Notes under the pieces: model-generated | What the model was told of the DNA's origin: nothing | Seen by the model: only the letters and a program-made list of their open reading frames with translations | Databases searched by the model: none | Shown: one piece after another, positions 1 to 55,841 of the stretch | Layout of the letters: each line of letters begins with the position of its first letter | How positions within the stretch are numbered: position 1 is the first letter of the stretch | Translations under genes and position numbers: made by a program | Source: a virus | Taxonomy: Duplodnaviria > Caudoviricetes | Length of the DNA: 55,841 nucleotides | Virus record (IMG/VR): IMGVR_UViG_3300038460_000023 | Span: 1 to 55,841 of that record | Strand: one strand, 5' to 3'

Positions 1-732
1 GTTACCGGTATAAACCCAGTTTCATTAGGATCTCAGCCAAATGAAAAACAAGGATTAGGCCAGACCGAGATTTCAATTCAGAATACCACTAAGATATTAA
101 GGCCAATTGTCGATGCAATTTTTAGTGTAAAGACAGGATCGGCAGAATTTTTATCCGGAGCTATTAGGTTGGCAGTTAGGAATGACGTAGATTGTCGCAA
201 GGCTTATATTCCCGTAGTTGGGAATAACGATGTAGATGCGTTGGCAAATAGTGATTATGACTCTCGCCAGCTTGGAATACGGCTTATTCCACGTCCGACA
301 ACCGAAGAGTTACAGAGCTTGTATCGTGATATTGAGACAGCATCCATGCCCGGCAAGGACGGTAAACCTCTTATTCGTTTTGATGTCAAGCTTTATATTA
401 AAGAGAAATTGATGAGAGGGGCCAATATAAGTGATATTAGACTTTATTTGTCAAATGCAATTGATAAGGAACTTGATCGTCAGGAAAAAGAAAAGCAAGC
501 CGCAATTCAATCTCAGGGTCAGCAGAACGCTCAGCTCGAACAAATAAAATCACAAACTGCTGCTCAGAATATGCAGATGAATATTAAGGCTCAACTTATG
601 ATTGAAGATAAGAAACATGAGCATAATATGGATCTTGAGCAGTTGAAGCAAGGCATGGAGCGATATAAAATTGATCAGGAGAGTAAGATGAAAGAACAAG
701 AATCTAATAGTATGCAAAATGCCGGACAATAA
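1..732 (+). CDS. Portal protein, C-terminal part (5'-truncated by the window edge)
   Basis: Frame 1 is open from base 1 (VTGINPVSLGSQPNEKQGLGQTEISIQN...), a portal-type TGIN..G motif. It has a Q/E-rich coiled C-terminus and lies upstream of the scaffold/MCP genes. Confidence 0.75.
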   Translation, partial: VTGINPVSLGSQPNEKQGLGQTEISIQNTTKILRPIVDAIFSVKTGSAEFLSGAIRLAVRNDVDCRKAYIPVVGNNDVDALANSDYDSRQLGIRLIPRPTTEELQSLYRDIETASMPGKDGKPLIRFDVKLYIKEKLMRGANISDIRLYLSNAIDKELDRQEKEKQAAIQSQGQQNAQLEQIKSQTAAQNMQMNIKAQLMIEDKKHEHNMDLEQLKQGMERYKIDQESKMKEQESNSMQNAGQ

Positions 733-1687
733 AAAACATAAAGATCCACAGGTTGATAAATTTGTGAAAGACCATCCTGAATATGAGCCTTTTTTTCAAA
801 GTAATCCTATTCCGGAAAGTAAAATATCCGAGAATCCTAAATTTGAAGATTACAATAATTTTGTAGATAGAAACGAGGGTTATTTAAGGGACAAATCGGA
901 GCTATATAATTTTGGGCAAAAACTTAACACTGAACTTGAAAAAAAGAATCCTAAACTGTATAAAGATTTGATGTCTAAATATGGTTGGGACGAATCGAAA
1001 CCATTGTCTCCTAAAACCAGGGTAACCGGCGCTGAAAAATTTGCAGAAAAGAATCCGGACTTTTACCTATCTCCCGATGAGCAAAAAAAAGTACTTGGCG
1101 AAGATTGGGATAAATACGTAGGCTTAAGAGGAAAGTACGGAAAGGATCTTCAATTGATCGGAGAAGGCGACGATCCTAATAAGCCAGAGACATGGAAGGC
1201 TGGCGCGAGACATTCTGTAGCTTTTAATCCGGCATCTTCCACATTAACTGTAGAGCCGGCAGAAACAAATAAGCAATATAAGGATACAAGTACTTTCAAA
1301 AGAGTCGAAAAGTACAATCCAGAATCTGAAGATAAATATACAGGTTATACTATGTACAGCAATATAAATCCTGAAGATCCTTCTAAAAATACACCTCAGA
1401 CTTATGTCAGAAGGTTATCAAAAGTTATTTCAGGTTACGACCCGTCTACGACTAAAAATACTGATGAGGGGGTTGTCTTTAAAGATCCAGGATGGAATTT
1501 TTATAAAGTGTATGATGATGGGACTCGCGAACCAATAGATGAGAGTAGTTACAAAACCATGAAGCAGTTTAATAATCTCCCTCAGCATATAAAAAATAAA
1601 TATGTCGAAGAGTTAGATCCGAGCACACTTGAAGGTGAAAATAAAAAGATTGCAGATCAAAAAATGTCAGTTTTAAAAAATAAATAG
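719..1687 (+). CDS. Hypothetical protein (322 aa, K/D/E-rich)
   Basis: Long ORF overlapping the portal stop; no recognised motif. Confidence 0.75.
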   Translation: MPDNKKHKDPQVDKFVKDHPEYEPFFQSNPIPESKISENPKFEDYNNFVDRNEGYLRDKSELYNFGQKLNTELEKKNPKLYKDLMSKYGWDESKPLSPKTRVTGAEKFAEKNPDFYLSPDEQKKVLGEDWDKYVGLRGKYGKDLQLIGEGDDPNKPETWKAGARHSVAFNPASSTLTVEPAETNKQYKDTSTFKRVEKYNPESEDKYTGYTMYSNINPEDPSKNTPQTYVRRLSKVISGYDPSTTKNTDEGVVFKDPGWNFYKVYDDGTREPIDESSYKTMKQFNNLPQHIKNKYVEELDPSTLEGENKKIADQKMSVLKNK

Positions 1688-1688
1688 C

Positions 1689-1979
1689 ATGATCATATCA
1701 TTAGTGAGAGTTAAGTCGGGTCAAGAATGTAAGTATTATATAAAATTGGACAGTGATTATATTGCCGATCCAAGGTTTATTTATAAATATTTAAAAGAAG
1801 CTGATGAGAGATTCTCGCACATAAGAGAAGTTATTTCTAAGTTCGGAGAAATTGATTATCAAATATCTTCGTCTGTCAATGTAGATGAGGAAGTTGAAAT
1901 TAAAAGTATAGAAGTTTGCAAGGGAGATAACTTAACAGTAAACAGTAAAGTACCAGGAAGATTTCTGGCAAGCCGATAA
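1689..1979 (+). CDS. Hypothetical protein
   Basis: Starts 1 nt after the upstream stop; 96 aa. Confidence 0.6.
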   Translation: MIISLVRVKSGQECKYYIKLDSDYIADPRFIYKYLKEADERFSHIREVISKFGEIDYQISSSVNVDEEVEIKSIEVCKGDNLTVNSKVPGRFLASR

Positions 1980-1993
1980 TTATTTATAAAAAA

Positions 1994-2030
1994 TATGATA
2001 AAAATCATAAAAAAATATATGTTAACTTTG
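1994..2030 (+). promoter_or_regulatory. Late promoter: palindrome TATGATAAAAATCATA, 13 nt, then Bacteroidota -7 box TAACTTTG
   Basis: TAnnTTTG at 2023-2030; the same architecture recurs at 5880-5916. Confidence 0.6.
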
Positions 2031-2053
2031 TGTCGAGAAACTAAATAAAAATT

Positions 2054-3247
2054 ATGGACGATATTGTTCAAGCTTTTAAGGAAGCATATCCTCAAAAACA
2101 TGATAAAACCGATACTACAGTACCCGGTAGTGTTCCTGCTGATGTTAATTCCAATATTAGCGTTACTGCTACCGATTCTATTCCTGCTCCTGTCGTTCCC
2201 GATCCTTCTAAAGACCCTGTTGAAACTTTTGATCCTTCTGAATTTAATACTAAATACGGTAAGAAGTTCGGTAGAGAGATTAAGGAAGAAAAAGAGCTTC
2301 AGGAATTATTCTCAGCTCCAACAAGAATAACTGAGTATGAAAACAAAGTAAAAAATTTAGAATCAGAACACGGCCTAACTAAAAAGCAATTTGAAGATTT
2401 GCAGGCCAAGTATGAATCTGAAAAAGAATCTTTAAAATTTGTTGATTTACGAAAATATGTCGGCGAAGATTTATTAAGAATTAGTGAGATGAGAAAGAAA
2501 TATCCAGATAAAGATATTTCAATAATGACATCTATTAGTAATATAGATCTTGAAAAAGCAGACACCGTTGATTTGCTTATAAAACAAGCCCGATTAAATG
2601 ATCCTGATGTTTATAAAGGAATGGATGATTCCGATGTTAGGGAGGTTGTGGCTGATAGGTTTGGCAGTGCAGATCTTACCGATCCCGAATCGTGGGACAA
2701 TGTAACGAAAGCAAAAATTGCAAAAGCCGGCAAAGAAGCTCGGATCGAGTTTAAGGCTTTGCAAGATGTTGAGTTACCAGCTACGATCGATGTCGAAAAA
2801 GAAAGACAGAGTATTCTTTCCAAAGAAGCTGTGCGTATCGAACAATCTAAGCAATCATGGTCGCCTATTGTCGATAAAATGGTAGCTAATTTTACCGAAT
2901 TGATTATTCCGGATGAAGACGGCAAGGAGTTGTATAAATACATTCCTGAAGTAAGCGATTCTTTCAAAACCGAAGTCTCCAGGTATGTTGATTTTTTAGC
3001 CTATACCGGGCAGCCCATCAATGAGAATACTATTACTGATGTGTTGGAAGGAATTAAAGGCAGATACATAGCAAGAGAGCTTCCTAAGATAATGAAGAGT
3101 CACGCTACGCAGGTTGCAACTAAATTAAACGATGAATGGCACGCCAAGGTTAACAATGACGTTCCGTTATCGGATAAAACCAAGCCTATATCTAAGGATG
3201 GTAATATTTGGGATAAGATGGCCGCAAAACTTAATTCAGTAATGTAA
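2054..3247 (+). CDS. Putative capsid scaffolding/assembly protein
   Basis: Acidic, disordered N-terminus plus coiled coil, directly upstream of the MCP as in crAss-like gene order. Confidence 0.6.
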   Translation: MDDIVQAFKEAYPQKHDKTDTTVPGSVPADVNSNISVTATDSIPAPVVPDPSKDPVETFDPSEFNTKYGKKFGREIKEEKELQELFSAPTRITEYENKVKNLESEHGLTKKQFEDLQAKYESEKESLKFVDLRKYVGEDLLRISEMRKKYPDKDISIMTSISNIDLEKADTVDLLIKQARLNDPDVYKGMDDSDVREVVADRFGSADLTDPESWDNVTKAKIAKAGKEARIEFKALQDVELPATIDVEKERQSILSKEAVRIEQSKQSWSPIVDKMVANFTELIIPDEDGKELYKYIPEVSDSFKTEVSRYVDFLAYTGQPINENTITDVLEGIKGRYIARELPKIMKSHATQVATKLNDEWHAKVNNDVPLSDKTKPISKDGNIWDKMAAKLNSVM

Positions 3248-3265
3248 TTTTAAAAAAAATTAATC

Positions 3266-4726
3266 ATGGCTCTAACAGTTCCTACGAGTTTTTCAGCGAG
3301 AGGTCAATGGACGAACCTTTGGCAATCGCTTTATGCATTTGAAAAAGCTCCACAGGTGTGGAAGAAAATATACAAACAGTACGGTCATTTATTCGACATT
3401 TTTGATTTTATTGATTTGATGGGAGAAACCATCGACATTAAAGGCGATACGTTGAATATTTTTGAACAGTATGCTTACGAACGCCCAATTACTATTGGCA
3501 CAGGTGGTATCGCAACTGGTGCTGCTGGCGCAGATATTACTTTCAAGCTTGACGCTGGCGATTATGACGCTCAGGGTAATGGTCCGATAAATATCGGGGA
3601 AAGCTTTTTAATTCCCGGTTTATACACCACCGATACTTCTCAAGATTATTTATATCGTCTTATGAGCGAAGATACCGGTGTGGCCGCCAATAAAATTTAT
3701 ACCGCTACTCCTCATAATAAAGCAGGTACAAATTTCACTGCCGCTAGAATAACAACCGCTGTTCCTGCTGGAACCAAGTTAATGGTTGCTGGTGATTCAT
3801 GGGCCCTTGGTACAGATCAGCCAAAAGGTAAAACTAACGGTTCTTTTGAACGTCAGTATTACACTATGCTATCTAAATCTACTTTTGATATGGGAGGTGG
3901 ACTTCTTTATCAAGAAAATTATTTGGATAATGTTCCATTGAAGGGTGGAGCTGGTGTTGGTCGTTTTAACGCCGCATCTGTTCAGATGGAATTCGAGCAT
4001 AACCGAAAGATTAATTACAACATTTGGATGGGCCAGGAAGCTGACAATACTACATTTGTAATGAATGACGCTTATGGTAATAGTGTTCCAATTAAAGCTC
4101 AACGTGGATTCTTACAATGGCTCCAGAAACTTGCCCTTAAAAAGACTTATGCCGATAAATTTGAGGTAAATGATTTCGACGACATTAAATCCCTTATGAT
4201 TTCTGTCGGTGTATCAGCTCAGGAAATGTTCTTTGGAATGGGTGATTTATTATATGCCAATCTTGAAAACTCCGGATATAACTTCATTAAAGAAAATTCA
4301 TCGGCCACTGATATTATGAAGAGGCTTGATGAAGTTGGTGTTGACTTCCGGATATTCACAAAGCTTAATTTCCGTTATATTCTTAAAGAGATTGGAAACT
4401 TAAGCAATCCTGCCGGTATGGGACTTTCTGCTTATGGTGAACGTTACCGTTCAATGGGCTTCATTGTTCCTATGGGTGAAAATCCAGTAACTATAGAAGG
4501 TGGCGGCCCGAATGTAGACAAGAAGGTTAAGATTTCCAGCTTGATGATCGGATACCCAAATCACAACGGCGAAAGTCGCGCAAGGGTTGTTGGTTATCTG
4601 AACGGTATGACCGGACAGAATCTTCCTATCGTACAGTCTACCGATACTGTTAAAGGTATGATGTTATCTGAATATATGTTTGTTCCAACGAGTGTTCAGA
4701 AGATGGTTTTGGTAAATAAATTATAG
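3266..4726 (+). CDS. Major capsid protein (HK97 fold, crAss-like type)
   Basis: 486 aa, follows the scaffold-like gene, has a 'RGFLQW' capsid-like motif, and is followed by a terminator. Confidence 0.75.
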   Translation: MALTVPTSFSARGQWTNLWQSLYAFEKAPQVWKKIYKQYGHLFDIFDFIDLMGETIDIKGDTLNIFEQYAYERPITIGTGGIATGAAGADITFKLDAGDYDAQGNGPINIGESFLIPGLYTTDTSQDYLYRLMSEDTGVAANKIYTATPHNKAGTNFTAARITTAVPAGTKLMVAGDSWALGTDQPKGKTNGSFERQYYTMLSKSTFDMGGGLLYQENYLDNVPLKGGAGVGRFNAASVQMEFEHNRKINYNIWMGQEADNTTFVMNDAYGNSVPIKAQRGFLQWLQKLALKKTYADKFEVNDFDDIKSLMISVGVSAQEMFFGMGDLLYANLENSGYNFIKENSSATDIMKRLDEVGVDFRIFTKLNFRYILKEIGNLSNPAGMGLSAYGERYRSMGFIVPMGENPVTIEGGGPNVDKKVKISSLMIGYPNHNGESRARVVGYLNGMTGQNLPIVQSTDTVKGMMLSEYMFVPTSVQKMVLVNKL

Positions 4727-4737
4727 AATATAAAATC

Positions 4738-4766
4738 AAAAGGGAGGGTAAATATCCTCCCTTTTT
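4738..4766 (+). terminator. Intrinsic terminator after the MCP gene
   Basis: AGGGAGG...CCTCCCT stem followed by a T-run. Confidence 0.75.
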
Positions 4767-4789
4767 AGTTAAACTGTAAAACTATAAAT

Positions 4790-5824
4790 ATGCTGTATTG
4801 TAATGAAGAAATAGTAAGACTAAAAGATGATGAATGGAAGTTTCTGGAACCGGAATTTGCAAAGATCCGGAAGATGAAAAATCCTATTCGGATCAAGTCT
4901 ACTGCAAAAGTTGAAATAAATAGAACCGGAATACCGGAACCCATTCCCTCCCACATGTGGCCCCTTCAGGCTACAGTAGCTAATAAAAATGGAGAATCTG
5001 AAACTTGGATGTATGCAAAAAGCACTCCAAAACTAAAAGACGGCAAGCTTGACTTTACCGAACGGTCTATTTTTATTCAAAAAGGAGACCTAGCGCTTGA
5101 TCCTATAAAGCAAACCGACCTTGCTTATTTTGTCATGAATTTAAGTGGCATTTTAAAAACAGGACTCTATGAAGTCGAAGATCTTGACAAGAAAAACACT
5201 GAGGCGGTTGAGAAACTTGGCGAAAATGCAGCGCTTGATTTTTATCTTTGCAGTAAATTAAGCCCTCTTTATGATGATCATAAAAAATTGAAACAGCTCG
5301 CCGCTTCATGGGGGATTGCAAATTCAGATCTTTTACATATCGATACACTCAAGAAAAATTTGCTTGATCGGGTTTATGAGTACCATAAAAATTACAGTGT
5401 GACAAAACGAGGCATCGAAGAATTCGTAGCTGAAGTGAATGGCGAAGACGTATTCTCCGAGTACAGATCTTTGGTTCAGTTGGCTAAAGATAAACAGGTT
5501 ATCGGATGGAATAACAAGGATAAGGGATGGTATTTTTTGGACTCTACGACTAAAGATTTCATTCAACCTATTGTTTTTGTCCCAGTCGTAAGTTTGTCGC
5601 AGAAAGACAATTTATTGTTTGATGCTATTCGGAATAATGCCCAGTTATTTGAAACTATAAAGCAAGTTATATATGCGGGTCCACAAGGCAAGTACGCAAG
5701 TCTTGGTTGGTCTGACCTTAAAAAAATGGCAAAGGACCGTGAAATAAACACCTATGGTATGAAACAGGAAGACATCATAGAGGCCCTTGTGCAGCTAGAT
5801 GCCTTAAAAGGAACGGCAGTTTGA
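4790..5824 (+). CDS. Hypothetical protein with C-terminal Rho-N/HeH-like helical motif
   Basis: C-terminus LGWSDLKKMAKDREINTYGMKQEDIIEAL; sits directly after the MCP. Confidence 0.6.
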   Translation: MLYCNEEIVRLKDDEWKFLEPEFAKIRKMKNPIRIKSTAKVEINRTGIPEPIPSHMWPLQATVANKNGESETWMYAKSTPKLKDGKLDFTERSIFIQKGDLALDPIKQTDLAYFVMNLSGILKTGLYEVEDLDKKNTEAVEKLGENAALDFYLCSKLSPLYDDHKKLKQLAASWGIANSDLLHIDTLKKNLLDRVYEYHKNYSVTKRGIEEFVAEVNGEDVFSEYRSLVQLAKDKQVIGWNNKDKGWYFLDSTTKDFIQPIVFVPVVSLSQKDNLLFDAIRNNAQLFETIKQVIYAGPQGKYASLGWSDLKKMAKDREINTYGMKQEDIIEALVQLDALKGTAV

Positions 5825-5849
5825 TAGTTTCTCGGTTTAGTTTGGTTTT

Positions 5850-5880
5850 ATCCCCAGTATTTACACACTGGGGATTTTTT
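5850..5880 (+). terminator. Intrinsic terminator
   Basis: ATCCCCAGT...ACTGGGGAT stem followed by TTTTT. Confidence 0.8.
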
Positions 5881-5916
5881 ATGATATAAATCATAATTTA
5901 AAATTATGTAAATTTG
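5880..5916 (+). promoter_or_regulatory. Late promoter: palindrome TATGATATAAATCATA, 13 nt, then TAAATTTG
   Basis: Same motif and spacing as 1994-2030. Confidence 0.6.
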
Positions 5917-5931
5917 TAAAAACGAAAATTA

Positions 5932-8900
5932 ATGATTACGCTTAGTTTTAGTACTGTATTTGATGTAGTCCAGCGAAAATTTAAGATACAAGATACGTCT
6001 AACTATTCTGGTCAGGGAGTTTCGTTAGCCAATGTTAAGGGTGTTATTAAAATGACATCTCCTAGAGGTGTCATATACGATAATACCAACTATTTAGCTC
6101 CAGATGTAAATCCAAGTGTAAGTTTATCGTCAGGGTATATAAATTTACCTGTAAATGCCTTAGGATTTGTATTGGCAGGTGTTTACACAGTAGATTACCA
6201 CGTTCTTTATTCGGTAGATGGTTCTATATCTACAATTAGTCATACATATTCTTATTCGTTTATAGTCCCGGCGATAGATATAACCCAAACAGCGGACGGG
6301 TATAATTCTGTATTTTCCTCTGTTGACAGTAGTGTGTATGGATCATACGCTAGTATATCGAGAACTCATATAGTAACTCCTCCGGTAGGTAGTCCGTTGT
6401 CTGTAGTTTCAAATAGCAACCAAACCATAAGTTATGCTCCAAATATATGGAGCGGTATATGGACTAGTCAAATTACGACTGTCCTAACCTACGTGATGGG
6501 CGATGGGCTTATTATTAACGCTACGCTCACCGCTACAAAAACAGTGACAGCGTATCTTAATGATATGAATGTTATCAGAGGTTATATTGAAAATTTCAAA
6601 ATACTTTTTGATCAGGCCAGAGCTTCAAACAAGGAATTAGCGTACAGAATAGAAATATCATTAACAAAAATAAATACTGCATATTCTGAATATGATTTAG
6701 CTTTATTTTATAATGATTTACTAACTGCGTACCTCAGGACTGTAGATATAGTAAAAGAGTTGAGCGACTATGTTACCATAACCTTTCCGGCCCAGATAAT
6801 TCCATTTGTGAATAATACTGGAGGATCATCACATCCGCCAGTATCCATATCATCTCCCCCGTATGGTGTAAGTATAAATTCATCCCAGGTTTTAACATTT
6901 AGCTTAGCCACTACCTCAAGTGGGGGCATGTTAACTGCGTTAAGTGGTAACGTTACGGATTACTTGGGCGGAGATGGAAATTTTCATGCATTTAGCTCCA
7001 GTGGATATGCTCTTAAGTCAGATTTTACCGATTACGCTTCAGTTACGGCCATTACAGGAGCTAATATAACGAACTGGCAAACTGCATTTGGATGGGGTAA
7101 TCATGCATCCGCCGGGTACGCATTAGCTGCAAATGTTTATACTAAGACTAATCTCCAGACTTCGGGCCAAGCCTCCGTTCATTGGGGAAATATAACTAAT
7201 CATCCTACTACTATTTCCGGTTATGGAATCACAGATGCCATGGTCGGAAATTCCCCGATAACGGGCGCCACTCATACTAAGATATCGTATGATTCCAAAG
7301 GCTTGGTGACTGGAGGTGTAGATTTGTCAGCGTCGGATATTCCTGCATTGCCATGGAGCAAAATCACATCTGGAATTCCTACTACTATAGCTGGGTACGG
7401 AATTACGAATGCTTATACAAAGACAGAGGTTGATAATAAGACTTGGCTTTGGAGCGCGATCACCTCTACCCCTACTACCATATTGGGATATGGAATAACC
7501 AATGTTTATACAAAGACCGAGGTTGACGCTAAGACTTGGGTCTGGAGTGTAATTACATCTACTCCGACGACCTTGGCCGGATATGGTATTACGGATGCCT
7601 TGTCAACATCGTCCCCGGCCGCAAGTGTCATTAACACTGGAACTGGAAGTCAATTTTTAGCTGACGATGGTACTTATAAGCCCATAACCTTGTCTGCCGG
7701 ATTGGACACCCAAGTTGTATATATAAACGGGACGGTACCGTCAGGAGATACTAATTTACTATTTGATAATGTAAATAAAAGGCTGACTGTAGATCAAATA
7801 GTATCTATTACTCATTATGTAGAAAATTTAACCACTTATATATCAAAAGATGTTTCTAATAATATGGTATTTACTGATGCCATATCAGGATCAGTAACAT
7901 TAGCGTCTTTAATAAGTGGAGCTACGAATTTTTGGGCCTCAATGTCTGGGGGTATATATTATTCAGGATTTGTAGGGGTAAATTCCCCGTTAACTTTAGA
8001 CGAAGCATTAACGGTAAACGGAAATATAGAGGCTACTTATTTTAATAGTTCATATTTAAGATATAAAAATGGTAATTTATTATTAGGTCCAAATGCCGGT
8101 GACAATGAGACCGGGAATGATAAATTATATATTCATAATACAAATACAAGTACACCGTTAATATACGGAGAGTTTTCAAATAGACTTCTGACCTTTAATG
8201 CCGATCTTACATTCCCGACTTCGCATCGTGTATTATTTAGATCTGCGGTAAATAGTATAATGGCCGACTCTTCAAATAATATTACGTTTCAAGATGGGGT
8301 AGCCAACACCGGGTCTCCGGTAAAACTGGTTCAGTTAATGGATGGTACGTACAGTGCTTTAAAATCAGATTTTACAGATTACGCAGCCGTAATATCTATA
8401 ACTGCTGGAAATAAAACTACCTGGAATAAGGCTTCAGTTATAGTAACTGGTGGCGCAGGTAATCAATATTTAGCAGATGATGGGACTTATCAAACCATTC
8501 CATTCGCTCCATTTACTGATGATTTTGCAAAGTTTGATACCACAAATATAAATTACAGGTTTTATACCGATAAAACTGAGGCCGGAGGTGTGTCCAGCGC
8601 TGGAAAATTATATAAAGGAACCACTGATCCAACTGCTACGAATAGAGTTAATTATGATGGTTATTTTTATGCTACAGCTATATACAGTAACGGATCGTTG
8701 GTTAATACTCATGCCGAGGTAACTATTGGTACCGCAAATGGATTAAGTATAGCTACAGGGCAGGTATTATCCCTTGGATTATCATCGTCGTCAACCAATG
8801 GAGCGTTGTCTTCTACAGATTGGTCTACATTTAATACTAAATATTCTGGACTACCATCGCAAACAGGTCATAATGGTAATTATTTAACAACCAACGGCAC

Positions 8901-11900
8901 TACCGAAAGTTGGGTAGCTATAGCTGATGGTATATTACAATGGACCGGGGCATCATATACTCCATTTACTTCTCAAGTAAGCGGATCATTCGATAGTAGT
9001 ACAACTGATCCTATCCATACTACTAGACTTAATTATGACGGAGATTTTTGGGTAAATAAATCTTCATATAAAGAAGCAGATTGGATTGGTGGTAATGTAA
9101 TTTATGTTCCTATAGATGGAGATATTCAAACCTATGTAAATAATGCCGTAGCTGGAGACACCTTAATATTAGCGAGTGGTGAATACACTATAACTAGCGG
9201 TATAACTATAAACAAGGCGTTAAATATTGTTGGGCAAGGCAATGCAGGGTATTACACAATACCTTCTGCTGCTGGGCATGGCACTTTAATACAAAGCTCT
9301 AGTATTTCTGGTCTTCTTTGTTTTAGCATACAAAGTACAAATGTAAGGTTGGCGCATTTGTCAATAAATTTAACAGGTGGCGACAGCACAGGGATAACAA
9401 CTTCAAACAATTTAGACGGTATTGTCTTAACCAATGTAGATGTAATTGTAAATTGCTCTGGATTAGCACAGGGAATTATGCTATATGGTTCAAATGCCGT
9501 ATTAAGGAATATAACATTTTACGTCATTTCGGCAGATAGCGATGCGATAGGGCTGTATTTTTATAATAATACTTTAACAACCGGGCCCTCTGTTTGTGAT
9601 TGTTTTTCCGTAACAGGGATAGTGCAATCAGGGACCGGGGGAGATAATGGATGGTGCTTTTATGCTGATAATTCAAATTGTTCTCAAACTCTTACGTTAA
9701 ATTTATCCACTTCTGTTTGTAAGGCACTCCCAGGCGGAGCAACAACGAATATTGCAGTAGCATCAACTTCTTCTGTTACAAACAATTCAATAGTAAATGC
9801 TTATTTCTGCACTCTTGAAGGCGCAGATTATGATGCCTATCAGACTGGAACAAATCAATTAAATGTAGGCGGATCAGTACTCGTCAATGATCTGATATTT
9901 GGTACTATTACCTACAGAGCGAGAATGACCGCTAATAATCTTACAACTTCTGTTTTAAAAACATCTGGATCAACACAAAATGACGGATATTTTTATACAG
10001 GTACGGTCGTTCCTATTCATACCACAAGGCTTAATTACGATGGGGATCTTTACGTTAAAGATTTGTATTCAAGTGGATTTGTAAATATAAATACAAATGG
10101 AGATGCTATATCCATAAATACATTTAAAGCTTCTGGACTAGCCGGGAATAATTTTTTTATTGGAAATGGCGGGGCCAGTGCGAGTGGTACGGGATCTCAA
10201 GGATCGTACAATTTAGGAATAGGGACAGGTGCATTATTATCGGTAACAACAGGTCATGATAATGTCGCTGTAGGGTATCAAGCATTATCGTCTGCTACTA
10301 CCGCATTCTATAGTACGGCAATCGGAGTTGGAGCCCTTAAAAGCTTAACTACATTTAGTTATAGTACTGCTGTCGGATATCATGCTGCATACAATGTTTC
10401 CACGGGAGGCTCTACCGTAGCTGTTGGATATGAAGCGCTACTTACAAATATTTCTGGAAGTTATAATACTGCCGTAGGTACATGGGCGCTTAGAGCGACT
10501 ACGAATGGCAATAATACCGCTGTTGGATATAGCGCCATGCTTGTGAGCGATGGTTCTAATAATGTTTCCATAGGCTCTAATTCAATGCTAGCCCATATTA
10601 GCGGGAGTAGTAATGTTGCGGTTGGATTTCAGGCTCTTAAAGGGTTAATAACGGGAAGCGCATCTGTCGCTATTGGAAATAATGCCTTGTTAGTGTCCAC
10701 TGCCGGGGGTAATACCGCTGTAGGTTCGCAGTCATTGACCGCCAATACAACAGGTAGTGATAATGTCGGGCTTGGAGTTTTATCATTATTTTCAAACACA
10801 ACAGGAGCCGGAAATTTAGGAATAGGCACCAATGCCTTGCATGATAATATAACTTCGGGAGCAAATGTAGCCCTTGGCATAAATTCATTATATAGCATAA
10901 CCGGGAACGACAATGTTGCTATTGGGTATAATTCGGGAAGATGGATTACCGGAGGTTCTACTGCTAATATCACGTCAACTACATCTGTTTATATTGGTTC
11001 ATCCACCAAGGCATTGGTCGATGGTGGGGTAAATGAAATAGTAATAGGGTATAATGCAGTAGGTAACGGATCTAATTCATTTACATTTGGAACTTCAGTC
11101 ATAGTTAAGAGTATACTTTATGGAAACGTAGGGATTGGAATAGTTCCAGGTACAGGTTCTGAAAAATTAGAAGTTGCCGGAAATATTATTTCAAAAGGAA
11201 TAGTTTGGACTTCCCGTACGAGCGCGGTAGACAATGATTGGCGCTCTGTCGCCTACGGCAATGGCCTTTTCGTAGCCGTAAGTTCCAGCGGTACCGGCAA
11301 TCGCGTGATGACTTCTCCCGATGGAATTAACTGGACCTCCCGTACGAGCGCGGCGGATAATAACTGGGAATCCGTTGCTTATGGAAATGGTATATTTGTA
11401 GCTGTAAGCGACTCCGGTACCGGAAATCGAATAATGATTTCTCTTGATGGTATAAGCTGGGCCTCTCGCACGAGCGCAGTAGATAACAATTGGAATTCAG
11501 TAGCCTATGGCGGCGGTATTTTCGTAGCGGTAAGTAGTACCGGTACCGGAAACCGAGTAATGACTTCTTCCGATGGGGTAAATTGGGTATCCCGCACTAG
11601 CGCAGCAGATAATGGATGGCTTTCCGTCACCTATGGAAATGGTCTTTTCGTAGCTGTAAGCCAAGACGGAACCGGAAATAGAGTAATGAGTTCCCCTGAC
11701 GGTATAACCTGGACCTCTCGTACGAGTGCGGCTGATAATATATGGAATTCCGTGACCTATGGCAACGGTCTTTTCGTAGCAGTAAGTTCAAGTGGAACCG
11801 GAAATAGGGTTATGACCTCTCCCAATGGAATAACATGGACCTCTCGTACCGATTCAGTAGGAAATAACTGGGCATCAATAACGTATGGAAATAGACTATT

Positions 11901-12150
11901 TGTAGCTGTAAGCCATACTGGCACTGGTGATCGAGTAATGACTTCTCCTGATGGTATAAATTGGACATCCCGAACTAGTGCGGCAGATAATAATTGGCCT
12001 TCAGTCGCCTATGGAAACGGTCTTTTTGTAGCCGTATCTATTACTGGTACAGGAAATCGAGTTATGACCTCCGGAAAACAAGACCTGATTGTAAATCCAG
12101 ATATATACATTAACAGTCAAAGCATCTTACAAAATCAAATTTTTTCATAA
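5932..12150 (+). CDS. Large tail fibre/adhesin (2072 aa)
   Basis: PTTxxGYGIT fibre repeats, a beta-helix-like segment, YadA-head-like NTAVGxxAL repeats, and C-terminal ~43-aa WTSRTSAADN..YGNGLFVAVS propeller repeats. Confidence 0.85.
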   Translation: MITLSFSTVFDVVQRKFKIQDTSNYSGQGVSLANVKGVIKMTSPRGVIYDNTNYLAPDVNPSVSLSSGYINLPVNALGFVLAGVYTVDYHVLYSVDGSISTISHTYSYSFIVPAIDITQTADGYNSVFSSVDSSVYGSYASISRTHIVTPPVGSPLSVVSNSNQTISYAPNIWSGIWTSQITTVLTYVMGDGLIINATLTATKTVTAYLNDMNVIRGYIENFKILFDQARASNKELAYRIEISLTKINTAYSEYDLALFYNDLLTAYLRTVDIVKELSDYVTITFPAQIIPFVNNTGGSSHPPVSISSPPYGVSINSSQVLTFSLATTSSGGMLTALSGNVTDYLGGDGNFHAFSSSGYALKSDFTDYASVTAITGANITNWQTAFGWGNHASAGYALAANVYTKTNLQTSGQASVHWGNITNHPTTISGYGITDAMVGNSPITGATHTKISYDSKGLVTGGVDLSASDIPALPWSKITSGIPTTIAGYGITNAYTKTEVDNKTWLWSAITSTPTTILGYGITNVYTKTEVDAKTWVWSVITSTPTTLAGYGITDALSTSSPAASVINTGTGSQFLADDGTYKPITLSAGLDTQVVYINGTVPSGDTNLLFDNVNKRLTVDQIVSITHYVENLTTYISKDVSNNMVFTDAISGSVTLASLISGATNFWASMSGGIYYSGFVGVNSPLTLDEALTVNGNIEATYFNSSYLRYKNGNLLLGPNAGDNETGNDKLYIHNTNTSTPLIYGEFSNRLLTFNADLTFPTSHRVLFRSAVNSIMADSSNNITFQDGVANTGSPVKLVQLMDGTYSALKSDFTDYAAVISITAGNKTTWNKASVIVTGGAGNQYLADDGTYQTIPFAPFTDDFAKFDTTNINYRFYTDKTEAGGVSSAGKLYKGTTDPTATNRVNYDGYFYATAIYSNGSLVNTHAEVTIGTANGLSIATGQVLSLGLSSSSTNGALSSTDWSTFNTKYSGLPSQTGHNGNYLTTNGTTESWVAIADGILQWTGASYTPFTSQVSGSFDSSTTDPIHTTRLNYDGDFWVNKSSYKEADWIGGNVIYVPIDGDIQTYVNNAVAGDTLILASGEYTITSGITINKALNIVGQGNAGYYTIPSAAGHGTLIQSSSISGLLCFSIQSTNVRLAHLSINLTGGDSTGITTSNNLDGIVLTNVDVIVNCSGLAQGIMLYGSNAVLRNITFYVISADSDAIGLYFYNNTLTTGPSVCDCFSVTGIVQSGTGGDNGWCFYADNSNCSQTLTLNLSTSVCKALPGGATTNIAVASTSSVTNNSIVNAYFCTLEGADYDAYQTGTNQLNVGGSVLVNDLIFGTITYRARMTANNLTTSVLKTSGSTQNDGYFYTGTVVPIHTTRLNYDGDLYVKDLYSSGFVNINTNGDAISINTFKASGLAGNNFFIGNGGASASGTGSQGSYNLGIGTGALLSVTTGHDNVAVGYQALSSATTAFYSTAIGVGALKSLTTFSYSTAVGYHAAYNVSTGGSTVAVGYEALLTNISGSYNTAVGTWALRATTNGNNTAVGYSAMLVSDGSNNVSIGSNSMLAHISGSSNVAVGFQALKGLITGSASVAIGNNALLVSTAGGNTAVGSQSLTANTTGSDNVGLGVLSLFSNTTGAGNLGIGTNALHDNITSGANVALGINSLYSITGNDNVAIGYNSGRWITGGSTANITSTTSVYIGSSTKALVDGGVNEIVIGYNAVGNGSNSFTFGTSVIVKSILYGNVGIGIVPGTGSEKLEVAGNIISKGIVWTSRTSAVDNDWRSVAYGNGLFVAVSSSGTGNRVMTSPDGINWTSRTSAADNNWESVAYGNGIFVAVSDSGTGNRIMISLDGISWASRTSAVDNNWNSVAYGGGIFVAVSSTGTGNRVMTSSDGVNWVSRTSAADNGWLSVTYGNGLFVAVSQDGTGNRVMSSPDGITWTSRTSAADNIWNSVTYGNGLFVAVSSSGTGNRVMTSPNGITWTSRTDSVGNNWASITYGNRLFVAVSHTGTGDRVMTSPDGINWTSRTSAADNNWPSVAYGNGLFVAVSITGTGNRVMTSGKQDLIVNPDIYINSQSILQNQIFS

Positions 12151-12509
12151 TGTCTATATACACAAAAAAAATATTAAGTGGATCCACGGACGGGAAAGGG
12201 GTTAAAGTAGTGGCTACGGCAACTCCTGGAACTACGATTCATACCGGCCCTACCAATACAACAACTTTGCAGGAAATATGGCTATGGGCTCAAAATAATC
12301 ATACGGCTGATGTTATATTGACAGTTGAATTTGGAGACGCTACGGCTCCCGACCATAATATAATCACATCTGTATCTTCTAAGGCAGGGTTATCATTAAT
12401 ATGTCCAGGATTGATTATTCAGGGCAATGCAACCGCGCTTACTATAAAAGCTTTTGCTGCGACTACTAATGTCATAAGTATAATCGGATTTGTCAATGAA
12501 ATAGCATAA
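12150..12509 (+). CDS. Small tail-fibre-associated beta protein
   Basis: Coupled to the fibre stop. The LSGSTDGKGVKV...IIGFVNEI pattern is typical of small phage tail accessory proteins. Confidence 0.6.
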   Translation: MSIYTKKILSGSTDGKGVKVVATATPGTTIHTGPTNTTTLQEIWLWAQNNHTADVILTVEFGDATAPDHNIITSVSSKAGLSLICPGLIIQGNATALTIKAFAATTNVISIIGFVNEIA

Positions 12510-14143
12510 TGAGTCACAATATTTTCAGGAATAGGAGAGAGTTAGGGCCACTGGTCAATCCTGGTCAGTTGTTAGCGACTGATTATAGGAGAAATGTGCC
12601 TGTTCTTGAAAAGCCAATATTGACATTTCAAACAAATTCTCCATCTACTAAAACATTTGACCCTGCATTTACAGTAAGCTCCAGAACGCTTAGATGGTCA
12701 TTAGGAGACGGTAGTACTATAAAATCAAATGCGTTTTCATATACATATGCCGATTCGTTAACTAAGAATGTAAAAGTATTCAAAGGAACAACTATTGGAT
12801 CTTTAGCTATATTGACTATAGATATGTCTGATGATAATATCATCGGCATTTTAAACATATCATTATTATCTAATTTTGGAGATAATTTTCGGGTTCAGTC
12901 TAATCCACTTTTAACTTCGATAGTAAATCCTATTTCGTCTCAGTTATTTAATAATTACTTTGCTTATTCTTGTAATTTAACAGGAACTTTAGACGTTTCA
13001 ACATTAGCTGGATTCGGAGGAGATTTTCAGGTTTATTCCAATCCTCTTTTAACCTCAATAATAAATCCAACTTCATCTCGACTATTTACTACATACGCGG
13101 CATATTATTGCAATCTAACTGGAACTTTAGACGTTTCGGGATTGACTGGACTTAGGAATAATTTTCAAGTTCATTTAAATCCTCTTCTGACTTCAATAAT
13201 AAATCCAGTTTCATCTCAAACATTTAATTCATATTGGGCATTTTCTTGCAATCTAACTGGAATTTTAGATGTTTCGGGATTAACCGGACTTGGCAGTGAT
13301 TTTAGAGTCCAGTCTAATGCTCATCTAACCTCAATAGTAAATCCAGCTTCATCTAAGGTGTTTAGTGTCTATTGGGTATATTCTTGTAATTTAACTGGAA
13401 CTTTAAGTGTTTCAAATTTAACTGGATTAGGAGGTGATTTTAGGGTTTATTCTAATTCACTTTTAACCTCAATAGTCAATCCAACTTCATCTCAAATATT
13501 TACTGTATATCACGCTTACTCTTGTAATCTAACCGGAACTTTGGATGTATCAGGTTTGTCTAATTTGGGAGGTAGTTTTCAGGTTCATCTCAACCCCCTT
13601 TTAACTTCAATAGCAAATCCAAATTCATCTCAAACATTTAATTCATATTGGGCTTACTCTTGTAATTTAACTGGGGCTTTGGATGTATCAGGTTTGTCTA
13701 ATTTGGGAGGTAGTTTTCAGGTTCATTTCAACCCCCTTTTAACTTCAATAGCAAATCCAAATTCATCTCAAACATTTAATTCATATTGGGCGTATTCTTG
13801 CAATCTAACTGGGGCTTTGGATGTATCAGGTTTGTCTAATTTGGGAGGTAGCTTTCAGGTTCATTCTAGCTCTCTTTTGACTGCAATAACTCTTCCAACT
13901 ATAAATAGGCAATTTACTACATTTAATGCCGGAAGTTGCGCCTTAAACTTAGCTACCGTGAATGATATATTAGCTAAATTAAATACATGGTTTTCGGCAA
14001 ATACGCCAACGTCTAATTTAACCGTAACGCTAAATGGAGGGACTAATTCTTCACCAACTGGCGGAACTAGTAATACGGATATAGTTAATTTGCAGTCAAT
14101 ATTTGGAGCAGCGGGAAAGACTTTATTTATATTTGTTAATTAA
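12509..14143 (+). CDS. LRR-like repeat protein, putative receptor-binding/virion protein
   Basis: About 7 copies of a 46-aa repeat (CNLTGTLDVSGLxxLGGxFxVxxNPLLTSIxNP). Confidence 0.75.
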   Translation: MSHNIFRNRRELGPLVNPGQLLATDYRRNVPVLEKPILTFQTNSPSTKTFDPAFTVSSRTLRWSLGDGSTIKSNAFSYTYADSLTKNVKVFKGTTIGSLAILTIDMSDDNIIGILNISLLSNFGDNFRVQSNPLLTSIVNPISSQLFNNYFAYSCNLTGTLDVSTLAGFGGDFQVYSNPLLTSIINPTSSRLFTTYAAYYCNLTGTLDVSGLTGLRNNFQVHLNPLLTSIINPVSSQTFNSYWAFSCNLTGILDVSGLTGLGSDFRVQSNAHLTSIVNPASSKVFSVYWVYSCNLTGTLSVSNLTGLGGDFRVYSNSLLTSIVNPTSSQIFTVYHAYSCNLTGTLDVSGLSNLGGSFQVHLNPLLTSIANPNSSQTFNSYWAYSCNLTGALDVSGLSNLGGSFQVHFNPLLTSIANPNSSQTFNSYWAYSCNLTGALDVSGLSNLGGSFQVHSSSLLTAITLPTINRQFTTFNAGSCALNLATVNDILAKLNTWFSANTPTSNLTVTLNGGTNSSPTGGTSNTDIVNLQSIFGAAGKTLFIFVN

Positions 14144-14153
14144 AATTAAAATT

Positions 14154-14396
14154 ATGATTGGAATACAAATTTTCGCAACAACTACTCCAACTTATTTCGC
14201 GGTAGTAAAAGAGGACGAAACTCCTAAGGTAGTGGAGGGTTTTTTTAATGTTCAAGGAACCAGCGGGGGCGTATCTAGTACTAGTACAGCTCTTCCCAAT
14301 AGATTTACTATGGTATCTACCAACAAGCAATTTATAGTAGATTACATAACTTCTGTAGGAGCTGTTTATGGTGAAGGGGTAGAGGAGCCAGCTTGA
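14154..14396 (+). CDS. Hypothetical tail-associated protein
   Basis: ATG at 14154 after an A-rich leader (the ORF track starts it at 14103). Confidence 0.55.
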   Translation: MIGIQIFATTTPTYFAVVKEDETPKVVEGFFNVQGTSGGVSSTSTALPNRFTMVSTNKQFIVDYITSVGAVYGEGVEEPA

Positions 14397-14397
14397 T

Positions 14398-14691
14398 ATG
14401 AATAGCCTTGATACTATAAAATCTAATGTTCAAGTTGTCGAGGACAATTTAGGCTTAGTCGTTAACGATATTAACGCGTATCAAACTTATAGAAAAAAGC
14501 AAGATTTGGAAAATGTATTATTGTCTCTTGCTATTTTCTATGAAAATAATATTCCCACCGAAAATGTAAGTCTTAATCTGAATGTAAAAGTACAGGAAGT
14601 ATATACCAGTGATGGTTTAACCAGAATACATCTTGCGTTTGTTCATGCAGCCAAAGTATTTACATTAATATGCTCTGACGGATTGTCTTAA
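14398..14691 (+). CDS. Hypothetical protein
   Basis: 97-aa ORF in the same operon. Confidence 0.55.
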   Translation: MNSLDTIKSNVQVVEDNLGLVVNDINAYQTYRKKQDLENVLLSLAIFYENNIPTENVSLNLNVKVQEVYTSDGLTRIHLAFVHAAKVFTLICSDGLS

Positions 14692-14692
14692 T

Positions 14693-14728
14693 TATAAAAT
14701 AGCCATTGAAATATATGGCTATTTTATA
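14693..14728. terminator. Long hairpin, probable terminator
   Basis: 14-bp stem TATAAAATAGCCAT / ATGGCTATTTTATA; followed by a TAAATTTG promoter box at 14742-14749. Confidence 0.55.
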
Positions 14729-14753
14729 GTTTATATTTTTGTAAATTTGCAGT

Positions 14754-15440
14754 ATGAATCTGAAGGAAATATTACATAGCGTATCTTCTACTTTAAATCA
14801 GGTTGATCCTAATTTAATGTTTGGGATTGACAGGTTTAATCTATTCTTAAAACTTGCGAATTACGATTACTTTAAGCTATGGTGTGGCCTTCCCGAACAA
14901 TGGCAACCGGGACAGCCAGTAACTTCTCGCGGATGGCAGGTAGCGGCTCAAAATACTGAAGCATTAAAGACATTTATAGTTCCATTCCAAAATTATACAG
15001 TAGATGCAGGTGGACACCTGTCATACCCATCTGGATTTGTTCATTTAAGCCGCATAGGGTACTTTAATTCAGTTACAAGTAGGCAGCGTCCAGTTGAAAT
15101 ATTAACGCATGAAGAGGCTGACGACAGAATAAGTAATTACATAGTCGTTCCTGAAAAAGAGTATCCAGTTGCCATATACGAAAATACATACATTCAATTT
15201 TACCCCATAGATTTATTGAATGTAAGTATGTCATATTTAAGATTGCCTGTAACGCCAATTTACGCCATAAAACAAGAAAATGGGATAGATGTTTACGACG
15301 ATGTTAATTCTATAGAATTAGAGTGGCCCGAACAATACCACGCGGATATAGTAAGAATGCTTATTGGGTACTTATCTCCGCCATCAAAAGATATGAATCT
15401 GTCCAATTATATAGAAACTAAAAAAGCGCAAGGAGTATAA
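14754..15440 (+). CDS. Tail ring/adaptor protein (crAss-like), paralogue 1
   Basis: YLRLP..P.Y...ELEWP motif; first of four ~200-250 aa genes before the muzzle gene. Confidence 0.6.
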   Translation: MNLKEILHSVSSTLNQVDPNLMFGIDRFNLFLKLANYDYFKLWCGLPEQWQPGQPVTSRGWQVAAQNTEALKTFIVPFQNYTVDAGGHLSYPSGFVHLSRIGYFNSVTSRQRPVEILTHEEADDRISNYIVVPEKEYPVAIYENTYIQFYPIDLLNVSMSYLRLPVTPIYAIKQENGIDVYDDVNSIELEWPEQYHADIVRMLIGYLSPPSKDMNLSNYIETKKAQGV

Positions 15441-15443
15441 ATC

Positions 15444-16193
15444 ATGACACTGAATCAGATATTAAAATACGTCAATTATATATGTGTTAAAGAGAACTCC
15501 GGAAGTACTCTTAAGCCAGATCAGTTGAATTTTATATTTCCTGCGTCCAATACCAATATGTTTAATAGGAAGGTTCAAGAGGCTCAATTATTAGCCATTC
15601 AGTCTAAGATGCCTTTTAACAAGACTCTTTATGAACATATGGCATTGAGAGAGTTTCACGTAAGAGAAAATATAACTTTTACAACCGGGTCTTTCGATAT
15701 GACAACCTTGGTAAATAGCTACGCATATTGGTTGTCGATGATAGCATTATACAACGGGGCTTATCGCGAAATAGAGATACTTACCGACAGGGATTTGACT
15801 ATTCGTAGAACAAATCTAATGGCCCCTCAATTGGAAGACTATCCAGCGGCTATGATACTTGGGACTTTAATTAAAGTCTACCCTTTAAATATCACTACCG
15901 CCGAATTTGTATTTATGAAAAATCCGGCGATTCCTGTTTTTGATTATTACTTTGATGCAAATTTTAACTTGATATATCTTGCTGTAGGCGCAACCCATTT
16001 GTTGACAACTGGAGAAGTTGGTTCAGCGGGGCAGACAGCGGGTACTACCGTAACATCAAATACAGTGGAATTGGAGTGGAATCCTTTATGGCATGTAGAA
16101 TTTTGTAATGAAGTATTGCAAAAGGTTGGTATACAGCTTAAAGACGAGCAGGTAAGGGCCTATGTTCGCGAAGTAGAAGGGAGGCAATCTTGA
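15444..16193 (+). CDS. Tail ring/adaptor protein, paralogue 2
   Basis: Resembles 14754-15440 (EILT, YP.A, YP, K.P..P, ELEW). Confidence 0.6.
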   Translation: MTLNQILKYVNYICVKENSGSTLKPDQLNFIFPASNTNMFNRKVQEAQLLAIQSKMPFNKTLYEHMALREFHVRENITFTTGSFDMTTLVNSYAYWLSMIALYNGAYREIEILTDRDLTIRRTNLMAPQLEDYPAAMILGTLIKVYPLNITTAEFVFMKNPAIPVFDYYFDANFNLIYLAVGATHLLTTGEVGSAGQTAGTTVTSNTVELEWNPLWHVEFCNEVLQKVGIQLKDEQVRAYVREVEGRQS

Positions 16194-16795
16194 TTAAAGC
16201 GAAATTTATCGAGTTAATTAGAATTAATATTTTTGGCGGAAAAGAAACTGTCGATAGACTACATCTTGCCGATCCTCGTCGAGTTGAACTTGATATAGCC
16301 GCAGCCTTAAATACTATTTTTTTTAAGACATTCAAAAAGGATCCAAGCAACTTGGATAGATACTCAAAACCTTACTTAAACGTGGCGGTAGCTTATGAAG
16401 CTTCAACTCAGACATACTATTCAATATTGCCGGCAAAAGTCATTCAATATCCGATATGTGGCGATGGAATATGGAATATAAATACGATGACTGGAAGAGA
16501 CGTCTCATTTGTCCCAATTCAGATGAATGAGCGGGAGCTTATGTTTGAATCAGAATTTGGGAATATTGATGATGTTATAGGGTATTCACTCAGTGGAAGT
16601 CGGGTAGACTATTTTAATTTTGACCCTATAATCACAGCGGTTAAAATGGACTTAGTAGTTGATTTTACCGAGTGGAATTTGGATGAAGACGTCCCGATAC
16701 CCAGTGGCCAAGATTTAGAGGTTATTAATATCATACGTCAAATGTACGCATTAAAACCTATCGATAAGTTAAATAACCAAAATGAAGCAGCCTAA
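16190..16795 (+). CDS. Tail ring-like structural protein
   Basis: Size and synteny; overlapping TTG start. Confidence 0.5.
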   Translation: MIKAKFIELIRINIFGGKETVDRLHLADPRRVELDIAAALNTIFFKTFKKDPSNLDRYSKPYLNVAVAYEASTQTYYSILPAKVIQYPICGDGIWNINTMTGRDVSFVPIQMNERELMFESEFGNIDDVIGYSLSGSRVDYFNFDPIITAVKMDLVVDFTEWNLDEDVPIPSGQDLEVINIIRQMYALKPIDKLNNQNEAA

Positions 16796-17502
16796 TGGAT
16801 ACGCCCGGATACAGAACGCTTAAGCAAATCGTGAAGGATATTCATTTTGAAGGTGGATATGGAATGGAAGACTGGAAATATTTGGGACAGTTTGCGCTTA
16901 ATGCTATTCGAGATATCCATATGTTTCATACAAAAAAAACAAAAGTCGTCAAGGTTGTAGTAGACCCTTCTACTAATACTATTGACTGGCCCGACGATTA
17001 TATTGGACTATGCTTTCTTGGAGTACCCCGAAATGGGCAGTTATGGACTCTTACAAGGGATAATAATTTAATCACGACAACTACGCTTGTTAATGGACAA
17101 GAAACTTTAACGCCATCACAAGGAGAAGGTGTAATTCCTCTGGAAGGCCAAATAGTAGGGTACGGAACTAAGGGCGGAAAGAATGATTTTTATTATACCG
17201 AAGATGAGGCAAACAGAAGATTTTTCATAATAGGAGCGAATCCCGCAAATGTACTGCTCGGTTATATGAGTTCAGGCGTAACGGACAAGGACACTGTTAT
17301 CCCTATAAGATTTAAAGAGGCCATTATTAATTTTTCAAGATGGAAACTTAAGCTAAGGGAGCCGATTGACTATAAGGGGGCTGATTATTTTAAAGATTTA
17401 TACGAGCAGGAAGTTAATAAATTGGTTGCTTTCGAAGGTCCGACTCTTGATGAAGTTTACGATGCATTGTTGTCTGAGTATTCAGGAACTTATAACCGGT
17501 AA
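16795..17502 (+). CDS. Tail ring-like structural protein
   Basis: IDWPDDY motif and IP..FKEAI..F..W motif resemble crAss-like ring proteins. Confidence 0.55.
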   Translation: MDTPGYRTLKQIVKDIHFEGGYGMEDWKYLGQFALNAIRDIHMFHTKKTKVVKVVVDPSTNTIDWPDDYIGLCFLGVPRNGQLWTLTRDNNLITTTTLVNGQETLTPSQGEGVIPLEGQIVGYGTKGGKNDFYYTEDEANRRFFIIGANPANVLLGYMSSGVTDKDTVIPIRFKEAIINFSRWKLKLREPIDYKGADYFKDLYEQEVNKLVAFEGPTLDEVYDALLSEYSGTYNR

Positions 17503-20500
17503 TGGAAAAAGACGTAAAAATATTTGGAGACTCATATTTAGATACCGATACTGATCCTAAATTAAATAAAGGTTCGGATTATATCTTAAATACCATAATC
17601 CAGTCTGATGGCAGGTTTGGCGTTGCTGTAAATACTAAGGGTAATGAAAAGGTTATCGATTTAACATCAAGTTATAATTCCGATCCCGTACCTCCGACGG
17701 TAGTTGGGTCGTGCCGAGACGAAGCTAGAAATAGAATTATATTTTTTGTCAAAAGTAATTATTCGAATAATTCTATTTGGTACTATGATGTAGCGGCCAA
17801 TACTTCTGACTATATTATATTTCAAAGTTTTCTTATACTCGGTAGTTATATTGTCGCAAATGTAATAGGTGATTTACTTTTATGGACTGATGGTACAAGT
17901 GAGCCTAAAAAGATAAATTATATCAGAGCTTATAATTATAGTCATGGGATATCTACTAGTTACAAGTACTTAACCATGTCTGATTATGTCATAGAAGCGT
18001 ATAAAAGGCCACCATCTTATAGACCTAGTGTTGGTGCCGGATTTTCGATATATGCTAAAAAGGTTATTAGAAATAAAATATACCAATTTGCATATAGGTA
18101 TATATACGATGATTATGAAAAAAGCGTGCTGTCTCCTTTTTCTGATGTATTATTTACGGACTATAATACTTTTCCAGATGGAAGTGGAACAAACTATTCT
18201 AGCGCATATGTGGTTTTTGTACGTATGAAGCTATTTGAACTTGTAAATGGAGCCTCGACTGATATTGATTCTATTGAATTATTTGTCCGGAATAGTGATT
18301 TCGGAAATTGGTATTTATATGATAAAATAAGTAATCCAAAAACAAATACATTTAGTTTTACATATTTTTCATTAGGATCTTATAATAATGGGGCTGAGGA
18401 CATAAGCGATGTCAGAGGATCCGTATCTAAAGATATGTATGATTCTATTCCCGTAGGAATGCAGATAACCTATAATTCAAATACGTATACCGTAGGTGAA
18501 AAATTAACGTCTGGATCTAACTATGTATTAGGTATAAGTCCTGTAATAGCTGAAATAAGTAGTTTTGTAGACTTAGGCCAAGTCGCTTCTCAATGGAGGG
18601 CCATGACAGCTAGGGGCAATAATATATATGCATGTATAACAGGAAGTGATATATGCATGCAGACTAATGGAACTGGAAGTTTTATTGGACTAAGTCAGAC
18701 TTTTAGAAACTGGGTTGGCATGACAACTACAGTCAGTGGCAATGTGTACGCATCCGTTCAGAGCGGAGGGGATATATATAAGCAAACAGCCGGAACCGGT
18801 AATTTTATTGCATTAGGTCAGACAGCAAGAAATTGGAGAGGCATGGCCGCTACTCCATCCGGAAATGTGTATGCATGTGTAGCGGCCGGAGATATTTATA
18901 AGCAAACATCGGGAACCGGAAATTTCATAGCATTAGGCCAAACAAGTAGAAGTTGGGAGGGAATGACATGTGACCCTTCTGGGAATGTATACGCTTGCGT
19001 ATTTGGGGGAGATGTATATAAACAAACTTCAGGTTCCGGGAATTTCGTAGCTCTAGGCCAGACTTCAAGGAATTGGGAAGGAATGACATGTGATTCATTC
19101 GGGAACGTATATGCATGCGTTGAAGGAGGTGGAATATATATTCAATTTGCAGGATCTGGAAATTTCATAGATCAAGGGCAAACTTCTAGGTTATGGGAGG
19201 GAATGGCGGTAGCGGCTAATGGAAGTATTTACGCTTGCGTTTATAACGGAAGCATATATAAGAAATCAGTTCCTTCAGCCCCTTACACATTTTCCCTTAC
19301 CGAATTTATAAGCTATGTATTTCTGGACGATAAGGTAAAGCAAAATGTAGATCAAGATGATTTAGCAAGACCGTATGATTTTTTGCCAAAATTAGCCGGA
19401 ACACAGGAGTTAATAGAGAAGGATAGAATTATTTACGGGGATATAACGGAAGGTTTTGATCATACATTGTTAGACATATCCACCACTGTAAATAGGAATT
19501 TAGCTACATTTACTGCTGAAGGTTCTTCCATGATCGTGTCTTTAGCTTCAGATGGATGGAGAGTTAGATGGCCTTCATATCCTATAAATACTTTTTATGC
19601 CATAATATTAAGTGTAGCTAGTACAGACTACGGTAGTGAAGATCTAACATTTAAGGCTTTTAATATTACGGTATATTATGTGTCAAAACCTGGAGATACT
19701 GAACAATCTATATTAAAAGCCTTAGCCCTGAATATAAAATATAGAATTAGGAAGCTTATAACAAATAGACTAGACTGGACAGATCCTAGTGTTAAACACA
19801 ATACGAGTCCTGCATATTATTATATATCTGTAGGTATTGAAGTAGATCAAGGCCCAAGTAGTTCTACAATTCCATATTTTATAACTATTCCGATTGGGTA
19901 TACTTCGGGACTGAATAGTACTTATAAAACGATGAGAAATGAAGATTATTATCTCGGAGGAATACGGTATTATGATAAAAATCTAAGATATTCATCTGTA
20001 AATAAATTCAATACTCCTATTAGAGTTGAAGACATGTATGGTCAAAGTTATTATTACGATCTAACATGTAGTATTAGGAATAAGCCTCCTGAATATGCAT
20101 ATTTTTATGCTTTAGTATTCACTAAGAGGATAATTATAAATAGCTATATAAAATTACTTGTGAGGGCCACTGAGTACGCAGGTACCGTAGCTTCTGGGTA
20201 TGCATATTTTGATGAAATTGATAATTATTTAAGAATACAAGTTAATAGACTTATAAACGATAGTCGAGAAATTGATACCAATTTAAAAATAAATAATTAT
20301 GTTTTTACGGAGGGAGATAGAATTAAGATACATAGTGGCGATATTAGTTCATTTAATTATGATTTCTTAATTAAGGGTACTGAGTATCCGGAAGTAGATA
20401 GCCAATATGAGAAAGATTACGCCACAACACCATCATATATAACGGATTCAAGTGGAAATAAAGTTAGCGCTCCGTATAGTCAAGTTGTTATAGTTCAAAT

Positions 20501-21938
20501 AACAAGACTAGACGTTCCTGCGTTATCCGTCGTGGATAGGAATATAACTTCGGACTTTGTTATGGAGTTATATAGTCCAAAAAAAGAATCTTCGAATCCA
20601 TATTATTTTCCGGTATATTTTGGTTCTATAGGAAATCCAGGCGCCTCTAATAATTATCACATAGGAAATGTTCAGAATCAAAATCCTACATCTCCGGTAT
20701 CTTCTCCTGCCATTGTATTGTGCAATCCGGGAGACTCTTATTTAAAAGAAAGGTTTGCTAAATATTTATATCCATCCGTAGATGATAATTATTCTGATTA
20801 CTATGAATCCAATAGTTATGGACTCGGAATGCCTGGACTATTTGATGCAGATGCAAAGGAAGAAGAGCTTATTTCGGGCATGAGAAATTCTGGATCATTA
20901 CTCGAAAATACCAAGGTTAATAAATTAAATCAATTTAAATCAGAAGATCTCGAAACGTTAAAATCTAAGTTTGGATCTATAAACATCCTGAAAGAAGTCG
21001 GTAATGTCATGAAAGTTCTGCAAGACAGGAAAGAGACTTCGATATACATAAGTCGAACTGAAATGCAGAATGCCGATAACACATCGAATGTTGTTAAGTC
21101 AACAGCACTGCTCGGCACGGCCAATAAGTATGATGAAGACAGGGGAACTATTTTCCCAAGATCTGTAGTGGTTCACAATAGAGATATATATTATTTTGAC
21201 TATTACAGAGGCGAAGTTATCCGAACATCTCCAAATGGTCAATATCCTATATCTGAATACGGTATGCGTACTTATTTTAGATCCAAAGCTAGTCAAATCG
21301 CATCTTTTGGAATAGCCAATGCTGACGTCCGGGGAGTGTATGACGAAGAAAATAAAATGTATATACTTACATTCATTATGGGAGTTAATTCCGAGACAAT
21401 TGGTTTTTACGATCCGAATATCGAAGGAGCGAAACCAAGATGGATAAGTTTTTACTCTTTCATCCCAGATTATTACTCCTCTTTAGGCACTACCTTATTG
21501 TCCTTCTCCGGAGTTAAAGGATATAAACATAATTCCAACAATGTAGTTCGGGCTAATTTTTATGGAACTAAATATAAACAACAAATTAATTGGTACAGCA
21601 ACGCCAATCCTATACTTAAAAAAGTATTCAAGGTATTGGGTATAAAGTCAAATAAGGCATGGGATGTTCCATTGATAATCATCGAACCTGACGCTACGTA
21701 TACGCGCGGCATGCAGAGCCTCCTTAAGACAAACCATTTTGAGCTTAAGGAAGGCAGTTTTAGCGCAGCCTATTTGAATAATATGAAGACTACTTCCAAT
21801 ACGCCGTCTGTACCTGATTTATTTAATGGCGATGAGATGCGAGGTTTTTACATTAAACACCAAATGGAAAATTTAGAAGATGCCGAAGTTTGGGTATTGG
21901 AATCTCAAGTTGGTTGGGATCTTAGTGATAAATACTAA
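17502..21938 (+). CDS. Tail stabilisation/muzzle protein (P22 gp10-like, crAss-like)
   Basis: N-terminal LDTDTDP, N.KGN, LLLWTDG..EPKKIN and YQFAYRYIY.D.E.S motifs; C-terminal WISFYSFIP. Contains an inserted repeat block. Confidence 0.8.
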   Translation: MEKDVKIFGDSYLDTDTDPKLNKGSDYILNTIIQSDGRFGVAVNTKGNEKVIDLTSSYNSDPVPPTVVGSCRDEARNRIIFFVKSNYSNNSIWYYDVAANTSDYIIFQSFLILGSYIVANVIGDLLLWTDGTSEPKKINYIRAYNYSHGISTSYKYLTMSDYVIEAYKRPPSYRPSVGAGFSIYAKKVIRNKIYQFAYRYIYDDYEKSVLSPFSDVLFTDYNTFPDGSGTNYSSAYVVFVRMKLFELVNGASTDIDSIELFVRNSDFGNWYLYDKISNPKTNTFSFTYFSLGSYNNGAEDISDVRGSVSKDMYDSIPVGMQITYNSNTYTVGEKLTSGSNYVLGISPVIAEISSFVDLGQVASQWRAMTARGNNIYACITGSDICMQTNGTGSFIGLSQTFRNWVGMTTTVSGNVYASVQSGGDIYKQTAGTGNFIALGQTARNWRGMAATPSGNVYACVAAGDIYKQTSGTGNFIALGQTSRSWEGMTCDPSGNVYACVFGGDVYKQTSGSGNFVALGQTSRNWEGMTCDSFGNVYACVEGGGIYIQFAGSGNFIDQGQTSRLWEGMAVAANGSIYACVYNGSIYKKSVPSAPYTFSLTEFISYVFLDDKVKQNVDQDDLARPYDFLPKLAGTQELIEKDRIIYGDITEGFDHTLLDISTTVNRNLATFTAEGSSMIVSLASDGWRVRWPSYPINTFYAIILSVASTDYGSEDLTFKAFNITVYYVSKPGDTEQSILKALALNIKYRIRKLITNRLDWTDPSVKHNTSPAYYYISVGIEVDQGPSSSTIPYFITIPIGYTSGLNSTYKTMRNEDYYLGGIRYYDKNLRYSSVNKFNTPIRVEDMYGQSYYYDLTCSIRNKPPEYAYFYALVFTKRIIINSYIKLLVRATEYAGTVASGYAYFDEIDNYLRIQVNRLINDSREIDTNLKINNYVFTEGDRIKIHSGDISSFNYDFLIKGTEYPEVDSQYEKDYATTPSYITDSSGNKVSAPYSQVVIVQITRLDVPALSVVDRNITSDFVMELYSPKKESSNPYYFPVYFGSIGNPGASNNYHIGNVQNQNPTSPVSSPAIVLCNPGDSYLKERFAKYLYPSVDDNYSDYYESNSYGLGMPGLFDADAKEEELISGMRNSGSLLENTKVNKLNQFKSEDLETLKSKFGSINILKEVGNVMKVLQDRKETSIYISRTEMQNADNTSNVVKSTALLGTANKYDEDRGTIFPRSVVVHNRDIYYFDYYRGEVIRTSPNGQYPISEYGMRTYFRSKASQIASFGIANADVRGVYDEENKMYILTFIMGVNSETIGFYDPNIEGAKPRWISFYSFIPDYYSSLGTTLLSFSGVKGYKHNSNNVVRANFYGTKYKQQINWYSNANPILKKVFKVLGIKSNKAWDVPLIIIEPDATYTRGMQSLLKTNHFELKEGSFSAAYLNNMKTTSNTPSVPDLFNGDEMRGFYIKHQMENLEDAEVWVLESQVGWDLSDKY

Positions 21939-21971
21939 TTTAAAAATGATTAATTTTGTAAAAAAAGAAGT

Positions 21972-22652
21972 ATGGCATCACCATTAATTTCTGCTGGGAT
22001 TGGCGCAGCGGTCGGAATCGGGCAATCTATTTACGGAGGTGTAAAGTCTGGTCAGGCTAACAAAAAAATGTCTGATCTCGAAAGTAATCGCCCAATATAT
22101 TCTCGCCCTGATGAAATCAAGCAATATCTTGAAATGGCAAAAACCAATACTAATTCAAATATGCCCGGTCAAACTCAGATGGAGCAGAATAATCAGCAGT
22201 CTACTCAATCTTCGATTTCAAAACTAGAGGAAACTGGTCAATTAGATGCCGGAGCTATTCAGAAATTATATCAATCCGAAGTGGGCGCTCATAATAATTT
22301 AGCCATGCAACAGGCCCAATATTATCAATCGAATCAAGATAGGCTCGGTCAGGCATTTCAAAAGTCTGCTCAATATGCCGATCAGGAATTTGAATATAAT
22401 GTAAATGCTCCTTGGCAGAGACAATACAATAAAGCAATAGGTCAATATGAATCTGGTCAGCAGACTTTGAATAGTGGATTGAATTCAGTGGCAGGGGCCG
22501 CGATGAGCGGTGCATCAATGTTTGGCGGATCAGGAGGAGTATCTTCAGCTTCGGCTCAATCGTCAAGCCCATGGACAAGTATGGCGAATAATCCATTATC
22601 AAGTCAGGCGAGCCAGATAGGGAATTTTGCCTCAACTCCTAATTTTCAATAA
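21972..22652 (+). CDS. Putative ejection (internal virion) protein
   Basis: G/A-rich hydrophobic N-terminus and Q-rich body; follows the muzzle gene; TAATTTTG box at 21951-21958. Confidence 0.6.
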   Translation: MASPLISAGIGAAVGIGQSIYGGVKSGQANKKMSDLESNRPIYSRPDEIKQYLEMAKTNTNSNMPGQTQMEQNNQQSTQSSISKLEETGQLDAGAIQKLYQSEVGAHNNLAMQQAQYYQSNQDRLGQAFQKSAQYADQEFEYNVNAPWQRQYNKAIGQYESGQQTLNSGLNSVAGAAMSGASMFGGSGGVSSASAQSSSPWTSMANNPLSSQASQIGNFASTPNFQ

Positions 22653-24013
22653 TGGCTATAACTAGTTACACACGAGCTCCAAGGGAAACTCCTATAAATA
22701 TTGATGTCAGCAAGCAACTGGGACAGGCGGTCAATGCTTATCGTCAAGATAAGGAGAGGCAAAGACAGGATGAAAAGGAGTCGGAAGCTAGTTATTTAAA
22801 ACAAGCCAAGGTCGATCCTGTTTTTAACATGTCTTCTTACTGGCAAAAAGAACAGGGTGATAAGATTAAGGAATTTCAGAATTTCCTTACAGATGTGTAT
22901 CATAGATCCGAGAATAAGCCAACATTAGACGATCAAATCGAAATTCAGAATCACAAACAAGCTTTATACGGCTGGCAGCAAAAGTTAAATGCCAATCAGC
23001 AACAATATGCACAGGCTGCTAAGGTTATTCAGAATGATCCATACGGTATAAAGTACGACAGGGCTAATTTTGAGAACAAGATTGACAAATGGCAGAAAAC
23101 AGGCGAACTTGATGACGATATTTTATTACCCCCAAGAATAGGAGACAGAAAGGGTTATTACGAGGGGAAAAATTGGCTCGGGCTGAAAGAAAAAACATTT
23201 ACCGATCCAACCGGCAATGTTCGTACTGGCAAGGTAGCTATGTCTGAAGATGAAATAAAGGCTCAAATAAAGAATGATCTATTTGATCCTAAAAATGTCG
23301 GATTGTATCGGACGGTTACTGAAGATTTTTCAAAACTTCCTATCGAAGAAAAAAAGAAATATCTTGATAAGCACCAGGGATCAGATAAGCTGGGCGACGC
23401 TATTGCTGATTGGAATTATGATACAGCCGGGAAATACGCTGTAAAAGAAAATAAAAACACTGTTCGTCTTTCAAGTAGATCTGGATCGGGACAAAAAGTT
23501 GTCAGCTCTATAAATTACGATAAGCCTTCAGATAAAATACAGATAAAAGGCGCTAATGGAGCTGAGGATGTTGATGTATGGGGCGGAGTAGATTTACCTA
23601 CCGGAAGATACGGTGTAATATCTTCGAGAAATTATTTTGATATGGAAACCGGTGAAAAACAGAAGGCCAATCTTGGTCAAGATATACCACTTGTTGACCC
23701 GTATATAAAATATGTTCCAGTAGCAGGGACTAAGCTTCTTGCATCTGGTAAAAATTATCTGGGCGACAATGGTAAGCTTAAGAACAATTTCTACATAAAA
23801 CCAGTTTTAGTAACAAAGGGAGATTATGGAAGTATCGGGCTCGATCTTACGCCAGAGATGAAAACTAAGCTTAAGACAAGATTCCCTAAATTGGCAAAGG
23901 AGATAGAAGATATTCCCATGGAAGTAAATCCAAAAGGAAATGAAGCTCCGGAAGATAGGAAAGCTCAAAGTGTGGTTAAGAAAACAAACTTCGATAAATA
24001 TAAAAGGAAATAA
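22652..24013 (+). CDS. Putative ejection (internal virion) protein
   Basis: Helical K/Q-rich protein between the pilot-like gene and the giant gene. Confidence 0.55.
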   Translation: MAITSYTRAPRETPINIDVSKQLGQAVNAYRQDKERQRQDEKESEASYLKQAKVDPVFNMSSYWQKEQGDKIKEFQNFLTDVYHRSENKPTLDDQIEIQNHKQALYGWQQKLNANQQQYAQAAKVIQNDPYGIKYDRANFENKIDKWQKTGELDDDILLPPRIGDRKGYYEGKNWLGLKEKTFTDPTGNVRTGKVAMSEDEIKAQIKNDLFDPKNVGLYRTVTEDFSKLPIEEKKKYLDKHQGSDKLGDAIADWNYDTAGKYAVKENKNTVRLSSRSGSGQKVVSSINYDKPSDKIQIKGANGAEDVDVWGGVDLPTGRYGVISSRNYFDMETGEKQKANLGQDIPLVDPYIKYVPVAGTKLLASGKNYLGDNGKLKNNFYIKPVLVTKGDYGSIGLDLTPEMKTKLKTRFPKLAKEIEDIPMEVNPKGNEAPEDRKAQSVVKKTNFDKYKRK

Positions 24014-24015
24014 CA

Positions 24016-27000
24016 ATGCCTGATGTTAAAACATATAAAGTCGGTAAGGATGTTTTCGATATTCCACTAAAGGAAGAGCAGGATTTCTTAAAAACGTATC
24101 CTAAGGCTACTGAAGTTGAAAGTTATATTTCCGGCAAAGATACCTTTGATATCCCAAAGCAGGAAGTTCAGGATTTCTTAAAAGAATACCCGCAAGCCAA
24201 GCCTTTAAAAAAAAAAGACTCTTCGGGTGTATCTTCAGATACTTCTCAGGAAGATTCTCAATCAGGATTAGTTGGGCCGGAAAGTACATTGAAATCACAA
24301 AATACTGATGGATTCAGGACTGTAGGGTCTCCACAGCAAAAACCACAGTATAATCAGGAAGAGACTTCGCCATCCACTCTTTCTGAAAAACCATTGATAC
24401 AAGCCAATAAAAAAGAAGATAAGATACGCCAGAAGGTTTATGAAAAACCACGATCCGTTGAGGAATTTAATAAGGAATTTTCTATATCACCAGAAGAGAA
24501 TTATAACCAAAACCCGCAAAAAGTATTACAACCAAAGGATCAGGAGGAATTGCTCAATCAGGTAGATTTTAAAAGGTTTCTTAAGCAAAAAAACGATGAG
24601 CAAACGGCTTTTAAGCCGGAGGATAGTTATTTATGGAGTGTTGTTCATGGAATAAATAAGGCTACATCCAATACCTTAAAAGCTATGGACGGAGCCGCAA
24701 GGATACTCAGCGATGTTACTAAAATTCCTATGTCTGTTGCTTTTGGTAAAAGAGGAGAAGTTTTGCATGAAAGCTTAAGTTACTATTCTGGAGTTTATGG
24801 GAAAATGGCAAATAAAATAGATGAAAATCTAAGGAATTCCAAGACTAAAGCACCTGAAAACATAGGCGGAATGCTGGCGGAAGGGGCTGGAAGCGCTCTT
24901 ATAGATCTTCCATTAATGGTCCTTGCACCGGAAACTAAATTATCTTACATCGGAGCAGCAACAGGCGGATTGGTTAAGTCTATTCCTGGCATTGTTCCAT
25001 ACATGGCCACTACCAATGCTCTGAATAAGTATCAAGAATTGGATAGTCAAGAAAACCCAGAAGCCAATAAATTAACTGAAACATTTAAGGCAGCCGGTGT
25101 CGGGGCAGTAGAAGGGGCCTTGATGCATTCTTTCGGGTATTTATCATCCCAAGCTGGCGGATACGTGAAGGGGATTACCAATAATAATTTTGCTTCAAAA
25201 CTAGCGTCATCACTTTCGAGCGGGACTTTGTTTGGAGGCATGACAGCTACCGAACAGTATATGTCAGGAAAGGTAAATCCAAAAGAAATTGTAAGCAGCG
25301 GTATACTGGGCTTAGGAATGGATTTATTGTTAAGCAGACCAGCACGGCAGAATCTTGAAGCAAAACAAAAATCGGCTTCTGATAGGTTCTTTACTTCGTC
25401 TATTGAGGATGTGAATAAAATACACGATCTGCCCAAGACAGTAGAGCAGTTGCGGGAGGATCAGATAAAATTAGATGATAGGATTAAGAAAGAAAAAGAT
25501 CCGAAGAAAAAAGAAGAGTTAAAATTATCATCTAAAACTATCGATGGATATATTGATATAAAAGCAATCGGAAAGCAGATATTGTCTGATCCTGAAGTTT
25601 TCGTAAGAGGCATCCGTGAAGATCCCAAACTGTCCGATCCTGAAAAGGATTTTTATACCGAAAAAGTAAACCAGTTTGTCGCTAAGAATGATCCGAGGAT
25701 TAAAGCTTCAGATCCATTAGTTAAAGAAATTTCAGATGTCGATCGTCAGATTCAGACTTTAAAAGACAATCCATCTATCCCAGAAGATAGTAAGCCTTTA
25801 TTAATCGAAGGACTAGAAGATCGTAAAAAAAGCCTTGCGACTGACGCTAAAAAAGAAATGTCTAAACCTTTAGATATATTTGAATTAAATAAACAAGAAC
25901 AATTAAAAAGTAAAGAGTATGAAAAAGGAAAAAGGAGTATCGGGGAGCAAGGGGACTTACAACCTGTCGAAGCCAAAAACAAGGGTAGGAAAACAAGCTC
26001 CAGCACCCAAAAAGGCCCTAAAATCGAAGATGAAAGCAAGAGGCAAAAGCTGGTAAATAAAAAAGGAGGGAAAAGTGAAAAAGTTAAAAAAGGGAATTAT
26101 CAAGGGGAGCATGGCCCAGATGAAGCCAAAGGGGAAAACGGTCCCAGCGCCTCCGAGAGGATCGGGACAGGTAGTAGTAAAACAGAAACCAAAGTTGAGA
26201 AAGGGTTAGAAGATGCCACTCAAAAAGGGAAAGTCCCAGAAAGTAGTGAGTCAGAACATAAGCGAATTCCACAAGGGGAAGACGTACGCGGCGACCAAGA
26301 TAAAGTTCGGGAAGACAAAGGCGGACAAGCAAGCGATAGCAGTAAGCCTGGAGGAGAAAAGACGGTCCCGGAAGAAATAGAGGAAGTACCAGGGTTTGTA
26401 CCGGAGGGAATGGCTGAACCGGAACCTGCCGGTACGAAAACTGGAAAAGTTGAAATTGGAGAAAAGGCAGAAACTCCGGTAGCGATGAAGAAAATATTGT
26501 CCACTGGAGATAAGAATGTTTATTCAAGGGAGATTAAGAAGGATGGTAAAGAGCTTGGAGAAGTCCATATAGAGGAGAAGCCGGAAGGGTGGGAGGTTAA
26601 ATATGTAATGGTAAATGAGAAAGGGAAGGGGTATGGAAAGCAAATTTACCGTGAATTAAATAAGCAAGCTCAGTCGGAAGGCAAAGTTGTAAAATCCGAT
26701 CGTCCCGATAAGATTTCTGGATCTGCCAAAGGATTATGGGATTCTTTGGTCAAATCAAAGGAGGCAGAAAAAATGCCTGATGGATCATACCGGATGATAG
26801 GAGAAGGAAAGGCGATACCTAAAACTTCGGAACCCAAAATTGGAGGACAGATTGGCTTTAAGGATATGATTAAAAATAATCGTATCGGAGAAATTGTCTC
26901 TAAAGAGTCGGATGGGCGATATAAGGTAAAAACAGAGGACGGTATTATCCATAAGGTAAGTCCTGATAAAATTCAATCAGTAGAATCGACTAAAAAAGCC

Positions 27001-30000
27001 ATAAAAGAAACCGAACAAAGCCTGGAGAACAAAGCGTCAATACCTGTTTCTACCGAACCTAAATCGGAGCCGGTTAAAGCTTCAGCTATTATAAGCAAAC
27101 TGTCAAAAGAACTTGGCGTTCCAATAAGGATCGGGAAGATAAGAAAGAAGGCATTAGGAATATTCAAAGTTCATCCGGAAGTTATCAGAACAAAAGAATA
27201 CAATGATTTAGCCACTACGTCTCATGAAGTTGCTCATTTCTTAGATAAGAAATTAGACATATCAAATTTGATCCCCAATGATCTTAAAAATGAATTAAAG
27301 AGTCTCGATTATGATCAATCCAAAAAAAGAGTCAATGAGGGATTTGCGGAATTCGTTCGGCACTATCTCACTGTTGGGGATAGTCAAGATGTCGCGCCAA
27401 AATTTCACGACTATTTTGAAAAGCAAATTTTATCAAAAAACCCTACTGAAAAAAAAATAATCTCGGAAGCGAGAGACCTGATAACAAAATGGAGAGAGCA
27501 AGGCTCTTTAAATCGAGTGCTGAGCCAAGTTGATTTCGATGGTCTTAAGTCTGATTTATCCCTGAAAGAAAAGTTAGAGTCTTTTGATGTAAAAGTCAGA
27601 GGGCGATTTACAAACAGACTATATCCTTTAAAGTATGTTGTAAATAAGATAATCGGAGAAGGTAAAATAAGGCCTAGTGAAAACCCATATGAAATAGCCA
27701 TGAGCGTGGCTAAGACAGCTTCAGCTAAAGCTCGTCAGTTTATCATGGATGGCGCTTTTGATTTTCAATTAAATAAAGTCGGAGAGAGTCTGAAGGACGT
27801 GGTCGCTCCGGTCTCAAAGGATATTAAAAACGCAATTGCGTATGCTTATTCAAAACATGCAATTACCTTATTAGACAGGGGGATAAATCCAGGTATAAGT
27901 AAGGTTGATGCCGAGTACGTATTGAAGAATAATTTCAAGCCTGAGTACGAACAGTTTTCTCAAGATTTTACACAGTGGTCGTCTCACCTGGTAGATTACT
28001 TGGTAGATGCCGGAGGGTTGTCCAAGGATGCGGCTGAGACAATGAGAGCGTCAAATCCTTTTTATATTCCTCTTAAAAGATCCTTTGTTGATCAGGGGGT
28101 ATCCGCTGCAACAGGGAGGGGATTTGTTGATTTGGGGAGTCCGATTAAAAAGATAAAAGGTAGCGGAAGGGAGATTGTAAACCCTATTGAATCAATGATA
28201 GCTATGACCGAGCAAATAATAAGCGTTGCTGATAAGGCAAGGGTATCTCGTGCATTGGTGGACATTGCCGACAAGTATCCGGGTTCCGGAAAGTGGATTG
28301 AAAAAGTACCGGCACCGCTAAAAAAGACAATGATTGAACTGGAAGATATCTCTAAGCAAATAGAATCGCTTGGAGGGGACTTGTCAGCAGTAGATAAAAA
28401 TTCACTCATAAATTTATTTTCTCAGGGAGATTACTACGGTAAGGATAATATTGTTTCGGTATATAAGGATGGAAAGAGAGAATTCTATCAATTGCACAAG
28501 GATTTATACGATTCGATGAAAGGATTGGACAATATAACTTTGCCGTGGTTTATTGATAGTACATTCGGGTCCGCTTCAAGGTTAGTTAGGCTTGGAGCTA
28601 CGGGCATCCGGGCTGGATTTGCATTAATAACCAATCCTATTCGAGATTTTCAAACCTTTGTTTTACAGAATGAATATACCGGCACTTCCAAGGTGGGTAA
28701 TGTCGGGAAGGCTATCATAGAAGAGTTGGTTGGCAAAGGGAAGTATACTCAGGCATTTAAAAGATCGGGCGGAGAGATGGCCCAGCCATTGGGCCTCGAT
28801 AGAAAGATGCTAAAAAATACAGTGGAAGAAATTTTAGCAGATGATATTCAGAGAAAAGCGTTGAATATCGTAAAGCACCCTATAGAGGCCTTGAGAAAAA
28901 TACTTTCATTCACAGAGGCCGGGACTAGAATGGCCGAATTCGAATCGGTAATGAAAAAATACGAACCGTTATTCGATAAAGCTAAGTCATATGGAGATTT
29001 GGTTGAGCTTAAGAAGCTGAACGAAGACGCTGCGATTGAAGCTTCGAATGCAGCAAATGAAGTTACGGTCAACTTTAAACGTGCTGGGTCTTACGCATCT
29101 GTCATAAATCAAATTGTACCGTTTTTCAATCCATCAGTTCAAGGTTTAAGCCGAATGGGGAGAACCATCTACGAACATCCGGTAAGATCAGGATTTAGGG
29201 CTATGGCTTGGATGACCGCTCCTACGTTAGCCCTATGGTACATGCATAAAGATGAAGATTGGTATAAAAATCTTCCAGACTGGCAGAAATATGGATTTTT
29301 TAACTTTAAGATCGGCGATGAAATAGTAAGACTACCAAAACCTTTTGAATGGGGATATTTATTTGGCGCAATCCCAGAAGGCATTGCCAATTCTATTTAT
29401 GCTAAAGATCCTATATATTTTAAGAAAGCTGCCGAAGAATCGGTCGGAGCCGTCGCTCCGCCGGCATTACCGGCTTTGGTAAAACCAGCAATGGAAGTGT
29501 ATTTTAACTGGGATATATTTCGGGATAGTCCTATTATATCAATGAGCCAAGAAGGACTCCTGCCTCCTCAGCAATATACCTCTCATTCGAGTAAATTAGC
29601 AATTGAGCTTGGCCAAGTCCTGAATGTAGCTCCATTAAGCATAGATCATTTACTTAGTGGTTACACCGGCGGACTTGCCACTGATATCTTAAATGCTTTT
29701 CCGAAGCAGTATAAAGAAAAAGCTGATTATCCTATCATAGGGAGATTGTTTACCCGAACAAGTACAACGGGATTAGGAGGGGTGGCCGTTCAAGAGTTTT
29801 ACGACCAATATAAAAGATTATCATCTGTCGAGAAGACTTTGAATTTCGGAGAAAAAAATAAAATAAATCCAAGGAGTATAACTGATAATGACAGAAGGCT
29901 TTTTAAATATAAATATTTGATAAGCAAAACAGCCAAGGAGATTACGGATCTTAGGAATAAATTATCCGAATTGGATAAGGTTAAGATGGATAAGGATATT

Positions 30001-30471
30001 CGTCAAAAGGTTGTAAAAGAGATAAATTTTGCGGCGGTTAAATTAGCTGAAAAAACTCTTAAAACCATAAGATCAGAAAGCGAAGTCCCAAGCGAATATC
30101 AATCTGTCAATGTTATTAATAAGTTGTCTGGAGAGATGACTAAGATAAATGATGTTCTTAAAAAAAGCGGAACTGTCGAAATGAATAAATACATAAGGGA
30201 TAATAATTTAAAAGAACACCTTAATTTTTATGAAAAAAATAAGACAGAGTTTAATAAACTTAAGAGAGTTATAGATTATGTGACTGCAAATAAGACTGAA
30301 GATAAATATGCAGACATTATAAATCAAAATGCAGATTTATTTATGAATTCATATAACTCTAATGATAGATTCAGAGTTACCCAAGATTTAAATAAATTAT
30401 ACTCTAAACTTGGAAAAGAAGGGAAGGCATTGAAGAATCAAAAAGGTAGGGCTCTCAGGGAGTTTAAATAA
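24016..30471 (+). CDS. Large polyvalent ejection protein (GNAT-like, zincin HExxH, LPD38)
   Basis: Duplicated N-terminal 29-aa repeat; KGKGYGKQIY GNAT-like motif; SHEVAH...NEGFAEF metallopeptidase motif; LPDWQK...RLPKPFEWGYLFG LPD38-like region. Confidence 0.8.
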   Translation: MPDVKTYKVGKDVFDIPLKEEQDFLKTYPKATEVESYISGKDTFDIPKQEVQDFLKEYPQAKPLKKKDSSGVSSDTSQEDSQSGLVGPESTLKSQNTDGFRTVGSPQQKPQYNQEETSPSTLSEKPLIQANKKEDKIRQKVYEKPRSVEEFNKEFSISPEENYNQNPQKVLQPKDQEELLNQVDFKRFLKQKNDEQTAFKPEDSYLWSVVHGINKATSNTLKAMDGAARILSDVTKIPMSVAFGKRGEVLHESLSYYSGVYGKMANKIDENLRNSKTKAPENIGGMLAEGAGSALIDLPLMVLAPETKLSYIGAATGGLVKSIPGIVPYMATTNALNKYQELDSQENPEANKLTETFKAAGVGAVEGALMHSFGYLSSQAGGYVKGITNNNFASKLASSLSSGTLFGGMTATEQYMSGKVNPKEIVSSGILGLGMDLLLSRPARQNLEAKQKSASDRFFTSSIEDVNKIHDLPKTVEQLREDQIKLDDRIKKEKDPKKKEELKLSSKTIDGYIDIKAIGKQILSDPEVFVRGIREDPKLSDPEKDFYTEKVNQFVAKNDPRIKASDPLVKEISDVDRQIQTLKDNPSIPEDSKPLLIEGLEDRKKSLATDAKKEMSKPLDIFELNKQEQLKSKEYEKGKRSIGEQGDLQPVEAKNKGRKTSSSTQKGPKIEDESKRQKLVNKKGGKSEKVKKGNYQGEHGPDEAKGENGPSASERIGTGSSKTETKVEKGLEDATQKGKVPESSESEHKRIPQGEDVRGDQDKVREDKGGQASDSSKPGGEKTVPEEIEEVPGFVPEGMAEPEPAGTKTGKVEIGEKAETPVAMKKILSTGDKNVYSREIKKDGKELGEVHIEEKPEGWEVKYVMVNEKGKGYGKQIYRELNKQAQSEGKVVKSDRPDKISGSAKGLWDSLVKSKEAEKMPDGSYRMIGEGKAIPKTSEPKIGGQIGFKDMIKNNRIGEIVSKESDGRYKVKTEDGIIHKVSPDKIQSVESTKKAIKETEQSLENKASIPVSTEPKSEPVKASAIISKLSKELGVPIRIGKIRKKALGIFKVHPEVIRTKEYNDLATTSHEVAHFLDKKLDISNLIPNDLKNELKSLDYDQSKKRVNEGFAEFVRHYLTVGDSQDVAPKFHDYFEKQILSKNPTEKKIISEARDLITKWREQGSLNRVLSQVDFDGLKSDLSLKEKLESFDVKVRGRFTNRLYPLKYVVNKIIGEGKIRPSENPYEIAMSVAKTASAKARQFIMDGAFDFQLNKVGESLKDVVAPVSKDIKNAIAYAYSKHAITLLDRGINPGISKVDAEYVLKNNFKPEYEQFSQDFTQWSSHLVDYLVDAGGLSKDAAETMRASNPFYIPLKRSFVDQGVSAATGRGFVDLGSPIKKIKGSGREIVNPIESMIAMTEQIISVADKARVSRALVDIADKYPGSGKWIEKVPAPLKKTMIELEDISKQIESLGGDLSAVDKNSLINLFSQGDYYGKDNIVSVYKDGKREFYQLHKDLYDSMKGLDNITLPWFIDSTFGSASRLVRLGATGIRAGFALITNPIRDFQTFVLQNEYTGTSKVGNVGKAIIEELVGKGKYTQAFKRSGGEMAQPLGLDRKMLKNTVEEILADDIQRKALNIVKHPIEALRKILSFTEAGTRMAEFESVMKKYEPLFDKAKSYGDLVELKKLNEDAAIEASNAANEVTVNFKRAGSYASVINQIVPFFNPSVQGLSRMGRTIYEHPVRSGFRAMAWMTAPTLALWYMHKDEDWYKNLPDWQKYGFFNFKIGDEIVRLPKPFEWGYLFGAIPEGIANSIYAKDPIYFKKAAEESVGAVAPPALPALVKPAMEVYFNWDIFRDSPIISMSQEGLLPPQQYTSHSSKLAIELGQVLNVAPLSIDHLLSGYTGGLATDILNAFPKQYKEKADYPIIGRLFTRTSTTGLGGVAVQEFYDQYKRLSSVEKTLNFGEKNKINPRSITDNDRRLFKYKYLISKTAKEITDLRNKLSELDKVKMDKDIRQKVVKEINFAAVKLAEKTLKTIRSESEVPSEYQSVNVINKLSGEMTKINDVLKKSGTVEMNKYIRDNNLKEHLNFYEKNKTEFNKLKRVIDYVTANKTEDKYADIINQNADLFMNSYNSNDRFRVTQDLNKLYSKLGKEGKALKNQKGRALREFK
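25919..26056 (+). CDS. Nested +1-frame basic peptide (45 aa)
   Basis: MKKEKGVSGSKGTYNLSKPKTRVGKQAPAPKKALKSKMKARGKSW; A-rich leader and a TATATTTG box at 25875-25882. Confidence 0.4.
   Translation: MKKEKGVSGSKGTYNLSKPKTRVGKQAPAPKKALKSKMKARGKSW
26075..26209 (+). CDS. Nested +1-frame basic peptide (44 aa, GTG start)
   Basis: (M)KKLKKGIIKGSMAQMKPKGKTVPAPPRGSGQVVVKQKPKLRKG; GGAGG lies just upstream. Confidence 0.35.
   Translation: MKKLKKGIIKGSMAQMKPKGKTVPAPPRGSGQVVVKQKPKLRKG
26213..26380 (+). CDS. Nested +1-frame gene of the small basic phage 'MPLKKGKS' family (55 aa)
   Basis: MPLKKGKSQKVVSQNISEFHKGKTYAATKIKFGKTKADKQAIAVSLEEKRRSRKK fits the recurrent MPLKKG.S...IS.NI.E......KQAVAIAL pattern. 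Confidence 0.7.
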   Translation: MPLKKGKSQKVVSQNISEFHKGKTYAATKIKFGKTKADKQAIAVSLEEKRRSRKK

Positions 30472-30514
30472 CTATAAATAAAATAAACTAACTTTGTATA
30501 AATAAACAAAAGAG

Positions 30515-30841
30515 ATGGCAACATTAAATGTTATCACAAACAATACGGGCTATTTAACATTTGACCTTTACAATCAGGCAACAGGGGTTAAAATGTCAAC
30601 TTTAGATATTCCTAAAATAAATATTACGGCTATAATTACACATTACAATGCGTCATCTAATGAAGGAGTCGGCATGGTGGTTATAAATACGATTTCGCAG
30701 ATTGACCAATCAAATAAAAATAACTCCATCATAGAACTTGTCCCGGCAAGTTGGGCCTTATCTGCGACGCCAACCGTAGCGATAGCTGATGCTGCAACCT
30801 TACACACAACCTTACTTGGATATTGTACACCTAAATGGTAA
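30515..30841 (+). CDS. Hypothetical (possibly virion) protein
   Basis: Has its own TAACTTTG box at 30489-30496; T/A-rich beta-type composition. Confidence 0.6.
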   Translation: MATLNVITNNTGYLTFDLYNQATGVKMSTLDIPKINITAIITHYNASSNEGVGMVVINTISQIDQSNKNNSIIELVPASWALSATPTVAIADAATLHTTLLGYCTPKW

Positions 30842-30846
30842 ATATA

Positions 30847-31172
30847 TGAAGCATTCAAAATTTTTATTGTTAAACGTATGGGATTTCGTAAAAGCTGCGG
30901 TAATATCGGTCATTACATATGCGGCCGGGTTGCTCGAAGAAGCTTTAATGTCCCATAATTTTGACTACGTTTTTATTTTAAAAGGATGCGGGTTTGCGCT
31001 AGTGTCGTTTTTAGCCCATCAAGCTATTTTGAATAAAAATGGACATTATGGGCCAGATGTAAAAGAGCCGGAAAAACCGGAAGATCCAGAAAAATCAGAA
31101 AGTAACAATTTAAAAGTAGAAGATATGCCAGTTCAAGATCCTAATCCACCACAAGGCGGAGGTAAGCCATGA
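30847..31172 (+). CDS. Putative holin/membrane protein
   Basis: MKHSKFLLLNVWDFVKAAVIS..., two hydrophobic segments; likely ATG at 30847. Confidence 0.55.
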
Positions 31173-31543
31173 GAATTACCGATAAAATAATCGCAGAGGG
31201 AATAATTTACATTGTATTATTCTCAGTATACATGATATACTCAGACAGGACATTTATTTATAAAAATTTTTGGCGTTCGTATTATTATGTAATAATGTAC
31301 TCGCTTCCAATGGCAATGTTTGTCACACTACTTCCATTAACTTACAGTACATTAAGTTCGTTGCTAGTCTGGTCTATCATAATTTTCTTTGCAGAGATGG
31401 TTGTGTTCAATGTAGTGCTTATAAATGCCGAAACTACAGATTGGATTAAATATTGTACTTCTAAATTACAAGGTTACGTTTTTGCGGGATCAATTGCTTT
31501 TTTATTATTACTAAGCTTATTTATTGACTTTTATAAAAAGTAG
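31169..31543 (+). CDS. Membrane protein (about 4 TM segments)
   Basis: Four hydrophobic stretches. Confidence 0.6.
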   Translation: MRITDKIIAEGIIYIVLFSVYMIYSDRTFIYKNFWRSYYYVIMYSLPMAMFVTLLPLTYSTLSSLLVWSIIIFFAEMVVFNVVLINAETTDWIKYCTSKLQGYVFAGSIAFLLLLSLFIDFYKK

Positions 31544-31546
31544 CAT

Positions 31547-31912
31547 ATGGCAAGATCCTTTTGGCAAGGAATGATAACATGGTTTGCGGGATGCGCCGCT
31601 GGTTTTATTATCTGGTCTCTGGTATTCAAAATTGGATGGGAGAATAAAGAGCATATCTTGGTCCTAGGGTATGGAGCGATGGCTACGCTTGCAGGATTTT
31701 TGTGGAAATTTTCTATGCAGATAAAAAAGGCTGAGATCAAGGATATTCACGATAGAATTGACAAGAAGGCCGATGTTACAGAGCTTACGATATTGCATGT
31801 AAAATTAGATGCAGTTATAGACAGCCAGGAGGAGACGCATACTTTAATGCAAAATGTATATGATCATTTGTTAAATTCAAATCCAAACTCAATCATAATT
31901 AAAAGAAAATGA
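31547..31912 (+). CDS. Membrane protein with coiled C-terminus (holin-like)
   Basis: Two TM segments followed by a coiled coil. Confidence 0.55.
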   Translation: MARSFWQGMITWFAGCAAGFIIWSLVFKIGWENKEHILVLGYGAMATLAGFLWKFSMQIKKAEIKDIHDRIDKKADVTELTILHVKLDAVIDSQEETHTLMQNVYDHLLNSNPNSIIIKRK

Positions 31913-32610
31913 AGATTTCAAAGTACAGCATTATTGCGATAGTAATAATTGGAGTTGTATTATATATAATAATTCACTTGCTTATAAGTAGCAATAATAA
32001 GCTTAGTGAAATTAACAATATGTACAAAGTTTCCCAAGACAGCATGATTACATACCGAAATTCATTCGGCCAGCAAGTTTCAAAATCCGAAGTACTCCAA
32101 ACGACAAATCAAAAATACTTTCTTCAGTTAAAAACAAACGACAGTCTTATTCTACAGCTTCAAAATATTATAAAGTCCGAAAGTAAAAAAAGACGGGACG
32201 TTGAAGTCGCCATTGTTTTTAAGGACAAAACTATATCGAAGCTTAAGGATTCACTGGATAACCTTATCGTAGGCGGCACGGTAGAACACAAAGGGGATAG
32301 TACTTTCGTATACCCCATATACCAGAAGATAATTTCCGATAAATGGAGGTATGAAAGCATAAAACTTGGTAAAAACATGTTTGAAGATTCACTTTCAATA
32401 TTCAATGAATATAACATTGTTGTAGGATCAGAGCCAGATGGATGGTTCAAAAAGAAGCCGTACGCTTTAATTACGAATATGAATCCAAGTAGCGAGACTA
32501 CAGCTATGAAAGTTTACCAGAAAAAGCCGGTTGCTAATAAAACACTTTGGACAACTTTGAAAGCCGGGATAATTGGAATTGCGCTTGGGATATTGATTGT
32601 TAAATTATAA
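31909..32610 (+). CDS. Membrane-anchored coiled-coil protein, spanin-like
   Basis: N-terminal TM, coiled coil and C-terminal hydrophobic tail; last + strand gene of the late block. Confidence 0.5.
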   Translation: MKISKYSIIAIVIIGVVLYIIIHLLISSNNKLSEINNMYKVSQDSMITYRNSFGQQVSKSEVLQTTNQKYFLQLKTNDSLILQLQNIIKSESKKRRDVEVAIVFKDKTISKLKDSLDNLIVGGTVEHKGDSTFVYPIYQKIISDKWRYESIKLGKNMFEDSLSIFNEYNIVVGSEPDGWFKKKPYALITNMNPSSETTAMKVYQKKPVANKTLWTTLKAGIIGIALGILIVKL

Positions 32611-32823
32611 TGATTTAAATATAAATTTATATCCTCTACTTCTTGCATACATGCAATTTGTGTCAAAAGCAACATATATTACAGATAGTCTTGTAAAGTC
32701 ATGTTTAGGCAAAAATATAGTATAATCAGGTCCTTTAAATCCATTATAAATTAATTCTACTGCTCTATTTTGATAAATTTCGGTAATCCTCTTCATAAAT
32801 TCAGTTTCCGTTTCCATTGTCAT
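32605..32823 (-). CDS. Hypothetical protein
   Basis: Short ORF at the end of the - strand block. Confidence 0.45.
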   Translation of the reverse strand: MTMETETEFMKRITEIYQNRAVELIYNGFKGPDYTIFLPKHDFTRLSVIYVAFDTNCMYARSRGYKFIFKSL

Positions 32824-32863
32824 AATAATTGCTTAAGATGTTTATGTACTTTTTAATTAAAAA

Positions 32864-33202
32864 TCAGCAATAGTACGGTATTTTTATCCATTGCCTTTTT
32901 ACATTCGCATATATAAATCCTTCGTACGAATCTCCTTCCATACCAACGCTCCATTGGTCGACATGAATATTTTTAAAAATACCATAGTTTTCACTTTGTT
33001 TATCTCCCATTGGGCTGTTGACTAGTTCTATTTTTCCATTAATTCTGCAAAAATCTAACAAATCTATAAAATCCTTCTCCGCTTTTTCCCCGAATGATTT
33101 AATTAAGTTATTATTGTGGTTATATATATCTTTCTCGTATACGGCTAGATCGTCATAAACTTTTCTAATTATTTCGTCCATTTTTTCGGTTTCTATTGTC
33201 AT
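32864..33202 (-). CDS. Hypothetical protein
   Basis: ATGA-type overlap with the upstream gene. Confidence 0.65.
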   Translation of the reverse strand: MTIETEKMDEIIRKVYDDLAVYEKDIYNHNNNLIKSFGEKAEKDFIDLLDFCRINGKIELVNSPMGDKQSENYGIFKNIHVDQWSVGMEGDSYEGFIYANVKRQWIKIPYYC

Positions 33203-33651
33203 AATAACTGTTTAAGATGTTCATGATACTTTTTAAGTAAATACTCTTTTTTCTGATAAAACAAATCCCAATCAACAATATATTTAGAATTGTCATTGAA
33301 TTTTATACGTTGATCGGAAGACCCCTGATCAAGCAGTCGATGTTCATTAAATGGTTCTACGATCATTATATTCTCTTCTTCCAATCGGAATAAAGGGAAA
33401 TTTTTCTTGTCGAGTATATGAGCAAACATCCAATGGAAATATTCAGTTCCTTCGTACCTTTGAAGTGGTACGCCGCTAAGTTCTGACCTGTGTGGTCTAC
33501 TATTCCATATACTCCTAAATAAATCAGCCTCGCCAGTCTTTTTAGGCAATTTATCTGATGTGTTTTTAACCCTCTTTTTTTTGTAGTGATAGATGCAGAA
33601 TCCTTTGCTAAAAACAGGGCGATTACAGTCTAGGTAAATGCAAATTTTCAT
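33199..33651 (-). CDS. HNH-like nuclease with N-terminal Cys/His finger
   Basis: C....C.......GFC..H motif; FAHIL.K..FP.FRL..ENI......H motif. Confidence 0.55.
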   Translation of the reverse strand: MKICIYLDCNRPVFSKGFCIYHYKKKRVKNTSDKLPKKTGEADLFRSIWNSRPHRSELSGVPLQRYEGTEYFHWMFAHILDKKNFPLFRLEEENIMIVEPFNEHRLLDQGSSDQRIKFNDNSKYIVDWDLFYQKKEYLLKKYHEHLKQLL

Positions 33652-33717
33652 ATATTGTATTTTATAACAAAAAACATCTATATAGTAATTATAATTACTA
33701 TATAGATGTTTTGATAA

Positions 33718-33963
33718 TTAATAGCCGCAGCCGTCGCCGTCGCCGTCGCCGTAGCCGTAGCCGTAGCCGTAGCCGTTGCCGTCGCCGTCGCCGTAGCCGT
33801 AGCCGTAGCTGTAGCCGTTGCCGTAGCCGTAGCCGTTGCCGTCGCCGTAGCCGTAGCCGTCGCCGTAGCCGTCGCCGTCGCCGTCGCCGTAGCCGTCGCC
33901 GTAGCCGTAGCCGTATGAGTTATTCGAATCTTCGAAATTATTTGCAATTCTTACAGAGTCCAT
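33718..33963 (-). CDS. Gly-Tyr/Asp/Asn repeat peptide
   Basis: MDSVRIANNFEDSNNS(YG/DG/NG)n; its start overlaps the upstream stop. Confidence 0.65.
   Translation of the reverse strand: MDSVRIANNFEDSNNSYGYGYGDGYGDGDGDGYGDGYGYGDGNGYGYGNGYSYGYGYGDGDGNGYGYGYGYGDGDGDGCGY
33723..33915. repeat. Hexanucleotide microsatellite-like tract (GCCGTA/GCCGTC/GCCGTT)
   Basis: About 32 GCCGTN units encoding the Gly-X repeat. Confidence 0.9.
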
Positions 33964-34286
33964 TTTTCTTTATTTACGGTCAAGGTGTGTACAACTGTTA
34001 GCCAATCAAACTCAACTACGCCATCGCATTTATCTAGTTTGGTGCTTGATGTAGGTCCATGAACTAACTCCGGAAGACCTTTAGTTGTCCCCCACGATCT
34101 AATATTGTACGCATTATGTAATTTACAATCGTTTCCATTGCGCTCAAAACGCCCTATGTATATCCAACCTCTTTGAAGAACGACTATTTTAATATCGCCT
34201 TCAAACTGTTTAGTTTGAGAAATAGAATCCGCTCTTACGTATTTTACTCCATTAATTTCAATCTCGTTAATTGTTTGCTTCTCCAT
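33951..34286 (-). CDS. Conserved phage protein (Sm-like/DUF6948-like) preceding the Gly-rich peptide
   Basis: IVVLQRGWIYIG and IRSWGTTKGLPEL..GP motifs. Confidence 0.65.
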   Translation of the reverse strand: MEKQTINEIEINGVKYVRADSISQTKQFEGDIKIVVLQRGWIYIGRFERNGNDCKLHNAYNIRSWGTTKGLPELVHGPTSSTKLDKCDGVVEFDWLTVVHTLTVNKEKWTL

Positions 34287-34322
34287 TTTTTCAGTTTTAA
34301 AATTTATAATTATGCATGAAAA

Positions 34323-34739
34323 TTACCATCTTCGTCCAAGAAGTTTATTTGTAAACTTATTATTCGGAATATCCAAATAAGGAATTACCCAATTAACGGT
34401 AACCTGCTTTGGATTATCTTTTTGCCAAAATTCTAATCTAAAATAATCATAGTTTGGACTCACTCCAACAACCTTTGCAAATTTGTAATGGTCATAAACT
34501 ATTGTTGTAATTATTCCACAATATTTTGGCAATTTAATAGTTCCATCGTTGACATCAACCAAAGCACTACCGTTAATATCGGTATTCTCAAGAGTGTCGT
34601 TTCCTACAATTTCATTTATTTCAATATCTGTTAATTCTGTATGTTTTTCACATACCCCAACTTCGTACAATTTTGTCTTGCGGGTTTCGCAAGCCTTATC
34701 GAGACAATAGACACATAGTTCCGTAGTAATTGATTCCAT
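34323..34739 (-). CDS. Hypothetical protein with N-terminal CxxC...CxxH
   Basis: Likely ATG at 34739, downstream of a TACCTTTG box (34755-34762, - strand). Confidence 0.55.
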   Translation of the reverse strand: MESITTELCVYCLDKACETRKTKLYEVGVCEKHTELTDIEINEIVGNDTLENTDINGSALVDVNDGTIKLPKYCGIITTIVYDHYKFAKVVGVSPNYDYFRLEFWQKDNPKQVTVNWVIPYLDIPNNKFTNKLLGRRW

Positions 34740-34811
34740 TCTTATTTGTTTTAACAAAGGTAGACATTACGAAAGATGATGGCTAATTATTTTGCATGTT
34801 ATAAAACATGT

Positions 34812-36095
34812 TTAGAAAATAAGACCTATTTTACTCGATTTGTCTAGTTCTTCCTGGACCTTATCTAAGATACCACAATTCAGTACTAGTCCATAAGCCT
34901 TTATTTGTTCGGCATATTTCCTGATCTTTTTATAGCATTCTTCGAATGAATCTCCGGTCGCTACGACATCTATCGCTTCGGTTGACTGTGTAGTCTGAGG
35001 AATTAGGTAGTAGGTTCCTTTTGACTTCATTCCAAAGCGAAGTTTTACATTTTCTCTTATTTCTTCTGGGAAGTATATGGGGAGAAAATTTTCTCGGAGA
35101 AAATCGGAGTTTCCTATAAGTAAAACTCCGTACTCGTGAGAATATTTTGGTTGAATCATTATCCCCTCTGCGCCGAACCAAATAACTTCAGCTATATTTA
35201 TCATCATATTCAATACTAATGCCATAGGAGGGGCAGGAGTTCTGCATGTAAAATCTATTACATACGGTACTTTCTTACGATCAACCCTAATTTCATTTGA
35301 AAAAAAATTTCTGTATTGTTTTTCTTTAAAGTACCATACAAGGTTATCAGTGCATAACTTTATTGATTTTGGCAATTTATCATATTCAAATATCTTTCCG
35401 GCGTAACACTGATCTTTTAATTCTATTCCAGATAATACTTTTTCAGGTATTTGTCCATCTATTATGTAAGTATCTATCCCTGTCTCAACAATGCAGTCTA
35501 CCGGTTGTTCTAAAATGAAATCGGTAGATTCTTTTATAGCTCCAAGCTCGTTCTCAAGGTTGGTTAATAATGGTTCGGTTAGTTTATACGTATCGTGCTT
35601 GAAACTCTCAACCAGTCCTCTCCAATGAGATATTTTTACATATAAATCGTCGTGGTCCTTAAGATAGTCCTTGAGTTTCGTGATACCTTTTACTTTTATG
35701 GTTTTATTAACCGGCATTCCGCTCTTAGTCATAATTTTTTTAGAATCATACCTATCAAGCTCTAGCCATTGTCCATCAGCAGAACCCCAAACTCTTTTTC
35801 CTAAAGATCGAAGATGGATTTCAATATCCGAAAAGTAAAGTTCTGGGAAAATGAAGATGTCAACTTTGTCAAAGTTATAATCTGTATTCCTATCGTTTGT
35901 AGTAAACAGGTAGTCGATAGATGTTATCTCCGAGAATCCAACTCCGGATAGCTCTGGAAACCTATCTGGGAAGCCACCATAGTTCCAAGGGGTGAAGTAG
36001 TATACTTTTTTAAACGACTTAGCAAGTGTGAGGGCTAGTTCTACAAACAAACCACAATCAGCAACAACAGCTATTTTATCTTTTAAATTTTCCAT
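34812..36095 (-). CDS. ATP-grasp ligase, PurD (GARS)-like
   Basis: WLELDR..SK, YVKIS, FILEQ, NEIRV and IDFTCR motifs. Confidence 0.7.
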   Translation of the reverse strand: MENLKDKIAVVADCGLFVELALTLAKSFKKVYYFTPWNYGGFPDRFPELSGVGFSEITSIDYLFTTNDRNTDYNFDKVDIFIFPELYFSDIEIHLRSLGKRVWGSADGQWLELDRYDSKKIMTKSGMPVNKTIKVKGITKLKDYLKDHDDLYVKISHWRGLVESFKHDTYKLTEPLLTNLENELGAIKESTDFILEQPVDCIVETGIDTYIIDGQIPEKVLSGIELKDQCYAGKIFEYDKLPKSIKLCTDNLVWYFKEKQYRNFFSNEIRVDRKKVPYVIDFTCRTPAPPMALVLNMMINIAEVIWFGAEGIMIQPKYSHEYGVLLIGNSDFLRENFLPIYFPEEIRENVKLRFGMKSKGTYYLIPQTTQSTEAIDVVATGDSFEECYKKIRKYAEQIKAYGLVLNCGILDKVQEELDKSSKIGLIF

Positions 36096-36484
36096 TATAC
36101 TTGGTAATTATTGTAATATTCTTGCCAGTTTATACCCATTTCATGAGCAACAAGTCTTTCTATATTTTCAGCAAATCTGTGTTCTCGGATATATGGACTG
36201 TCGGGTTCGTTGCCAGCTTCGTCGGCAAATCCGCCTTGATCGTCTATTTTTTTATCGAAAGCGTCGATATCCTCTTCTTTTATGCCTCTTATTTCAGTTA
36301 ATCTTTGCTCGACAAGTTCGTGTATGCTGATAAGAAATGCTTCGTTGTACGAGTTTTCGTCCTTCATATATGCCTTAACGATTTTATTTCCATTGGGAAG
36401 AGTTTTGTAAGTTCCTAGTCCGTGATTGTCGATCATATTTGGATCATCCGTAAATTCTATAATAATCGTATGTAATGTTGACAT
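36095..36484 (-). CDS. Conserved phage protein with HELVE / EH metal-binding-like motifs
   Basis: ISIHELVE...EAGNEPDSPYIREHRFAENIER; coupled to the ATP-grasp gene; TAACTTTG box at 36498-36505 (-). Confidence 0.65.
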   Translation of the reverse strand: MSTLHTIIIEFTDDPNMIDNHGLGTYKTLPNGNKIVKAYMKDENSYNEAFLISIHELVEQRLTEIRGIKEEDIDAFDKKIDDQGGFADEAGNEPDSPYIREHRFAENIERLVAHEMGINWQEYYNNYQV

Positions 36485-36506
36485 ATGTTTGTTTTTACAA
36501 AGTTAA

Positions 36507-37148
36507 TCAATAAGATTTATGGAAATTACGTATTTTGCCCTCACTCCACCTATTGTTAGACCATTCTATATTATCTATATATTCATTACCATATGGATCT
36601 TTCTTTATAGCAAATCCAAGGTTATTAGGATTTGGAATCCAAGTAGTGGCTATAAGTCTCAAGAAACCTCTTCTTATCCTTTTGCCTTTAAACGTTAGGG
36701 CTATTTCCTCTTTATAGGAAATCAACTTTTCCGGAGATTTATATTTAATTCCATTTTTAAGACTTATTACTCTTGGCAATGCTCTTATACGTCCGAATGT
36801 CGAAGCTTCGTAATAATTTTCAAGTCCCGGAATCGTCTTCCATATTTCTATACCTCCTTTTTCTTTTAATATATACTCTATTTTATTGAATTCGCATGCA
36901 TATGATGGATTAGTATCGTAATCTCTTTTAACTATCTTAAGTGCATGTATAACTGTAGTCCTGTCTCTTCCAAAGCTCTTACCTATAACTTCGTCGGATC
37001 CGGTTTTAAATTCATGAGATAATGACATTGCTATTTGTCTTGGTTTTACAATATTTCTTTTTCGTGTATCTTCAGAAAGTTTTTCGACTGGTATATTGAA
37101 AAAACCAGCAACTTCTTTTTGTATTTGTTCAATTGTTAATACGACCAT
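36507..37148 (-). CDS. DnaA C-terminal HTH domain fused to a NUMOD4 domain
   Basis: PRQIAM.L......IG..FGRDRTTVIHA motif, then EIWKTIPGLENYYEASTFGRIR. Confidence 0.8.
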   Translation of the reverse strand: MVVLTIEQIQKEVAGFFNIPVEKLSEDTRKRNIVKPRQIAMSLSHEFKTGSDEVIGKSFGRDRTTVIHALKIVKRDYDTNPSYACEFNKIEYILKEKGGIEIWKTIPGLENYYEASTFGRIRALPRVISLKNGIKYKSPEKLISYKEEIALTFKGKRIRRGFLRLIATTWIPNPNNLGFAIKKDPYGNEYIDNIEWSNNRWSEGKIRNFHKSY

Positions 37149-37150
37149 AA

Positions 37151-39718
37151 TTAAAAATCTTCGTTTGATTCTAAATCCCTGTTTGATTCTATTGAATATC
37201 CCGGAGCGGTGTTTGTGTCCGGATGAGCCTTTTCTTTACTTATGATGGGAAGGGAATCGTCGTCAACATCGAATATTCGAGTCAATGATTTATTGTGACC
37301 AAAATCTATGTCACCGGTGTCGCCCTCTTTGTTTTTAGCCAAGATTAAAATTCCTCTACCTACAGTACTATTTCCGTTTTCATCTTCTAATATCCCATAC
37401 TGAGCCGGCCTGTATGTAAGTATCACTAAATCAGCATCTTGTTCGATTGAATTATGAGTTATAATGCCATTAGCTACGAAGTTATGCAACTTAGGAACTT
37501 CTATATCATAAACTTTGTGAACGCCAATTGACTCTATGCTTTTTATTGGCATAAAGCACAATGTCCTGTTTTTATTATATTCATACTTATTCCATCCGGC
37601 TAAGTTGTCTTTTGATTTATTCCATCCATTTATCATTACGTCATTTTTTCTTTTATTTATAAATCCTATATTATTTACAAATAATTCAATATTTAATTTA
37701 CCTGCGATATATAGATTTTTCCAACTTTGTCCTTTTTTATTAGAGCTACCTGTCACAAATGAGACTATACCTACATGTAATAATAACCCTTGGAGCCCAT
37801 TTATCAACTCATCACTTGCGGACGAATAAGATATTTTAAGAGATCTTCTCCCTTCTTTTTCTTGATAGTACACCGTACCATCGCCGCTAAACAATGCTTT
37901 TATGAAAAGGCATATTTGTCTTTTAGGCAAAAAGAATAATTCATCCGGAATAAATTTCTCCTTAGTTCTCTTATTAAACAAGCCGTATTTTTTCATTATA
38001 TCTCCAATCGGATTTGTTTTACCGGGAGCTAAATGTATAGTTGGCCTGAAGAACACAGTTGAAAATTTAGATTTCGCCGTATTGGTCACTACGACCCTTG
38101 GTTCTACTTTATTGTCAGTACAGTCTTTTGCGTCCGACATTATCTTGTCTGCTAAATCAGAGTCCTCTTGATTTATAGTGACTGTTATAGCATGACTCTT
38201 AAGGCAGCATCCATTTGAAATAAAATGTCCAAGAATACTTACTTCAGAATCTTTTATGTCACACATTTTTGTTTCTATGCCTAATGGAATAGCAATGCTC
38301 TCGTTATTTAAGCTATCAACCTCTTTCCAGCCGTTAGGAGTGAGGAATTTATGATTAGAAGTAGCAGATATGCTTTGCCCATTTATAAGTGTTATTTTAA
38401 AAACCTCCTTCTCTCCAGTTGAGAAGCATTTTTTAGCTTTTATTTCATTGTTTATGGTACTGTCTGTGGCTACAATTGTGAACGATTCGCAATTGTCCAG
38501 ATCTTTGATGAGAATGTTTTTCTTAAGACTTGGGCTGTATATTTTTGTGTCGCCATGAAGGCACCCAGATTCTCTAAGATCACTCATTTGTGGCCTTTTA
38601 CTTTGTCTATCTTCTACTTTTCTACTTAATTGGGATAATGCAAATACAGGCACATCTAACTCTTTAGCCATTTGTTTGCACTTCCTACTAATTATAGCAA
38701 TCTCTTGTTCCCTATTCCCGCCCTTTAGCGTTTCTTTAACTAGCTGTAGGTAGTCTATTATTATCATTGTACACTTTCCTTGTTTCTTAAGCCTTCTGGA
38801 TCTGCTTTTTATTATATCTATTGAAGCTACAAACCCGTCATCAATAATAATATCCATTTTAGATAAACTGTATTCAGCATTAGAAAGCTGTATCCATTCT
38901 GCCGGAGTTAAAAGCCCCATAGTGTAATTGTCGTAACTCACATCAGCTTCTCCGGCAAGTATTCTGTCCGCTATTTTTACGCTTACTGTTTCTAAGGAGT
39001 AGAAATTTGGATGTCCGCCACGCCTCGCATCTTCCTTTGCGATGGCTACTGCTAATGCGGTTTTACCGGTAGAGGGCCTGGCTCCAATAATTATAAGATC
39101 TCCGCCTCTCCATCCACCAGTAAATTTGTCTAATTTTTTGATAGGTGTTTTTATTCCAAGCACTTCGCCTTTCTTTTGCAATACCTCTCTTTGCTGAGCT
39201 TGATCAGATGCCTTCTTAAGTAATTTTGGAAAAGATAAGTCCTTATCCGATTCGGCAGATACAATGTTTGAAGCAGCATCAACCATATTTACCGAATCAC
39301 TCATCAAGTCCTCAACACCAACTAAATCATCATATGCCTTATTAACAATTTCCATCCCAACCCTTATCATCTCTCTTTTAAAAGCTTTTTCCTTAATAAG
39401 GGCAACGAAAAAAGGAATATTGTGATATACCGCTCCAACACTCATTAGCTGAGTTAAAAAGTATCTTCCACCAACTTCCTCCAATGTGTTTGTTTTACCC
39501 ATTTGATCGCAAACCGTCAGAAGATCGATTGGTAGGTTCTTAGAATTAAGTTCTAGGATAGCGGAGAATATTTTCTGGTGCGCATCTTTATAGAAGTATT
39601 CTACCTTTAGGTCTACAGCCTCGTCTAATAGGTCTGAGAACGCAATAATGTCAGCGAGTAAAGATTCTTCTATTTCGATGCACTGAGGAGGTATTTTGCC
39701 TAAATCGAATCCTATCAT
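37151..39718 (-). CDS. dnaB: Replicative DNA helicase with intein
   Basis: GARPSTGKT Walker A, IIDYLQL, LSQLSR, SDLRESG|intein|SIEQDAD. Confidence 0.95.
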   Translation of the reverse strand: MIGFDLGKIPPQCIEIEESLLADIIAFSDLLDEAVDLKVEYFYKDAHQKIFSAILELNSKNLPIDLLTVCDQMGKTNTLEEVGGRYFLTQLMSVGAVYHNIPFFVALIKEKAFKREMIRVGMEIVNKAYDDLVGVEDLMSDSVNMVDAASNIVSAESDKDLSFPKLLKKASDQAQQREVLQKKGEVLGIKTPIKKLDKFTGGWRGGDLIIIGARPSTGKTALAVAIAKEDARRGGHPNFYSLETVSVKIADRILAGEADVSYDNYTMGLLTPAEWIQLSNAEYSLSKMDIIIDDGFVASIDIIKSRSRRLKKQGKCTMIIIDYLQLVKETLKGGNREQEIAIISRKCKQMAKELDVPVFALSQLSRKVEDRQSKRPQMSDLRESGCLHGDTKIYSPSLKKNILIKDLDNCESFTIVATDSTINNEIKAKKCFSTGEKEVFKITLINGQSISATSNHKFLTPNGWKEVDSLNNESIAIPLGIETKMCDIKDSEVSILGHFISNGCCLKSHAITVTINQEDSDLADKIMSDAKDCTDNKVEPRVVVTNTAKSKFSTVFFRPTIHLAPGKTNPIGDIMKKYGLFNKRTKEKFIPDELFFLPKRQICLFIKALFSGDGTVYYQEKEGRRSLKISYSSASDELINGLQGLLLHVGIVSFVTGSSNKKGQSWKNLYIAGKLNIELFVNNIGFINKRKNDVMINGWNKSKDNLAGWNKYEYNKNRTLCFMPIKSIESIGVHKVYDIEVPKLHNFVANGIITHNSIEQDADLVILTYRPAQYGILEDENGNSTVGRGILILAKNKEGDTGDIDFGHNKSLTRIFDVDDDSLPIISKEKAHPDTNTAPGYSIESNRDLESNEDF
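37451..38563 (-). mobile_element. Intein (371 aa) with LAGLIDADG homing endonuclease
   Basis: Starts CLHGDT and ends HNFVANGIITHN, followed by Ser; internal ILGHFISNG and FIKALFSGDG motifs. Confidence 0.92.
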
Positions 39719-40089
39719 AATTTTTTGAATTGAGGTAATCTTATACTTATCTTAGTATTTATAGGTTCTTGCTCTTTCTTACTTCTCTCCCAAGTCCGAA
39801 CCGCCGCCTTCCAATCTTTCATCTTATTTTTGCCGATCATCCAGTTCTTAGCTGTATAAAAATTAAACCACTTATCCGGATCTACATCGTTTTTTCTTTC
39901 TTGGCAATATGATTGAACATCTTCGATAGGAGGAGGAGTAAAAGCTTCCCTAACCTTTTTGGTTGTTATACCAGGGCTAATACCCTGGCATGAACATTGA
40001 GTTACGAAAGGCGAATGAACCGTGAAGCATACTGGACATTGCCAGCCTTGAGCTATTTTTGCCATATTATTTCCTTTCTCTTCTCTCAA
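39715..40089 (-). CDS. Zn-ribbon plus replication-initiator C-terminal-like domain
   Basis: GWQCPVC...CSC followed by FTPP.IEDV..YC.ER...F.FY....W..GKNKMKDWKAAVRTWE; directly upstream of dnaB. Confidence 0.65.
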   Translation of the reverse strand: MREEKGNNMAKIAQGWQCPVCFTVHSPFVTQCSCQGISPGITTKKVREAFTPPPIEDVQSYCQERKNDVDPDKWFNFYTAKNWMIGKNKMKDWKAAVRTWERSKKEQEPINTKISIRLPQFKKL

Positions 40090-40405
40090 TTATGTCAATA
40101 CTCGGATATAGATTAAAAATATTTTTATCAACTTTTCTTATTTCTAATCCATTTTTGAATATAAATCCTCGATCATGAATAAATTTAATCACTTCATAAT
40201 CGTTATTCATAGTTCTACTTTTATTTTCAACCTTTCTTTCGATAAAATTGAAATACGTAATCCTGTCTTTTATCCCAATCGTTTCACAAAGGTCAAGAAG
40301 ATTAAATTTACCATTAACGGTTGCAACGAAAGTTTTAGACATTTCTTCTTTCATATTTAGTATTTTTTGCTCTTTAGATATGTGAAACATTTTTACCTTT
40401 GTCAT
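40067..40405 (-). CDS. Hypothetical protein
   Basis: ORF within the operon. Confidence 0.5.
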   Translation of the reverse strand: MTKVKMFHISKEQKILNMKEEMSKTFVATVNGKFNLLDLCETIGIKDRITYFNFIERKVENKSRTMNNDYEVIKFIHDRGFIFKNGLEIRKVDKNIFNLYPSIDIIERRERK

Positions 40406-40407
40406 AG

Positions 40408-40635
40408 CTATTCATTATCAATTATAAATTCGACAGTATCAATTTTCATTCTATCGGTCTTTCTTTTTGCGGCAGCCGGATACTATATTTTTTCACTCTT
40501 AGCAAAAGAGGTTAAAGTTTTTAAACCAAGGATAGCAGATACATCTTGTATGATATTTACAAGTTCGGTATTTTCAACCTCTCCATTATGTATACAAGTC
40601 ATTAACCTGTCGTAAATTAGTTCGCTTCGTGTCAT
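40408..40635 (-). pseudogene. Small ORF interrupted by an in-frame TAG
   Basis: MTRSELIYDR...FAKSEKI*YPAAAKRKTDRMKIDTVEFIIDNE*; TAG at 40483-40485; fills the gap between neighbouring genes. Confidence 0.45.
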
Positions 40636-40681
40636 TGGTTTAAAATTTTAAACTGTGTTTATATAGGTGTTATCGGCAACC

Positions 40682-41089
40682 TTAAGAGTCTCCGGCCGTA
40701 AGTGCATCGTTTAAACTGTCAATTACGTCACCCATATTATAAGCTGCTTGAAATAAGTATTCATCTCCGCCAAGTTCGGCAATGGTTTCGATATGTAATT
40801 TTAAGCAAGCAGACTTATAAATTAAGTCGTTGATAATATTTGTCATTCCCTTTTCAGATGCTTCTTCCATTGATATGGATAAATCATCACCACAGTTTCC
40901 ACACATGGAAGCATCTTCTATATCACTAATACTGTTTTCGCATTTACATTTTCTTCCATTTCCTTCAGCTATTTGAATAGCTTCTAAAACTTTACCCTTT
41001 ACCTGCATTCCTACTTCAGATAAATCCTGGTTCCTTAAAAATATTTCTACAGATTTTAAGGCATTTAACATTTGTTTTTCTTTTGTCAT
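40682..41089 (-). CDS. Cassette 1 gene, hypothetical (CxC...CxxC)
   Basis: 135 aa; stop lies 4 nt from the GTTATCGGC boundary. Confidence 0.7.
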   Translation of the reverse strand: MTKEKQMLNALKSVEIFLRNQDLSEVGMQVKGKVLEAIQIAEGNGRKCKCENSISDIEDASMCGNCGDDLSISMEEASEKGMTNIINDLIYKSACLKLHIETIAELGGDEYLFQAAYNMGDVIDSLNDALTAGDS

Positions 41090-41123
41090 ATATTTAGTTA
41101 TTAATTATTTAACAATAAAGGCA

Positions 41124-41219
41124 GCCGATAACACGCAATATAAAAAATTGGCTATCAAACTGCTGTGTAACTTGAAAGTGACTACAAAGCCAACTTTTCA
41201 TATTGCCACCGTTATACGC
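41124..41219 (+). repeat. attC-like site 1
   Basis: GCCGATAAC AC GCAATAT AAAAAATTGGCT...AGCCAACTTTTC ATATTGC CACC GTTATACGC. Confidence 0.85.
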
Positions 41220-41221
41220 AA

Positions 41222-41425
41222 TTAAGATTCTGCCAACTTTGAGATGGTTGCAATATAAGTTTCATTGCATCTCGTCCTTTGATTTTGCCAATCAATAAAC
41301 TTCTCCATTAGTTTGTCATTACCTGTATTTGAAATCATTTCGACAAGTTCAGTTTCAATTTTTGATAAACTTTCAACTTGCTTTTTATGTATTTCAATTT
41401 TAGTTTGAATTAGTTTTTCATTCAT
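41222..41425 (-). CDS. Cassette 2 gene, hypothetical
   Basis: 67 aa; stop lies 2 nt from the core site. Confidence 0.65.
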   Translation of the reverse strand: MNEKLIQTKIEIHKKQVESLSKIETELVEMISNTGNDKLMEKFIDWQNQRTRCNETYIATISKLAES

Positions 41426-41429
41426 AATT

Positions 41430-41573
41430 TTATTTTTTACGTTTTTTCTTTTTAGGAGTAAAATTTGTTACTTTTTTACGGTGTTTTTTGAAATATCCAT
41501 CTTCAGTAATCCAATCAGGGTCTTCAACTAAAATTATATTTCCGTTTCCGTCTGTTTTCTCAATCATTCTCAT
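41430..41573 (-). CDS. Cassette 2 small basic protein (47 aa)
   Basis: MRMIEKTDGNGNIILVEDPDWITEDGYFKKHRKKVTNFTPKKKKRKK; not in the ORF track. Confidence 0.55.
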   Translation of the reverse strand: MRMIEKTDGNGNIILVEDPDWITEDGYFKKHRKKVTNFTPKKKKRKK

Positions 41574-41603
41574 ATAGTTTCGATTTAAAAATTAATAATA
41601 AAA

Positions 41604-41736
41604 GCGTATAACAACAAATATAAAATAAAGCGGGTTATCTGCGTTTCGTAGCGTCAGCTCGCATCAAAGTTTATTGCAGTTTGATAACTCTGCTCACCAA
41701 ATACCGCTTCATTTCATATTTGCGACCGTTATATGC
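41604..41736 (+). repeat. attC-like site 2
   Basis: GCGTATAAC AA CAAATAT AAAATAAAGCGG...CCGCTTCATTTC ATATTTG CGACC GTTATATGC. Confidence 0.85.
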
Positions 41737-41747
41737 AAGGCGAAGAA

Positions 41748-41924
41748 TCACTCCGAATTAAGTTTAGTGGGAGTAATTTTATTATTTTTTTTGCTCACCC
41801 GCTTTAAAAATTCACGAATAAGCATAGTTGTTTGCCCTCTCATACTTCGGTTAAGCTCTTTACATGCTTTCATATAGTCTGCATGTTCTTGGTCGGTAAG
41901 TTCTACTTTTTCAATAGTTTTCAT
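41748..41924 (-). CDS. Cassette 3 ribbon-helix-helix-like regulator (58 aa)
   Basis: MKTIEKVELTDQEHADYMKACKELNRSMRGQTTMLIREFL...; ATGA overlap with the upstream gene; not in the ORF track. Confidence 0.55.
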   Translation of the reverse strand: MKTIEKVELTDQEHADYMKACKELNRSMRGQTTMLIREFLKRVSKKNNKITPTKLNSE

Positions 41925-42127
41925 CCTTCAGTTATATCGTGATGTCCTAATCCACTAGGGTTATTATTTCCATTCAATAGTGATGTAAAAGGATAGACTA
42001 AATCAGATTCTGGAAATTTAATCAAATACTTTTCTATGTACTTACGAGCTTTTTCTTTATCTCCATTTAATGCAGATTCGGCTATTTTAACCAATTCGGT
42101 ATAGCCTTTAGTTCTTGGTATTTCCAT
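41921..42127 (-). CDS. Cassette 3 hypothetical protein
   Basis: 68-aa ORF in a tight three-gene operon. Confidence 0.6.
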   Translation of the reverse strand: MEIPRTKGYTELVKIAESALNGDKEKARKYIEKYLIKFPESDLVYPFTSLLNGNNNPSGLGHHDITEG

Positions 42128-42128
42128 T

Positions 42129-42344
42129 TTATTTAATTATTACGGTTTTAAGAGTTTTTTCATTAATTAACATCCAGTCTTCATGCCCACCATCATAGAT
42201 ATTTACATCATATGTAAATCTTACTATTTTATATCCAACATTAGACATCTTGTTTTGAATCGTTTTTCCATTTACCATTTTCATACCTGCAAACACTGGT
42301 ACTCTTTTTTCTGTTGTGGCTGTTTTATTACTTATTAAATTCAT
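42129..42344 (-). CDS. Cassette 3 hypothetical protein
   Basis: 71-aa ORF immediately after the internal promoter. Confidence 0.6.
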   Translation of the reverse strand: MNLISNKTATTEKRVPVFAGMKMVNGKTIQNKMSNVGYKIVRFTYDVNIYDGGHEDWMLINEKTLKTVIIK

Positions 42345-42370
42345 GGCTATTTGTTTTAATTATTATACGT

Positions 42371-42402
42371 CAAAATTACGTAATAGTTTCGTAATAAACA
42401 AA
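42371..42402 (-). promoter_or_regulatory. Cassette-internal Bacteroidota sigma-A promoter
   Basis: On the - strand: TTTG-N20-TAATTTTG, with direct repeats TATTACG in the spacer. Confidence 0.65.
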
Positions 42403-42484
42403 TAATTTTAAAGAAAAATAACCCACCCTAAAAAAATAATAAAATTACCTTGCTTCGTGTTAGTTTATAGCTGAAAAACGCCCA

Positions 42485-42580
42485 GCATATAACACCGTAT
42501 ATAAAACATAGCCAGATAGTTTAGCGATTAATTGCAAGGTTCGTGCGTGGCTACGTTTCATATACGCCAACGTTATGTGT
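42485..42580 (+). repeat. attC-like site 3
   Basis: GCATATAAC AC CGTATAT AAAACATAGCCA...TGGCTACGTTTC ATATACG CCAAC GTTATGTGT. Confidence 0.85.
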
Positions 42581-42584
42581 AATA

Positions 42585-42848
42585 CTAAGCCAGTTCGCCA
42601 AATGGATAAAATTGAATAGTAATACCACAATTTGATTCAAGTTCCGCAATTATATGACCATCTTTAAAGCATTGATATACGGTTGTTGTTATATCGTTAT
42701 ACATTCCTTTACCTATTGTTTTTTCAAATGGCTTAATTTCATCGACTTTATGAAATACGGATTCGCATTTTTTATCAGTAGAAAACCAAATTGAGTCTTC
42801 GCCAAATCCGCGTTCAATTGTCCTAATTTTTTGATTTTTAGTTTCCAT
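42585..42848 (-). CDS. Cassette 4 gene, hypothetical
   Basis: METKNQKIR..., ATG at 42848; the frame stays open into attC4. Confidence 0.65.
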   Translation of the reverse strand: METKNQKIRTIERGFGEDSIWFSTDKKCESVFHKVDEIKPFEKTIGKGMYNDITTTVYQCFKDGHIIAELESNCGITIQFYPFGELA

Positions 42849-42862
42849 AATAATAAAGTAAA

Positions 42863-42998
42863 ACACATAACACACGCTCATACGTAACGTGGGTTTTAGT
42901 GCCAATTTGGTACGGTCTGCTTCTAATTTAGTCCAGTAACGTGGGATAAGTAACCGCTTCGAAATCCCACGCTACGCATAGCGTCAACCGTTACCAGC
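42863..42998 (+). repeat. attC-like site 4
   Basis: ACACATAAC AC ACGCT(C)AT ACGTAACGTGGG...CCCACGCTACGC ATAGCGT CAACC GTTACCAGC; one bulged C in the left arm. Confidence 0.85.
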
Positions 42999-43053
42999 AA
43001 TGTTAAAAAAGTGGCGGAGGTTGCTTCTCTGTTGTTCCCGAAGGAGCTTTAAT

Positions 43054-43860
43054 TTATTCACCACTTAAACGGTCTTTTGTTATTTTTATCGCTTTAGGAT
43101 TAATATCACAACCAATAAAATTACGGTTTAATTCTTTGCATACTTCGGCAGTTGTTCCGCTACCTAGATAAAAGTCTGCGACTAAATCACCTTCATTACT
43201 ACTTGCTTTTATTATTCGTTCAATTAATGCTTTTGGTTTTTGAGTATCATATCCAAGCCTTTCTTTTGAAACAGGGTTTAAAAACGGAATATCCCAAACA
43301 TCGTCAACAATTCTATCAGTTTGTATATGGTATTCTATTTCTCCGTTTTCATTTCTTAAACTTTTACCTTTCCCATCATTCTTATTCTGTTTCTTTGGTT
43401 TATTTATTGGCTCTCTAATTTCAGTTACTATATTTTTATTACCATACATCAAAATTACATCGTGCATATTTTGCCACCTATCTTTTGAAGTCATTGTCCA
43501 TCTTTTATACCTCCACGATATTTCATTTTTAAAACAGTTATACCCAAAAACATCATCCATAATACATCTCATCCAATGGTTTATTTTAGTGTCCATTTGT
43601 AAATAAATACTTCCTGTATCTTTTAAAATACGGTGCATTTCTTTTATTCGTGGTATGTAGTGGTTTTCAATTTCACTTCTAATTGGTTTTAAATCTTGGT
43701 AGTCTGCAAACTTCCTACCAGTTCCGTAAAGTATATCACAGTAAATTAAGTCTATTGTGTTACTTTCAATGGTTTTCATTAGCTCCAAATTATCGGAACA
43801 AAAAACACTGCTGGTAACACCGTGTATAGGTAATGTGGGGGTTTGTTGTAATTTAATCAT
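43054..43860 (-). CDS. Cassette 5 DNA methyltransferase (N4-C/N6-A, beta class)
   Basis: IDLIYCDILYG (DPPY variant), YDTQKPKALIERII, VADFYLGSGTT. Confidence 0.88.
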   Translation of the reverse strand: MIKLQQTPTLPIHGVTSSVFCSDNLELMKTIESNTIDLIYCDILYGTGRKFADYQDLKPIRSEIENHYIPRIKEMHRILKDTGSIYLQMDTKINHWMRCIMDDVFGYNCFKNEISWRYKRWTMTSKDRWQNMHDVILMYGNKNIVTEIREPINKPKKQNKNDGKGKSLRNENGEIEYHIQTDRIVDDVWDIPFLNPVSKERLGYDTQKPKALIERIIKASSNEGDLVADFYLGSGTTAEVCKELNRNFIGCDINPKAIKITKDRLSGE

Positions 43861-43943
43861 TTGTTCTCGTATTTAAGTTATTTGTAATTTGACAGGGCAG
43901 TGCTTCGTAATCCCACACTACCCATACACGAACCGTTAGCATT
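43810..43943 (+). repeat. attC-like site 5
   Basis: GCTGGTAAC AC CGTGTAT AGGTAATGTGGG...CCCACACTACCC ATACACG AACC GTTAGCATT. Confidence 0.85.
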
Positions 43944-43947
43944 CATA

Positions 43948-44175
43948 CTAAAACCACGCATCAGCATCATAGGTTTCAGTTAATTTAACAACTCTGAATT
44001 TTACATCTGGAGTTATTTTCTTTTCAGCTTCCGCAAGTTCTTTTGCCTGTTTACGGTTTAAGAATTTATGATAGTATTCTTTTGTCTTTTTATTGTGCGT
44101 ATGATAAACTATTTCAGGTGCTTCACCTTCTTTTTGTGCTTGCACGTAATAATGAATAATTGATTGTTTTGCCAT
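43948..44175 (-). CDS. Cassette 6 gene, hypothetical
   Basis: 75 aa; stop lies 4 nt from the core site. Confidence 0.65.
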   Translation of the reverse strand: MAKQSIIHYYVQAQKEGEAPEIVYHTHNKKTKEYYHKFLNRKQAKELAEAEKKITPDVKFRVVKLTETYDADAWF

Positions 44176-44211
44176 TTTATTTATAAATTAATGATTAATA
44201 ATAAAGTACGA

Positions 44212-44345
44212 AATGCTAACACATAATATAAAAAATTGGGGTTTAATCGGTAATTCCGATTTTTCTACCCGCTTGAAACTTTGTAGCGGTTGATAATGGA
44301 GTAGCCACGCAATCCCCAACTTTTCATATTATCAACGTTAGGCAC
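44212..44345 (+). repeat. attC-like site 6
   Basis: AATGCTAAC AC ATAATAT AAAAAATTGGGG...CCCCAACTTTTC ATATTAT CAAC GTTAGGCAC. Confidence 0.85.
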
Positions 44346-44373
44346 AATACAAAGACCGTGCTTCGTTGATACA

Positions 44374-45174
44374 TTAGTTTAAGTTTGGTATTTGTTCTTT
44401 TAAGTATTTACTAATCATCCAATGTTTAAGTTTAGGTGTTGCTGTCATATTATACAATTCTTTCCAATCAACATTTTGAATGAGTTTCTTAATTTCGTCT
44501 TTAAATTCTGTGTTGTTTATTGTAAAGTATATTTGTTGGCAATATTGCCCCTCATATTCGCATATTTTGCCAATGCTCGAACCAAACCCACACACACTAA
44601 AATCGTAACTTGTAGGTATTTTATCATTTCTACTTTTACCATTTGCAACGCCTCTTAATTCAACATCTTTTAAATCAAAATTTGGTTTCTGATTTAATCC
44701 ATTTGGGTTTCGTTTGTAAATATTTAATACACAATGCACCGTTCTATCACTATATTTTCTTTTTCCCAAATCCTCGCTATAAACCAAATCAAACTCATAC
44801 ATATACATGTTGTTGTTTAATTGGCTTATTGGTAATATAAAAGCCACATAGTCACCTTGTGTTATCGCATTCTTAAAAAACTGCACACTTGTATAATTTC
44901 CTTTGCCGTATGGCGGATTTCCAACAATACACCTACCTTTAAAATAAGGCAAATCTAATTCTAAGTAGTTTTTTTGTTCAATATTTTCCGCTTCGGGTTC
45001 AATATCAAAAGCAAGGTAGTTATTGTCTAAGTAAGGTAAAAATATACCACTCCCCGCACTTGGCTCTAACCATTGGGTTATGTTTTCAACTCCAATTACT
45101 TCCTTTGTTTTCTTCACACAATATTCTGCTAAATCAGAAGGTGTGTAGTATTTGTCTAAATTTATTTTTGCCAT
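44374..45174 (-). CDS. Cassette 7 DNA adenine methyltransferase
   Basis: DKYYTP, LEPSAGSG, GNPPYG and AFILP motifs. Confidence 0.85.
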   Translation of the reverse strand: MAKINLDKYYTPSDLAEYCVKKTKEVIGVENITQWLEPSAGSGIFLPYLDNNYLAFDIEPEAENIEQKNYLELDLPYFKGRCIVGNPPYGKGNYTSVQFFKNAITQGDYVAFILPISQLNNNMYMYEFDLVYSEDLGKRKYSDRTVHCVLNIYKRNPNGLNQKPNFDLKDVELRGVANGKSRNDKIPTSYDFSVCGFGSSIGKICEYEGQYCQQIYFTINNTEFKDEIKKLIQNVDWKELYNMTATPKLKHWMISKYLKEQIPNLN

Positions 45175-45197
45175 AATTTTGAATTTAATAAAGTACT

Positions 45198-45292
45198 GTG
45201 CCTAACACAGTGTATAAGCAATGGCACGGAAAGTTAGTGCTAATTTGAAAGTGCGTACAAGTGCCACTGCTCATACACGAAACGTTATGGGC
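45198..45292 (+). repeat. attC-like site 7
   Basis: GTGCCTAAC ACA GTGTAT AAGCAATGGCAC...GTGCCACTGCTC ATACAC GAAAC GTTATGGGC. Confidence 0.85.
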
Positions 45293-45337
45293 AACCGTAA
45301 GACCGCTCCGAAGAACAGTCCTACGAACCCCAAACTT

Positions 45338-45631
45338 TTACAATATGACATTTTTAGCCATATTGATTTCTTTGTTAGAAAGTAGCCGATAACATTGTTC
45401 AAATACTTTCTTTGGTGACCAACTAACATATCCATCTTCGTAAGTGACCATATAGCCATCGCCATAAGTTTCACGGTCTGAAATGTCTTGTTTCTTAACG
45501 TTCTTGTAAAAGTCTGTCTCTGTCATTGGAACTCCTTTTACAATTTTAGTTCCAACATAGAGTTCCGTATTTAGATACTCTTGTCTTGAATTAATGCACG
45601 AAGGCTGGAAATCATCTTTTATGTCGTCCAT
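45338..45631 (-). CDS. Cassette 8 phage protein (YxGTK...GYxVxYEDGYxSWSPK domain)
   Basis: YVGTKIVKGVPMT...GYMVTYEDGYVSWSPKKVFEQCY; I recall this domain as often fused to DUF2829-type proteins. Confidence 0.7.
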   Translation of the reverse strand: MDDIKDDFQPSCINSRQEYLNTELYVGTKIVKGVPMTETDFYKNVKKQDISDRETYGDGYMVTYEDGYVSWSPKKVFEQCYRLLSNKEINMAKNVIL

Positions 45632-45684
45632 AGTATTAATTGGATTTTATAAAGCCCGTCCAAGGCTATATCTTAAAAACGGCA

Positions 45685-45784
45685 GCCCATAACACGTTGT
45701 ATACGTCAGTTTTGCTGAATAATTTCGTATAAATTGGTAGCTGTGTGCAGGCAAAACCGAACGCATACAACCACCATTATTATT
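45685..45784 (+). repeat. attC-like site 8 (terminal, degenerate core)
   Basis: GCCCATAAC AC GTTGTAT ACGTCAGTTTTGC...GCAAAACCGAACGC ATACAAC CACC ATTAT (ATT in place of GTT at 45776). Confidence 0.75.
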
Positions 45785-46292
45785 TTGTTTTACTCTTCTT
45801 AGAAAGGGCCGGGATTGGATCTGGAATAGAGTCGCCCTCCCGGCCCGATGCAAAGTTCTCGGCATAGAATTTTTGCATATTTGAATAATAGTGCATCGCA
45901 TCTTCGACGCTCATCTTTTTAGTTGTTAACCGGAATGGAGTTTTAAAAAACTTTCCAGTTCTGATGTCTTTTAGAGACGGTATGGCCTCCCATTCCTTTT
46001 TAAGCCTTTCTTTGTAATCTTCTGGAAGGCAATAGTACATACAAAATTCGTGGGTTTGCTCCTTGGAAGGATTCTCAAAATGACCGGTTTCTTTTAGCAC
46101 TCTATTGAAAAATGCGTAAGGAATGCCCCACATTGCATTGTTCTGGTCAAGACTTCTTATGTTTTCAACCTTTTCAATAGTGTATATGTAGCGACCATAT
46201 TTAAGATTCGAAATGGCATCTTGGAATTTTTCTCTTTCGTGAATTTCCTTTTTGCCAGTTTCGGTTACATCAACCCATGTTTGTATTTTCAT
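45780..46292 (-). CDS. NinB-like protein
   Basis: RSLDQNNAMWG and TTKKMS.ED...Y...IPDP motifs. Confidence 0.6.
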   Translation of the reverse strand: MKIQTWVDVTETGKKEIHEREKFQDAISNLKYGRYIYTIEKVENIRSLDQNNAMWGIPYAFFNRVLKETGHFENPSKEQTHEFCMYYCLPEDYKERLKKEWEAIPSLKDIRTGKFFKTPFRLTTKKMSVEDAMHYYSNMQKFYAENFASGREGDSIPDPIPALSKKSKTK

Positions 46293-46567
46293 TCTGTTGC
46301 TTTTTTAATAGCTTCTTTCATTTGAGCATAACTACTATATAATTCACTTTTAGTTTCTCCGAAGTCGCATTTTCTTATGAATTCGACACATGCTTCAAGT
46401 AATTCGGGAGCGGCGGCAGCTAATTTTGCATTATAACATGCCCTGCTGCACGAATCCTGATCAAGCAGATCTGGATCTCCATATTCATCCTTTCTTTGGA
46501 AGCTATATCTTCCGGCATACTCTACGGCGAACCAAGGCCCCGGCGTGTGTTTTAAATTATCACTCAT
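46289..46567 (-). CDS. Phage protein (HTPGPW...NAKLAAAAPELLEA family)
   Basis: Characteristic family motifs. Confidence 0.7.
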   Translation of the reverse strand: MSDNLKHTPGPWFAVEYAGRYSFQRKDEYGDPDLLDQDSCSRACYNAKLAAAAPELLEACVEFIRKCDFGETKSELYSSYAQMKEAIKKATE

Positions 46568-46749
46568 TCTATTTTATTTAATTCGTTTTCAACTTCACTA
46601 TCATTCATTGAATATATTATCAATCCAATAATTGTATCATCGACATGGTTGTATATCCATTCCTTACGCTCAGTTTTCGACATTGTTTTTGTTACAATGT
46701 TTGACAATTCGGATCTTTCGTTGCTGTTTTTGTTATCCACTTTACTTAT
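46564..46749 (-). CDS. Hypothetical protein (start uncertain)
   Basis: C-terminal part (MSKTERKEWIYN...) is coupled to the next gene; the ORF-track extension overlaps the ATPase gene. Confidence 0.3.
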   Translation of the reverse strand: MSKVDNKNSNERSELSNIVTKTMSKTERKEWIYNHVDDTIIGLIIYSMNDSEVENELNKIE

Positions 46750-48124
46750 TTTTAAGAAGTTTTGCGTATTGCTTAAAACAATATTCCGGATCGTCATCTG
46801 ATTCAATTCTAAATTGAGACTTTATAATTTCCCACATGTCTGAATCTTTGAAGTTTTTAGACACGTATATGACCTTTTTATGAACATCGGCCACACAGGT
46901 AAGTCCACTTATCTTAGATTCGATTACTGGGAACGTGACAGTAAAATTATTAGCCCTACATATTTCTAAAATTTCTTCTCCAAACGTCTTATCTTTCGTT
47001 ATTTTTAAATCCGGTTTCAATATTTCAACTTTTGTATCAGCCCAATAATAGCTAGGAGAGTTTACTTTTACTTTCTTGAATCCGATGTCTATTCGTAGGT
47101 CCTCCATGAGTTTTGTGAAAAGATTCGAATTTGTCATGAATACTTCGCTTCTTTCCGTAGATGATATATACGTTTCATTAACAACTTCGGCCCATTCGTC
47201 ACTTAATTCGCACCAAAAATGCAGTTTAGATTCAAACAAATCTTCATCATGACGTTCTATCAACTTTTGAATAAAAGTATTGTTATGGCAATAGCAGAAG
47301 CATTCCTCGATATGATCTTTATATGAATTAAAATCATTAAGAAGCCTCATTTCATCTATAGAAGCTCTTTTGAAATCATATACGAATCTACTTTTAACAC
47401 TCTTGTTTTCGTGTATAAGGATCTTGTTTTTGTATAATCTTAAATGTGAATCAAGATCGTTATTTTCGAACACCTTAAGATCGTCATATTCGTAAATCGG
47501 AGTTTCGTCTTTGAGAAAATATTTATCCCAATTATTTATTATTTCATCGAGCTTTTCATTACTCCATATACAGATCAATGTAGAGTCTGAAGGTCCTTTC
47601 GATAAATTTTTGAGATCAGAAAATTCAACTTCGCCATCTTCATCAAGGCAATTGCTGTACAATTCGCGTATAGCCATCCATACTTTCCATTCATGACCAA
47701 GTTGAGGGCTAAATGCTGTTATGTGAACTATAGGATCTGCTTCACCTTCCATATCCGAACAGTGAGATCCTTCGCATAAATTATATGGGTTAGTATTTAC
47801 ATGTCCGTTATAATGAATATCAGCACATTTTTTACAAGTGTTTTCAGACGGCTCGGATTTTGTTCTGTATTCATTTACAATTAATAGCTCCTTTGTTTTT
47901 TTTGTTGAATCGTCAGCCGTAACTACAGTAGTAGAAAATTCATATTCAGAATTTCCGCTTAATATACTAACCTCTATGCCATTTCGATATAAAACAGCAA
48001 GAGCGTACTTAAGCCCAGAGTCAAACTTCCCGATCTTTGTCGGGTCATCTCTTTTAATGGAGTCCCCCATTGTTGTTATGTCCAACAATGAGAGAATTCC
48101 TTTGTTTTTGAAGATAATATTCAT
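46742..48124 (-). CDS. GHKL/HATPase-like ATP-binding protein
   Basis: MGDSIKR..KIGKFDSGLKYALAV and AIRELYSNCLDE motifs; likely ATG at 48124. Confidence 0.7.
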   Translation of the reverse strand: MNIIFKNKGILSLLDITTMGDSIKRDDPTKIGKFDSGLKYALAVLYRNGIEVSILSGNSEYEFSTTVVTADDSTKKTKELLIVNEYRTKSEPSENTCKKCADIHYNGHVNTNPYNLCEGSHCSDMEGEADPIVHITAFSPQLGHEWKVWMAIRELYSNCLDEDGEVEFSDLKNLSKGPSDSTLICIWSNEKLDEIINNWDKYFLKDETPIYEYDDLKVFENNDLDSHLRLYKNKILIHENKSVKSRFVYDFKRASIDEMRLLNDFNSYKDHIEECFCYCHNNTFIQKLIERHDEDLFESKLHFWCELSDEWAEVVNETYISSTERSEVFMTNSNLFTKLMEDLRIDIGFKKVKVNSPSYYWADTKVEILKPDLKITKDKTFGEEILEICRANNFTVTFPVIESKISGLTCVADVHKKVIYVSKNFKDSDMWEIIKSQFRIESDDDPEYCFKQYAKLLKNK

Positions 48125-48125
48125 A

Positions 48126-48392
48126 TTATAAATACTTGGCTTCAATTTCACCAATCAGATCAATTCGTTCCTGGGCCTTTTTAAGCTTAGCGTAAAGTAC
48201 TAAGAATTGATCATCGAGAGATAGGTTCGGGTCAGCAATCCAGTCATCGACGAATTGTTCGGCATCGATAAGCTCAAGCTCTGCCTTACTTTTAAGTGCG
48301 TTAATAACTGCCTGGTCCTTTTTACCCACTGAAAGGAAATCAGAATTCTTTTCTTTGTCTGCTTTTGATTTTAAAATTTCTACTCTTGTCAT
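48126..48392 (-). CDS. Hypothetical coiled-coil protein
   Basis: 88-aa ORF within the operon. Confidence 0.65.
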   Translation of the reverse strand: MTRVEILKSKADKEKNSDFLSVGKKDQAVINALKSKAELELIDAEQFVDDWIADPNLSLDDQFLVLYAKLKKAQERIDLIGEIEAKYL

Positions 48393-48422
48393 GTTCTTAA
48401 TATTAAAGATTAATTAATGTGT

Positions 48423-48986
48423 TTATGATACTAATTTGTAAATCTGAATTAATAGCGACACGTCATACTCCGCATCATGGAGCTTTGTTTCATCAACTTT
48501 AATTCCAAGTTTTTTGGCAACCGTTCGTTGTTGAAAATTTGGAAACGAGGCTCGTTCTCCTTTGAATTTATTTGAAGCCAGTACGTAGCAATCTATTGAG
48601 TCCGGCCAGAACCACGAACCAAAATATTGATCACTGTTTTGAACAAAGAAGGCTCTAAAAAAAGCATTGTCGAATGAATTGTTATTATACCCAACCAGAT
48701 GAAACTTATCCGTCTTATTGAATTTGTCCACGTATTTCGCAAGCATACTTACAAGTTCTTTGTACACAAAATCCATGTCAAGGTATTTCATAATCTGTTC
48801 GCGGGTAACATTGCCTACTTTTAAAGCTTCGTCTTCAATTTCAGCTTTCTCGAAAGGCTTTACTCTAAAGTTGAATTTTTCAACAATTTCACCGTCGATC
48901 ATGATTGCACCGGACATTTGATGAATACCATTGCGCCAGTATTTAACGCCGGTTGTTTCGAGATCGTAAAAGAATAATTTTTCCAT
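48423..48986 (-). CDS. DEDDh 3'-5' exonuclease
   Basis: YDLETTG, GYN..FD and LHDAEYD motifs. Confidence 0.9.
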   Translation of the reverse strand: MEKLFFYDLETTGVKYWRNGIHQMSGAIMIDGEIVEKFNFRVKPFEKAEIEDEALKVGNVTREQIMKYLDMDFVYKELVSMLAKYVDKFNKTDKFHLVGYNNNSFDNAFFRAFFVQNSDQYFGSWFWPDSIDCYVLASNKFKGERASFPNFQQRTVAKKLGIKVDETKLHDAEYDVSLLIQIYKLVS

Positions 48987-48991
48987 TTATT

Positions 48992-49942
48992 TCAAAGAAT
49001 TAACACGCTTTCCCATTCCTCCTTAAGAGTTTTTGTAATTATAACCGGCTTTTCACCAACTTTAGTCACTCCATTAAACGATTTGTTCGTTGGCGAGGGA
49101 TAATAGCTCGAATCACTATTTAAGCAAATCCAAAGCCTATTTGCGGCATTTTGACATAGAGCAGTGGACTCCTCCAAGCTCAAGTATTTAAAGTCAAATG
49201 TCGGGACTTTGGTATCCATCCAATCCTTTGTCCGGAGAACGGCTGTATTTTCAGCCTGAGTTTCATAAGTCTCATTCCACATCAACTGCTCGCATGCAAC
49301 TTGCTCCATCTGGTGTCCGGAGATTTGATTCGAAGTCTTAAGATTTATAGTCACGTTTTTAAACGCTCCCTTCTCAGTACACCGGCATGAGCAAAATAAA
49401 TCAATTGGCGTTGCAATTTTCATTGTCTTCCAGATAGCCGGTGTTTCAATAGCGTAAACTTCATGAACCCTTTCAAAGATAAATTGCATGAGAGAGGCCA
49501 CGTGTTTACAATATTCGTAAGACATCGCTTTTATTACCCGGAGATCCGGTTCGAGACTTTTGGCTTTGTAAGCATTTACAAAATAATCGTAAGCCTTGCC
49601 TTTTTCTTCACTCCAATTGATACCTCCCTTTTCTTTTATAGTAACTAGGGCCATGTGAAGTAAGGTTCCAAAATCAGCCGTCATGCCAACATAATCATCA
49701 GTATTCTTTTCACCGAATGAGCCGACCATCTTCTCGCGCCACTTTATAAGTCTTTTGTGATCGGGATTACCGGCAAAGGTGGCGGCACTTAGAGCTCCCG
49801 TAAGTCCAGAGAAGTATTCGAATGGCTCTTGCTGAATGTAAAGCCTATAACCCATGTAATTTACTCTGAACATTTTATTGAAGTTGCCGATTTTTAACAT
49901 GTTTTCGACAACTTCAATGTCTTTTATTTCTGATACTTCCAT
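48992..49942 (-). CDS. PD-(D/E)xK-like exonuclease
   Basis: L.KW, GTLLH, AIE, PIDL, NLKTS..Q motifs. Confidence 0.6.
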   Translation of the reverse strand: MEVSEIKDIEVVENMLKIGNFNKMFRVNYMGYRLYIQQEPFEYFSGLTGALSAATFAGNPDHKRLIKWREKMVGSFGEKNTDDYVGMTADFGTLLHMALVTIKEKGGINWSEEKGKAYDYFVNAYKAKSLEPDLRVIKAMSYEYCKHVASLMQFIFERVHEVYAIETPAIWKTMKIATPIDLFCSCRCTEKGAFKNVTINLKTSNQISGHQMEQVACEQLMWNETYETQAENTAVLRTKDWMDTKVPTFDFKYLSLEESTALCQNAANRLWICLNSDSSYYPSPTNKSFNGVTKVGEKPVIITKTLKEEWESVLIL

Positions 49943-50271
49943 TATAAATTTTCTTGTTTTAAAAGTTCGTCAGCCTGCATATAGCGTAATATCGTACGAC
50001 CCTTGATGTACCATGACACAAACTCTTTAGGATGCTTATCAACATCTGGACATGGCTCTCCAACTATTTCTTCTTGCAAACGTCTTGACCAGTTGTCAAA
50101 ATCCTCGCCTACCGAGCAAGCTGTTTTAAGACGTTTTGACATTCCCGGATCATAATTGATAATCTGCATGTTTCCATTTGGCAAGTAGATGCATATGGCG
50201 TCTCCAAAGCCTGCTTCATTCCATTTAAAGAATGGGTAAGCCGGCTCTTGACCTAATTTTTTATCGTCCAT
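49942..50271 (-). CDS. Phage protein (EPAYP...GMSKR...ADELL family)
   Basis: Characteristic family motifs. Confidence 0.6.
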   Translation of the reverse strand: MDDKKLGQEPAYPFFKWNEAGFGDAICIYLPNGNMQIINYDPGMSKRLKTACSVGEDFDNWSRRLQEEIVGEPCPDVDKHPKEFVSWYIKGRTILRYMQADELLKQENL

Positions 50272-50305
50272 TTAAATATTTAATTAATTGTATATTAATA
50301 AGTTA

Positions 50306-51058
50306 TCAGAATGGTAGATCGTCCGACCCGTCGCTTTCGGGTCCTACAAAATTATCCGCCGGAATATCATATGCAGCCCCAGGATTCGAAGACGGTGTGG
50401 GATCGCTTTGAACAGGTTTGTTAAAAACCATCTTCTTGAATTGATCCCTCAAAAACTTTTTGACCTGTAAAAAATAGATCTTCTGGTCTTCTTTGTCTTC
50501 AAAATTAACCCCCTTGGAAGATGGAAATCCATTTTTAAACACCATAGAGCCATTGGGGGCTACCCCTACCCATTCCCGGTAGTACGAATTTACTCTGTAA
50601 ATAACTTCGCCAGACTTCTTTTCTACCTTAGTTGTGTTAGCATTATCATCCTGCTCAACATTGAGTCCGGCCCTTCTTTTCTTTTCCTTATCCTCGAAAT
50701 CGTAAACATGGATAACAACCGGTCTTTCCAAGACAATGTTAGGGAGTCTTTCCATAAAAGCAGTCCAGAACACACTATCTTCAGAAAAAGACAACTGGTA
50801 AACATCTGGACCGTCAGACAAAGTAACCTCAAATGAATTTCCATACTCTTTGTCTTCCTTATAGAAGATGCCTTCGATTATTCCGCCGATAAAATCGTGT
50901 TCTAAGGCCCATGACTCCGCACCTGCTTTTGTGAGCCTCTTAACAGCTCCCGGTGTATTTGCATCAACCTTAGTTTTATTCTCAAGTGATTTCTGTCTTA
51001 TCTTACCAAAACCAACGGTAAGGTAAATTTTTGGTGTACTACTGTTTGATCCAAGCAT
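50306..51058 (-). CDS. Putative ssDNA-binding protein
   Basis: Acidic C-terminal tail ending DDLPF; near the exonuclease genes. Confidence 0.6.
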   Translation of the reverse strand: MLGSNSSTPKIYLTVGFGKIRQKSLENKTKVDANTPGAVKRLTKAGAESWALEHDFIGGIIEGIFYKEDKEYGNSFEVTLSDGPDVYQLSFSEDSVFWTAFMERLPNIVLERPVVIHVYDFEDKEKKRRAGLNVEQDDNANTTKVEKKSGEVIYRVNSYYREWVGVAPNGSMVFKNGFPSSKGVNFEDKEDQKIYFLQVKKFLRDQFKKMVFNKPVQSDPTPSSNPGAAYDIPADNFVGPESDGSDDLPF

Positions 51059-51086
51059 TTTTTTAATTATTAATTAATATTCAAAT

Positions 51087-51596
51087 TTACTTCTTTCTTT
51101 TTAATTTTTTCAATTCTCGCATATGTTTTACAACATCCTTCTTAATATTTTTATAAAAAGTAGTTCCGAGCTTAACTTCTTTTATATTATTCAGGTGACT
51201 CGATTCTAAATCAACAAACGCTTGATGAACGGCAATGAAATAATTTATTTTTTCTTTTACAATACTAAACTTAGCGCTTATCCGAAAATGATTGCGAATA
51301 TCAACCCCAGGAACATAAATATTGCCAACAAATACAAAGTACCCTTTTTCAATCAAATCTTTCATTGTTTTCAGCAACATGCCTGAGCCTAAAGTTATAC
51401 CAAGATTTGTTTTAGCAGACACGGAGACTGATCTTGCCGTAAACATCTTATCGTTATAATCTTCGTCCATAAAAATCAATATGGAGGCTAGGAGGAAGTT
51501 AAATTCCTGCTCAGACAGATTGAAGAATATGCGCATATCAAGCCGGATTTGCTTGCTTATGATTGTGCTTTTTAAAAAAGTGGCGTGTGTTATCAT
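51087..51596 (-). CDS. Hypothetical protein (possible winged helix)
   Basis: LSEQEF..L...L..LIEKGY pattern. Confidence 0.5.
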   Translation of the reverse strand: MITHATFLKSTIISKQIRLDMRIFFNLSEQEFNFLLASILIFMDEDYNDKMFTARSVSVSAKTNLGITLGSGMLLKTMKDLIEKGYFVFVGNIYVPGVDIRNHFRISAKFSIVKEKINYFIAVHQAFVDLESSHLNNIKEVKLGTTFYKNIKKDVVKHMRELKKLKRKK

Positions 51597-52060
51597 TTAT
51601 TCAAAGTATTTATATCAATAATATCTCGTCCAAATCTTGATTGATCGCCTAGCCAAAAATGCCATGAAAATAATAGATCGTAAATATTTTTTAATTCAAA
51701 TCCAAATAAATACGATCTTTCGCCTTTAAAAACTAAATTACCATCAAAGTTTATACTAACTGAAAGTTTATAGCGTACAATTGCTGTTATTTCTTCAATC
51801 GGTATGAATTTTTTTCCATTAATTTTGATTTCTTTTGTAATATCAGAAGAAGGCCTAAAAATTGGAATTATATCAAATCTTGAATAGCCCCTACCTACAA
51901 CATTTTGTTTCATTAAAAATGACCTATTTGTATTTTTCATAGTAACCCAATATCTCCATTTACCTATAGTGGTAATTTGAGTTAACTCAGCAATCCCATG
52001 CTTTGTTTTAATTCTTAATCCATACGGTAGATACGGTGCAATCTCTTGTAGTGTTATCAT
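51593..52060 (-). CDS. Bacteroidota phage conserved protein (APYLPYGL family)
   Basis: IAPYLPYGL, PIFRP.SD.TKEI and L.SWHF motifs. Confidence 0.65.
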   Translation of the reverse strand: MITLQEIAPYLPYGLRIKTKHGIAELTQITTIGKWRYWVTMKNTNRSFLMKQNVVGRGYSRFDIIPIFRPSSDITKEIKINGKKFIPIEEITAIVRYKLSVSINFDGNLVFKGERSYLFGFELKNIYDLLFSWHFWLGDQSRFGRDIIDINTLNK

Positions 52061-52632
52061 AATTCAACAGTTGTTCTAAATTTACCCGGATAATAACTAG
52101 CTGGCGGTAATTCTTCGATTACTTTATTGAGCACCTCTAAAGCTTCTTGTAGTTCTTTCGGCAAAGATTCTTGATCCTCACTTATATCGTTGCTCCAATA
52201 ATCCGCGTCAACTTTTATAAAATATGATGGACTGCATATGATCAATCTAAGGTCTGAGGCTCCTTCAATGCCTTCGTCTTCTAAATATTCTATTATTTCA
52301 TCAGTATCGCCGAAATAACGGCCAAGCGTATCGCTATAGAGATAGTCCTTACCATCCCATTCCTTAAATGGTTTAGCCAAATATTTTTCAATGTGATTTC
52401 TATTCCTGCATGCTTCGCATAATACATAATGCTTCTCCATGATATTTCCGCATTCACATGTTTTATGTGTACAACTAGAATATCTAGCCGAATCCTCACT
52501 TTTGTACATTTGACCTTTTATATCTAGCCAACCTTCGAAAGCACCTTGTATTCCATCGCCACCATAGTTACCCTTAACATATCTTGCGGCCTCCGGACTT
52601 TCGTACATTATAATTTTTTCTTCTTTTTTCAT
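52057..52632 (-). CDS. Phage protein with Cys cluster
   Basis: ARYSSCTHKTCECG...CEAC; TACATTTG box at 52649-52656 (-). Confidence 0.7.
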   Translation of the reverse strand: MKKEEKIIMYESPEAARYVKGNYGGDGIQGAFEGWLDIKGQMYKSEDSARYSSCTHKTCECGNIMEKHYVLCEACRNRNHIEKYLAKPFKEWDGKDYLYSDTLGRYFGDTDEIIEYLEDEGIEGASDLRLIICSPSYFIKVDADYWSNDISEDQESLPKELQEALEVLNKVIEELPPASYYPGKFRTTVEL

Positions 52633-52749
52633 AGCTAAAATTTGATTACAAATGTAATGCTATTTAATAAAATACAATCATATTTTCGTATGTTTTAAAA
52701 CATGTTTAATATAAATTATTTTTATTACTTTTGATAAAAAATTAATACC

Positions 52750-52953
52750 ATGAGTAAACAGAGAAACACGAAAAAGAGACGTAAGCAAAATGCTTATAAA
52801 AAATCAAGACGAATAATTTTTGTAAGAAAATTTTGTAACTTATTCGGCCCAATGGATTGGAGCTCGATACTTGATCCAAGTATTGAAATCACCGAGCGCA
52901 ATACCGGAGTTATTATAATGGATATTAAACAAATATTTGTTTATGAAAAATAA
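52750..52953 (+). CDS. Hypothetical basic protein (+ strand island)
   Basis: TACTTTTG box at 52726-52733 and an A-rich leader. Confidence 0.45.
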   Translation: MSKQRNTKKRRKQNAYKKSRRIIFVRKFCNLFGPMDWSSILDPSIEITERNTGVIIMDIKQIFVYEK

Positions 52954-53278
52954 AATCGCCTTATTAATTCGAATATTTATCTTATTATTAGCTTGGTTTA
53001 AGTTTCAATACAATTCGTTTTTGAATTACTTTATGTGGTACAGCTTAATAATTAAAGCGAATATTTATTCCAAGCTTTACAAGACTCAGTTTTTTATTGT
53101 GCCTAAAAGTAAGCGTTCGCTTATGATTGTTAATTATCGCTTTGTCGGCTGGTACAATGAGCTTAGGAAGAAAACAAAACTTGAGGATAAGCAAAAGTTT
53201 GATCAGTTTAAAATGAAAAGAATAACGATAAGTACATTACAGGACAAGAGTTATTTTAAAACAAAAAAGCCGGGTTGA
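52943..53278 (+). CDS. Hypothetical protein with hydrophobic N-terminus (+ strand island)
   Basis: Ends at a bidirectional terminator. Confidence 0.55.
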   Translation: MKNKIALLIRIFILLLAWFKFQYNSFLNYFMWYSLIIKANIYSKLYKTQFFIVPKSKRSLMIVNYRFVGWYNELRKKTKLEDKQKFDQFKMKRITISTLQDKSYFKTKKPG

Positions 53279-53290
53279 TGCCCGGCTTTA
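53263..53290. terminator. Bidirectional terminator
   Basis: AAAAAAGCCGGG-TTGATG-CCCGGCTTT between convergent genes. Confidence 0.75.
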
Positions 53291-53416
53291 ATTACTTTTT
53301 ACGTTTGAATTATTATTGAACGATTCGTCACACATTTTAATTATCCTGTCTCCATAGTATTTTGCATAGAAAGCGTAATACCAATTTGGTTTTTCGTTTA
53401 TATTTACTTTCACTTG

Positions 53417-53689
53417 CTAATAGCTTAAATTAAACAATTGATCCAATTTTTCCATATCCGAATCCCTTTCGTCTTCAGATTTATAATAGTGGAATACACG
53501 AGACTTATCGCCAGTCATGGCAAAGTAAATGTAAATCCCAAATTTACCACTAGTAGTACGGGTCGCTGTCTTTTCCTTGTCATTTGACAGGGCGACAGTG
53601 GAAGTTTCAAACGGCTCGTATCTTTTTATTGATACGGTCCGATACCTTATTTTTTGAATTTTAATAAACTCGGTTTTAGTTGTACTCAT
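53417..53689 (-). CDS. Hypothetical protein
   Basis: 90-aa ORF with an A-rich leader. Confidence 0.6.
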   Translation of the reverse strand: MSTTKTEFIKIQKIRYRTVSIKRYEPFETSTVALSNDKEKTATRTTSGKFGIYIYFAMTGDKSRVFHYYKSEDERDSDMEKLDQLFNLSY

Positions 53690-53704
53690 GATTTTAATTT
53701 TATG

Positions 53705-53938
53705 TTAAAAACTTTCAAATACTTTTTCCTGTAAAAACTCGATATCTTCTTTATCCAAAGAAACGGACGGCGAAATAAAGAGATACTTTAAAAAATATTT
53801 CATCTGCTTTAAGCTCATTTCTTTTATCAAAGTTACACACTGAGTACTTTGCCCGTTAATCTTAGAATCTATGATATAATCAAAGAATTCTTCCATGGTT
53901 TTAAAACCATATATTTTCAATGCCTTCTTGCTTACCAT
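53705..53938 (-). CDS. Hypothetical protein
   Basis: Likely ATG at 53938 (MVSKKALK...), just after the upstream stop. Confidence 0.6.
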   Translation of the reverse strand: MVSKKALKIYGFKTMEEFFDYIIDSKINGQSTQCVTLIKEMSLKQMKYFLKYLFISPSVSLDKEDIEFLQEKVFESF

Positions 53939-53939
53939 A

Positions 53940-54290
53940 CTATTGTTTTTTAAACCAGTTTTCCATATAAGCATCATTCGGGACGCTTTCCAGTAGCTTA
54001 ATCGTTGTATCCATAGCTCTGCGATGAAGCTCGCTCGCTTCTCTATGACTAAGGTCGTTTCTCTTAAGCCTGGAAAGACAATCGTCGTACGTTGTTTCAA
54101 TATCCGGTTTTAAGAATATTGACTTTCGATAGATTATAGATATGTTCCGTTCTCTCAGGTTACTTTCTTTGATGTGTGAAATGTCATCCTGAATAATCTT
54201 TCGGGATTGAATGAATTCTTTTTTGACTTCCCAAATAATTTGGCGAAGTTCAAAATACGACCTTACAATTTTTTTAAATAATTTTTTCAT
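53940..54290 (-). CDS. Hypothetical protein
   Basis: Likely start MKKLF at 54290. Confidence 0.5.
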   Translation of the reverse strand: MKKLFKKIVRSYFELRQIIWEVKKEFIQSRKIIQDDISHIKESNLRERNISIIYRKSIFLKPDIETTYDDCLSRLKRNDLSHREASELHRRAMDTTIKLLESVPNDAYMENWFKKQ

Positions 54291-54373
54291 AATTTTATAT
54301 TTTATATTTGGTTTCATTACACCCCTTTCGGGGGTGTACTCTGAATTAATCCGGACTTGTAACCGGTAAAACA

Positions 54374-54586
54374 TTACAATAACGTCACTTTTGTGATATA
54401 AGACGCGTAAGGCTCGCTTTTCCCTGTCGAGACTACAATTAGTCTTTCTGTTGTTATTTTACGCCCATGGTGAGTTGCAATAGCGGTAAGGTGCTTATCT
54501 TTTTTATCAGAATAAAATACCTTGCCCGGCTTCCCGTTAGCTATTGCCCAGCTTTCAAAAGTGTATTGAGTATTTAATTTGCTCAT
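54374..54586 (-). CDS. Hypothetical protein
   Basis: 70-aa ORF. Confidence 0.6.
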   Translation of the reverse strand: MSKLNTQYTFESWAIANGKPGKVFYSDKKDKHLTAIATHHGRKITTERLIVVSTGKSEPYASYITKVTLL

Positions 54587-54588
54587 GA

Positions 54589-54981
54589 TTATTGAATTTC
54601 AGACATTAATTCCAATTCCTTATCGGTAAAAAGTCTTTTTAAGTTCTCGTACTCTTTAACGACCGCTTTATATGTTTTTAAATCTGATCTGCTATCAGTA
54701 TTACAACCGAAATCAGAACGAAAATCATGAAAAGTACCTACGTCATATTTAGTTAAGCATGCTAATACTGAATAGGCGCTAGGTTGCTTACCAGTATTAA
54801 CAATTGATTGTCCAAAAGTAAACGTATAGCTCCCATTTTTATTCCTAAGAGTTATTTTATAGATATCTCTTTGATCTTTATCACCAGTAAAATAATAATC
54901 GTGTTTAAAAAACTTTGCCTTGAAAGTTGTTTCAGTTTGTTTTAAAAAGCTAGTTGCTTTTACTTCGTATTCATTTTCCAT
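54589..54981 (-). CDS. Conserved phage protein (PSAYSVLACL.KYD.G.F.DF..DFG)
   Basis: Recurrent motif in phage early genes. Confidence 0.65.
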   Translation of the reverse strand: MENEYEVKATSFLKQTETTFKAKFFKHDYYFTGDKDQRDIYKITLRNKNGSYTFTFGQSIVNTGKQPSAYSVLACLTKYDVGTFHDFRSDFGCNTDSRSDLKTYKAVVKEYENLKRLFTDKELELMSEIQ

Positions 54982-54985
54982 AATA

Positions 54986-55189
54986 TTATTGATTAAAATA
55001 TTTAAAATTGAATGTTTGTACTTTAAAAGTATTCTCAGTTTTTTTACATTGCCTTGTTAACAGGCGAATGTACCTTAAGTATCTAAATATACCCATTACG
55101 TTATAGTAAACCGGAAAACATGTAATAGGAGACATTGAAGAGCGTATAAATAAATCCGGTTCGTCGTATGTATTTACCATGTATTTCAT
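54986..55189 (-). CDS. Hypothetical protein
   Basis: Likely ATG at 55189, downstream of a terminator hairpin. Confidence 0.4.
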   Translation of the reverse strand: MKYMVNTYDEPDLFIRSSMSPITCFPVYYNVMGIFRYLRYIRLLTRQCKKTENTFKVQTFNFKYFNQ

Positions 55190-55218
55190 GATGTAAAAAT
55201 GTTTTGGTTTGTACTGGC

Positions 55219-55251
55219 AAAACCCGCTAACGAAATAAATCATTAGCGGGT
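55219..55251 (-). terminator. Intrinsic terminator (- strand)
   Basis: ACCCGCTAA...TTAGCGGGT stem followed by TTT on the - strand. Confidence 0.6.
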
Positions 55252-55258
55252 ATTTACT

Positions 55259-55840
55259 TTAAATAACTTCTTTGAATTCAAAATCGCCGTTTAGCCTATA
55301 CTTAATGTTCGGTTTTATTCCGTTTTCGCCTATTAAAGCTATTTTTCGTTTATAATTATTACCGTCGTAATAGGTGATAATTAATACTCCCTCATCCCCA
55401 GCGGTGGCCGTTCCTTCGCTCCCAGCGGTGGCCGTTCCATTGTCCCCAGCGGTGGCCGTTCCATAGTCCCCAGCGGTGGCCGTTCCTTCGCTCCCAGCGG
55501 TGGCCGTTCCTTTGTACCCAGCGGTGGCCGTTCCTTTGCTCCCAGCGGTGGCCGTTCCATTGTCCCCAGCGGTGGCCGTTCCTTTGTACCCAGCGGTGGC
55601 CGTTCCTTTGTACCCAGCGGTGGCCGTTCCTTTGCTCCCAGCGGTGGCCGTTCCTTTGCTCCCAGCGGTGGCCGTTCCATTGTCCCCAGCGGTGGCCGTT
55701 CCTTCGCTCCCAGCGGTGGCCGTTCCTTTGTCCCCAGCGGTGGCCGTTCCTTCGCTCCCAGCGGTGGCCGTTCCATTGTCCCCAGCGGTGGCCGTTCCTT
55801 TGTACCCAGCGGTGGCCGTTCCTTTGTACCCAGCGGTGGC
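55259..55840 (-). CDS. Octapeptide-repeat protein (ATAGxxGT)n, 5'-truncated; DUF7666-like C-terminus
   Basis: Frame reads ATAGYKGT/ATAGDNGT/ATAGSEGT... then VLIITYYDGNNYKRKIALIGENGIKPNIKYRLNGDFEFKEVI*. Confidence 0.8.
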   Translation of the reverse strand, partial: ATAGYKGTATAGYKGTATAGDNGTATAGSEGTATAGDKGTATAGSEGTATAGDNGTATAGSKGTATAGSKGTATAGYKGTATAGYKGTATAGDNGTATAGSKGTATAGYKGTATAGSEGTATAGDYGTATAGDNGTATAGSEGTATAGDEGVLIITYYDGNNYKRKIALIGENGIKPNIKYRLNGDFEFKEVI

Positions 55841-55841
55841 C
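55397..55841. repeat. 24-bp tandem repeat, about 18.5 copies (runs off the window)
   Basis: CCCAGCGGTGGCCGTTCC plus 6 variable nt. Confidence 0.95.

Follow-up and report, generated by a model that had tools for sequence, protein, structure and literature searches.

A cassette of about 460 nt inside the gene for a giant phage polyvalent protein is very probably dual-coding: frame 0 carries the giant protein through the cassette, and the +1 frame carries three small basic proteins (ORF1, ORF2 and ORF3), each initiated independently. The cassette was studied in a 55,841-nt stretch of viral DNA (the window; all coordinates are positions in it), a virus sequence known only from peat, permafrost and soil metagenomes of 13 studies. 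The original prediction of a hidden set of three basic-peptide genes in the +1 frame of the 2151-aa ORF was borne out (pI 10.6-12.0), and its coordinates and frames proved exact (Table 1). The spacers measure 18 nt between ORF1 and ORF2 and 3 nt between ORF2 and ORF3, and none of the three peptides contains Cys. Shuffling the codons of the giant frame produced three +1 ORFs of at least 44 aa in 0 of 5000 trials; the three-ORF pattern is not due to chance.

Table 1. Features of the outer gene and its nested cassette, as positions in the window
Feature	Position	Strand	Remarks
Outer gene, 2151-aa polyvalent protein	24016..30471	+	Frame 0 through the cassette; LPD38 = aa 1747-1896
Candidate internal promoter/5' leader	25855..25932	+	78 nt with zero substitutions relative to L001; TATATTTG box, A-rich leader and ORF1 start
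TATATTTG (TAnnTTTG) box, candidate -7-type promoter element	25875..25882	+	36 nt before the ORF1 ATG
Cassette as read in frame 0	25918..26382	+	155-aa hydrophilic linker, aa 635-789; 46 G/P/S, 2 F/W/Y/C
ORF1, 45 aa, ATG, pI 11.0	25919..26056	+	+1 frame; Lys/Gly/Pro-rich, predicted disordered
AAGGAGG Shine-Dalgarno-like site	26063..26069	+	ORF1-ORF2 spacer, 5 nt before the ORF2 start
ORF2, 44 aa, GTG, pI 12.0	26075..26209	+	+1 frame; ORF1 paralogue, 50% identity
ORF3, 55 aa, ATG, pI 10.6	26213..26380	+	+1 frame; three-helix, phrog_2423 / DUF6496-like

The outer gene has no frame-0 stop anywhere within its coordinates. Its only recognised Pfam domain is LPD38 (PF18857, E = 2.4e-33, 116 bits against a cut-off of 27), it matches phrog_9854 (E = 7e-75), and the large majority of its 116 homologues are annotated with PF18857. 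Its neighbours match a tail spike (phrog_4636) and a virion structural protein (phrog_14478). Of the earlier label 'giant ejection gene', the part that stands is that an LPD38 polyvalent protein is encoded within a virion-structural module, ejection itself being presumptive. Polyvalent proteins were proposed by Iyer et al. (2017) to be packaged and injected (PMC5512222, available text), and the outer gene resembles them in sitting among virion genes. Nucleotide and protein searches of the 'phages' collection with the giant gene, and with its aa 601-1100, gave no match. A 2134-nt contig from a metagenome scan (L005) spans aa 825-1526 of the giant protein only, and the cassette lies outside it.

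ORF3 is an intact member of an old and widespread small-protein family. It had been assigned to a small phage family, and a profile search with the 55-aa peptide agreed, matching phrog_2423 over residues 1-55 (E = 5e-9, 37 bits); the ORF3 copy in the related contig L006 matches the same profile with E = 1e-8. Against the Pfam family DUF6496 (PF20106), for which no mention was found in the literature, ORF3 scores E = 8.8e-4 and 20 bits (gathering cut-off 24), and 22 of 41 aligned close homologues match at E <= 0.01 (best 4.5e-8); ORF3 is a relative at the edge of the DUF6496 model. Its 113 small homologues (49-86 aa, E down to 6e-19) share its N-terminus MPLKKG, which is the conserved N-terminus of the family, and ORF3 retains the residues of all 13 columns that are invariant in the family (M1, P2, N15, I16, E18, H20, T28, K31, G33, K34, A37, Q40 and A43). 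The structure model comprises three helices with a pLDDT of 89.7, and a fold search against the PDB returned 0 matches at E <= 0.001 (best E = 3.4). With tblastn against the 'phages' collection, ORF3 gave weak matches in 27 records (best E = 7e-3). A protein search for longer fused forms returned 9 proteins of 111-334 aa, which were uninformative.

The family had been described as normally free-standing, and this holds at most of the 82 other loci: members are free-standing or fused in frame at 67, overlapped by the end of an upstream ORF at 8, and nested at 7. ORF3 itself is not free-standing: it lies entirely within the giant ORF, in the +1 frame. Free-standing members adjoin virion structural, portal and ejection-type genes, and in L023 an ART-PolyVal polyvalent protein carries the ORF3 domain as an in-frame N-terminal fusion. 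At 17 loci an acetyltransferase (phrog_1249) lies 380-1300 nt downstream of a free-standing homologue, and in L015 a true GNAT domain follows the nested copy. The outer-gene stretch after the cassette in the window is GNAT-like, but not significantly so (Acetyltransf_7 E = 0.11; hhalign probability 0.1 against phage acetyltransferases), and the gene order 'ORF3 then GNAT acetyltransferase' in the window was therefore dropped as evidence.

ORF1 and ORF2 are disordered, Lys-rich paralogues. AlphaFold2 modelled ORF1 with a pLDDT of 65.7 and without secondary structure. L001, L006 and L024 each have an ORF1 homologue nested at the same site; ORF2 is absent from L006 and L024. A profile search of 1.84 billion representatives detected no free-standing relatives of ORF1 or ORF2 outside the clade; its two matches at E <= 0.001 were rejected on inspection as unrelated tandem-repeat proteins.

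All three ORFs are under purifying selection in the +1 frame. The fine-scale comparison draws on one close DNA relative (L001, 86% amino acid identity), one protein relative (P0001) and three population variants. Relative to L001, the 57 substitutions inside 25919-26380 are distributed over giant-frame codon positions 1/2/3 as 40/11/6, against 32/13/89 upstream and 10/10/76 downstream of the cassette (chi-square, cassette against pooled flanks, P = 5e-17), so that the frame-specific conservation called for by the original prediction is found, with constraint switching to the +1 frame exactly inside the cassette. The +1-frame dN/dS is 0.06 overall (ORF1 0.05, ORF2 0.05, ORF3 0.08) and the frame-0 dN/dS is 2.61 in the cassette and 0.03 in each flank; because dN/dS is biased in overlapping frames, these values indicate the phase of constraint and not true rates. 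In the +1 frame, 4 of 45 (ORF1), 4 of 44 (ORF2) and 3 of 55 (ORF3) amino acids differ from L001. The frame-0 linker of P0001 differs at 25 of 155 residues, compared with 117 of 1978 elsewhere in the protein, and the three population variants in run X9 (26134, 26155 and 26176) all fall on third codon positions of ORF2.

Selection on frame 0 within the cassette mainly keeps out stops as well as aromatic and Cys codons. When the three ORFs were recoded with the codon usage of the phage, none of 20000 trials left frame 0 open, and the mean number of stops was 12.5. Frame 0 stays open because T is almost absent from the third positions of the +1 codons (6 of 144, compared with 36% genome-wide). Pooled over the nested ORFs of eight contigs, T occurs in 0 of 265 contexts where it would be stop-prone and in only 25 of 446 safe contexts, against 426 of 1266 in ordinary giant-frame coding. 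The avoidance of T thus extends to sites at which the result would be an F, Y, W, C or S codon and not a stop, which points to selection on a translated, hydrophilic linker. The suggestion that the host-frame linker is a by-product of the embedded genes is supported by the opposed dN/dS values of the two frames, by the absence of the segment from the homologous giant protein of L009, and by a constraint that chiefly keeps the linker open and hydrophilic.

Nesting of ORF3 homologues in the +1 frame recurs in eight contigs, including the window. In each of these, recoding kept the outer frame open in only 0-48 of 5000 trials, and in 28 of 28 pairs the +1 identity exceeds the outer-frame identity. 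ORF1 and ORF3 homologues are nested in the +1 frame in L006, whose giant protein has a different N-terminal region, and in L024, whose giant protein has 36% amino acid identity; the large ORFs that harbour ORF3 homologues in L012, L015, L018 and L021 are unrelated outside the overlap (BLASTP). In L009, residues 627 and 632 abut where the window has aa 637-809. The L009 giant gene contains a 44-aa +1 ORF with T in 1 of 44 third positions, and its outer frame was open in 9 of 5000 recodings; this ORF has no PHROG match, and its match to Pfam DUF2188 (E = 0.078) is below threshold.

Candidate start signals precede the nested genes. The 78-nt invariant run that includes the ORF1 start is the longest identical stretch shared with L001, the next being 44 nt (5541 aligned sites, 1023 differences). 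The original prediction that a TAnnTTTG box and an A-rich leader precede the ORFs is correct as to their presence, and the box lies inside this run, but the box alone is not significant, since the motif occurs 93 times on both strands of the window. The motif is found nine times at 5-24 nt upstream of gene starts (8 of 44 starts), compared with about 0.7 expected; relative to these promoter-like cases the TATATTTG box lies farther from its start codon. It is identical in L001, another TAnnTTTG (TAACTTTG) lies 34 nt upstream of the ORF1-like gene in L024, and the nearest box in L006 is 99 nt upstream. An internal promoter at the TATATTTG box is a plausible candidate. A scan of 25600-26700 for sigma-70 promoters and intrinsic terminators found 0 of either, with consensus models that may not fit this host. 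Contigs of the metatranscriptome run X6 match 25300-26368 and 26384-27000 without differences; DNA was possibly present in the library, and these contigs were rejected as support for transcription, as contigs cannot show transcription, ends or strand.

As regards translation, internal initiation would take place within a T-poor stretch, made up of the leader and the cassette. ORF1 is preceded by the A-rich leader only, and might be translated by internal ribosome entry at its ATG. Initiation at ORF2 may likewise be internal, behind the AAGGAGG site; L001 keeps AAGGAG there and has ATG in place of GTG, and GGAG-type sites precede the nested ORF3 homologues in L006, L012, L015, L018 and L021. 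Shine-Dalgarno sites are absent from most genes of the phage, so the one upstream of ORF2 may not be functional in the host. ORF3 could be started by coupling across the short gap after the ORF2 stop. The message would be either the late mRNA of the giant gene or a short RNA whose TAnnTTTG promoter lies at 25875.

Three other accounts of the +1 ORFs were weighed against dual coding. They might be chance by-products of a purine-rich, T-poor, low-complexity linker, since stops need T: the cassette region has 11% T and an AT skew of 0.5-0.6, and its opposite strand bears a meaningless 147-aa ORF (26084-26527). The codon shuffles, the switch of substitution phase to a +1 frame under tight constraint, and the 113 homologues of an ORF3 that retains every invariant residue all contradict this, dual coding is the better explanation for the scarcity of T, and the probability left to chance is negligible. 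Frameshifting is common in phage structural genes, and A-rich runs (e.g. AAAAAG) occur around 25905-25930, so that the +1 peptides could instead be basic tails on truncated giant proteins, made by programmed ribosomal frameshifting. Entry by frameshift is made unlikely, however, by a TAA that closes the +1 frame at 25904-25906, 12 nt before the ORF1 ATG; there are further stops between the three ORFs, each ORF begins with ATG or GTG, ORF3 starts precisely at the MPLKKG of its family, and Shine-Dalgarno-like sites precede ORF2 and most nested ORF3 homologues. Frameshifting is accordingly regarded as very improbable.

Somewhat less improbable, though still unlikely, is that the locus consists of separate genes, i.e. 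an N-terminal gene, the three small genes and a C-terminal gene starting at ATG 26410 (M799), with frame 0 of the cassette open, yet without functional translation. In favour of this, the family elsewhere has free-standing members flanked by virion genes, polyvalent proteins have a modular build (PMC5512222, available text), and the in-frame ATG 26410, 30 nt past the ORF3 stop, has GGAGGG just upstream, in a segment (VPEGMAEPEPAG) conserved in L001 and L006. Yet in a gene without a frame-0 stop, ribosomes from 24016 must read through the cassette. The openness of frame 0 would be highly improbable without selection, as the recoding trials indicate, and it persists in eight contigs and despite the substitutions that separate the cassette from that of L001; the avoidance of T at safe contexts also argues for selection on a translated linker.

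How the dual-coding arrangement arose is less certain. Stop loss followed by read-through, in which an upstream virion gene would have lost its stop and been read on across the small gene or genes into the next gene, is given an even chance. At the 8 of 82 loci with an overlapping upstream ORF, this ORF is large and runs 11-104 nt into the ORF3 homologue before it stops, the two frames being related as in the window; in five of them its TAA stop is made up of Leu3 CTT and the AA of Lys4, so that one change, synonymous for the small gene, removes the stop. A less favoured possibility is that the cassette is an inserted unit, a natural alternate-frame insertion into a pre-existing linker, tolerated while the outer frame remained open. 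The L009 giant protein lacks exactly this segment, nested ORF3 homologues occur in unrelated large ORFs, the GC content of the cassette (0.45-0.51) exceeds that of its surroundings (0.32-0.40), and the ShiLan insertion with its out-of-frame HNH gene (PMC11855218, available text) provides a precedent. However, deletion of the segment in L009 is equally possible, and the raised GC is explained by G and C replacing T at third positions. The cassette has no nuclease, recombinase or other recognisable mobility function and no notable flanking direct or inverted repeats (short two-copy matches only), and the loci at which the upstream ORF stops within codons 3-4 of the small gene are intermediates of the kind that fits stop-loss read-through.

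An architectural analogue is found in embedded spanins (lambda Rz/Rz1), where a larger phage gene likewise encloses the whole of a small one, which is read from the same strand in a different frame and has its own start. ORF1-ORF3 are not spanins: they lack the Cys, and hence the lipoprotein signal, of Rz1, the outer gene encodes a polyvalent virion protein rather than a lysis protein, and three inner genes lie in tandem. Spanin gene pairs occur in separated, overlapped and embedded architectures, with stop-loss extension discussed as a route to embedding, and the available text of the spanin survey describes no family with members in both embedded and other architectures (PMC6139136). By contrast, the ORF3 family spans free-standing, end-overlapped, fully nested and in-frame fused forms. 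The cassette also resembles the ShiLan insertion, in which an HNH endonuclease is hidden out of frame in a phage methylase gene and the host-frame reading is presumed to fold into a loop that the protein tolerates (PMC11855218, available text), in that a segment free of stops in the host frame hides a gene of known family in another. The ShiLan inner gene, however, is a homing endonuclease, which explains its own spread, whereas ORF1-ORF3 are small and basic with no mobility function; searches of Pfam and PHROGs at E <= 10 matched none of them to a nuclease family, and the search for element ends was negative. The synthetic 'overlapping, alternate-frame insertion' (OAFI) is engineered, while the cassette is natural, kept across diverged phages and under measurable selection in both frames.

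In classical viral overprinting, a stretch of DNA encodes two proteins, of which one frame is old and the other young and disorder-prone (PMC8227390, available text). The cassette had been called overprinted; the dual reading stands, but ORF3 shows the opposite polarity, with an old, widespread small gene inside and a long outer frame that is the newcomer. For ORF1 and ORF2, which are without free-standing relatives, either reading could be the older. In the available text of PMC5512222, 'overlap' and 'frameshift' do not occur, the sole use of 'embedded' concerns peptidase domains, and alternate-frame genes are not described; a search of the literature (main texts) likewise found no account of such genes within polyvalent or giant virion proteins. 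The cassette is a new variant of embedded-gene architecture.

Going by charge and gene neighbourhood, the products of ORF1-ORF3 are tentatively assigned a putative virion- or morphogenesis-associated role, as basic proteins that could act with the polyvalent protein, for example by being packaged with the DNA. The DNA-condensing role first suggested is one candidate; the observations that bear on it are the basic charge and the virion-module setting of family members. Nesting would lock the inheritance and timing of the small proteins to the polyvalent gene. A broader and more speculative possibility is that flexible linkers in giant virion or polyvalent proteins of phages are a recurrent, overlooked home for independently translated alternate-frame genes, arising repeatedly by upstream stop loss, with the small proteins partnering the injected giant and nesting setting their timing, dose and inheritance. 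Other families may be hidden in the same way, the 44-aa ORF of L009 being a candidate.

Gene callers leave out genes that are nested in long ORFs, and standard gene finders therefore miss ORF1-ORF3. ORF3 of the window and its nested homologues are absent from the 113 database proteins found, implying that a conserved phage family is systematically missed where it is nested. The cassette is a clean natural case of two-frame selection, in which the phase of constraint flips at the borders and codon choice holds the other frame open, and is also a natural counterpart of the engineered alternate-frame insertions used for gene stabilisation in synthetic biology. The link of an uncharacterised DUF6496-like family to virion and polyvalent proteins provides a lead on its function, and the occurrence of free-standing, end-overlapped, nested and fused forms within one family makes the origin of embedded genes, and of multi-domain polyvalent proteins, testable.

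The giant ORF lies in the virion module of a 55.8-kb record (completeness estimate 79%), adjoining an ORF for a 'virion structural protein' and a tail-spike-like ORF of 2072 aa. The original prediction placed three back-to-back ORFs in its +1 frame, and the coordinates recovered here match it exactly. The cassette formed by these ORFs is T-poor (11% T) and has a higher GC content than its surroundings, and its frame-0 reading is a 155-residue linker with 46 G/P/S and 2 F/W/Y/C. The ORF on the opposite strand is most simply an expected by-product of this composition, since T-poverty on the plus strand leaves few possible minus-strand stops.

Coordinates of the giant ORF, the nested ORFs and associated features
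Feature	Position	Strand	Description
Giant ORF	24016-30471	+	2151 aa; C-terminal LPD38 domain (E = 2.4e-33); phrog_9854 match
ORF1	25919-26056	+	45 aa; +1 frame of giant ORF; pI 11.0
ORF2	26075-26209	+	44 aa; GTG start; AAGGAGG 5 nt upstream; pI 12.0
ORF3	26213-26380	+	55 aa; pI 10.6
Opposite-strand ORF	26084-26527	-	147 aa
TAnnTTTG boxes before starts (examples)	2023, 5909, 14734, 21951, 30489	+	
TAnnTTTG boxes before starts (examples)	36505, 51089, 52656	-	

ORF3 had been assigned to a known family of small phage proteins, and a profile search with the 55-aa peptide bears this out, giving a match to phrog_2423 (E = 5e-9). Its score against Pfam DUF6496, which is matched by 22 of 41 aligned family members, is 20 bits, slightly under the 24-bit threshold. 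Homologues of the peptide, on which the prediction hinged, number 113 in a collection of 5.8 billion proteins (49-86 aa, best E 6e-19), and all 13 invariant residues of their alignment are present in ORF3. The AlphaFold2 model of ORF3 is a confident three-helix structure (pLDDT 89.7) with no significant neighbour in a fold search against the PDB, and hypothetical viral proteins, some of them DUF6496, make up its closest ESM Atlas clusters. ORF1 and ORF2 are paralogues (50% identity) for which disorder is predicted (pLDDT 65.7) and no credible relative turned up in 1.84 billion representatives. Four runs, one of them an RNA run (contig depth 134), contain short contigs that match only the first ~37 nt of ORF3 (window 26208-26244), with 3 differences and unrelated flanks, and one of these contigs carries AAGGAGG just upstream; they are probably other ORF3-family genes of the same habitats.

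The one close DNA relative found, the IMG/VR contig L001 (86% amino acid identity), aligns without gaps across the region and retains ORF1, ORF2 and ORF3 intact, in keeping with the predicted conservation of the +1 frame. Substitutions at giant-frame positions 1/2/3 number 32/13/89 in the upstream flank (25300-25918), 40/11/6 in the cassette (25919-26380) and 10/10/76 in the downstream flank (26381-27000), a difference in phase between cassette and flanks with a chi-square P of 5e-17; the wobble therefore shifts to the +1-frame third position at the cassette borders. The corresponding dN/dS (NG86, window versus L001) is 0.06 for the three ORFs together in the +1 frame (ORF1, 0.05; ORF2, 0.05; ORF3, 0.08), compared with 2.61 for the same nucleotides read in the giant frame and 0.03 for the giant frame in each flank. 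The peptides differ from those of L001 at 4 of 45 (ORF1), 4 of 44 (ORF2) and 3 of 55 residues (ORF3). In P0001, a relative known only as a protein (93% identity), 25 of 155 linker residues differ, as against 117 of 1978 elsewhere. Contigs from an independent peat run show three variants (26134, 26155 and 26176), each at a third position of ORF2. Judged by these comparisons, protein-level selection in the cassette acts on the +1 frame.

The outer frame is also constrained. When ORF1-3 were re-encoded with the phage's own codon usage, the giant frame was open in 0 of 20000 trials (mean 12.5 stops), and none of 5000 shuffles of the giant-frame codons produced three +1 ORFs of at least 44 aa. In the window's nested ORFs, T makes up 6 of 144 third-position bases, versus 36% for the genes of the phage. 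All the nested ORFs of the 8 contigs, taken together, use T at none of the 265 third positions at which this base would make an outer-frame stop and at only 25 of the 446 at which it would not, compared with 426 of 1266 in ordinary giant-gene coding sequence. This avoidance beyond stop contexts rids the outer frame of F, Y, W, C and S codons, a loss that fits a translated hydrophilic linker. The recoding, T-avoidance and shuffling results together indicate that both frames carry information, and by these measures the giant frame is held open by selection despite the +1 coding.

A scan of the ORF3 family alignment against viral contigs gave 351 relatives, from which 80 loci were retained and compared together with L001 and the related contig L006 (82 loci, window left out). 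In seven of these (L001, L006, L012, L015, L018, L021 and L024), a large ORF contains the whole ORF3 homologue in its +1 frame. The giant protein of L006 (P0003), which has a different N-terminal part, harbours ORF1 and ORF3 homologues in +1 at the same place, without ORF2, and that of L024, just 36% identical, contains ORF1-like and ORF3-like genes in +1. Beyond the overlapped stretch, BLASTP found no similarity between the large ORFs of L012, L015, L018 and L021 and the giant protein of the window. In each nested case, synonymous recoding left the outer frame open in just 0-48 of 5000 trials, and +1 identity exceeds outer-frame identity in all 28 pairs of nested cases.

Many family members are free-standing in virion modules, with virion structural, portal and ejection-type genes as neighbours, and others form an in-frame N-terminal fusion with a larger protein. 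In L023 (4001-8164, +), for example, a protein with an ART-PolyVal domain (E = 2.7e-13) and a length of at least 1388 aa begins with the ORF3-like domain. The domain also lies at the N-terminus of longer ORFs in L011 and L017, and is found inside a 456-aa ORF in L013. In 8 of the 82 loci, the upstream large ORF ends 11-104 nt into the ORF3 homologue, in the same frame relation; seven of these eight upstream ORFs belong to one family, so that few independent lineages are represented. The upstream stop TAA is formed from Leu3 (CTT) and the AA of Lys4 in five of them (L027, L038, L050, L079 and L080; upstream ORF ~790 aa), and in L067 the upstream ORF covers 104 of the 156 nt of the ORF3 homologue. 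Nested homologues carry CTC, CTA or CTG at Leu3.

Because the giant protein of the related locus L009 is homologous on both sides while lacking the segment (L009 aa 627/632 corresponding to window aa 637/809), the cassette is an indel. It may have been inserted as a unit, or the segment may have been deleted in L009; no mobility gene (Pfam, PHROGs) and no terminal repeats were found in the cassette. We favour stop-loss read-through as the origin of the nesting, on the basis of the constant frame relation and of the overlapped loci, the six just named being possible intermediates toward full nesting. Under stop-loss read-through, an upstream virion gene would lose its stop and read through resident small genes, after which T would be purged from the cassette. 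In the +1 frame of the L009 giant ORF (1087-6348) lies a Lys-rich ORF of another kind (44 aa; 4445-4579, +), with T at 1 of 44 third positions, an outer frame open in just 9 of 5000 synonymous recodings, no PHROG match and a below-threshold Pfam hit (DUF2188, E = 0.078). In this cassette-free giant gene of polyvalent type, the ORF is possibly another nested gene, unrelated to those of the cassette.

The +1 frame is closed by a TAA 12 nt upstream of the ORF1 ATG, from which we infer that the inner ORFs have their own initiation and are not reached by frameshifting. The majority of this phage's genes have A/T-rich leaders and no Shine-Dalgarno site. TAnnTTTG, a candidate promoter element here by analogy with the -7 element of Bacteroidota, precedes 8 of 44 starts at a distance of 5-24 nt (9 boxes), versus ~0.7 expected from 93 sites in the window. 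The box at 25875, 36 nt upstream of ORF1 and identical in L001, lies inside a 78-nt stretch free of substitutions relative to L001; no other unchanged stretch in the 5541 aligned sites is as long. At 34 nt, L024 carries a TAnnTTTG of another sequence, and the nearest box in L006 is 99 nt away. The AAGGAGG preceding ORF2 is AAGGAG in L001, ORF3 starts 3 nt downstream of the ORF2 stop, and in five other contigs a GGAG-type site lies upstream of the nested ORF3 homologue. A scan around the cassette found no sigma-70 promoter or intrinsic terminator, for which the consensus may not fit the host. RNA-library contigs span the region; contigs cannot show transcription.

Downstream of the cassette, an in-frame ATG (26410-26412, M799 of the giant protein) stands right after GGAGGG, 30 nt from the ORF3 stop, and VPEGMAEPEPAG is kept in L001 and L006. 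This ATG could be an internal start, yielding a separate C-terminal product beside the full-length giant protein. The following segment (aa 801-955; window 26416-26880, +) contains NEKGKGYGKQIYRELN, which resembles GNAT motif A at a level that is not significant (Acetyltransf_7 E = 0.11; hhalign probability 0.1). A true GNAT domain immediately follows the nested ORF3 homologue in L015, and an acetyltransferase gene lies 380-1300 nt downstream of the free-standing homologue in 17 loci.

The basic charge of the inner proteins, the virion-module neighbours of free-standing members and the in-frame fusions to polyvalent proteins tentatively suggest that they could be virion- or morphogenesis-associated and work together with the giant protein; DNA condensation, as originally proposed, would be compatible with such a role. 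The nearest architectural match is that of embedded spanin genes (PMC6139136), although the inner peptides here carry no lipoprotein signal, placing the cassette outside the spanin class. The ShiLan insertion, with an out-of-frame HNH gene hidden inside (PMC11855218), is also close, but the cassette encodes no nuclease and is outside that class as well. It further mirrors a synthetic alternate-frame insertion (bioRxiv 10.1101/2024.11.07.622342). The text of the polyvalent-protein paper (PMC5512222) mentions neither overlaps nor frameshifts, and the main texts of the literature searched yielded no report of alternate-frame genes within polyvalent or giant virion proteins; 'DUF6496' was not found in the literature searched.

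The initial reading of a hidden, overprinted set of basic genes is essentially right. On this sequence evidence, the nested three-gene cassette is real, and is a variant of a known embedded-gene arrangement. Its notable features are the three genes in tandem in one nested cassette, the clear selection on both reading frames, the recurrence of nesting across unrelated giant ORFs, and the reversed age polarity at ORF3, with the old gene inside and the young frame outside.

Follow-up and report, generated by a model that had tools for sequence, protein, structure and literature searches.

Small genes and hairpins alternate in the early region of the phage record IMGVR_UViG_3300038460_000023, raising the question of whether they form an array of mobile cassettes and what would move them. 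The whole 55,841 nt record was analysed and is referred to below as the window. An earlier note on this DNA had read the region as an integron-like array of eight circular cassettes, and this reading was supported by gain, loss and relocation of cassettes located at the cores. We consider it likely that the region represents an integron-type platform that lacks a recombinase of its own, composed of an attI-like half-site and eight circularisable cassettes. The phage host is probably a member of the Bacteroidota.

Organization of the array

The eight units of the earlier reading were recovered; its left end did not conform, being a half-site rather than a hairpin. The features are as follows.

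40642..40668, + strand: attI-like half-site, abutting the first core (...TATATAGGT|GTTA), without a 5' arm
40669..41210, + strand: cassette 1, starting GTTATCGGC; inverse core 41124-41132; hairpin h1 41124-41219
40682-41089, - strand: cassette 1 ORF, 135 aa, no family
41211..41727, + strand: cassette 2; hairpin h2 41604-41736
41222-41425 and 41430-41573, - strand: cassette 2 ORFs, 67 and 47 aa
41728..42571, + strand: cassette 3, with an upstream non-coding stretch of 140 nt; hairpin h3 42485-42580
41748-41924, 41921-42127 and 42129-42344, - strand: three small cassette 3 ORFs
42572..42989, + strand: cassette 4; hairpin h4 42863-42998
42585-42848, - strand: cassette 4 ORF, 87 aa
42990..43934, + strand: cassette 5; hairpin h5 43810-43943
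43054-43779, - strand: cassette 5 N6/N4 DNA methyltransferase (PF01555 at 5e-50)
43935..44336, + strand: cassette 6; hairpin h6 44212-44345
43948-44175, - strand: cassette 6 ORF, 75 aa
44337..45283, + strand: cassette 7; hairpin h7 45198-45292
44374-45174, - strand: cassette 7 DNA methyltransferase-like ORF, 266 aa (PHROGs 799, 18657 and 6263, best 8e-13; no Pfam match)
45284..45775, + strand: cassette 8; ORF 45338-45631, - strand, 97 aa, PHROGs of unknown function
45685-45784, + strand: last hairpin, h8, closing with ATTA and abutting the stop codon of a conserved 170-aa gene

All cassette genes are co-directed with the surrounding early and replication genes. Many early proteins in the window were without a family.

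The half-site at 40642-40668 resembles the attI-like head of an array, a likeness based on sequence. It recurs twice in a relative, L003, with 6 and 2 mismatches, and fits the motif TATA(T/A)A-N2-4|GTT(A/G), which lies 70-110 nt beyond the stop codon in 11 recombinase genes linked to arrays and also adjoins a phage recombinase gene in L180. Its neighbour in the window is a small - strand ORF (40483-40635) and no recombinase gene.

Structure of the sites

The sites share a covarying structure and a split-core footprint. It had been claimed that each unit is flanked by 9-mers that are exact reverse complements of each other, with the two cores of any one hairpin poorly matched. Both observations were borne out: all eight flanking pairs agreed at 9/9 bases at the positions above, and core pairs within a hairpin agreed at 1-4 of the 5 variable bases. 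When the variable bases were compared in all 8x8 combinations, the cassette-flanking pairs were all 5/5 and every other combination was at most 4/5. With TAAC and GTTA fixed, we calculate the chance of eight independent 5-base matches as approximately (1/1024)^8. The complementarity of the cassette ends is longer than had been claimed, extending in seven of the eight pairs over 9-10 bp, a mismatch of 1-2 nt and a further 3-4 bp. In all eight cassettes the start pairs with the inverse core of the same cassette and not with that of the adjoining hairpin, as in a split R' box.

This pairing rule was also found elsewhere. It held for 22/33 adjacent pairs compared with 2/53 pairs within a site, a count from which 16 of 73 rows had been dropped by the core regex. 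For IMG/VR loci, which like the MAG loci were picked with a methylase as bait, the corresponding values were 61/91 and 5/138, and for bacterial arrays 37/43 and 0/61.

Folding predicted eight imperfect hairpins of 95-136 nt between the units. Covariation was strong, with 88.8% of cells pairing in our own structure compared with 68% for shuffled sequences and 27-37% for slid controls; both sides had changed in 13 of 21 stem pairs, and none of 500 shuffles reached the observed values. A covariance model of the eight sites (R1, built from this window's own sites, so that E-values are rough) recovered the eight and no others when run over the 55.8-kb window; all were + strand matches of 65-122 bits, compared with at most 20 bits for the same loci on the - strand and at most 13.8 bits in the rest of the window. 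An Rfam search of the array region gave no matches at E<=1.

As expected for attC sites, the hairpins are imperfect palindromes with a variable loop in which structure is kept rather than sequence. TAAC is present in 8/8 sites and GTTA in 7/8. The proposed layout of hairpins and cores was correct for the eight exact pairs, with one correction at the last site (45685-45784), which closes with ATTA; the homologous last site in L003 closes with GTTA. The textbook attC consensus has RYYY/RRRY flanks, which the phage sites do not keep. No stem bulges were predicted in seven of the eight sites. An inner A.C mismatch is conserved in 61/64, 132/142 and 66/73 sites and the spacer is asymmetric (2 nt vs 4-6 nt), both in alignments that were fitted to model R1 and lean towards its features. 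The mismatch and spacer may take the role of the extrahelical L-box bases by which the recombined strand of attC is marked. Reconstituted circle junctions gave predicted - strand folds of -24.5 to -29.9 kcal/mol, compared with -15.0 to -23.2 kcal/mol in the array context. On these sequence features the hairpins between the units are read as attC-type sites. Eight such sites lie within 5.1 kb and an integrase is absent, which corresponds to a CALIN, defined as at least two nearby attC sites without an integron integrase (Neron et al. 2022).

Cassette gain, loss and relocation

Whole cassettes are gained, lost and relocated from core to core, as the earlier note had proposed. In an independent metagenome contig (run X6), matching with 0 mismatches, positions 40668 and 42990 are joined, so that cassettes 1-4 are gone exactly at GTTA and the half-site is fused directly to cassette 5; the only letters shared at this joint are the four of GTTA. 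In further X6 contigs the hairpin interiors are set in other flanking sequence, and the breakpoints are TAAC and GTT. Among Flavobacterium phage isolates, mumin6-1/6-2 and mumin6-3/6-4 differ by one 506-bp cassette, core to core; AACGTTA marks the cassette joint, and the remaining sequence is 99.9% identical. L003 has approximately 1.07 kb with two other cassettes between conserved flanks, compared with 5.2 kb in the window.

Cassette 6 is present in L003 at a different locus with 79% identity and 9-mers at its bounds, and its ends co-vary (GCATT/AATGC in the window, GCAAA/TTTGC in L003). The hairpins of the two homologues are unrelated, and the crossover is therefore not always one-sided. Cassette 5 together with h5 is 96.3% identical in the phage contig L091, which is otherwise unrelated over its 8.6 kb. 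The homology of cassette 5 to L009 and L091 covers the gene and h5 and ends at the next GTTAGC, and the L009 homologue is flanked by identical 9-mers. In L003, a part of the non-coding stretch of cassette 3 (~42395-42470) reappears at the left margin of the array. Among the assembled contigs of the runs, neither circular cassettes nor excision junctions were found. Cores share 4-7 nt, a length at which microhomology-mediated deletion is possible in principle.

These variants bear on whether the array is an inert fossil, that is, a piece of a host integron taken up once by illegitimate recombination and now immobile. The absence of an integrase and the degenerate last core (ATTA) would fit such an origin, and integron decay is a frequent reading of attC clusters that have no integrase (Neron et al. 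2022). However, the split cores are perfect and the stems intact in all eight cassettes, core-to-core variants coexist in nature and among isolates, and gene polarity is reversed relative to host arrays, so that the array is no simple copy of one. We therefore regard a fossil as extremely improbable.

Polarity of genes and sites

In bacterial arrays the polarity of the sites relative to the genes was sense for 41 and antisense for 8. In phages it was antisense for 12 and sense for 1, and at the IMG/VR loci antisense for 75 and sense for 13. Phage cassette genes are thus inverted relative to site polarity, lying antisense to the top strand of the site. The sites are asymmetric yet sense in bacteria and antisense in phages, so the asymmetry tracks the DNA element and not the transcript, and this opposite polarity argues for a function at the DNA rather than the RNA level.

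The same result weighs against hairpins that act mainly in RNA, as terminators or as processing or stabilising stems, with genes shuffled between them by homologous or microhomology recombination, as has been proposed for the promoter/stem-loop cassettes of T4-type phages. Such a role would be consistent with the gene-sense (- strand) stems, which are fully paired via G.U/G.T and stabler than the + strand in 7/8 sites, and with the 4-7 conserved bases common to each joint. However, although six terminator-like sites were predicted compared with 3.0 +/- 1.6 in shuffles, just two touch a hairpin edge, and promoter-like sites were at chance, the sigma-70-like scan, which omits Bacteroidota-type promoters, giving 25 compared with 26.0 +/- 5.0 in shuffles. 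An overlap of four bases is also very short for homology-driven exchange, which neither makes nor keeps exact end complementarity or compensatory changes 280 bp apart. An RNA-level explanation is accordingly judged very unlikely, and attC-type sites acting in DNA remain the preferred reading.

The recombinase

The site family is linked to a recombinase family that is not encoded in the window. In agreement with the earlier note, no tyrosine, serine or Y1 recombinase was present there; the whole 55.8-kb record, searched in six frames, gave no match to PF00589, and the adjacent intI of a complete integron is therefore lacking. Elsewhere, 12 of 27 recombinase loci had a site at most 1.5 kb away, and extended Bacteroidota recombinase regions carried co-oriented arrays in 12/12 cases, with 64 sites in total. 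The array-linked enzymes are Xer-like tyrosine recombinases, for which NF040815 was the best model in 10/10; Bacteroidota and phage members scored 170-248 bits over the full length, with only some reaching the 220-bit cut-off. They are not IntI, since TIGR02249 gave 139-223 bits against a cut-off of 265 bits and matched the N-terminal half only. Alignment to VchIntIA was in two pieces (8-182 and 243-318), skipping VchIntIA residues 183-242, and P. abyssi XerA (4a8e) and IntI4 were matched equally well. Of 401 Bacteroidota genomes sampled, 62 had homologues, as did 55 of 151 genomes of one genus (seed record Flavobacterium sp.).

One complete phage record, G555, has a Xer-like recombinase, an attI-like motif and eight sites side by side. 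A recombinase of the same mechanism could likewise be encoded by the present phage, either in the unsampled fifth of its genome (the record is 79% complete according to CheckV) or among the numerous early proteins without a family. Against this, PF00589 was absent from 9/10 array-bearing phage records, among them the complete genomes of three cultured phages, the 95%-complete L003 and one 100%-complete record, and the attI-like end adjoins ORF 40483-40635 (- strand), with the genes further left conserved in L003. A phage-encoded enzyme is thus considered unlikely, in favour of a platform without its own recombinase.

Proposed mechanism and significance

On the + strand, each cassette reads G|TTA-N5, opposite-strand gene(s), N5'-TAAC, hairpin interior and G, and the 9-bp R box of the attC-like site would be intact only in the excised circle. 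The site comprises a central spacer that measures 2 nt in one arm and 4-6 nt in the opposite one, approximately 18 bp of co-varying stem with the conserved A.C mismatch (G.T wobble when the complementary strand is read) and a variable loop. A XerA/IntI-like tyrosine recombinase would act on a folded single strand, cutting at the AAC|GTTA core, which is conserved. Excision would be site x site, with insertion into either the half-site or another site; the host or a co-infecting element would supply the enzyme in this phage. The acting enzyme, the strand used, the circular intermediates and the timing are all inferred.

Two DNA methylases are among the co-directed early cassette genes, and the platform therefore probably provides swappable early accessory and anti-restriction genes. 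In related Flavobacterium phages, methylase content tracked plating efficiency (Nilsson et al. 2020). The natural variants show a phage early accessory region built of discrete, site-specifically exchanged cassettes, and such exchange offers a concrete route to mosaic phage genomes and to the fast replacement of anti-restriction methylases.

More broadly, we tentatively propose, as a possibility slightly short of probable, that Bacteroidota and their phages have a common integron-like system, with a XerA-like recombinase lacking the IntI insertion and attC-type sites marked by an A.C mismatch and asymmetric spacer instead of bulged bases, that is largely missed by standard finders. Virulent phages would keep recombinase-less platforms, each an attI-like site with gene-inverted cassettes, and use the enzyme of the host to exchange early anti-defence genes, DNA methylases among them, with a few (G555) carrying the whole system. 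The recombinase family to which the phage cassette arrays are tied is common among the Bacteroidota genomes sampled, and complete integrons were nearly absent from Bacteroidetes in the IntegronFinder 2.0 survey as described by Neron et al. (2022). If the proposal is true, Bacteroidota integrons are far commoner than reported and integron-style gene capture is a routine phage-side weapon in the arms race. Cultured phage-host pairs are available, so the idea is directly testable.

Comparison with known systems

Classical integrons (IntI, attI and attC, including sedentary chromosomal integrons) share with the window AAC/GTT cores, structure-conserved hairpins, the split R' box, insertion beside an attI-type site and arrays of promoterless small genes. 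They differ in that the window has no intI and the linked recombinases lack the IntI stretch of ~60 residues, in that the sites have an A.C mismatch and a spacer of 2 nt vs 4-6 nt in place of evident bulged bases, and in that phage genes are antisense to the top strand of the site.

T4-type PeSL cassettes reportedly consist of small early genes flanked by a repeated stem-loop in a hyperplastic region of modular shuffling, with an early promoter said to be fused to the stem-loop between genes. The likeness lies in small early phage genes, a repeated stem-loop and modular shuffling. Identity with PeSL was rejected on the chance-level count of sigma-70-like sites given above. The present array differs in its fixed AAC/GTT cores, split-core footprint and dedicated recombinase family, which suggest site-specific rather than homology-driven exchange.

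The best-scoring model, NF040815, describes a XerA-type 'site-specific tyrosine recombinase/integron integrase', which together with archaeal integrons (Ghaly et al. 2022) is among the closest known systems; here the enzymes occur in Bacteroidota and their phages, beside cassette arrays and not at a dif site.

The novelty of such an array in a phage had been overrated, as attC clusters in virulent phages have been published (Qi et al. 2023, PMC9892861). Among 10,705 phage genomes that report describes 17 CALINs, each of two or more predicted sites, and attC-like sites between virulent-phage genes with the integrase absent, for example in Polaribacter phage P12002L, where DNA methylase genes are present. 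HattCI+Infernal matches were reported in P12002L, two of its sites were assayed and P12002L_attC2 was recombined into attI1 by IntI1. The likeness to the window therefore consists of attC-like sites, no integrase and methylase genes. Relative to the passages of that report drawn on here, the window adds eight complete cassettes headed by an attI-like end, cassette gain and loss at the cores within populations, genes of inverted polarity and the link to a Xer-like recombinase family. P12002L and P12002S hold small elements of the window's site family, which are candidate counterparts of the published attC sites.

Layout and gene content of the cassette array

The window comprises an entire IMG/VR virus record (55,841 bases), rated 79% complete by CheckV, with a G+C content of 36.5%. 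Its replication genes encode an RNase T-like exonuclease in addition to the DnaB and DnaA-C/NUMOD4 proteins listed below. The cassette array is bordered by a small ORF at 40483–40635 and a conserved 170-aa gene at 45780–46292, and every gene in it lies on the − strand.

Features of the window and predicted cassette cargo
1–32.6 kb, + strand: large ORFs, taken as structural genes with no family scan
32.9–55.8 kb, − strand: early and replication genes
36507–37148, − strand: DnaA-C protein with a NUMOD4 motif, adjoining the DnaB helicase
37151–39718, − strand: DnaB-type helicase, split by an intein that bears a LAGLIDADG endonuclease domain
Cassette 5: N6/N4 DNA methylase (PF01555, 5e-50)
Cassette 7: methylase-like (PHROGs)
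Cassette 8: PHROGs matches of unknown function

The remaining small cassette ORFs had no family in Pfam or PHROGs, and no function was obtained for the cassette 1 ORF from Pfam, PHROGs or ESM Atlas (Atlas matches <0.9, TM ≤0.67, poor model). The cassette 7 protein was compared with the P12002S_0037 methylase, which is of the same length, and found not to be homologous. Among cultured phages, the methylase gene was the sole megablast match to window positions 36000–50000.

The leader of cassette 3 (42345–42484) is non-coding and 140 nt long, and part of it recurs at the array edge of the relative L003. Approximately 30 nt 5' of the start codon, this leader contains TAATTTTG, which resembles the consensus of the Bacteroidota −7 promoter box.

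Structure of the hairpin sites

Eight elements of 95–136 nt lie between the window units and share a common architecture on the + strand. The 5' arm comprises N5-TAAC, a 2-nt spacer, a 7-bp stem and an A·C mismatch, followed by a 4-bp stem, a second A·C mismatch, a 5–6 bp stem and a variable loop; the 3' side comprises the return arm, a 4–5 nt spacer and GTTA-N5. The spacers are asymmetric across sites, at 2 nt on one arm versus 4–6 nt on the other. On the − strand both A·C mismatches become G·T wobbles, and the fold is more stable than that of the + strand in seven of the eight sites. The inner A·C mismatch was kept in 61/64, 132/142 and 66/73 cases.

Stem cells were paired in 88.8% of cases, compared with 68% after shuffling and 27–37% with partners slid. 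Covariation was extensive, with 13 of 21 stem pairs varying on both sides and the observed values reached by none of 500 shuffles. A covariance model built from the eight hairpins (R1) recovered exactly these eight in the window, on the + strand only and at 65–122 bits, the next unrelated match scoring 13.8 bits. The hairpins had no Rfam match at the gathering threshold or at E≤1.

Split-core footprint of the cassettes

An earlier note had described each unit as starting with a 9-mer that is the exact reverse complement of the 9-mer at its own end, and all eight pairs were found in place and exact. In seven of the eight, complementarity extends for 9–10 bp, followed by 1–2 mismatched bases and a further 3–4 bp. 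When the five variable bases were compared in all 8×8 combinations, the diagonal was 5/5 throughout and every other combination was 4/5 or lower. The poor match between the two cores of one hairpin was likewise borne out, with just 1–4 of five variable bases agreeing. Two details of the earlier description had to be corrected: the final hairpin ends in ATTA, and at the left end (40642–40668) there is a half-site rather than a hairpin.

A cassette start complementary to its own inverse core is the footprint of classical integron cassettes. A circle bearing one perfect hairpin would recombine at the conserved core of another such site, and its insertion there would leave hybrid hairpins in the linear array, in which each cassette start pairs with its own inverse core. 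When the sites were rejoined in silico with their own cassette starts, the predicted − strand fold became deeper, going from a range of −15.0 to −23.2 kcal/mol to one of −24.5 to −29.9 kcal/mol.

The same pattern was seen in independent arrays. Cores were complementary in 61/91 adjacent pairs versus 5/138 within-site pairs at IMG/VR loci, and in 37/43 versus 0/61 in bacterial arrays. For a mixed set, the cores were fully complementary in 22/33 adjacent versus 2/53 within-site pairs, a count from which 16 of 73 rows were dropped by a regular expression demanding TAAC and [GA]TTA. Qi et al. 2023 (PMC9892861) likewise give the crossover as G|TTRRRY.

The 9-mers GTTAGGCAC/GTGCCTAAC flank both window cassette 7 (methylase-like, 44337–45206) and a methylase gene of the Polaribacter phage P12002L (L048, 5113–5900). 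The sequence GTTAGC(A/G)TTCAT opens three different cassettes, namely window cassette 6, one in L003 and one in L091, a locus with a cassette 5 homologue.

Gain, loss and relocation of cassettes at cores

The proposal that the cassettes are movable units was supported by core-to-core differences in the metagenome run X6, the mumin6 phages and L003, and by cassette 5 in L091. In X6, which belongs to another study than the probable source sample, a contig of 1,307 nt (depth 59, 0 mismatches) joins 40668 to 42990. It lacks cassettes 1–4, so that the attI-like half-site directly abuts cassette 5, and the joint has only the four letters GTTA in common. Further X6 contigs contain the interiors of h1, h3 and h7, the 3' hairpins of cassettes 1, 3 and 7, with other flanks and with breaks at TAAC or GTT. 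Two other joints were set aside as weak: 41735|42486 in X6, with only 20 letters on one side, and 42566|45773 in the run X2 (38 letters and 1 additional letter at a depth of 4.9), which probably derives from a related hairpin rather than a simple deletion. Gaps in coverage of the stretch in the runs X6 and X7 were given no weight.

Across 14 kb, the Flavobacterium phages mumin6-1/6-2 share 99.9% identity with mumin6-3/6-4; the two pairs differ by one 506-bp segment that carries gp008, with AACGTTA as the sole ambiguity at the joint. In L003 the flanks of the array are 81–85% identical to the window, and between them lie approximately 1.07 kb with two other cassettes, versus 5.2 kb in the window. 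A cassette 6 homologue occurs at another L003 locus (79% identity), bounded by the 9-mers, and its two ends have changed together, from GCATT/AATGC in the window to GCAAA/TTTGC in L003.

L091, an 8.6-kb locus, contains cassette 5 at 96.3% identity across 868 nt and has nothing else in common with the window. The homology begins at the conserved GTTACCAGC start, following a 35-nt indel, and extends to the next GTTAGC. In L009, another locus with a cassette 5 homologue, homology runs from the methylase through h5 and ends at the next core, and the left hairpin is unrelated. These limits indicate that the hairpin on the 3' side of the + strand is part of the cassette, which reads G|TTA..gene(reversed)..TAAC-hairpin-G. 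Cassette 6 is an exception: it and its homologue in L003 are followed by unrelated hairpins, which suggests that exchange also takes place at the other core. The phage array is genuine and well preserved, of integron type and evidently active.

Linked recombinases, attI-like half-sites and spread of the site family

Cultured phages of Flavobacterium (Muminvirus) and Polaribacter (Incheonvirus) gave matches to R1, a model biased by its derivation from the window. Among 80 IMG/VR loci, picked via the cassette 5 methylase, 45 had the site family, with 142 matches at E≤1e-3, of which 141 were antisense to the methylase. Bacteroidota MAG contigs gave 62 matches at E≤1 (61 antisense). An array in a Chitinophagales MAG, in clearly bacterial surroundings (rmlA/rmlB), lies 3' of a tyrosine recombinase, and its cassettes include an RloB/AAA_21 pair. 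On Bacteroidota chromosomes, arrays of the site family lie 3' of Xer-like recombinases (L045, i.e. G002:C43, 112–8880; L079–L090), and their cassettes include a defence-like RloB and AAA_21 pair and T9SS-tailed proteins.

The Chitinophagales recombinase matched P. abyssi XerA over its full length and VchIntIA in two pieces only, skipping IntI4 residues 183–242. Homologues (E≤1e-60) were present in 62 of 401 Bacteroidota genomes sampled and in 55 of 151 genomes of one genus (reference record titled Flavobacterium sp.). With 1.5-kb flanks only, a site was present at 12 of 27 recombinase loci; extended downstream regions held co-oriented arrays in 12/12, totalling 64 sites, with a maximum of 22 in 20 kb in one genome. 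For all ten array-linked recombinases tested, NF040815 ('site-specific tyrosine recombinase/integron integrase') was the best model, and none of the ten reached the cut-off for the integron-integrase model. A tyrosine recombinase 16 kb from the array on G001:C9, a bacterial contig, was not accepted as linked.

At array-linked recombinase genes, a hairpin lies approximately 70–110 nt 3' of the stop codon, followed by TATA(T/A)A-N2-4|GTT(A/G)N4(C/T)AA. The left half-site of the window, TTTATATAGGT|GTTATCGGCAA, fits this motif. Positions 53690–53715 were inspected as a possible empty attI-like site and not accepted. A second small array lies at another locus of L003 (reverse complement, ~19417–20045), 3' of the homologue of window 53418–53703; this array opens with the same attI-like half-site as that of the window, and two of its cores are ATTA, not GTTA.

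As the earlier note had supposed, the window itself lacks a recombinase, with none of the tyrosine, serine or Y1 type found. PF00589 had no match in 9 of 10 array-bearing phage records, among them the complete mumin6-1, P12002L and P12002S and the 95% complete L003. The tenth, the phage record G555 (rated 100% complete), encodes a 266-aa Xer-like recombinase that is 39% identical to the bacterial one, again with NF040815 as best model.

Features of the G555 locus (L180, G555:C1:7000-23000)
1654–11018, − strand: eight sites
11291–12091, + strand: recombinase

An attI-like motif adjoins the recombinase start codon, with the eight sites alongside, and the first cassette is bounded by GTTAGCAAC/GTTGCTAAC. 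The recombinase gene is oriented away from the top strand of the sites, like intI in classical integrons. G555 thus contains a full integron-like unit, and the enzyme and site families occur together within a phage too. The recombinase acting on the window array is inferred.

Gene polarity relative to the sites

In recombinase-linked bacterial arrays, 41 of 49 cassettes had their longest inter-site ORF sense to the model strand. This ORF was antisense in 12 of 13 cassettes of the window and cultured phages, where the lone sense case is artefactual and due to trimming of a methylase gene; it was antisense in 26/29 for methylase-bearing MAG contigs and in 75/88 for IMG/VR loci. The asymmetric features of the sites, namely the inner A·C mismatch and the unequal spacers, track the DNA element rather than transcriptional direction, a point in favour of function at the DNA level. 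Terminator-like and sigma-70-like signals in the array were at or near chance.

On the 215-kb bacterial contig G001:C9 (L046, positions 1–20000), cassettes are mostly sense, and the three methylase-bearing cassettes are antisense like those of phages. This mixture is a hint that cassettes pass between the arrays of phages and hosts.

Relation to described phage attC clusters

Qi et al. 2023 (PMC9892861) report 17 integrase-less attC clusters among 10,705 phage genomes. One cluster, with two methylase genes, belongs to P12002L, a virulent phage of Polaribacter, and IntI1 was able to recombine one of the P12002L sites. Phage attC cassette arrays are therefore of an already known kind. As far as literature searches show, the present data add a complete platform of eight cassettes that has an attI-like end, natural variants differing from core to core, genes of inverted polarity and a tie to an Xer-like recombinase family without the IntI insertion. 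Neron et al. 2022 describe Bacteroidetes as almost without complete integrons, and the main text of Nilsson et al. 2020 on Muminvirus genomes has no mention of hairpins or cassettes.

Habitat and an early-region ribozyme

Parts of the stretch were present in 20 peat, permafrost and soil runs from 15 studies, a limited signal of habitat. A Type-P3 twister ribozyme (54304–54374, − strand; 56.4 bits versus a gathering score of 39.9) lies within the early region and overlaps the ORF at 53940–54374.

Follow-up and report, generated by a model that had tools for sequence, protein, structure and literature searches.

Comparison with known cassette systems

Integron attC sites, among them those of sedentary chromosomal integrons such as the Vibrio VCR, are imperfect palindromes of ~60-140 nt with inverted ...AAC and GTT... 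cores, an unpaired central spacer and a variable tip. IntI recombines the folded bottom strand of attC, guided by extrahelical bases. In integron arrays, the sites share one orientation and each is accompanied by a single small gene module; crossover is confined to one core, the core has a cassette-specific pairing partner at the other end of the cassette, and a simple site beside a tyrosine recombinase gene closes one end of the array. These features of site shape and array layout recur in the phage array described here, the last of them in relatives and in bacterial chromosomes, not in the sequence in hand. The CTX phage also bears comparison, as it integrates at dif through an Xer tyrosine recombinase that lacks the I2 stretch and uses a one-strand hairpin whose mismatches mark the strand, but this is a single whole-phage integration with no cassette arrays, cassette-specific cores or array-end site. 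In T4-type phages, repeated promoter stem-loops (PeSLs) border small accessory genes in variable regions and are thought to work by homologous recombination and as promoters; the hairpins described here differ in their fixed 4-nt crossover core, covarying stems and associated site-specific recombinase.

Phage attC clusters were already published in 2023: Qi et al. (2023; PMC9892861) counted 17 clusters without an integrase (CALINs) in 10,705 phage genomes. Like the present array, these CALINs are phage-borne, hold orphan DNA methyltransferase cassettes between attC-type hairpins and occur in phages without an integrase. In contrast, the accessible sections of that report treat the sites as ordinary attC and describe no wobble code, reversed polarity or Xer-type recombinase, and neither the present breadth nor a chromosomal counterpart. 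Our literature search turned up no publication that describes the wobble code or the Xer-type enzyme of these arrays.

Eight co-oriented hairpins separate small gene cassettes

The window, which is the whole 55,841-nt stretch of phage DNA that was analyzed, contains eight hairpins at 41129-45779, all in the same orientation and with TAAC/GTTA cores. The host of this phage probably belongs to Bacteroidia. Site coordinates below are those of the + strand, from TAAC to GTTA, and bits are covariance model scores.

41129-41214, minus strand: site s1, short class, 86 nt, last full hairpin in gene sense, 89.6 bits
41609-41731, minus strand: site s2, long class, 123 nt, 120.4 bits
42490-42575, minus strand: site s3, short class, 86 nt, with a homologue, site LC, in the relative L001, 85.8 bits
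42868-42993, minus strand: site s4, long class, 126 nt, the only one of the eight whose 7-bp stem has a one-base bulge, 110.1 bits
43815-43938, minus strand: site s5, long class, 124 nt, 117.8 bits
44217-44340, minus strand: site s6, long class, 124 nt, holds one end of a 947-nt deletion joint, 113.6 bits
45203-45287, minus strand: site s7, short class, 85 nt, its AACGTTA is the other end of the 947-nt joint, 81 bits
45690-45779, minus strand: site s8, first hairpin in gene sense, abuts the NinB-like gene, 66.6 bits

On the + strand, TAAC opens the left arms and is followed by 2-3 nt, by a stem of 6-7 bp whose last letters are AT, and then by A, N4, A and N6; the right arms are their complement except that C faces both As. 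The N4 blocks from s1 to s7 are AAAA, AAAT, AAAC, CGTA, GGTA, AAAA and AGCA; in s8, the block is imperfect, as is the outer core, a degenerate ATTA that reads TAAT on the minus strand. The left spacer is 2-3 nt and the right spacer 4-5 nt, and a bulged C in the left arm was seen only in s4 among the eight sites. A preliminary description of the locus had listed these arms, N4 blocks, spacer asymmetry and lone bulge, and all were found in the sequence, as were its two size classes, which measure 85-90 and 123-126 nt from core to core and correspond to the 95-100 and 133-136 nt first given with flanks.

The A/C mismatches turn into G.T pairs on the minus strand only. When both strands were folded, the minus strand gave the more stable structure for 7/8 sites with DNA parameters and likewise for 7/8 with RNA parameters (z -2.2 to -5.4), as had been anticipated from the letters. 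A pattern of the shared letters matched five of the eight sites and had no match in 100 shuffles. With filters off, a covariance model built from the eight sites, which match it by construction, returned these eight alone from the 55.8-kb window; the next-best matches, at 14-21 bits, were the reverse strands of the same sites.

Between and beyond the hairpins lie eight cassettes, bounded by a half-site on one side and a conserved gene on the other.

40655..40672, minus strand: terminal half-site without hairpin, attI-like; minus strand GCCGATAAC^ACCTATATAAAC, where ^ marks the putative cut
40673..41128, minus strand: cassette, 135-aa ORF 40682-41089 of no known family; extension pairs at 9/11 positions plus one G.T
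41215..41608, minus strand: cassette, two small ORFs (41430-41573 and 41222-41425)
41732..42489, minus strand: cassette, three small ORFs (42129-42344, 41921-42127 and 41748-41924)
42576..42867, minus strand: cassette, 87-aa ORF 42585-42848
42994..43814, minus strand: cassette, N6/N4 DNA methyltransferase 43054-43782 (PF01555, 7.7e-50; phrog_67)
43939..44216, minus strand: cassette, 75-aa ORF 43948-44175
44341..45202, minus strand: cassette, 266-aa methyltransferase-like ORF 44374-45174 (phrog_5172, phrog_799)
45288..45689, minus strand: cassette, 97-aa ORF 45338-45631 (phrog_9467)
45780..46292, minus strand: flanking conserved gene, weak NinB/Orf-like match

The array is part of a module whose weak database matches point to recombination and replication (NinB/Orf-like, exonuclease). 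The half-site motif (TAAC, 3-4 nt, TATAT) was also found beside the recombinase genes of other arrays.

The fold is conserved in phages and Bacteroidia chromosomes

The model had 255 matches in 100 viral loci, and the family also occurs in cultured Flavobacterium, Polaribacter and Cellulophaga phages and in 94 of 151 sampled Bacteroidia genomes. A covarying stem had been proposed from the eight sites, and the wider alignment bears this out: 97.6% of cells were paired among 141 distinct viral sites (67.9% in shuffles) and 93.9% among 36 distinct chromosomal sites (67.4% in shuffles), in alignments that were fitted to the model and so lean towards structure. Compensatory changes were extensive, with 15 of 17 L-stem pairs varying on both sides across the 141 viral sites.

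The proposal of two conserved wobbles held for one of the two positions. The inner wobble is near invariant, being G.U in 139/141 viral and 35/36 chromosomal sites, whereas the outer position is G.U in 99/141 viral sites and otherwise mostly A-U (21), G-C (12) or C-G (7), figures that lean towards structure because loci were fetched with a pattern requiring the wobble letters in one site per locus. With the outer position Watson-Crick in ~30% of the family, a two-wobble code is too strict. Bulged bases in the L-stem are rare (8/141 viral and 5/36 chromosomal rows); the sites differ from integron attC in having fixed G.T pairs, one near invariant, where attC has bulges.

Within arrays, sites are strictly co-oriented in 31/32 loci, and the genes have a fixed direction relative to the site that is reversed between phages (112:1 among phage cassettes) and chromosomal arrays (0:15). 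Phage genes also point the other way from those of integrons, reading towards the attI-like end, such that each hairpin would travel with the gene behind it.

This polarity bears on a rival idea in which the main role is in RNA, with the hairpins terminating transcripts, stabilizing mRNA or serving as RNase sites, and with G.U as an RNA feature. In the window, the wobble strand is the mRNA strand, the fold with RNA parameters is the better one at 7/8 sites, and each site has a T-rich tract some 9-13 nt past its GTTA. However, this tract does not abut the stem, and in the chromosomal arrays of Flavobacteriaceae 15/15 cassettes have their genes on the opposite strand, yet the G.T pairs and the polarity to the recombinase remain those of the same strand. 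The reversal speaks against explaining the wobbles at the level of mRNA, and an RNA role also fails to account for the inverted repeats specific to each cassette, the breaks in homology at TAAC and the deletion joints in the core. We therefore regard it as highly improbable, and the RNA-level role raised in the preliminary description fails as a general explanation, although the hairpins may have a side effect on phage mRNA.

Cassette boundaries and natural variants place the crossover in the core

A first line of evidence that the hairpins are DNA recombination sites comes from the ends of the cassettes. Across the family, the 10 nt after GTTA pair with the 10 nt before the TAAC of the next site at at least 8 positions in 63/140 cassettes, compared with 2/236 for the two flanks of one site and 16/2982 for random pairs. 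In the window, 8/8 cassettes carry their own inverted core extension, with 5-10 Watson-Crick pairs in the first 11 positions, while the flanks of the same site form 1-4. The split outer stem made by these extensions contains a third G.T: position 7 is T.G in 61/77 cassettes and Watson-Crick in 2/77.

Homology between sites breaks at the same core. For 471 site pairs with homologous bodies, made non-independent by the many repeats of identical bodies, 314 alignments begin 0-4 nt from TAAC. Homology was limited to the site itself in 377 pairs; an exclusively downstream continuation of at least 30 nt was seen in 81 pairs and an exclusively upstream one in 3, and for continuations of at least 100 nt the counts were 18 downstream versus 3 upstream (15 versus 0 with stricter criteria).

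Natural cassette variants were also present in sequencing runs, as assembled contigs. A DNA contig from run X7 joins 40668 to 42990 and lacks 2321 nt, equal to four cassettes; its flanks are identical over 213 and 1094 nt, and the joint, whose ends lie in the terminal half-site (40655..40672) and the GTTA of s4 (42990-42993), shares only the four letters GTTA. A contig from run X6, an RNA library, joins 44333 to 45281 with seven shared letters and lacks 947 nt, equal to one cassette (44341..45202). Several metagenome contigs diverge exactly at the site edges 41129, 41213, 42489 and 45287/8. The relative L001 (~82% nucleotide identity) has syntenic flanks and a different array, with synteny stopping exactly at the stop codon of the flanking gene 45780..46292; the 75-aa cassette is present at another locus in L001, where homology extends only from core to core. 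Together, the extensions, the breaks at TAAC and the variants joined in the core support the hairpins being DNA recombination sites.

We considered whether the hairpins could instead be selfish REP/MITE repeats or PeSL-type stem-loops, shuffled by homologous or illegitimate recombination with no dedicated enzyme. Near-identical bodies do occur in many unrelated contexts, with most homologous pairs alike in the site alone, 19/25 array-bearing records lack a recombinase, and the array sits in a module with weak recombination and replication gene matches. On the other hand, breakpoints fall on one 4-nt core at one edge (81 versus 3 pairs), and joints share 4-7 nt, a place where homologous exchange within 85-125-nt repeats would not put them. 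The strict co-orientation in 31/32 loci, and the simple site next to a tyrosine recombinase that terminates the arrays in 4/4 fetched phage loci and in chromosomes, also speak against shuffled repeats, an explanation we consider quite unlikely.

Arrays elsewhere adjoin an Xer-type recombinase

Neither the window (a 79%-complete record) nor L001 (95%-complete) encodes a recombinase. PF00589 recombinases were present in 6/25 array-bearing viral records, and in only one of the four such records that are at least 90% complete. In 4/4 fetched phage loci, the array's last TAAC is closely followed by a recombinase gene of ~268 aa. The best family match of these proteins is XerA-like (184-207 bits); the integron-integrase model scored 147-168 bits against a cut-off of 265, with the match in two pieces. 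Aligned to IntI4 (2a3v), they have 31 residues in place of 77, whereas the alignment to XerA is continuous; unlike integron integrases, they thus lack the IntI-specific I2 stretch. A 370-aa homologue (45% identical) adjoins a chromosomal array with a similar TAAC-AC..TATATA site, and Flavobacteriaceae chromosomal arrays, like phage ones, end beside an Xer-type tyrosine recombinase without the IntI-specific insertion. The divergent recombinase that had been postulated is supported by this adjacency, an association from which an Xer-type enzyme appears to run the cassette system. Since the window has no recombinase, the enzyme would act in trans, with trans catalysis assumed, and might be supplied by the host or a co-infecting phage.

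Canonical integrases have to be weighed here as well, as the sites might be ordinary integron attC in a cluster without an integrase, acted on by a canonical IntI of the host, with the wobbles incidental. The cores fit RYYYAAC/GTTRRRY, and G follows AAC on the folding strand, as in most attC (Bouvier et al., 2009). Qi et al., 2023 (PMC9892861) call attC clusters in virulent phages, including Polaribacter phage P12002L, in whose methyltransferase region our model found wobble-family sites. They also report that IntI1 recombined one P12002L attC, perhaps a member of the wobble family, so that a canonical integrase could also use such sites. However, neither the window nor 10 bacterial genomes with such sites gave a match that reached the integron-integrase cut-off, the array-end recombinases lack the IntI-specific stretch, and bulged bases, a defining feature of attC, are rare. 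Moreover, the surplus of unpaired bases is found on the 5´ arm of the strand that folds, opposite to the R´´-L´´ arm described for canonical attC (Bouvier et al., 2009), and fixation of the inner G.T in nearly every viral and chromosomal site indicates that the wobble is not incidental. The ordinary attC reading is therefore unlikely, and the earlier view of a distinct class of recombination site is supported, by the core extensions, breaks at TAAC and core joints as to recombination, and by the rare bulges, fixed G.T pairs and opposite arm of the extra unpaired bases as to distinctness.

A model for cassette exchange

We place the probability at roughly three in four that the hairpins are recombination sites of an integron-like, non-canonical cassette array in which wobbles mark the strand and an Xer-type enzyme acts in trans. 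In this phage the gene-sense strand is the minus strand, and it would fold, probably as a single-stranded substrate, into a TAAC/GTTA core helix followed by an unpaired spacer of unequal length, with 4-6 nt in the 5´ arm and 2 nt in the 3´ arm. Beyond the spacer, the predicted structure continues with 7 bp, R.T (mostly G.T), 4 bp, G.T, about 6 bp and a variable tip of two sizes, and in an excised cassette the core helix would extend outwards by ~11 more positions, including the third G.T. All three G.T pairs become A.C on the other strand and, with the one-sided spacer, would mark the folding strand, standing in for the bulged bases of canonical attC.

An Xer-type tyrosine recombinase without the IntI-specific insertion would then cut the gene-sense 5´ edge (TAAC^). 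Exchange with a second hairpin would excise a unit consisting of a hairpin body and the gene behind it, and exchange with the simple array-end site TAAC^A-N2-3-TATAT would insert the unit, with resolution presumably by replication. The payload would be DNA methyltransferases and small genes, the methyltransferase cassettes probably countering host restriction. The methyltransferase of cassette 42994..43814, the longest frame of which extends to 43860, is common to Cellulophaga, Flavobacterium and Polaribacter phages.

Eight co-oriented hairpins with integron-like cores

The virus record is linear (55.8 kb, an estimated 79% complete, 36.5% G+C) and carries large plus-strand genes, which are probably structural (not scanned), together with a minus-strand module giving weak matches to replication and recombination genes. 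The minus strand is the gene-sense strand of this phage, and eight imperfect hairpins are found between its small genes. The features discussed here are as follows:

41129-45779, minus strand: eight co-oriented hairpin sites (s1 to s8), plus-strand coordinates running from TAAC to GTTA
42994-43814, minus strand: methyltransferase cassette
43939-44216, minus strand: cassette encoding a 75-aa protein
45780-46292: NinB-like gene flanking the array
54304-54374, minus strand: type-P3 twister ribozyme match

On the minus strand, each site opens with TAAC and a spacer of 4-5 nt in total beginning G-K-T, followed by a 6-7 bp stem ending TAT and then G, N4, G and N6 before the loop. The far arm reads N6, T, N4, T, a stem beginning ATA, a spacer of 2-3 nt and GTTA; its spacer ends in T throughout (GT in six sites, TT in s2, TGT in s7). 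All details of the preliminary description were recovered: the N4 series with C opposite both plus-strand As, the bulge that only site 4 has, a spacer longer on one arm than on the other, and sites of two sizes. Its observation that one strand folds better was also borne out when both strands were folded, the minus strand being the more stable in seven of the eight sites with DNA and RNA parameters alike.

These sites share the inverted cores, the R/L fold with an unpaired spacer and the variable tip of canonical attC sites. For the cores (RYYYAAC...GTTRRRY), TAAC was present in 8/8 and GTTA in 7/8 window sites on the plus strand, and across the family, as collected with a structural scanner, in 224/238 and 230/238 sites, respectively. 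R and L helices, an unpaired central spacer and a variable tip were evident from the folds, the covariation, the spacer and the two length modes (85-90 and 120-129 nt among the 238 scanner sites). The "variable" tip is partly conserved, because loop motifs are common within the short class (s1, s7 and many viral short-class sites have roughly CTTTCAAATTA) and within the long class (GATTTCGAAG and further stretches), and it may serve as a binding site or as a signal.

A search pattern made of the letters common to the sites matched five of the eight and nothing in 100 shuffles. R1, the covariance model built from the eight window sites, matched only those sites in the window, which fit it by construction. 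An Rfam search at gathering scores found no family at the sites. The only Rfam family found in the window was the type-P3 twister ribozyme (RF03154, 56.4 bits for a gathering score of 39.9, E 1.1e-09), far from the array and just upstream of a minus-strand ORF. We also considered a start for the methyltransferase inside the s5 loop, where the longest frame begins (ATG, 43860). This start was rejected: annotated homologues in cultured phages start after the hairpins, the Pfam match begins at residue 36, and a start at 43782, after the hairpin, fits the homologues better.

Cassettes are exchanged at a fixed core

Several observations support the hairpins as recombination sites. When the 10 nt after one GTTA were compared with the 10 nt before the next TAAC, at least 8 of 10 positions were complementary in 63/140 cassettes, compared to 2/236 for the flanks of a site's own hairpin and 16/2982 for random pairs. 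This cassette-specific core extension, about 11 positions long, has the same relation as the core and inverse core of integron cassettes and was seen in all eight window cassettes, including the last, whose terminal TAAC is not followed by a hairpin. Position 7 of the extension was T.G in 61/77 cassettes and Watson-Crick in only 2/77, which adds a third fixed wobble to those of the folding strand.

Homology between sites breaks sharply at one place. Among 471 pairs with homologous bodies, which are not independent since some hairpin bodies recur many times, 314 alignments start 0-4 nt from TAAC. Homology extended at least 30 nt beyond the site downstream only in 81 pairs and upstream only in 3; for at least 100 nt, the numbers were 18 and 3, and under stricter criteria 15 and 0. 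Given this one-sidedness, the crossover lies at the gene-sense 5´ edge, and the hairpin body moves with the gene behind it.

A search for close relatives with the NinB-like flank returned a single one, L001, which is ~82% identical to the window at the nucleotide level, with synteny that ends at the NinB-like stop codon. Beyond this codon, L001 has three different sites and cassettes, and the window 75-aa cassette is found elsewhere, with homology limited to the interval between the cores. A second, one-cassette locus in L001 (685-1094) consists of a TAAT-core hairpin, a homologue of the 75-aa cassette and a TAAC|AC end, and lies upstream of the gene homologous to window ORF 53417-53689. The syntenic spot in the window, about 53690-53710, has only TTTTTAAC|ATAAAATT and may be an empty target.

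Natural variants of the window array were detected in assembled contigs (rather than raw reads) from two sequencing runs. One X7 DNA contig matches the window perfectly over stretches of 213 and 1094 nt and joins 40668 to 42990, with four cassettes gone and only the four letters GTTA common at the joint. An X6 contig joins 44333 to 45281, with one cassette gone and 7 letters in common. Other contigs part from the window precisely at the edge of a site. The overlaps of 4-7 nt at the X7 and X6 joints are too short for repeat-driven assembly errors. Another X7 joint (41735 to 42486) was set aside, with only 20 letters on one side. We note that the four cassettes gone from the X7 contig (40669-42989) are exactly those nearest the attI-like end, the side at which new cassettes would enter in an integron-like system. 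Together, the comparative data and these variants show what an integron achieves genetically, the swapping of cassettes at a fixed core.

A covarying site family with a near-invariant wobble

A pattern scan of viral contigs gave at least 118 stretches. R1 gave 255 matches (E ≤ 0.001) across 100 of these loci, totaling 811 kb, and another 60 in 22 further sources. Among the cultured phages of the latter sources, Flavobacterium phage vB_FspS_mumin9-1 had six matches and Polaribacter phage P12002L and Cellulophaga phage phi12:1 one each; all three have the gene of the window methyltransferase cassette. The first version of the structural scanner returned 300 real and 42 shuffled hits (~14% false positives), and the tightened version used here 238 sites compared to ~9 in shuffles, though it misses bulged sites such as s4. 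Sites lie on one strand in 31/32 loci with three or more.

Covariation on an expanded alignment, set beforehand as a test of the proposed fold, was strong. Among 141 distinct viral sites, 97.6% of cells were paired compared to 67.9% after shuffling, and 15 of 17 L-stem pairs had changes on both sides. The preliminary description had proposed two conserved G.T wobbles in place of extrahelical bases. The inner one stood, being G.U in 139/141 viral sites; the outer position was G.U in only 99, A-U in 21, G-C in 12 and C-G in 7 and is therefore a preference, not a rule, and the wobble in the core extension is present besides. All of these conservation figures are biased towards the proposed fold, as the viral loci were fetched with a pattern containing conserved letters and the alignments were fitted to R1.

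Canonical attC sites have two or three extrahelical bases on the R´´-L´´ arm, including the conserved L´´ G that sets strand choice, according to the part of Bouvier (2009) cited here; sites of the wobble family are largely without them. The only L-stem bulge in the window is in s4, and such bulges were found in 8/141 viral rows, with no extra letter in the 5´ arm in 135/141 viral and 31/36 chromosomal rows, or in the 3´ arm in 139/141 and 36/36. Extra unpaired bases are found instead in the spacer of the arm opposite R´´-L´´, which was always 4-6 nt compared to 2 nt; these spacer figures were taken from R1 alignments, since the structural scanner accepts only sites whose 5´ spacer exceeds the 3´ one in length.

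Phage and chromosomal arrays have opposite gene polarity

From a pattern scan of genomes, the sites were first judged to be phage-specific: the short-class pattern gave 120 stretches in genome contigs, mostly chance matches, of which only 18 held any site passing the structural filter, many on small MAG contigs. This judgment was overturned by R1, which found long-class sites in 5/5 Flavobacteriaceae genomes tried and gave matches in 94/151 genomes drawn evenly from their class, the Bacteroidia, an unpublished one (G126) included. A Wocania MAG contig (L261) has 19 R1 matches in 20 kb, all on one strand, with the genes between them on the other. The array ends at a fragment of a recombinase gene, a 101-aa open frame, and the enzyme of this platform may be broken. 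Chromosomal sites were 93.9% paired compared to 67.4% in shuffles, and the inner wobble was found in 35/36.

The strand of the cassette genes differs between the two settings. In viral cassettes, the longest frame was sense to the folding strand in 112 and antisense in 1 of 155 examined, whereas in chromosomal cassettes the counts were 0 and 15 (n = 15). Chromosomal arrays therefore have the canonical look, with each gene ahead of its site and the recombinase oriented into the array. Gene followed by attC, with crossover at the 3´ core, is the order in chromosomes (15/15) and not in phages, whose arrays carry both the genes and the recombinase gene reversed and so depart from the canonical integron.

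This comparison also bears on a role for the hairpins in RNA, which the preliminary description had raised because the minus strand is the mRNA strand. An RNA-level origin of the wobbles fits the phage arrays, in which the wobble strand and the mRNA strand are the same. In chromosomes, however, the genes are on the opposite strand while the polarity of the wobbles relative to the array end is constant, which argues against an RNA function as the source of the wobbles and identifies them as a feature of the DNA strand.

An Xer-type recombinase adjoins related arrays

The window gave no match at all to the integron-integrase model TIGR02249, a model that picks up ordinary Xer proteins in 14/14 control genomes, and no tyrosine recombinase was found in the window (79% complete) or in L001 (95% complete). 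The window array thus has no enzyme of its own, and by layout, with eight sites and no recombinase, it is a candidate CALIN (cluster of attC sites lacking an integrase). We infer that the enzyme is supplied in trans.

A recombinase was present in 6/25 array-bearing viral records. In the four loci examined (L251 to L254), a gene encoding a 266-271-aa recombinase is found shortly downstream of the final TAAC of the array (4/4), co-oriented with the cassettes; in the short interval between the two, TAAC recurs and a TATAT motif is present. In L251 (1120-1183), L252 and L254, the stretch from the last cassette to the start of the recombinase gene contains two or three additional TAAC copies, which recall the repeated integrase-binding sites of attI.

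The best family match of the phage recombinase was XerA, at 184-207 bits, short of the curated cut-off of 220; the integron-integrase model gave 147-168 bits (cut-off 265), with the match in two pieces. Alignment to XerA structures was continuous (4a8e residues 10-271, E 3.7e-40; also 5hxy), and the phage enzyme has 31 residues where IntI4 (2a3v) has 77, the stretch that holds the IntI-specific insertion. The catalytic residues R135, H221-x-x-R224, H247 and Y256 are invariant in a four-enzyme alignment. The array-adjacent enzymes thus have the full-length, ungapped Xer match and the R..H-x-x-R..Y residues of an Xer-type tyrosine recombinase. They are without the additional domain that defines IntI (Cury 2016; Ghaly 2022, preprint), and an integrase with I2 near patch III, as in a complete integron, was found neither in the window nor among them. 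Absence of the I2 insertion fits the rarity of bulges, because the insertion accommodates the extrahelical bases of attC, as stated in the portion of Escudero (2016) cited here.

Homologues of the phage enzyme (360-396 aa) are found at the same end of several chromosomal arrays. One, 45% identical to the phage enzyme and again without the insertion, is followed on the folding strand by TAAC-ACTTGTATATAC, which resembles the terminal TAAC-ACCTATATAAAC of the window. No integron-integrase match over the cut-off was found in the 10 bacterial genomes checked.

A possible I2-less integron chemistry

The rare bulges, the fixed G.T pairs and the I2-less enzyme adjoining related arrays support the preliminary proposal of a distinct class of site read by a divergent recombinase: these are wobble-coded, attC-like sites of an integron-like system with which an I2-less Xer-type recombinase is associated. 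Catalysis by this enzyme and single-stranded folding of the substrate are both inferred. The broader reading, to which we give slightly less than even odds (roughly 0.45), is a second, I2-less integron chemistry shared by Bacteroidia and the phages that infect them. In it, cassettes would be captured and shuffled by a plain Xer-type recombinase acting on folded hairpins, and the strand to be used would be specified by the fixed G.T pairs together with the one-sided spacer rather than by flipped-out bases. Phages would run this system in mirror image, with the genes reversed relative to site polarity, and enzyme-less phages such as the one studied here would borrow the recombinase from the host or a co-infecting phage.

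In the sections of Escudero et al. (2016) cited here, integron recombination is thought to need two co-evolved partners, the extrahelical bases of attC and the I2 insertion of IntI, and attC sites and the I2 domain each seem to need the other to arise. The present system has neither, or almost neither, and still shows an integron-like genetic outcome; an I2-less system, if real, would bear on this origin puzzle, and it may represent the state before I2 or a parallel invention. Because detection tools require the IntI-specific region (Cury 2016), I2-less capture would be missed, and if the Xer-type enzyme is the catalyst, integron-type gene capture would be wider than current tools see. The origin of integrons from Xer would also become directly testable, and a dedicated route for the exchange of anti-restriction methyltransferases and other accessory genes would be open to many Bacteroidia phages, among them cultured Flavobacterium, Polaribacter and Cellulophaga phages. 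A difference in methyltransferase content has been linked to plating efficiency in Flavobacterium phages (Nilsson 2020). The G.T code offers a simple handle for strand-choice experiments.

The part of Qi et al. (2023; PMC9892861) cited here describes virulent phages, P12002L among them, that carry attC clusters with methyltransferase cassettes, and recombination by IntI1 of one P12002L attC, which may or may not belong to the wobble family. Our literature search, with most subscription journals outside it, found no paper on the wobble code, on reversed phage polarity or on an Xer-type recombinase at such arrays.

Transcription signals near the sites

Terminator and promoter scans are ill-suited to the site hairpins, whose loops are too large; the terminator scan, which covers loops of 3-8 nt only, gave 6 matches (3.0 ± 1.4 expected), none of them a whole site. 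Metatranscriptome contigs from X6 span sites 2 and 5, though contigs give neither strand nor a single transcript and may derive from DNA in the library. On the minus strand, a T-rich tract (CTTTATT or GTTTTT) is found 9-13 nt after each GTTA, for example at 41105-41112 and 44195-44203. This tract lies at a fixed short distance after the sites and upstream of the next start codon, and in other loci it is often GTACGGTTTATTAA.
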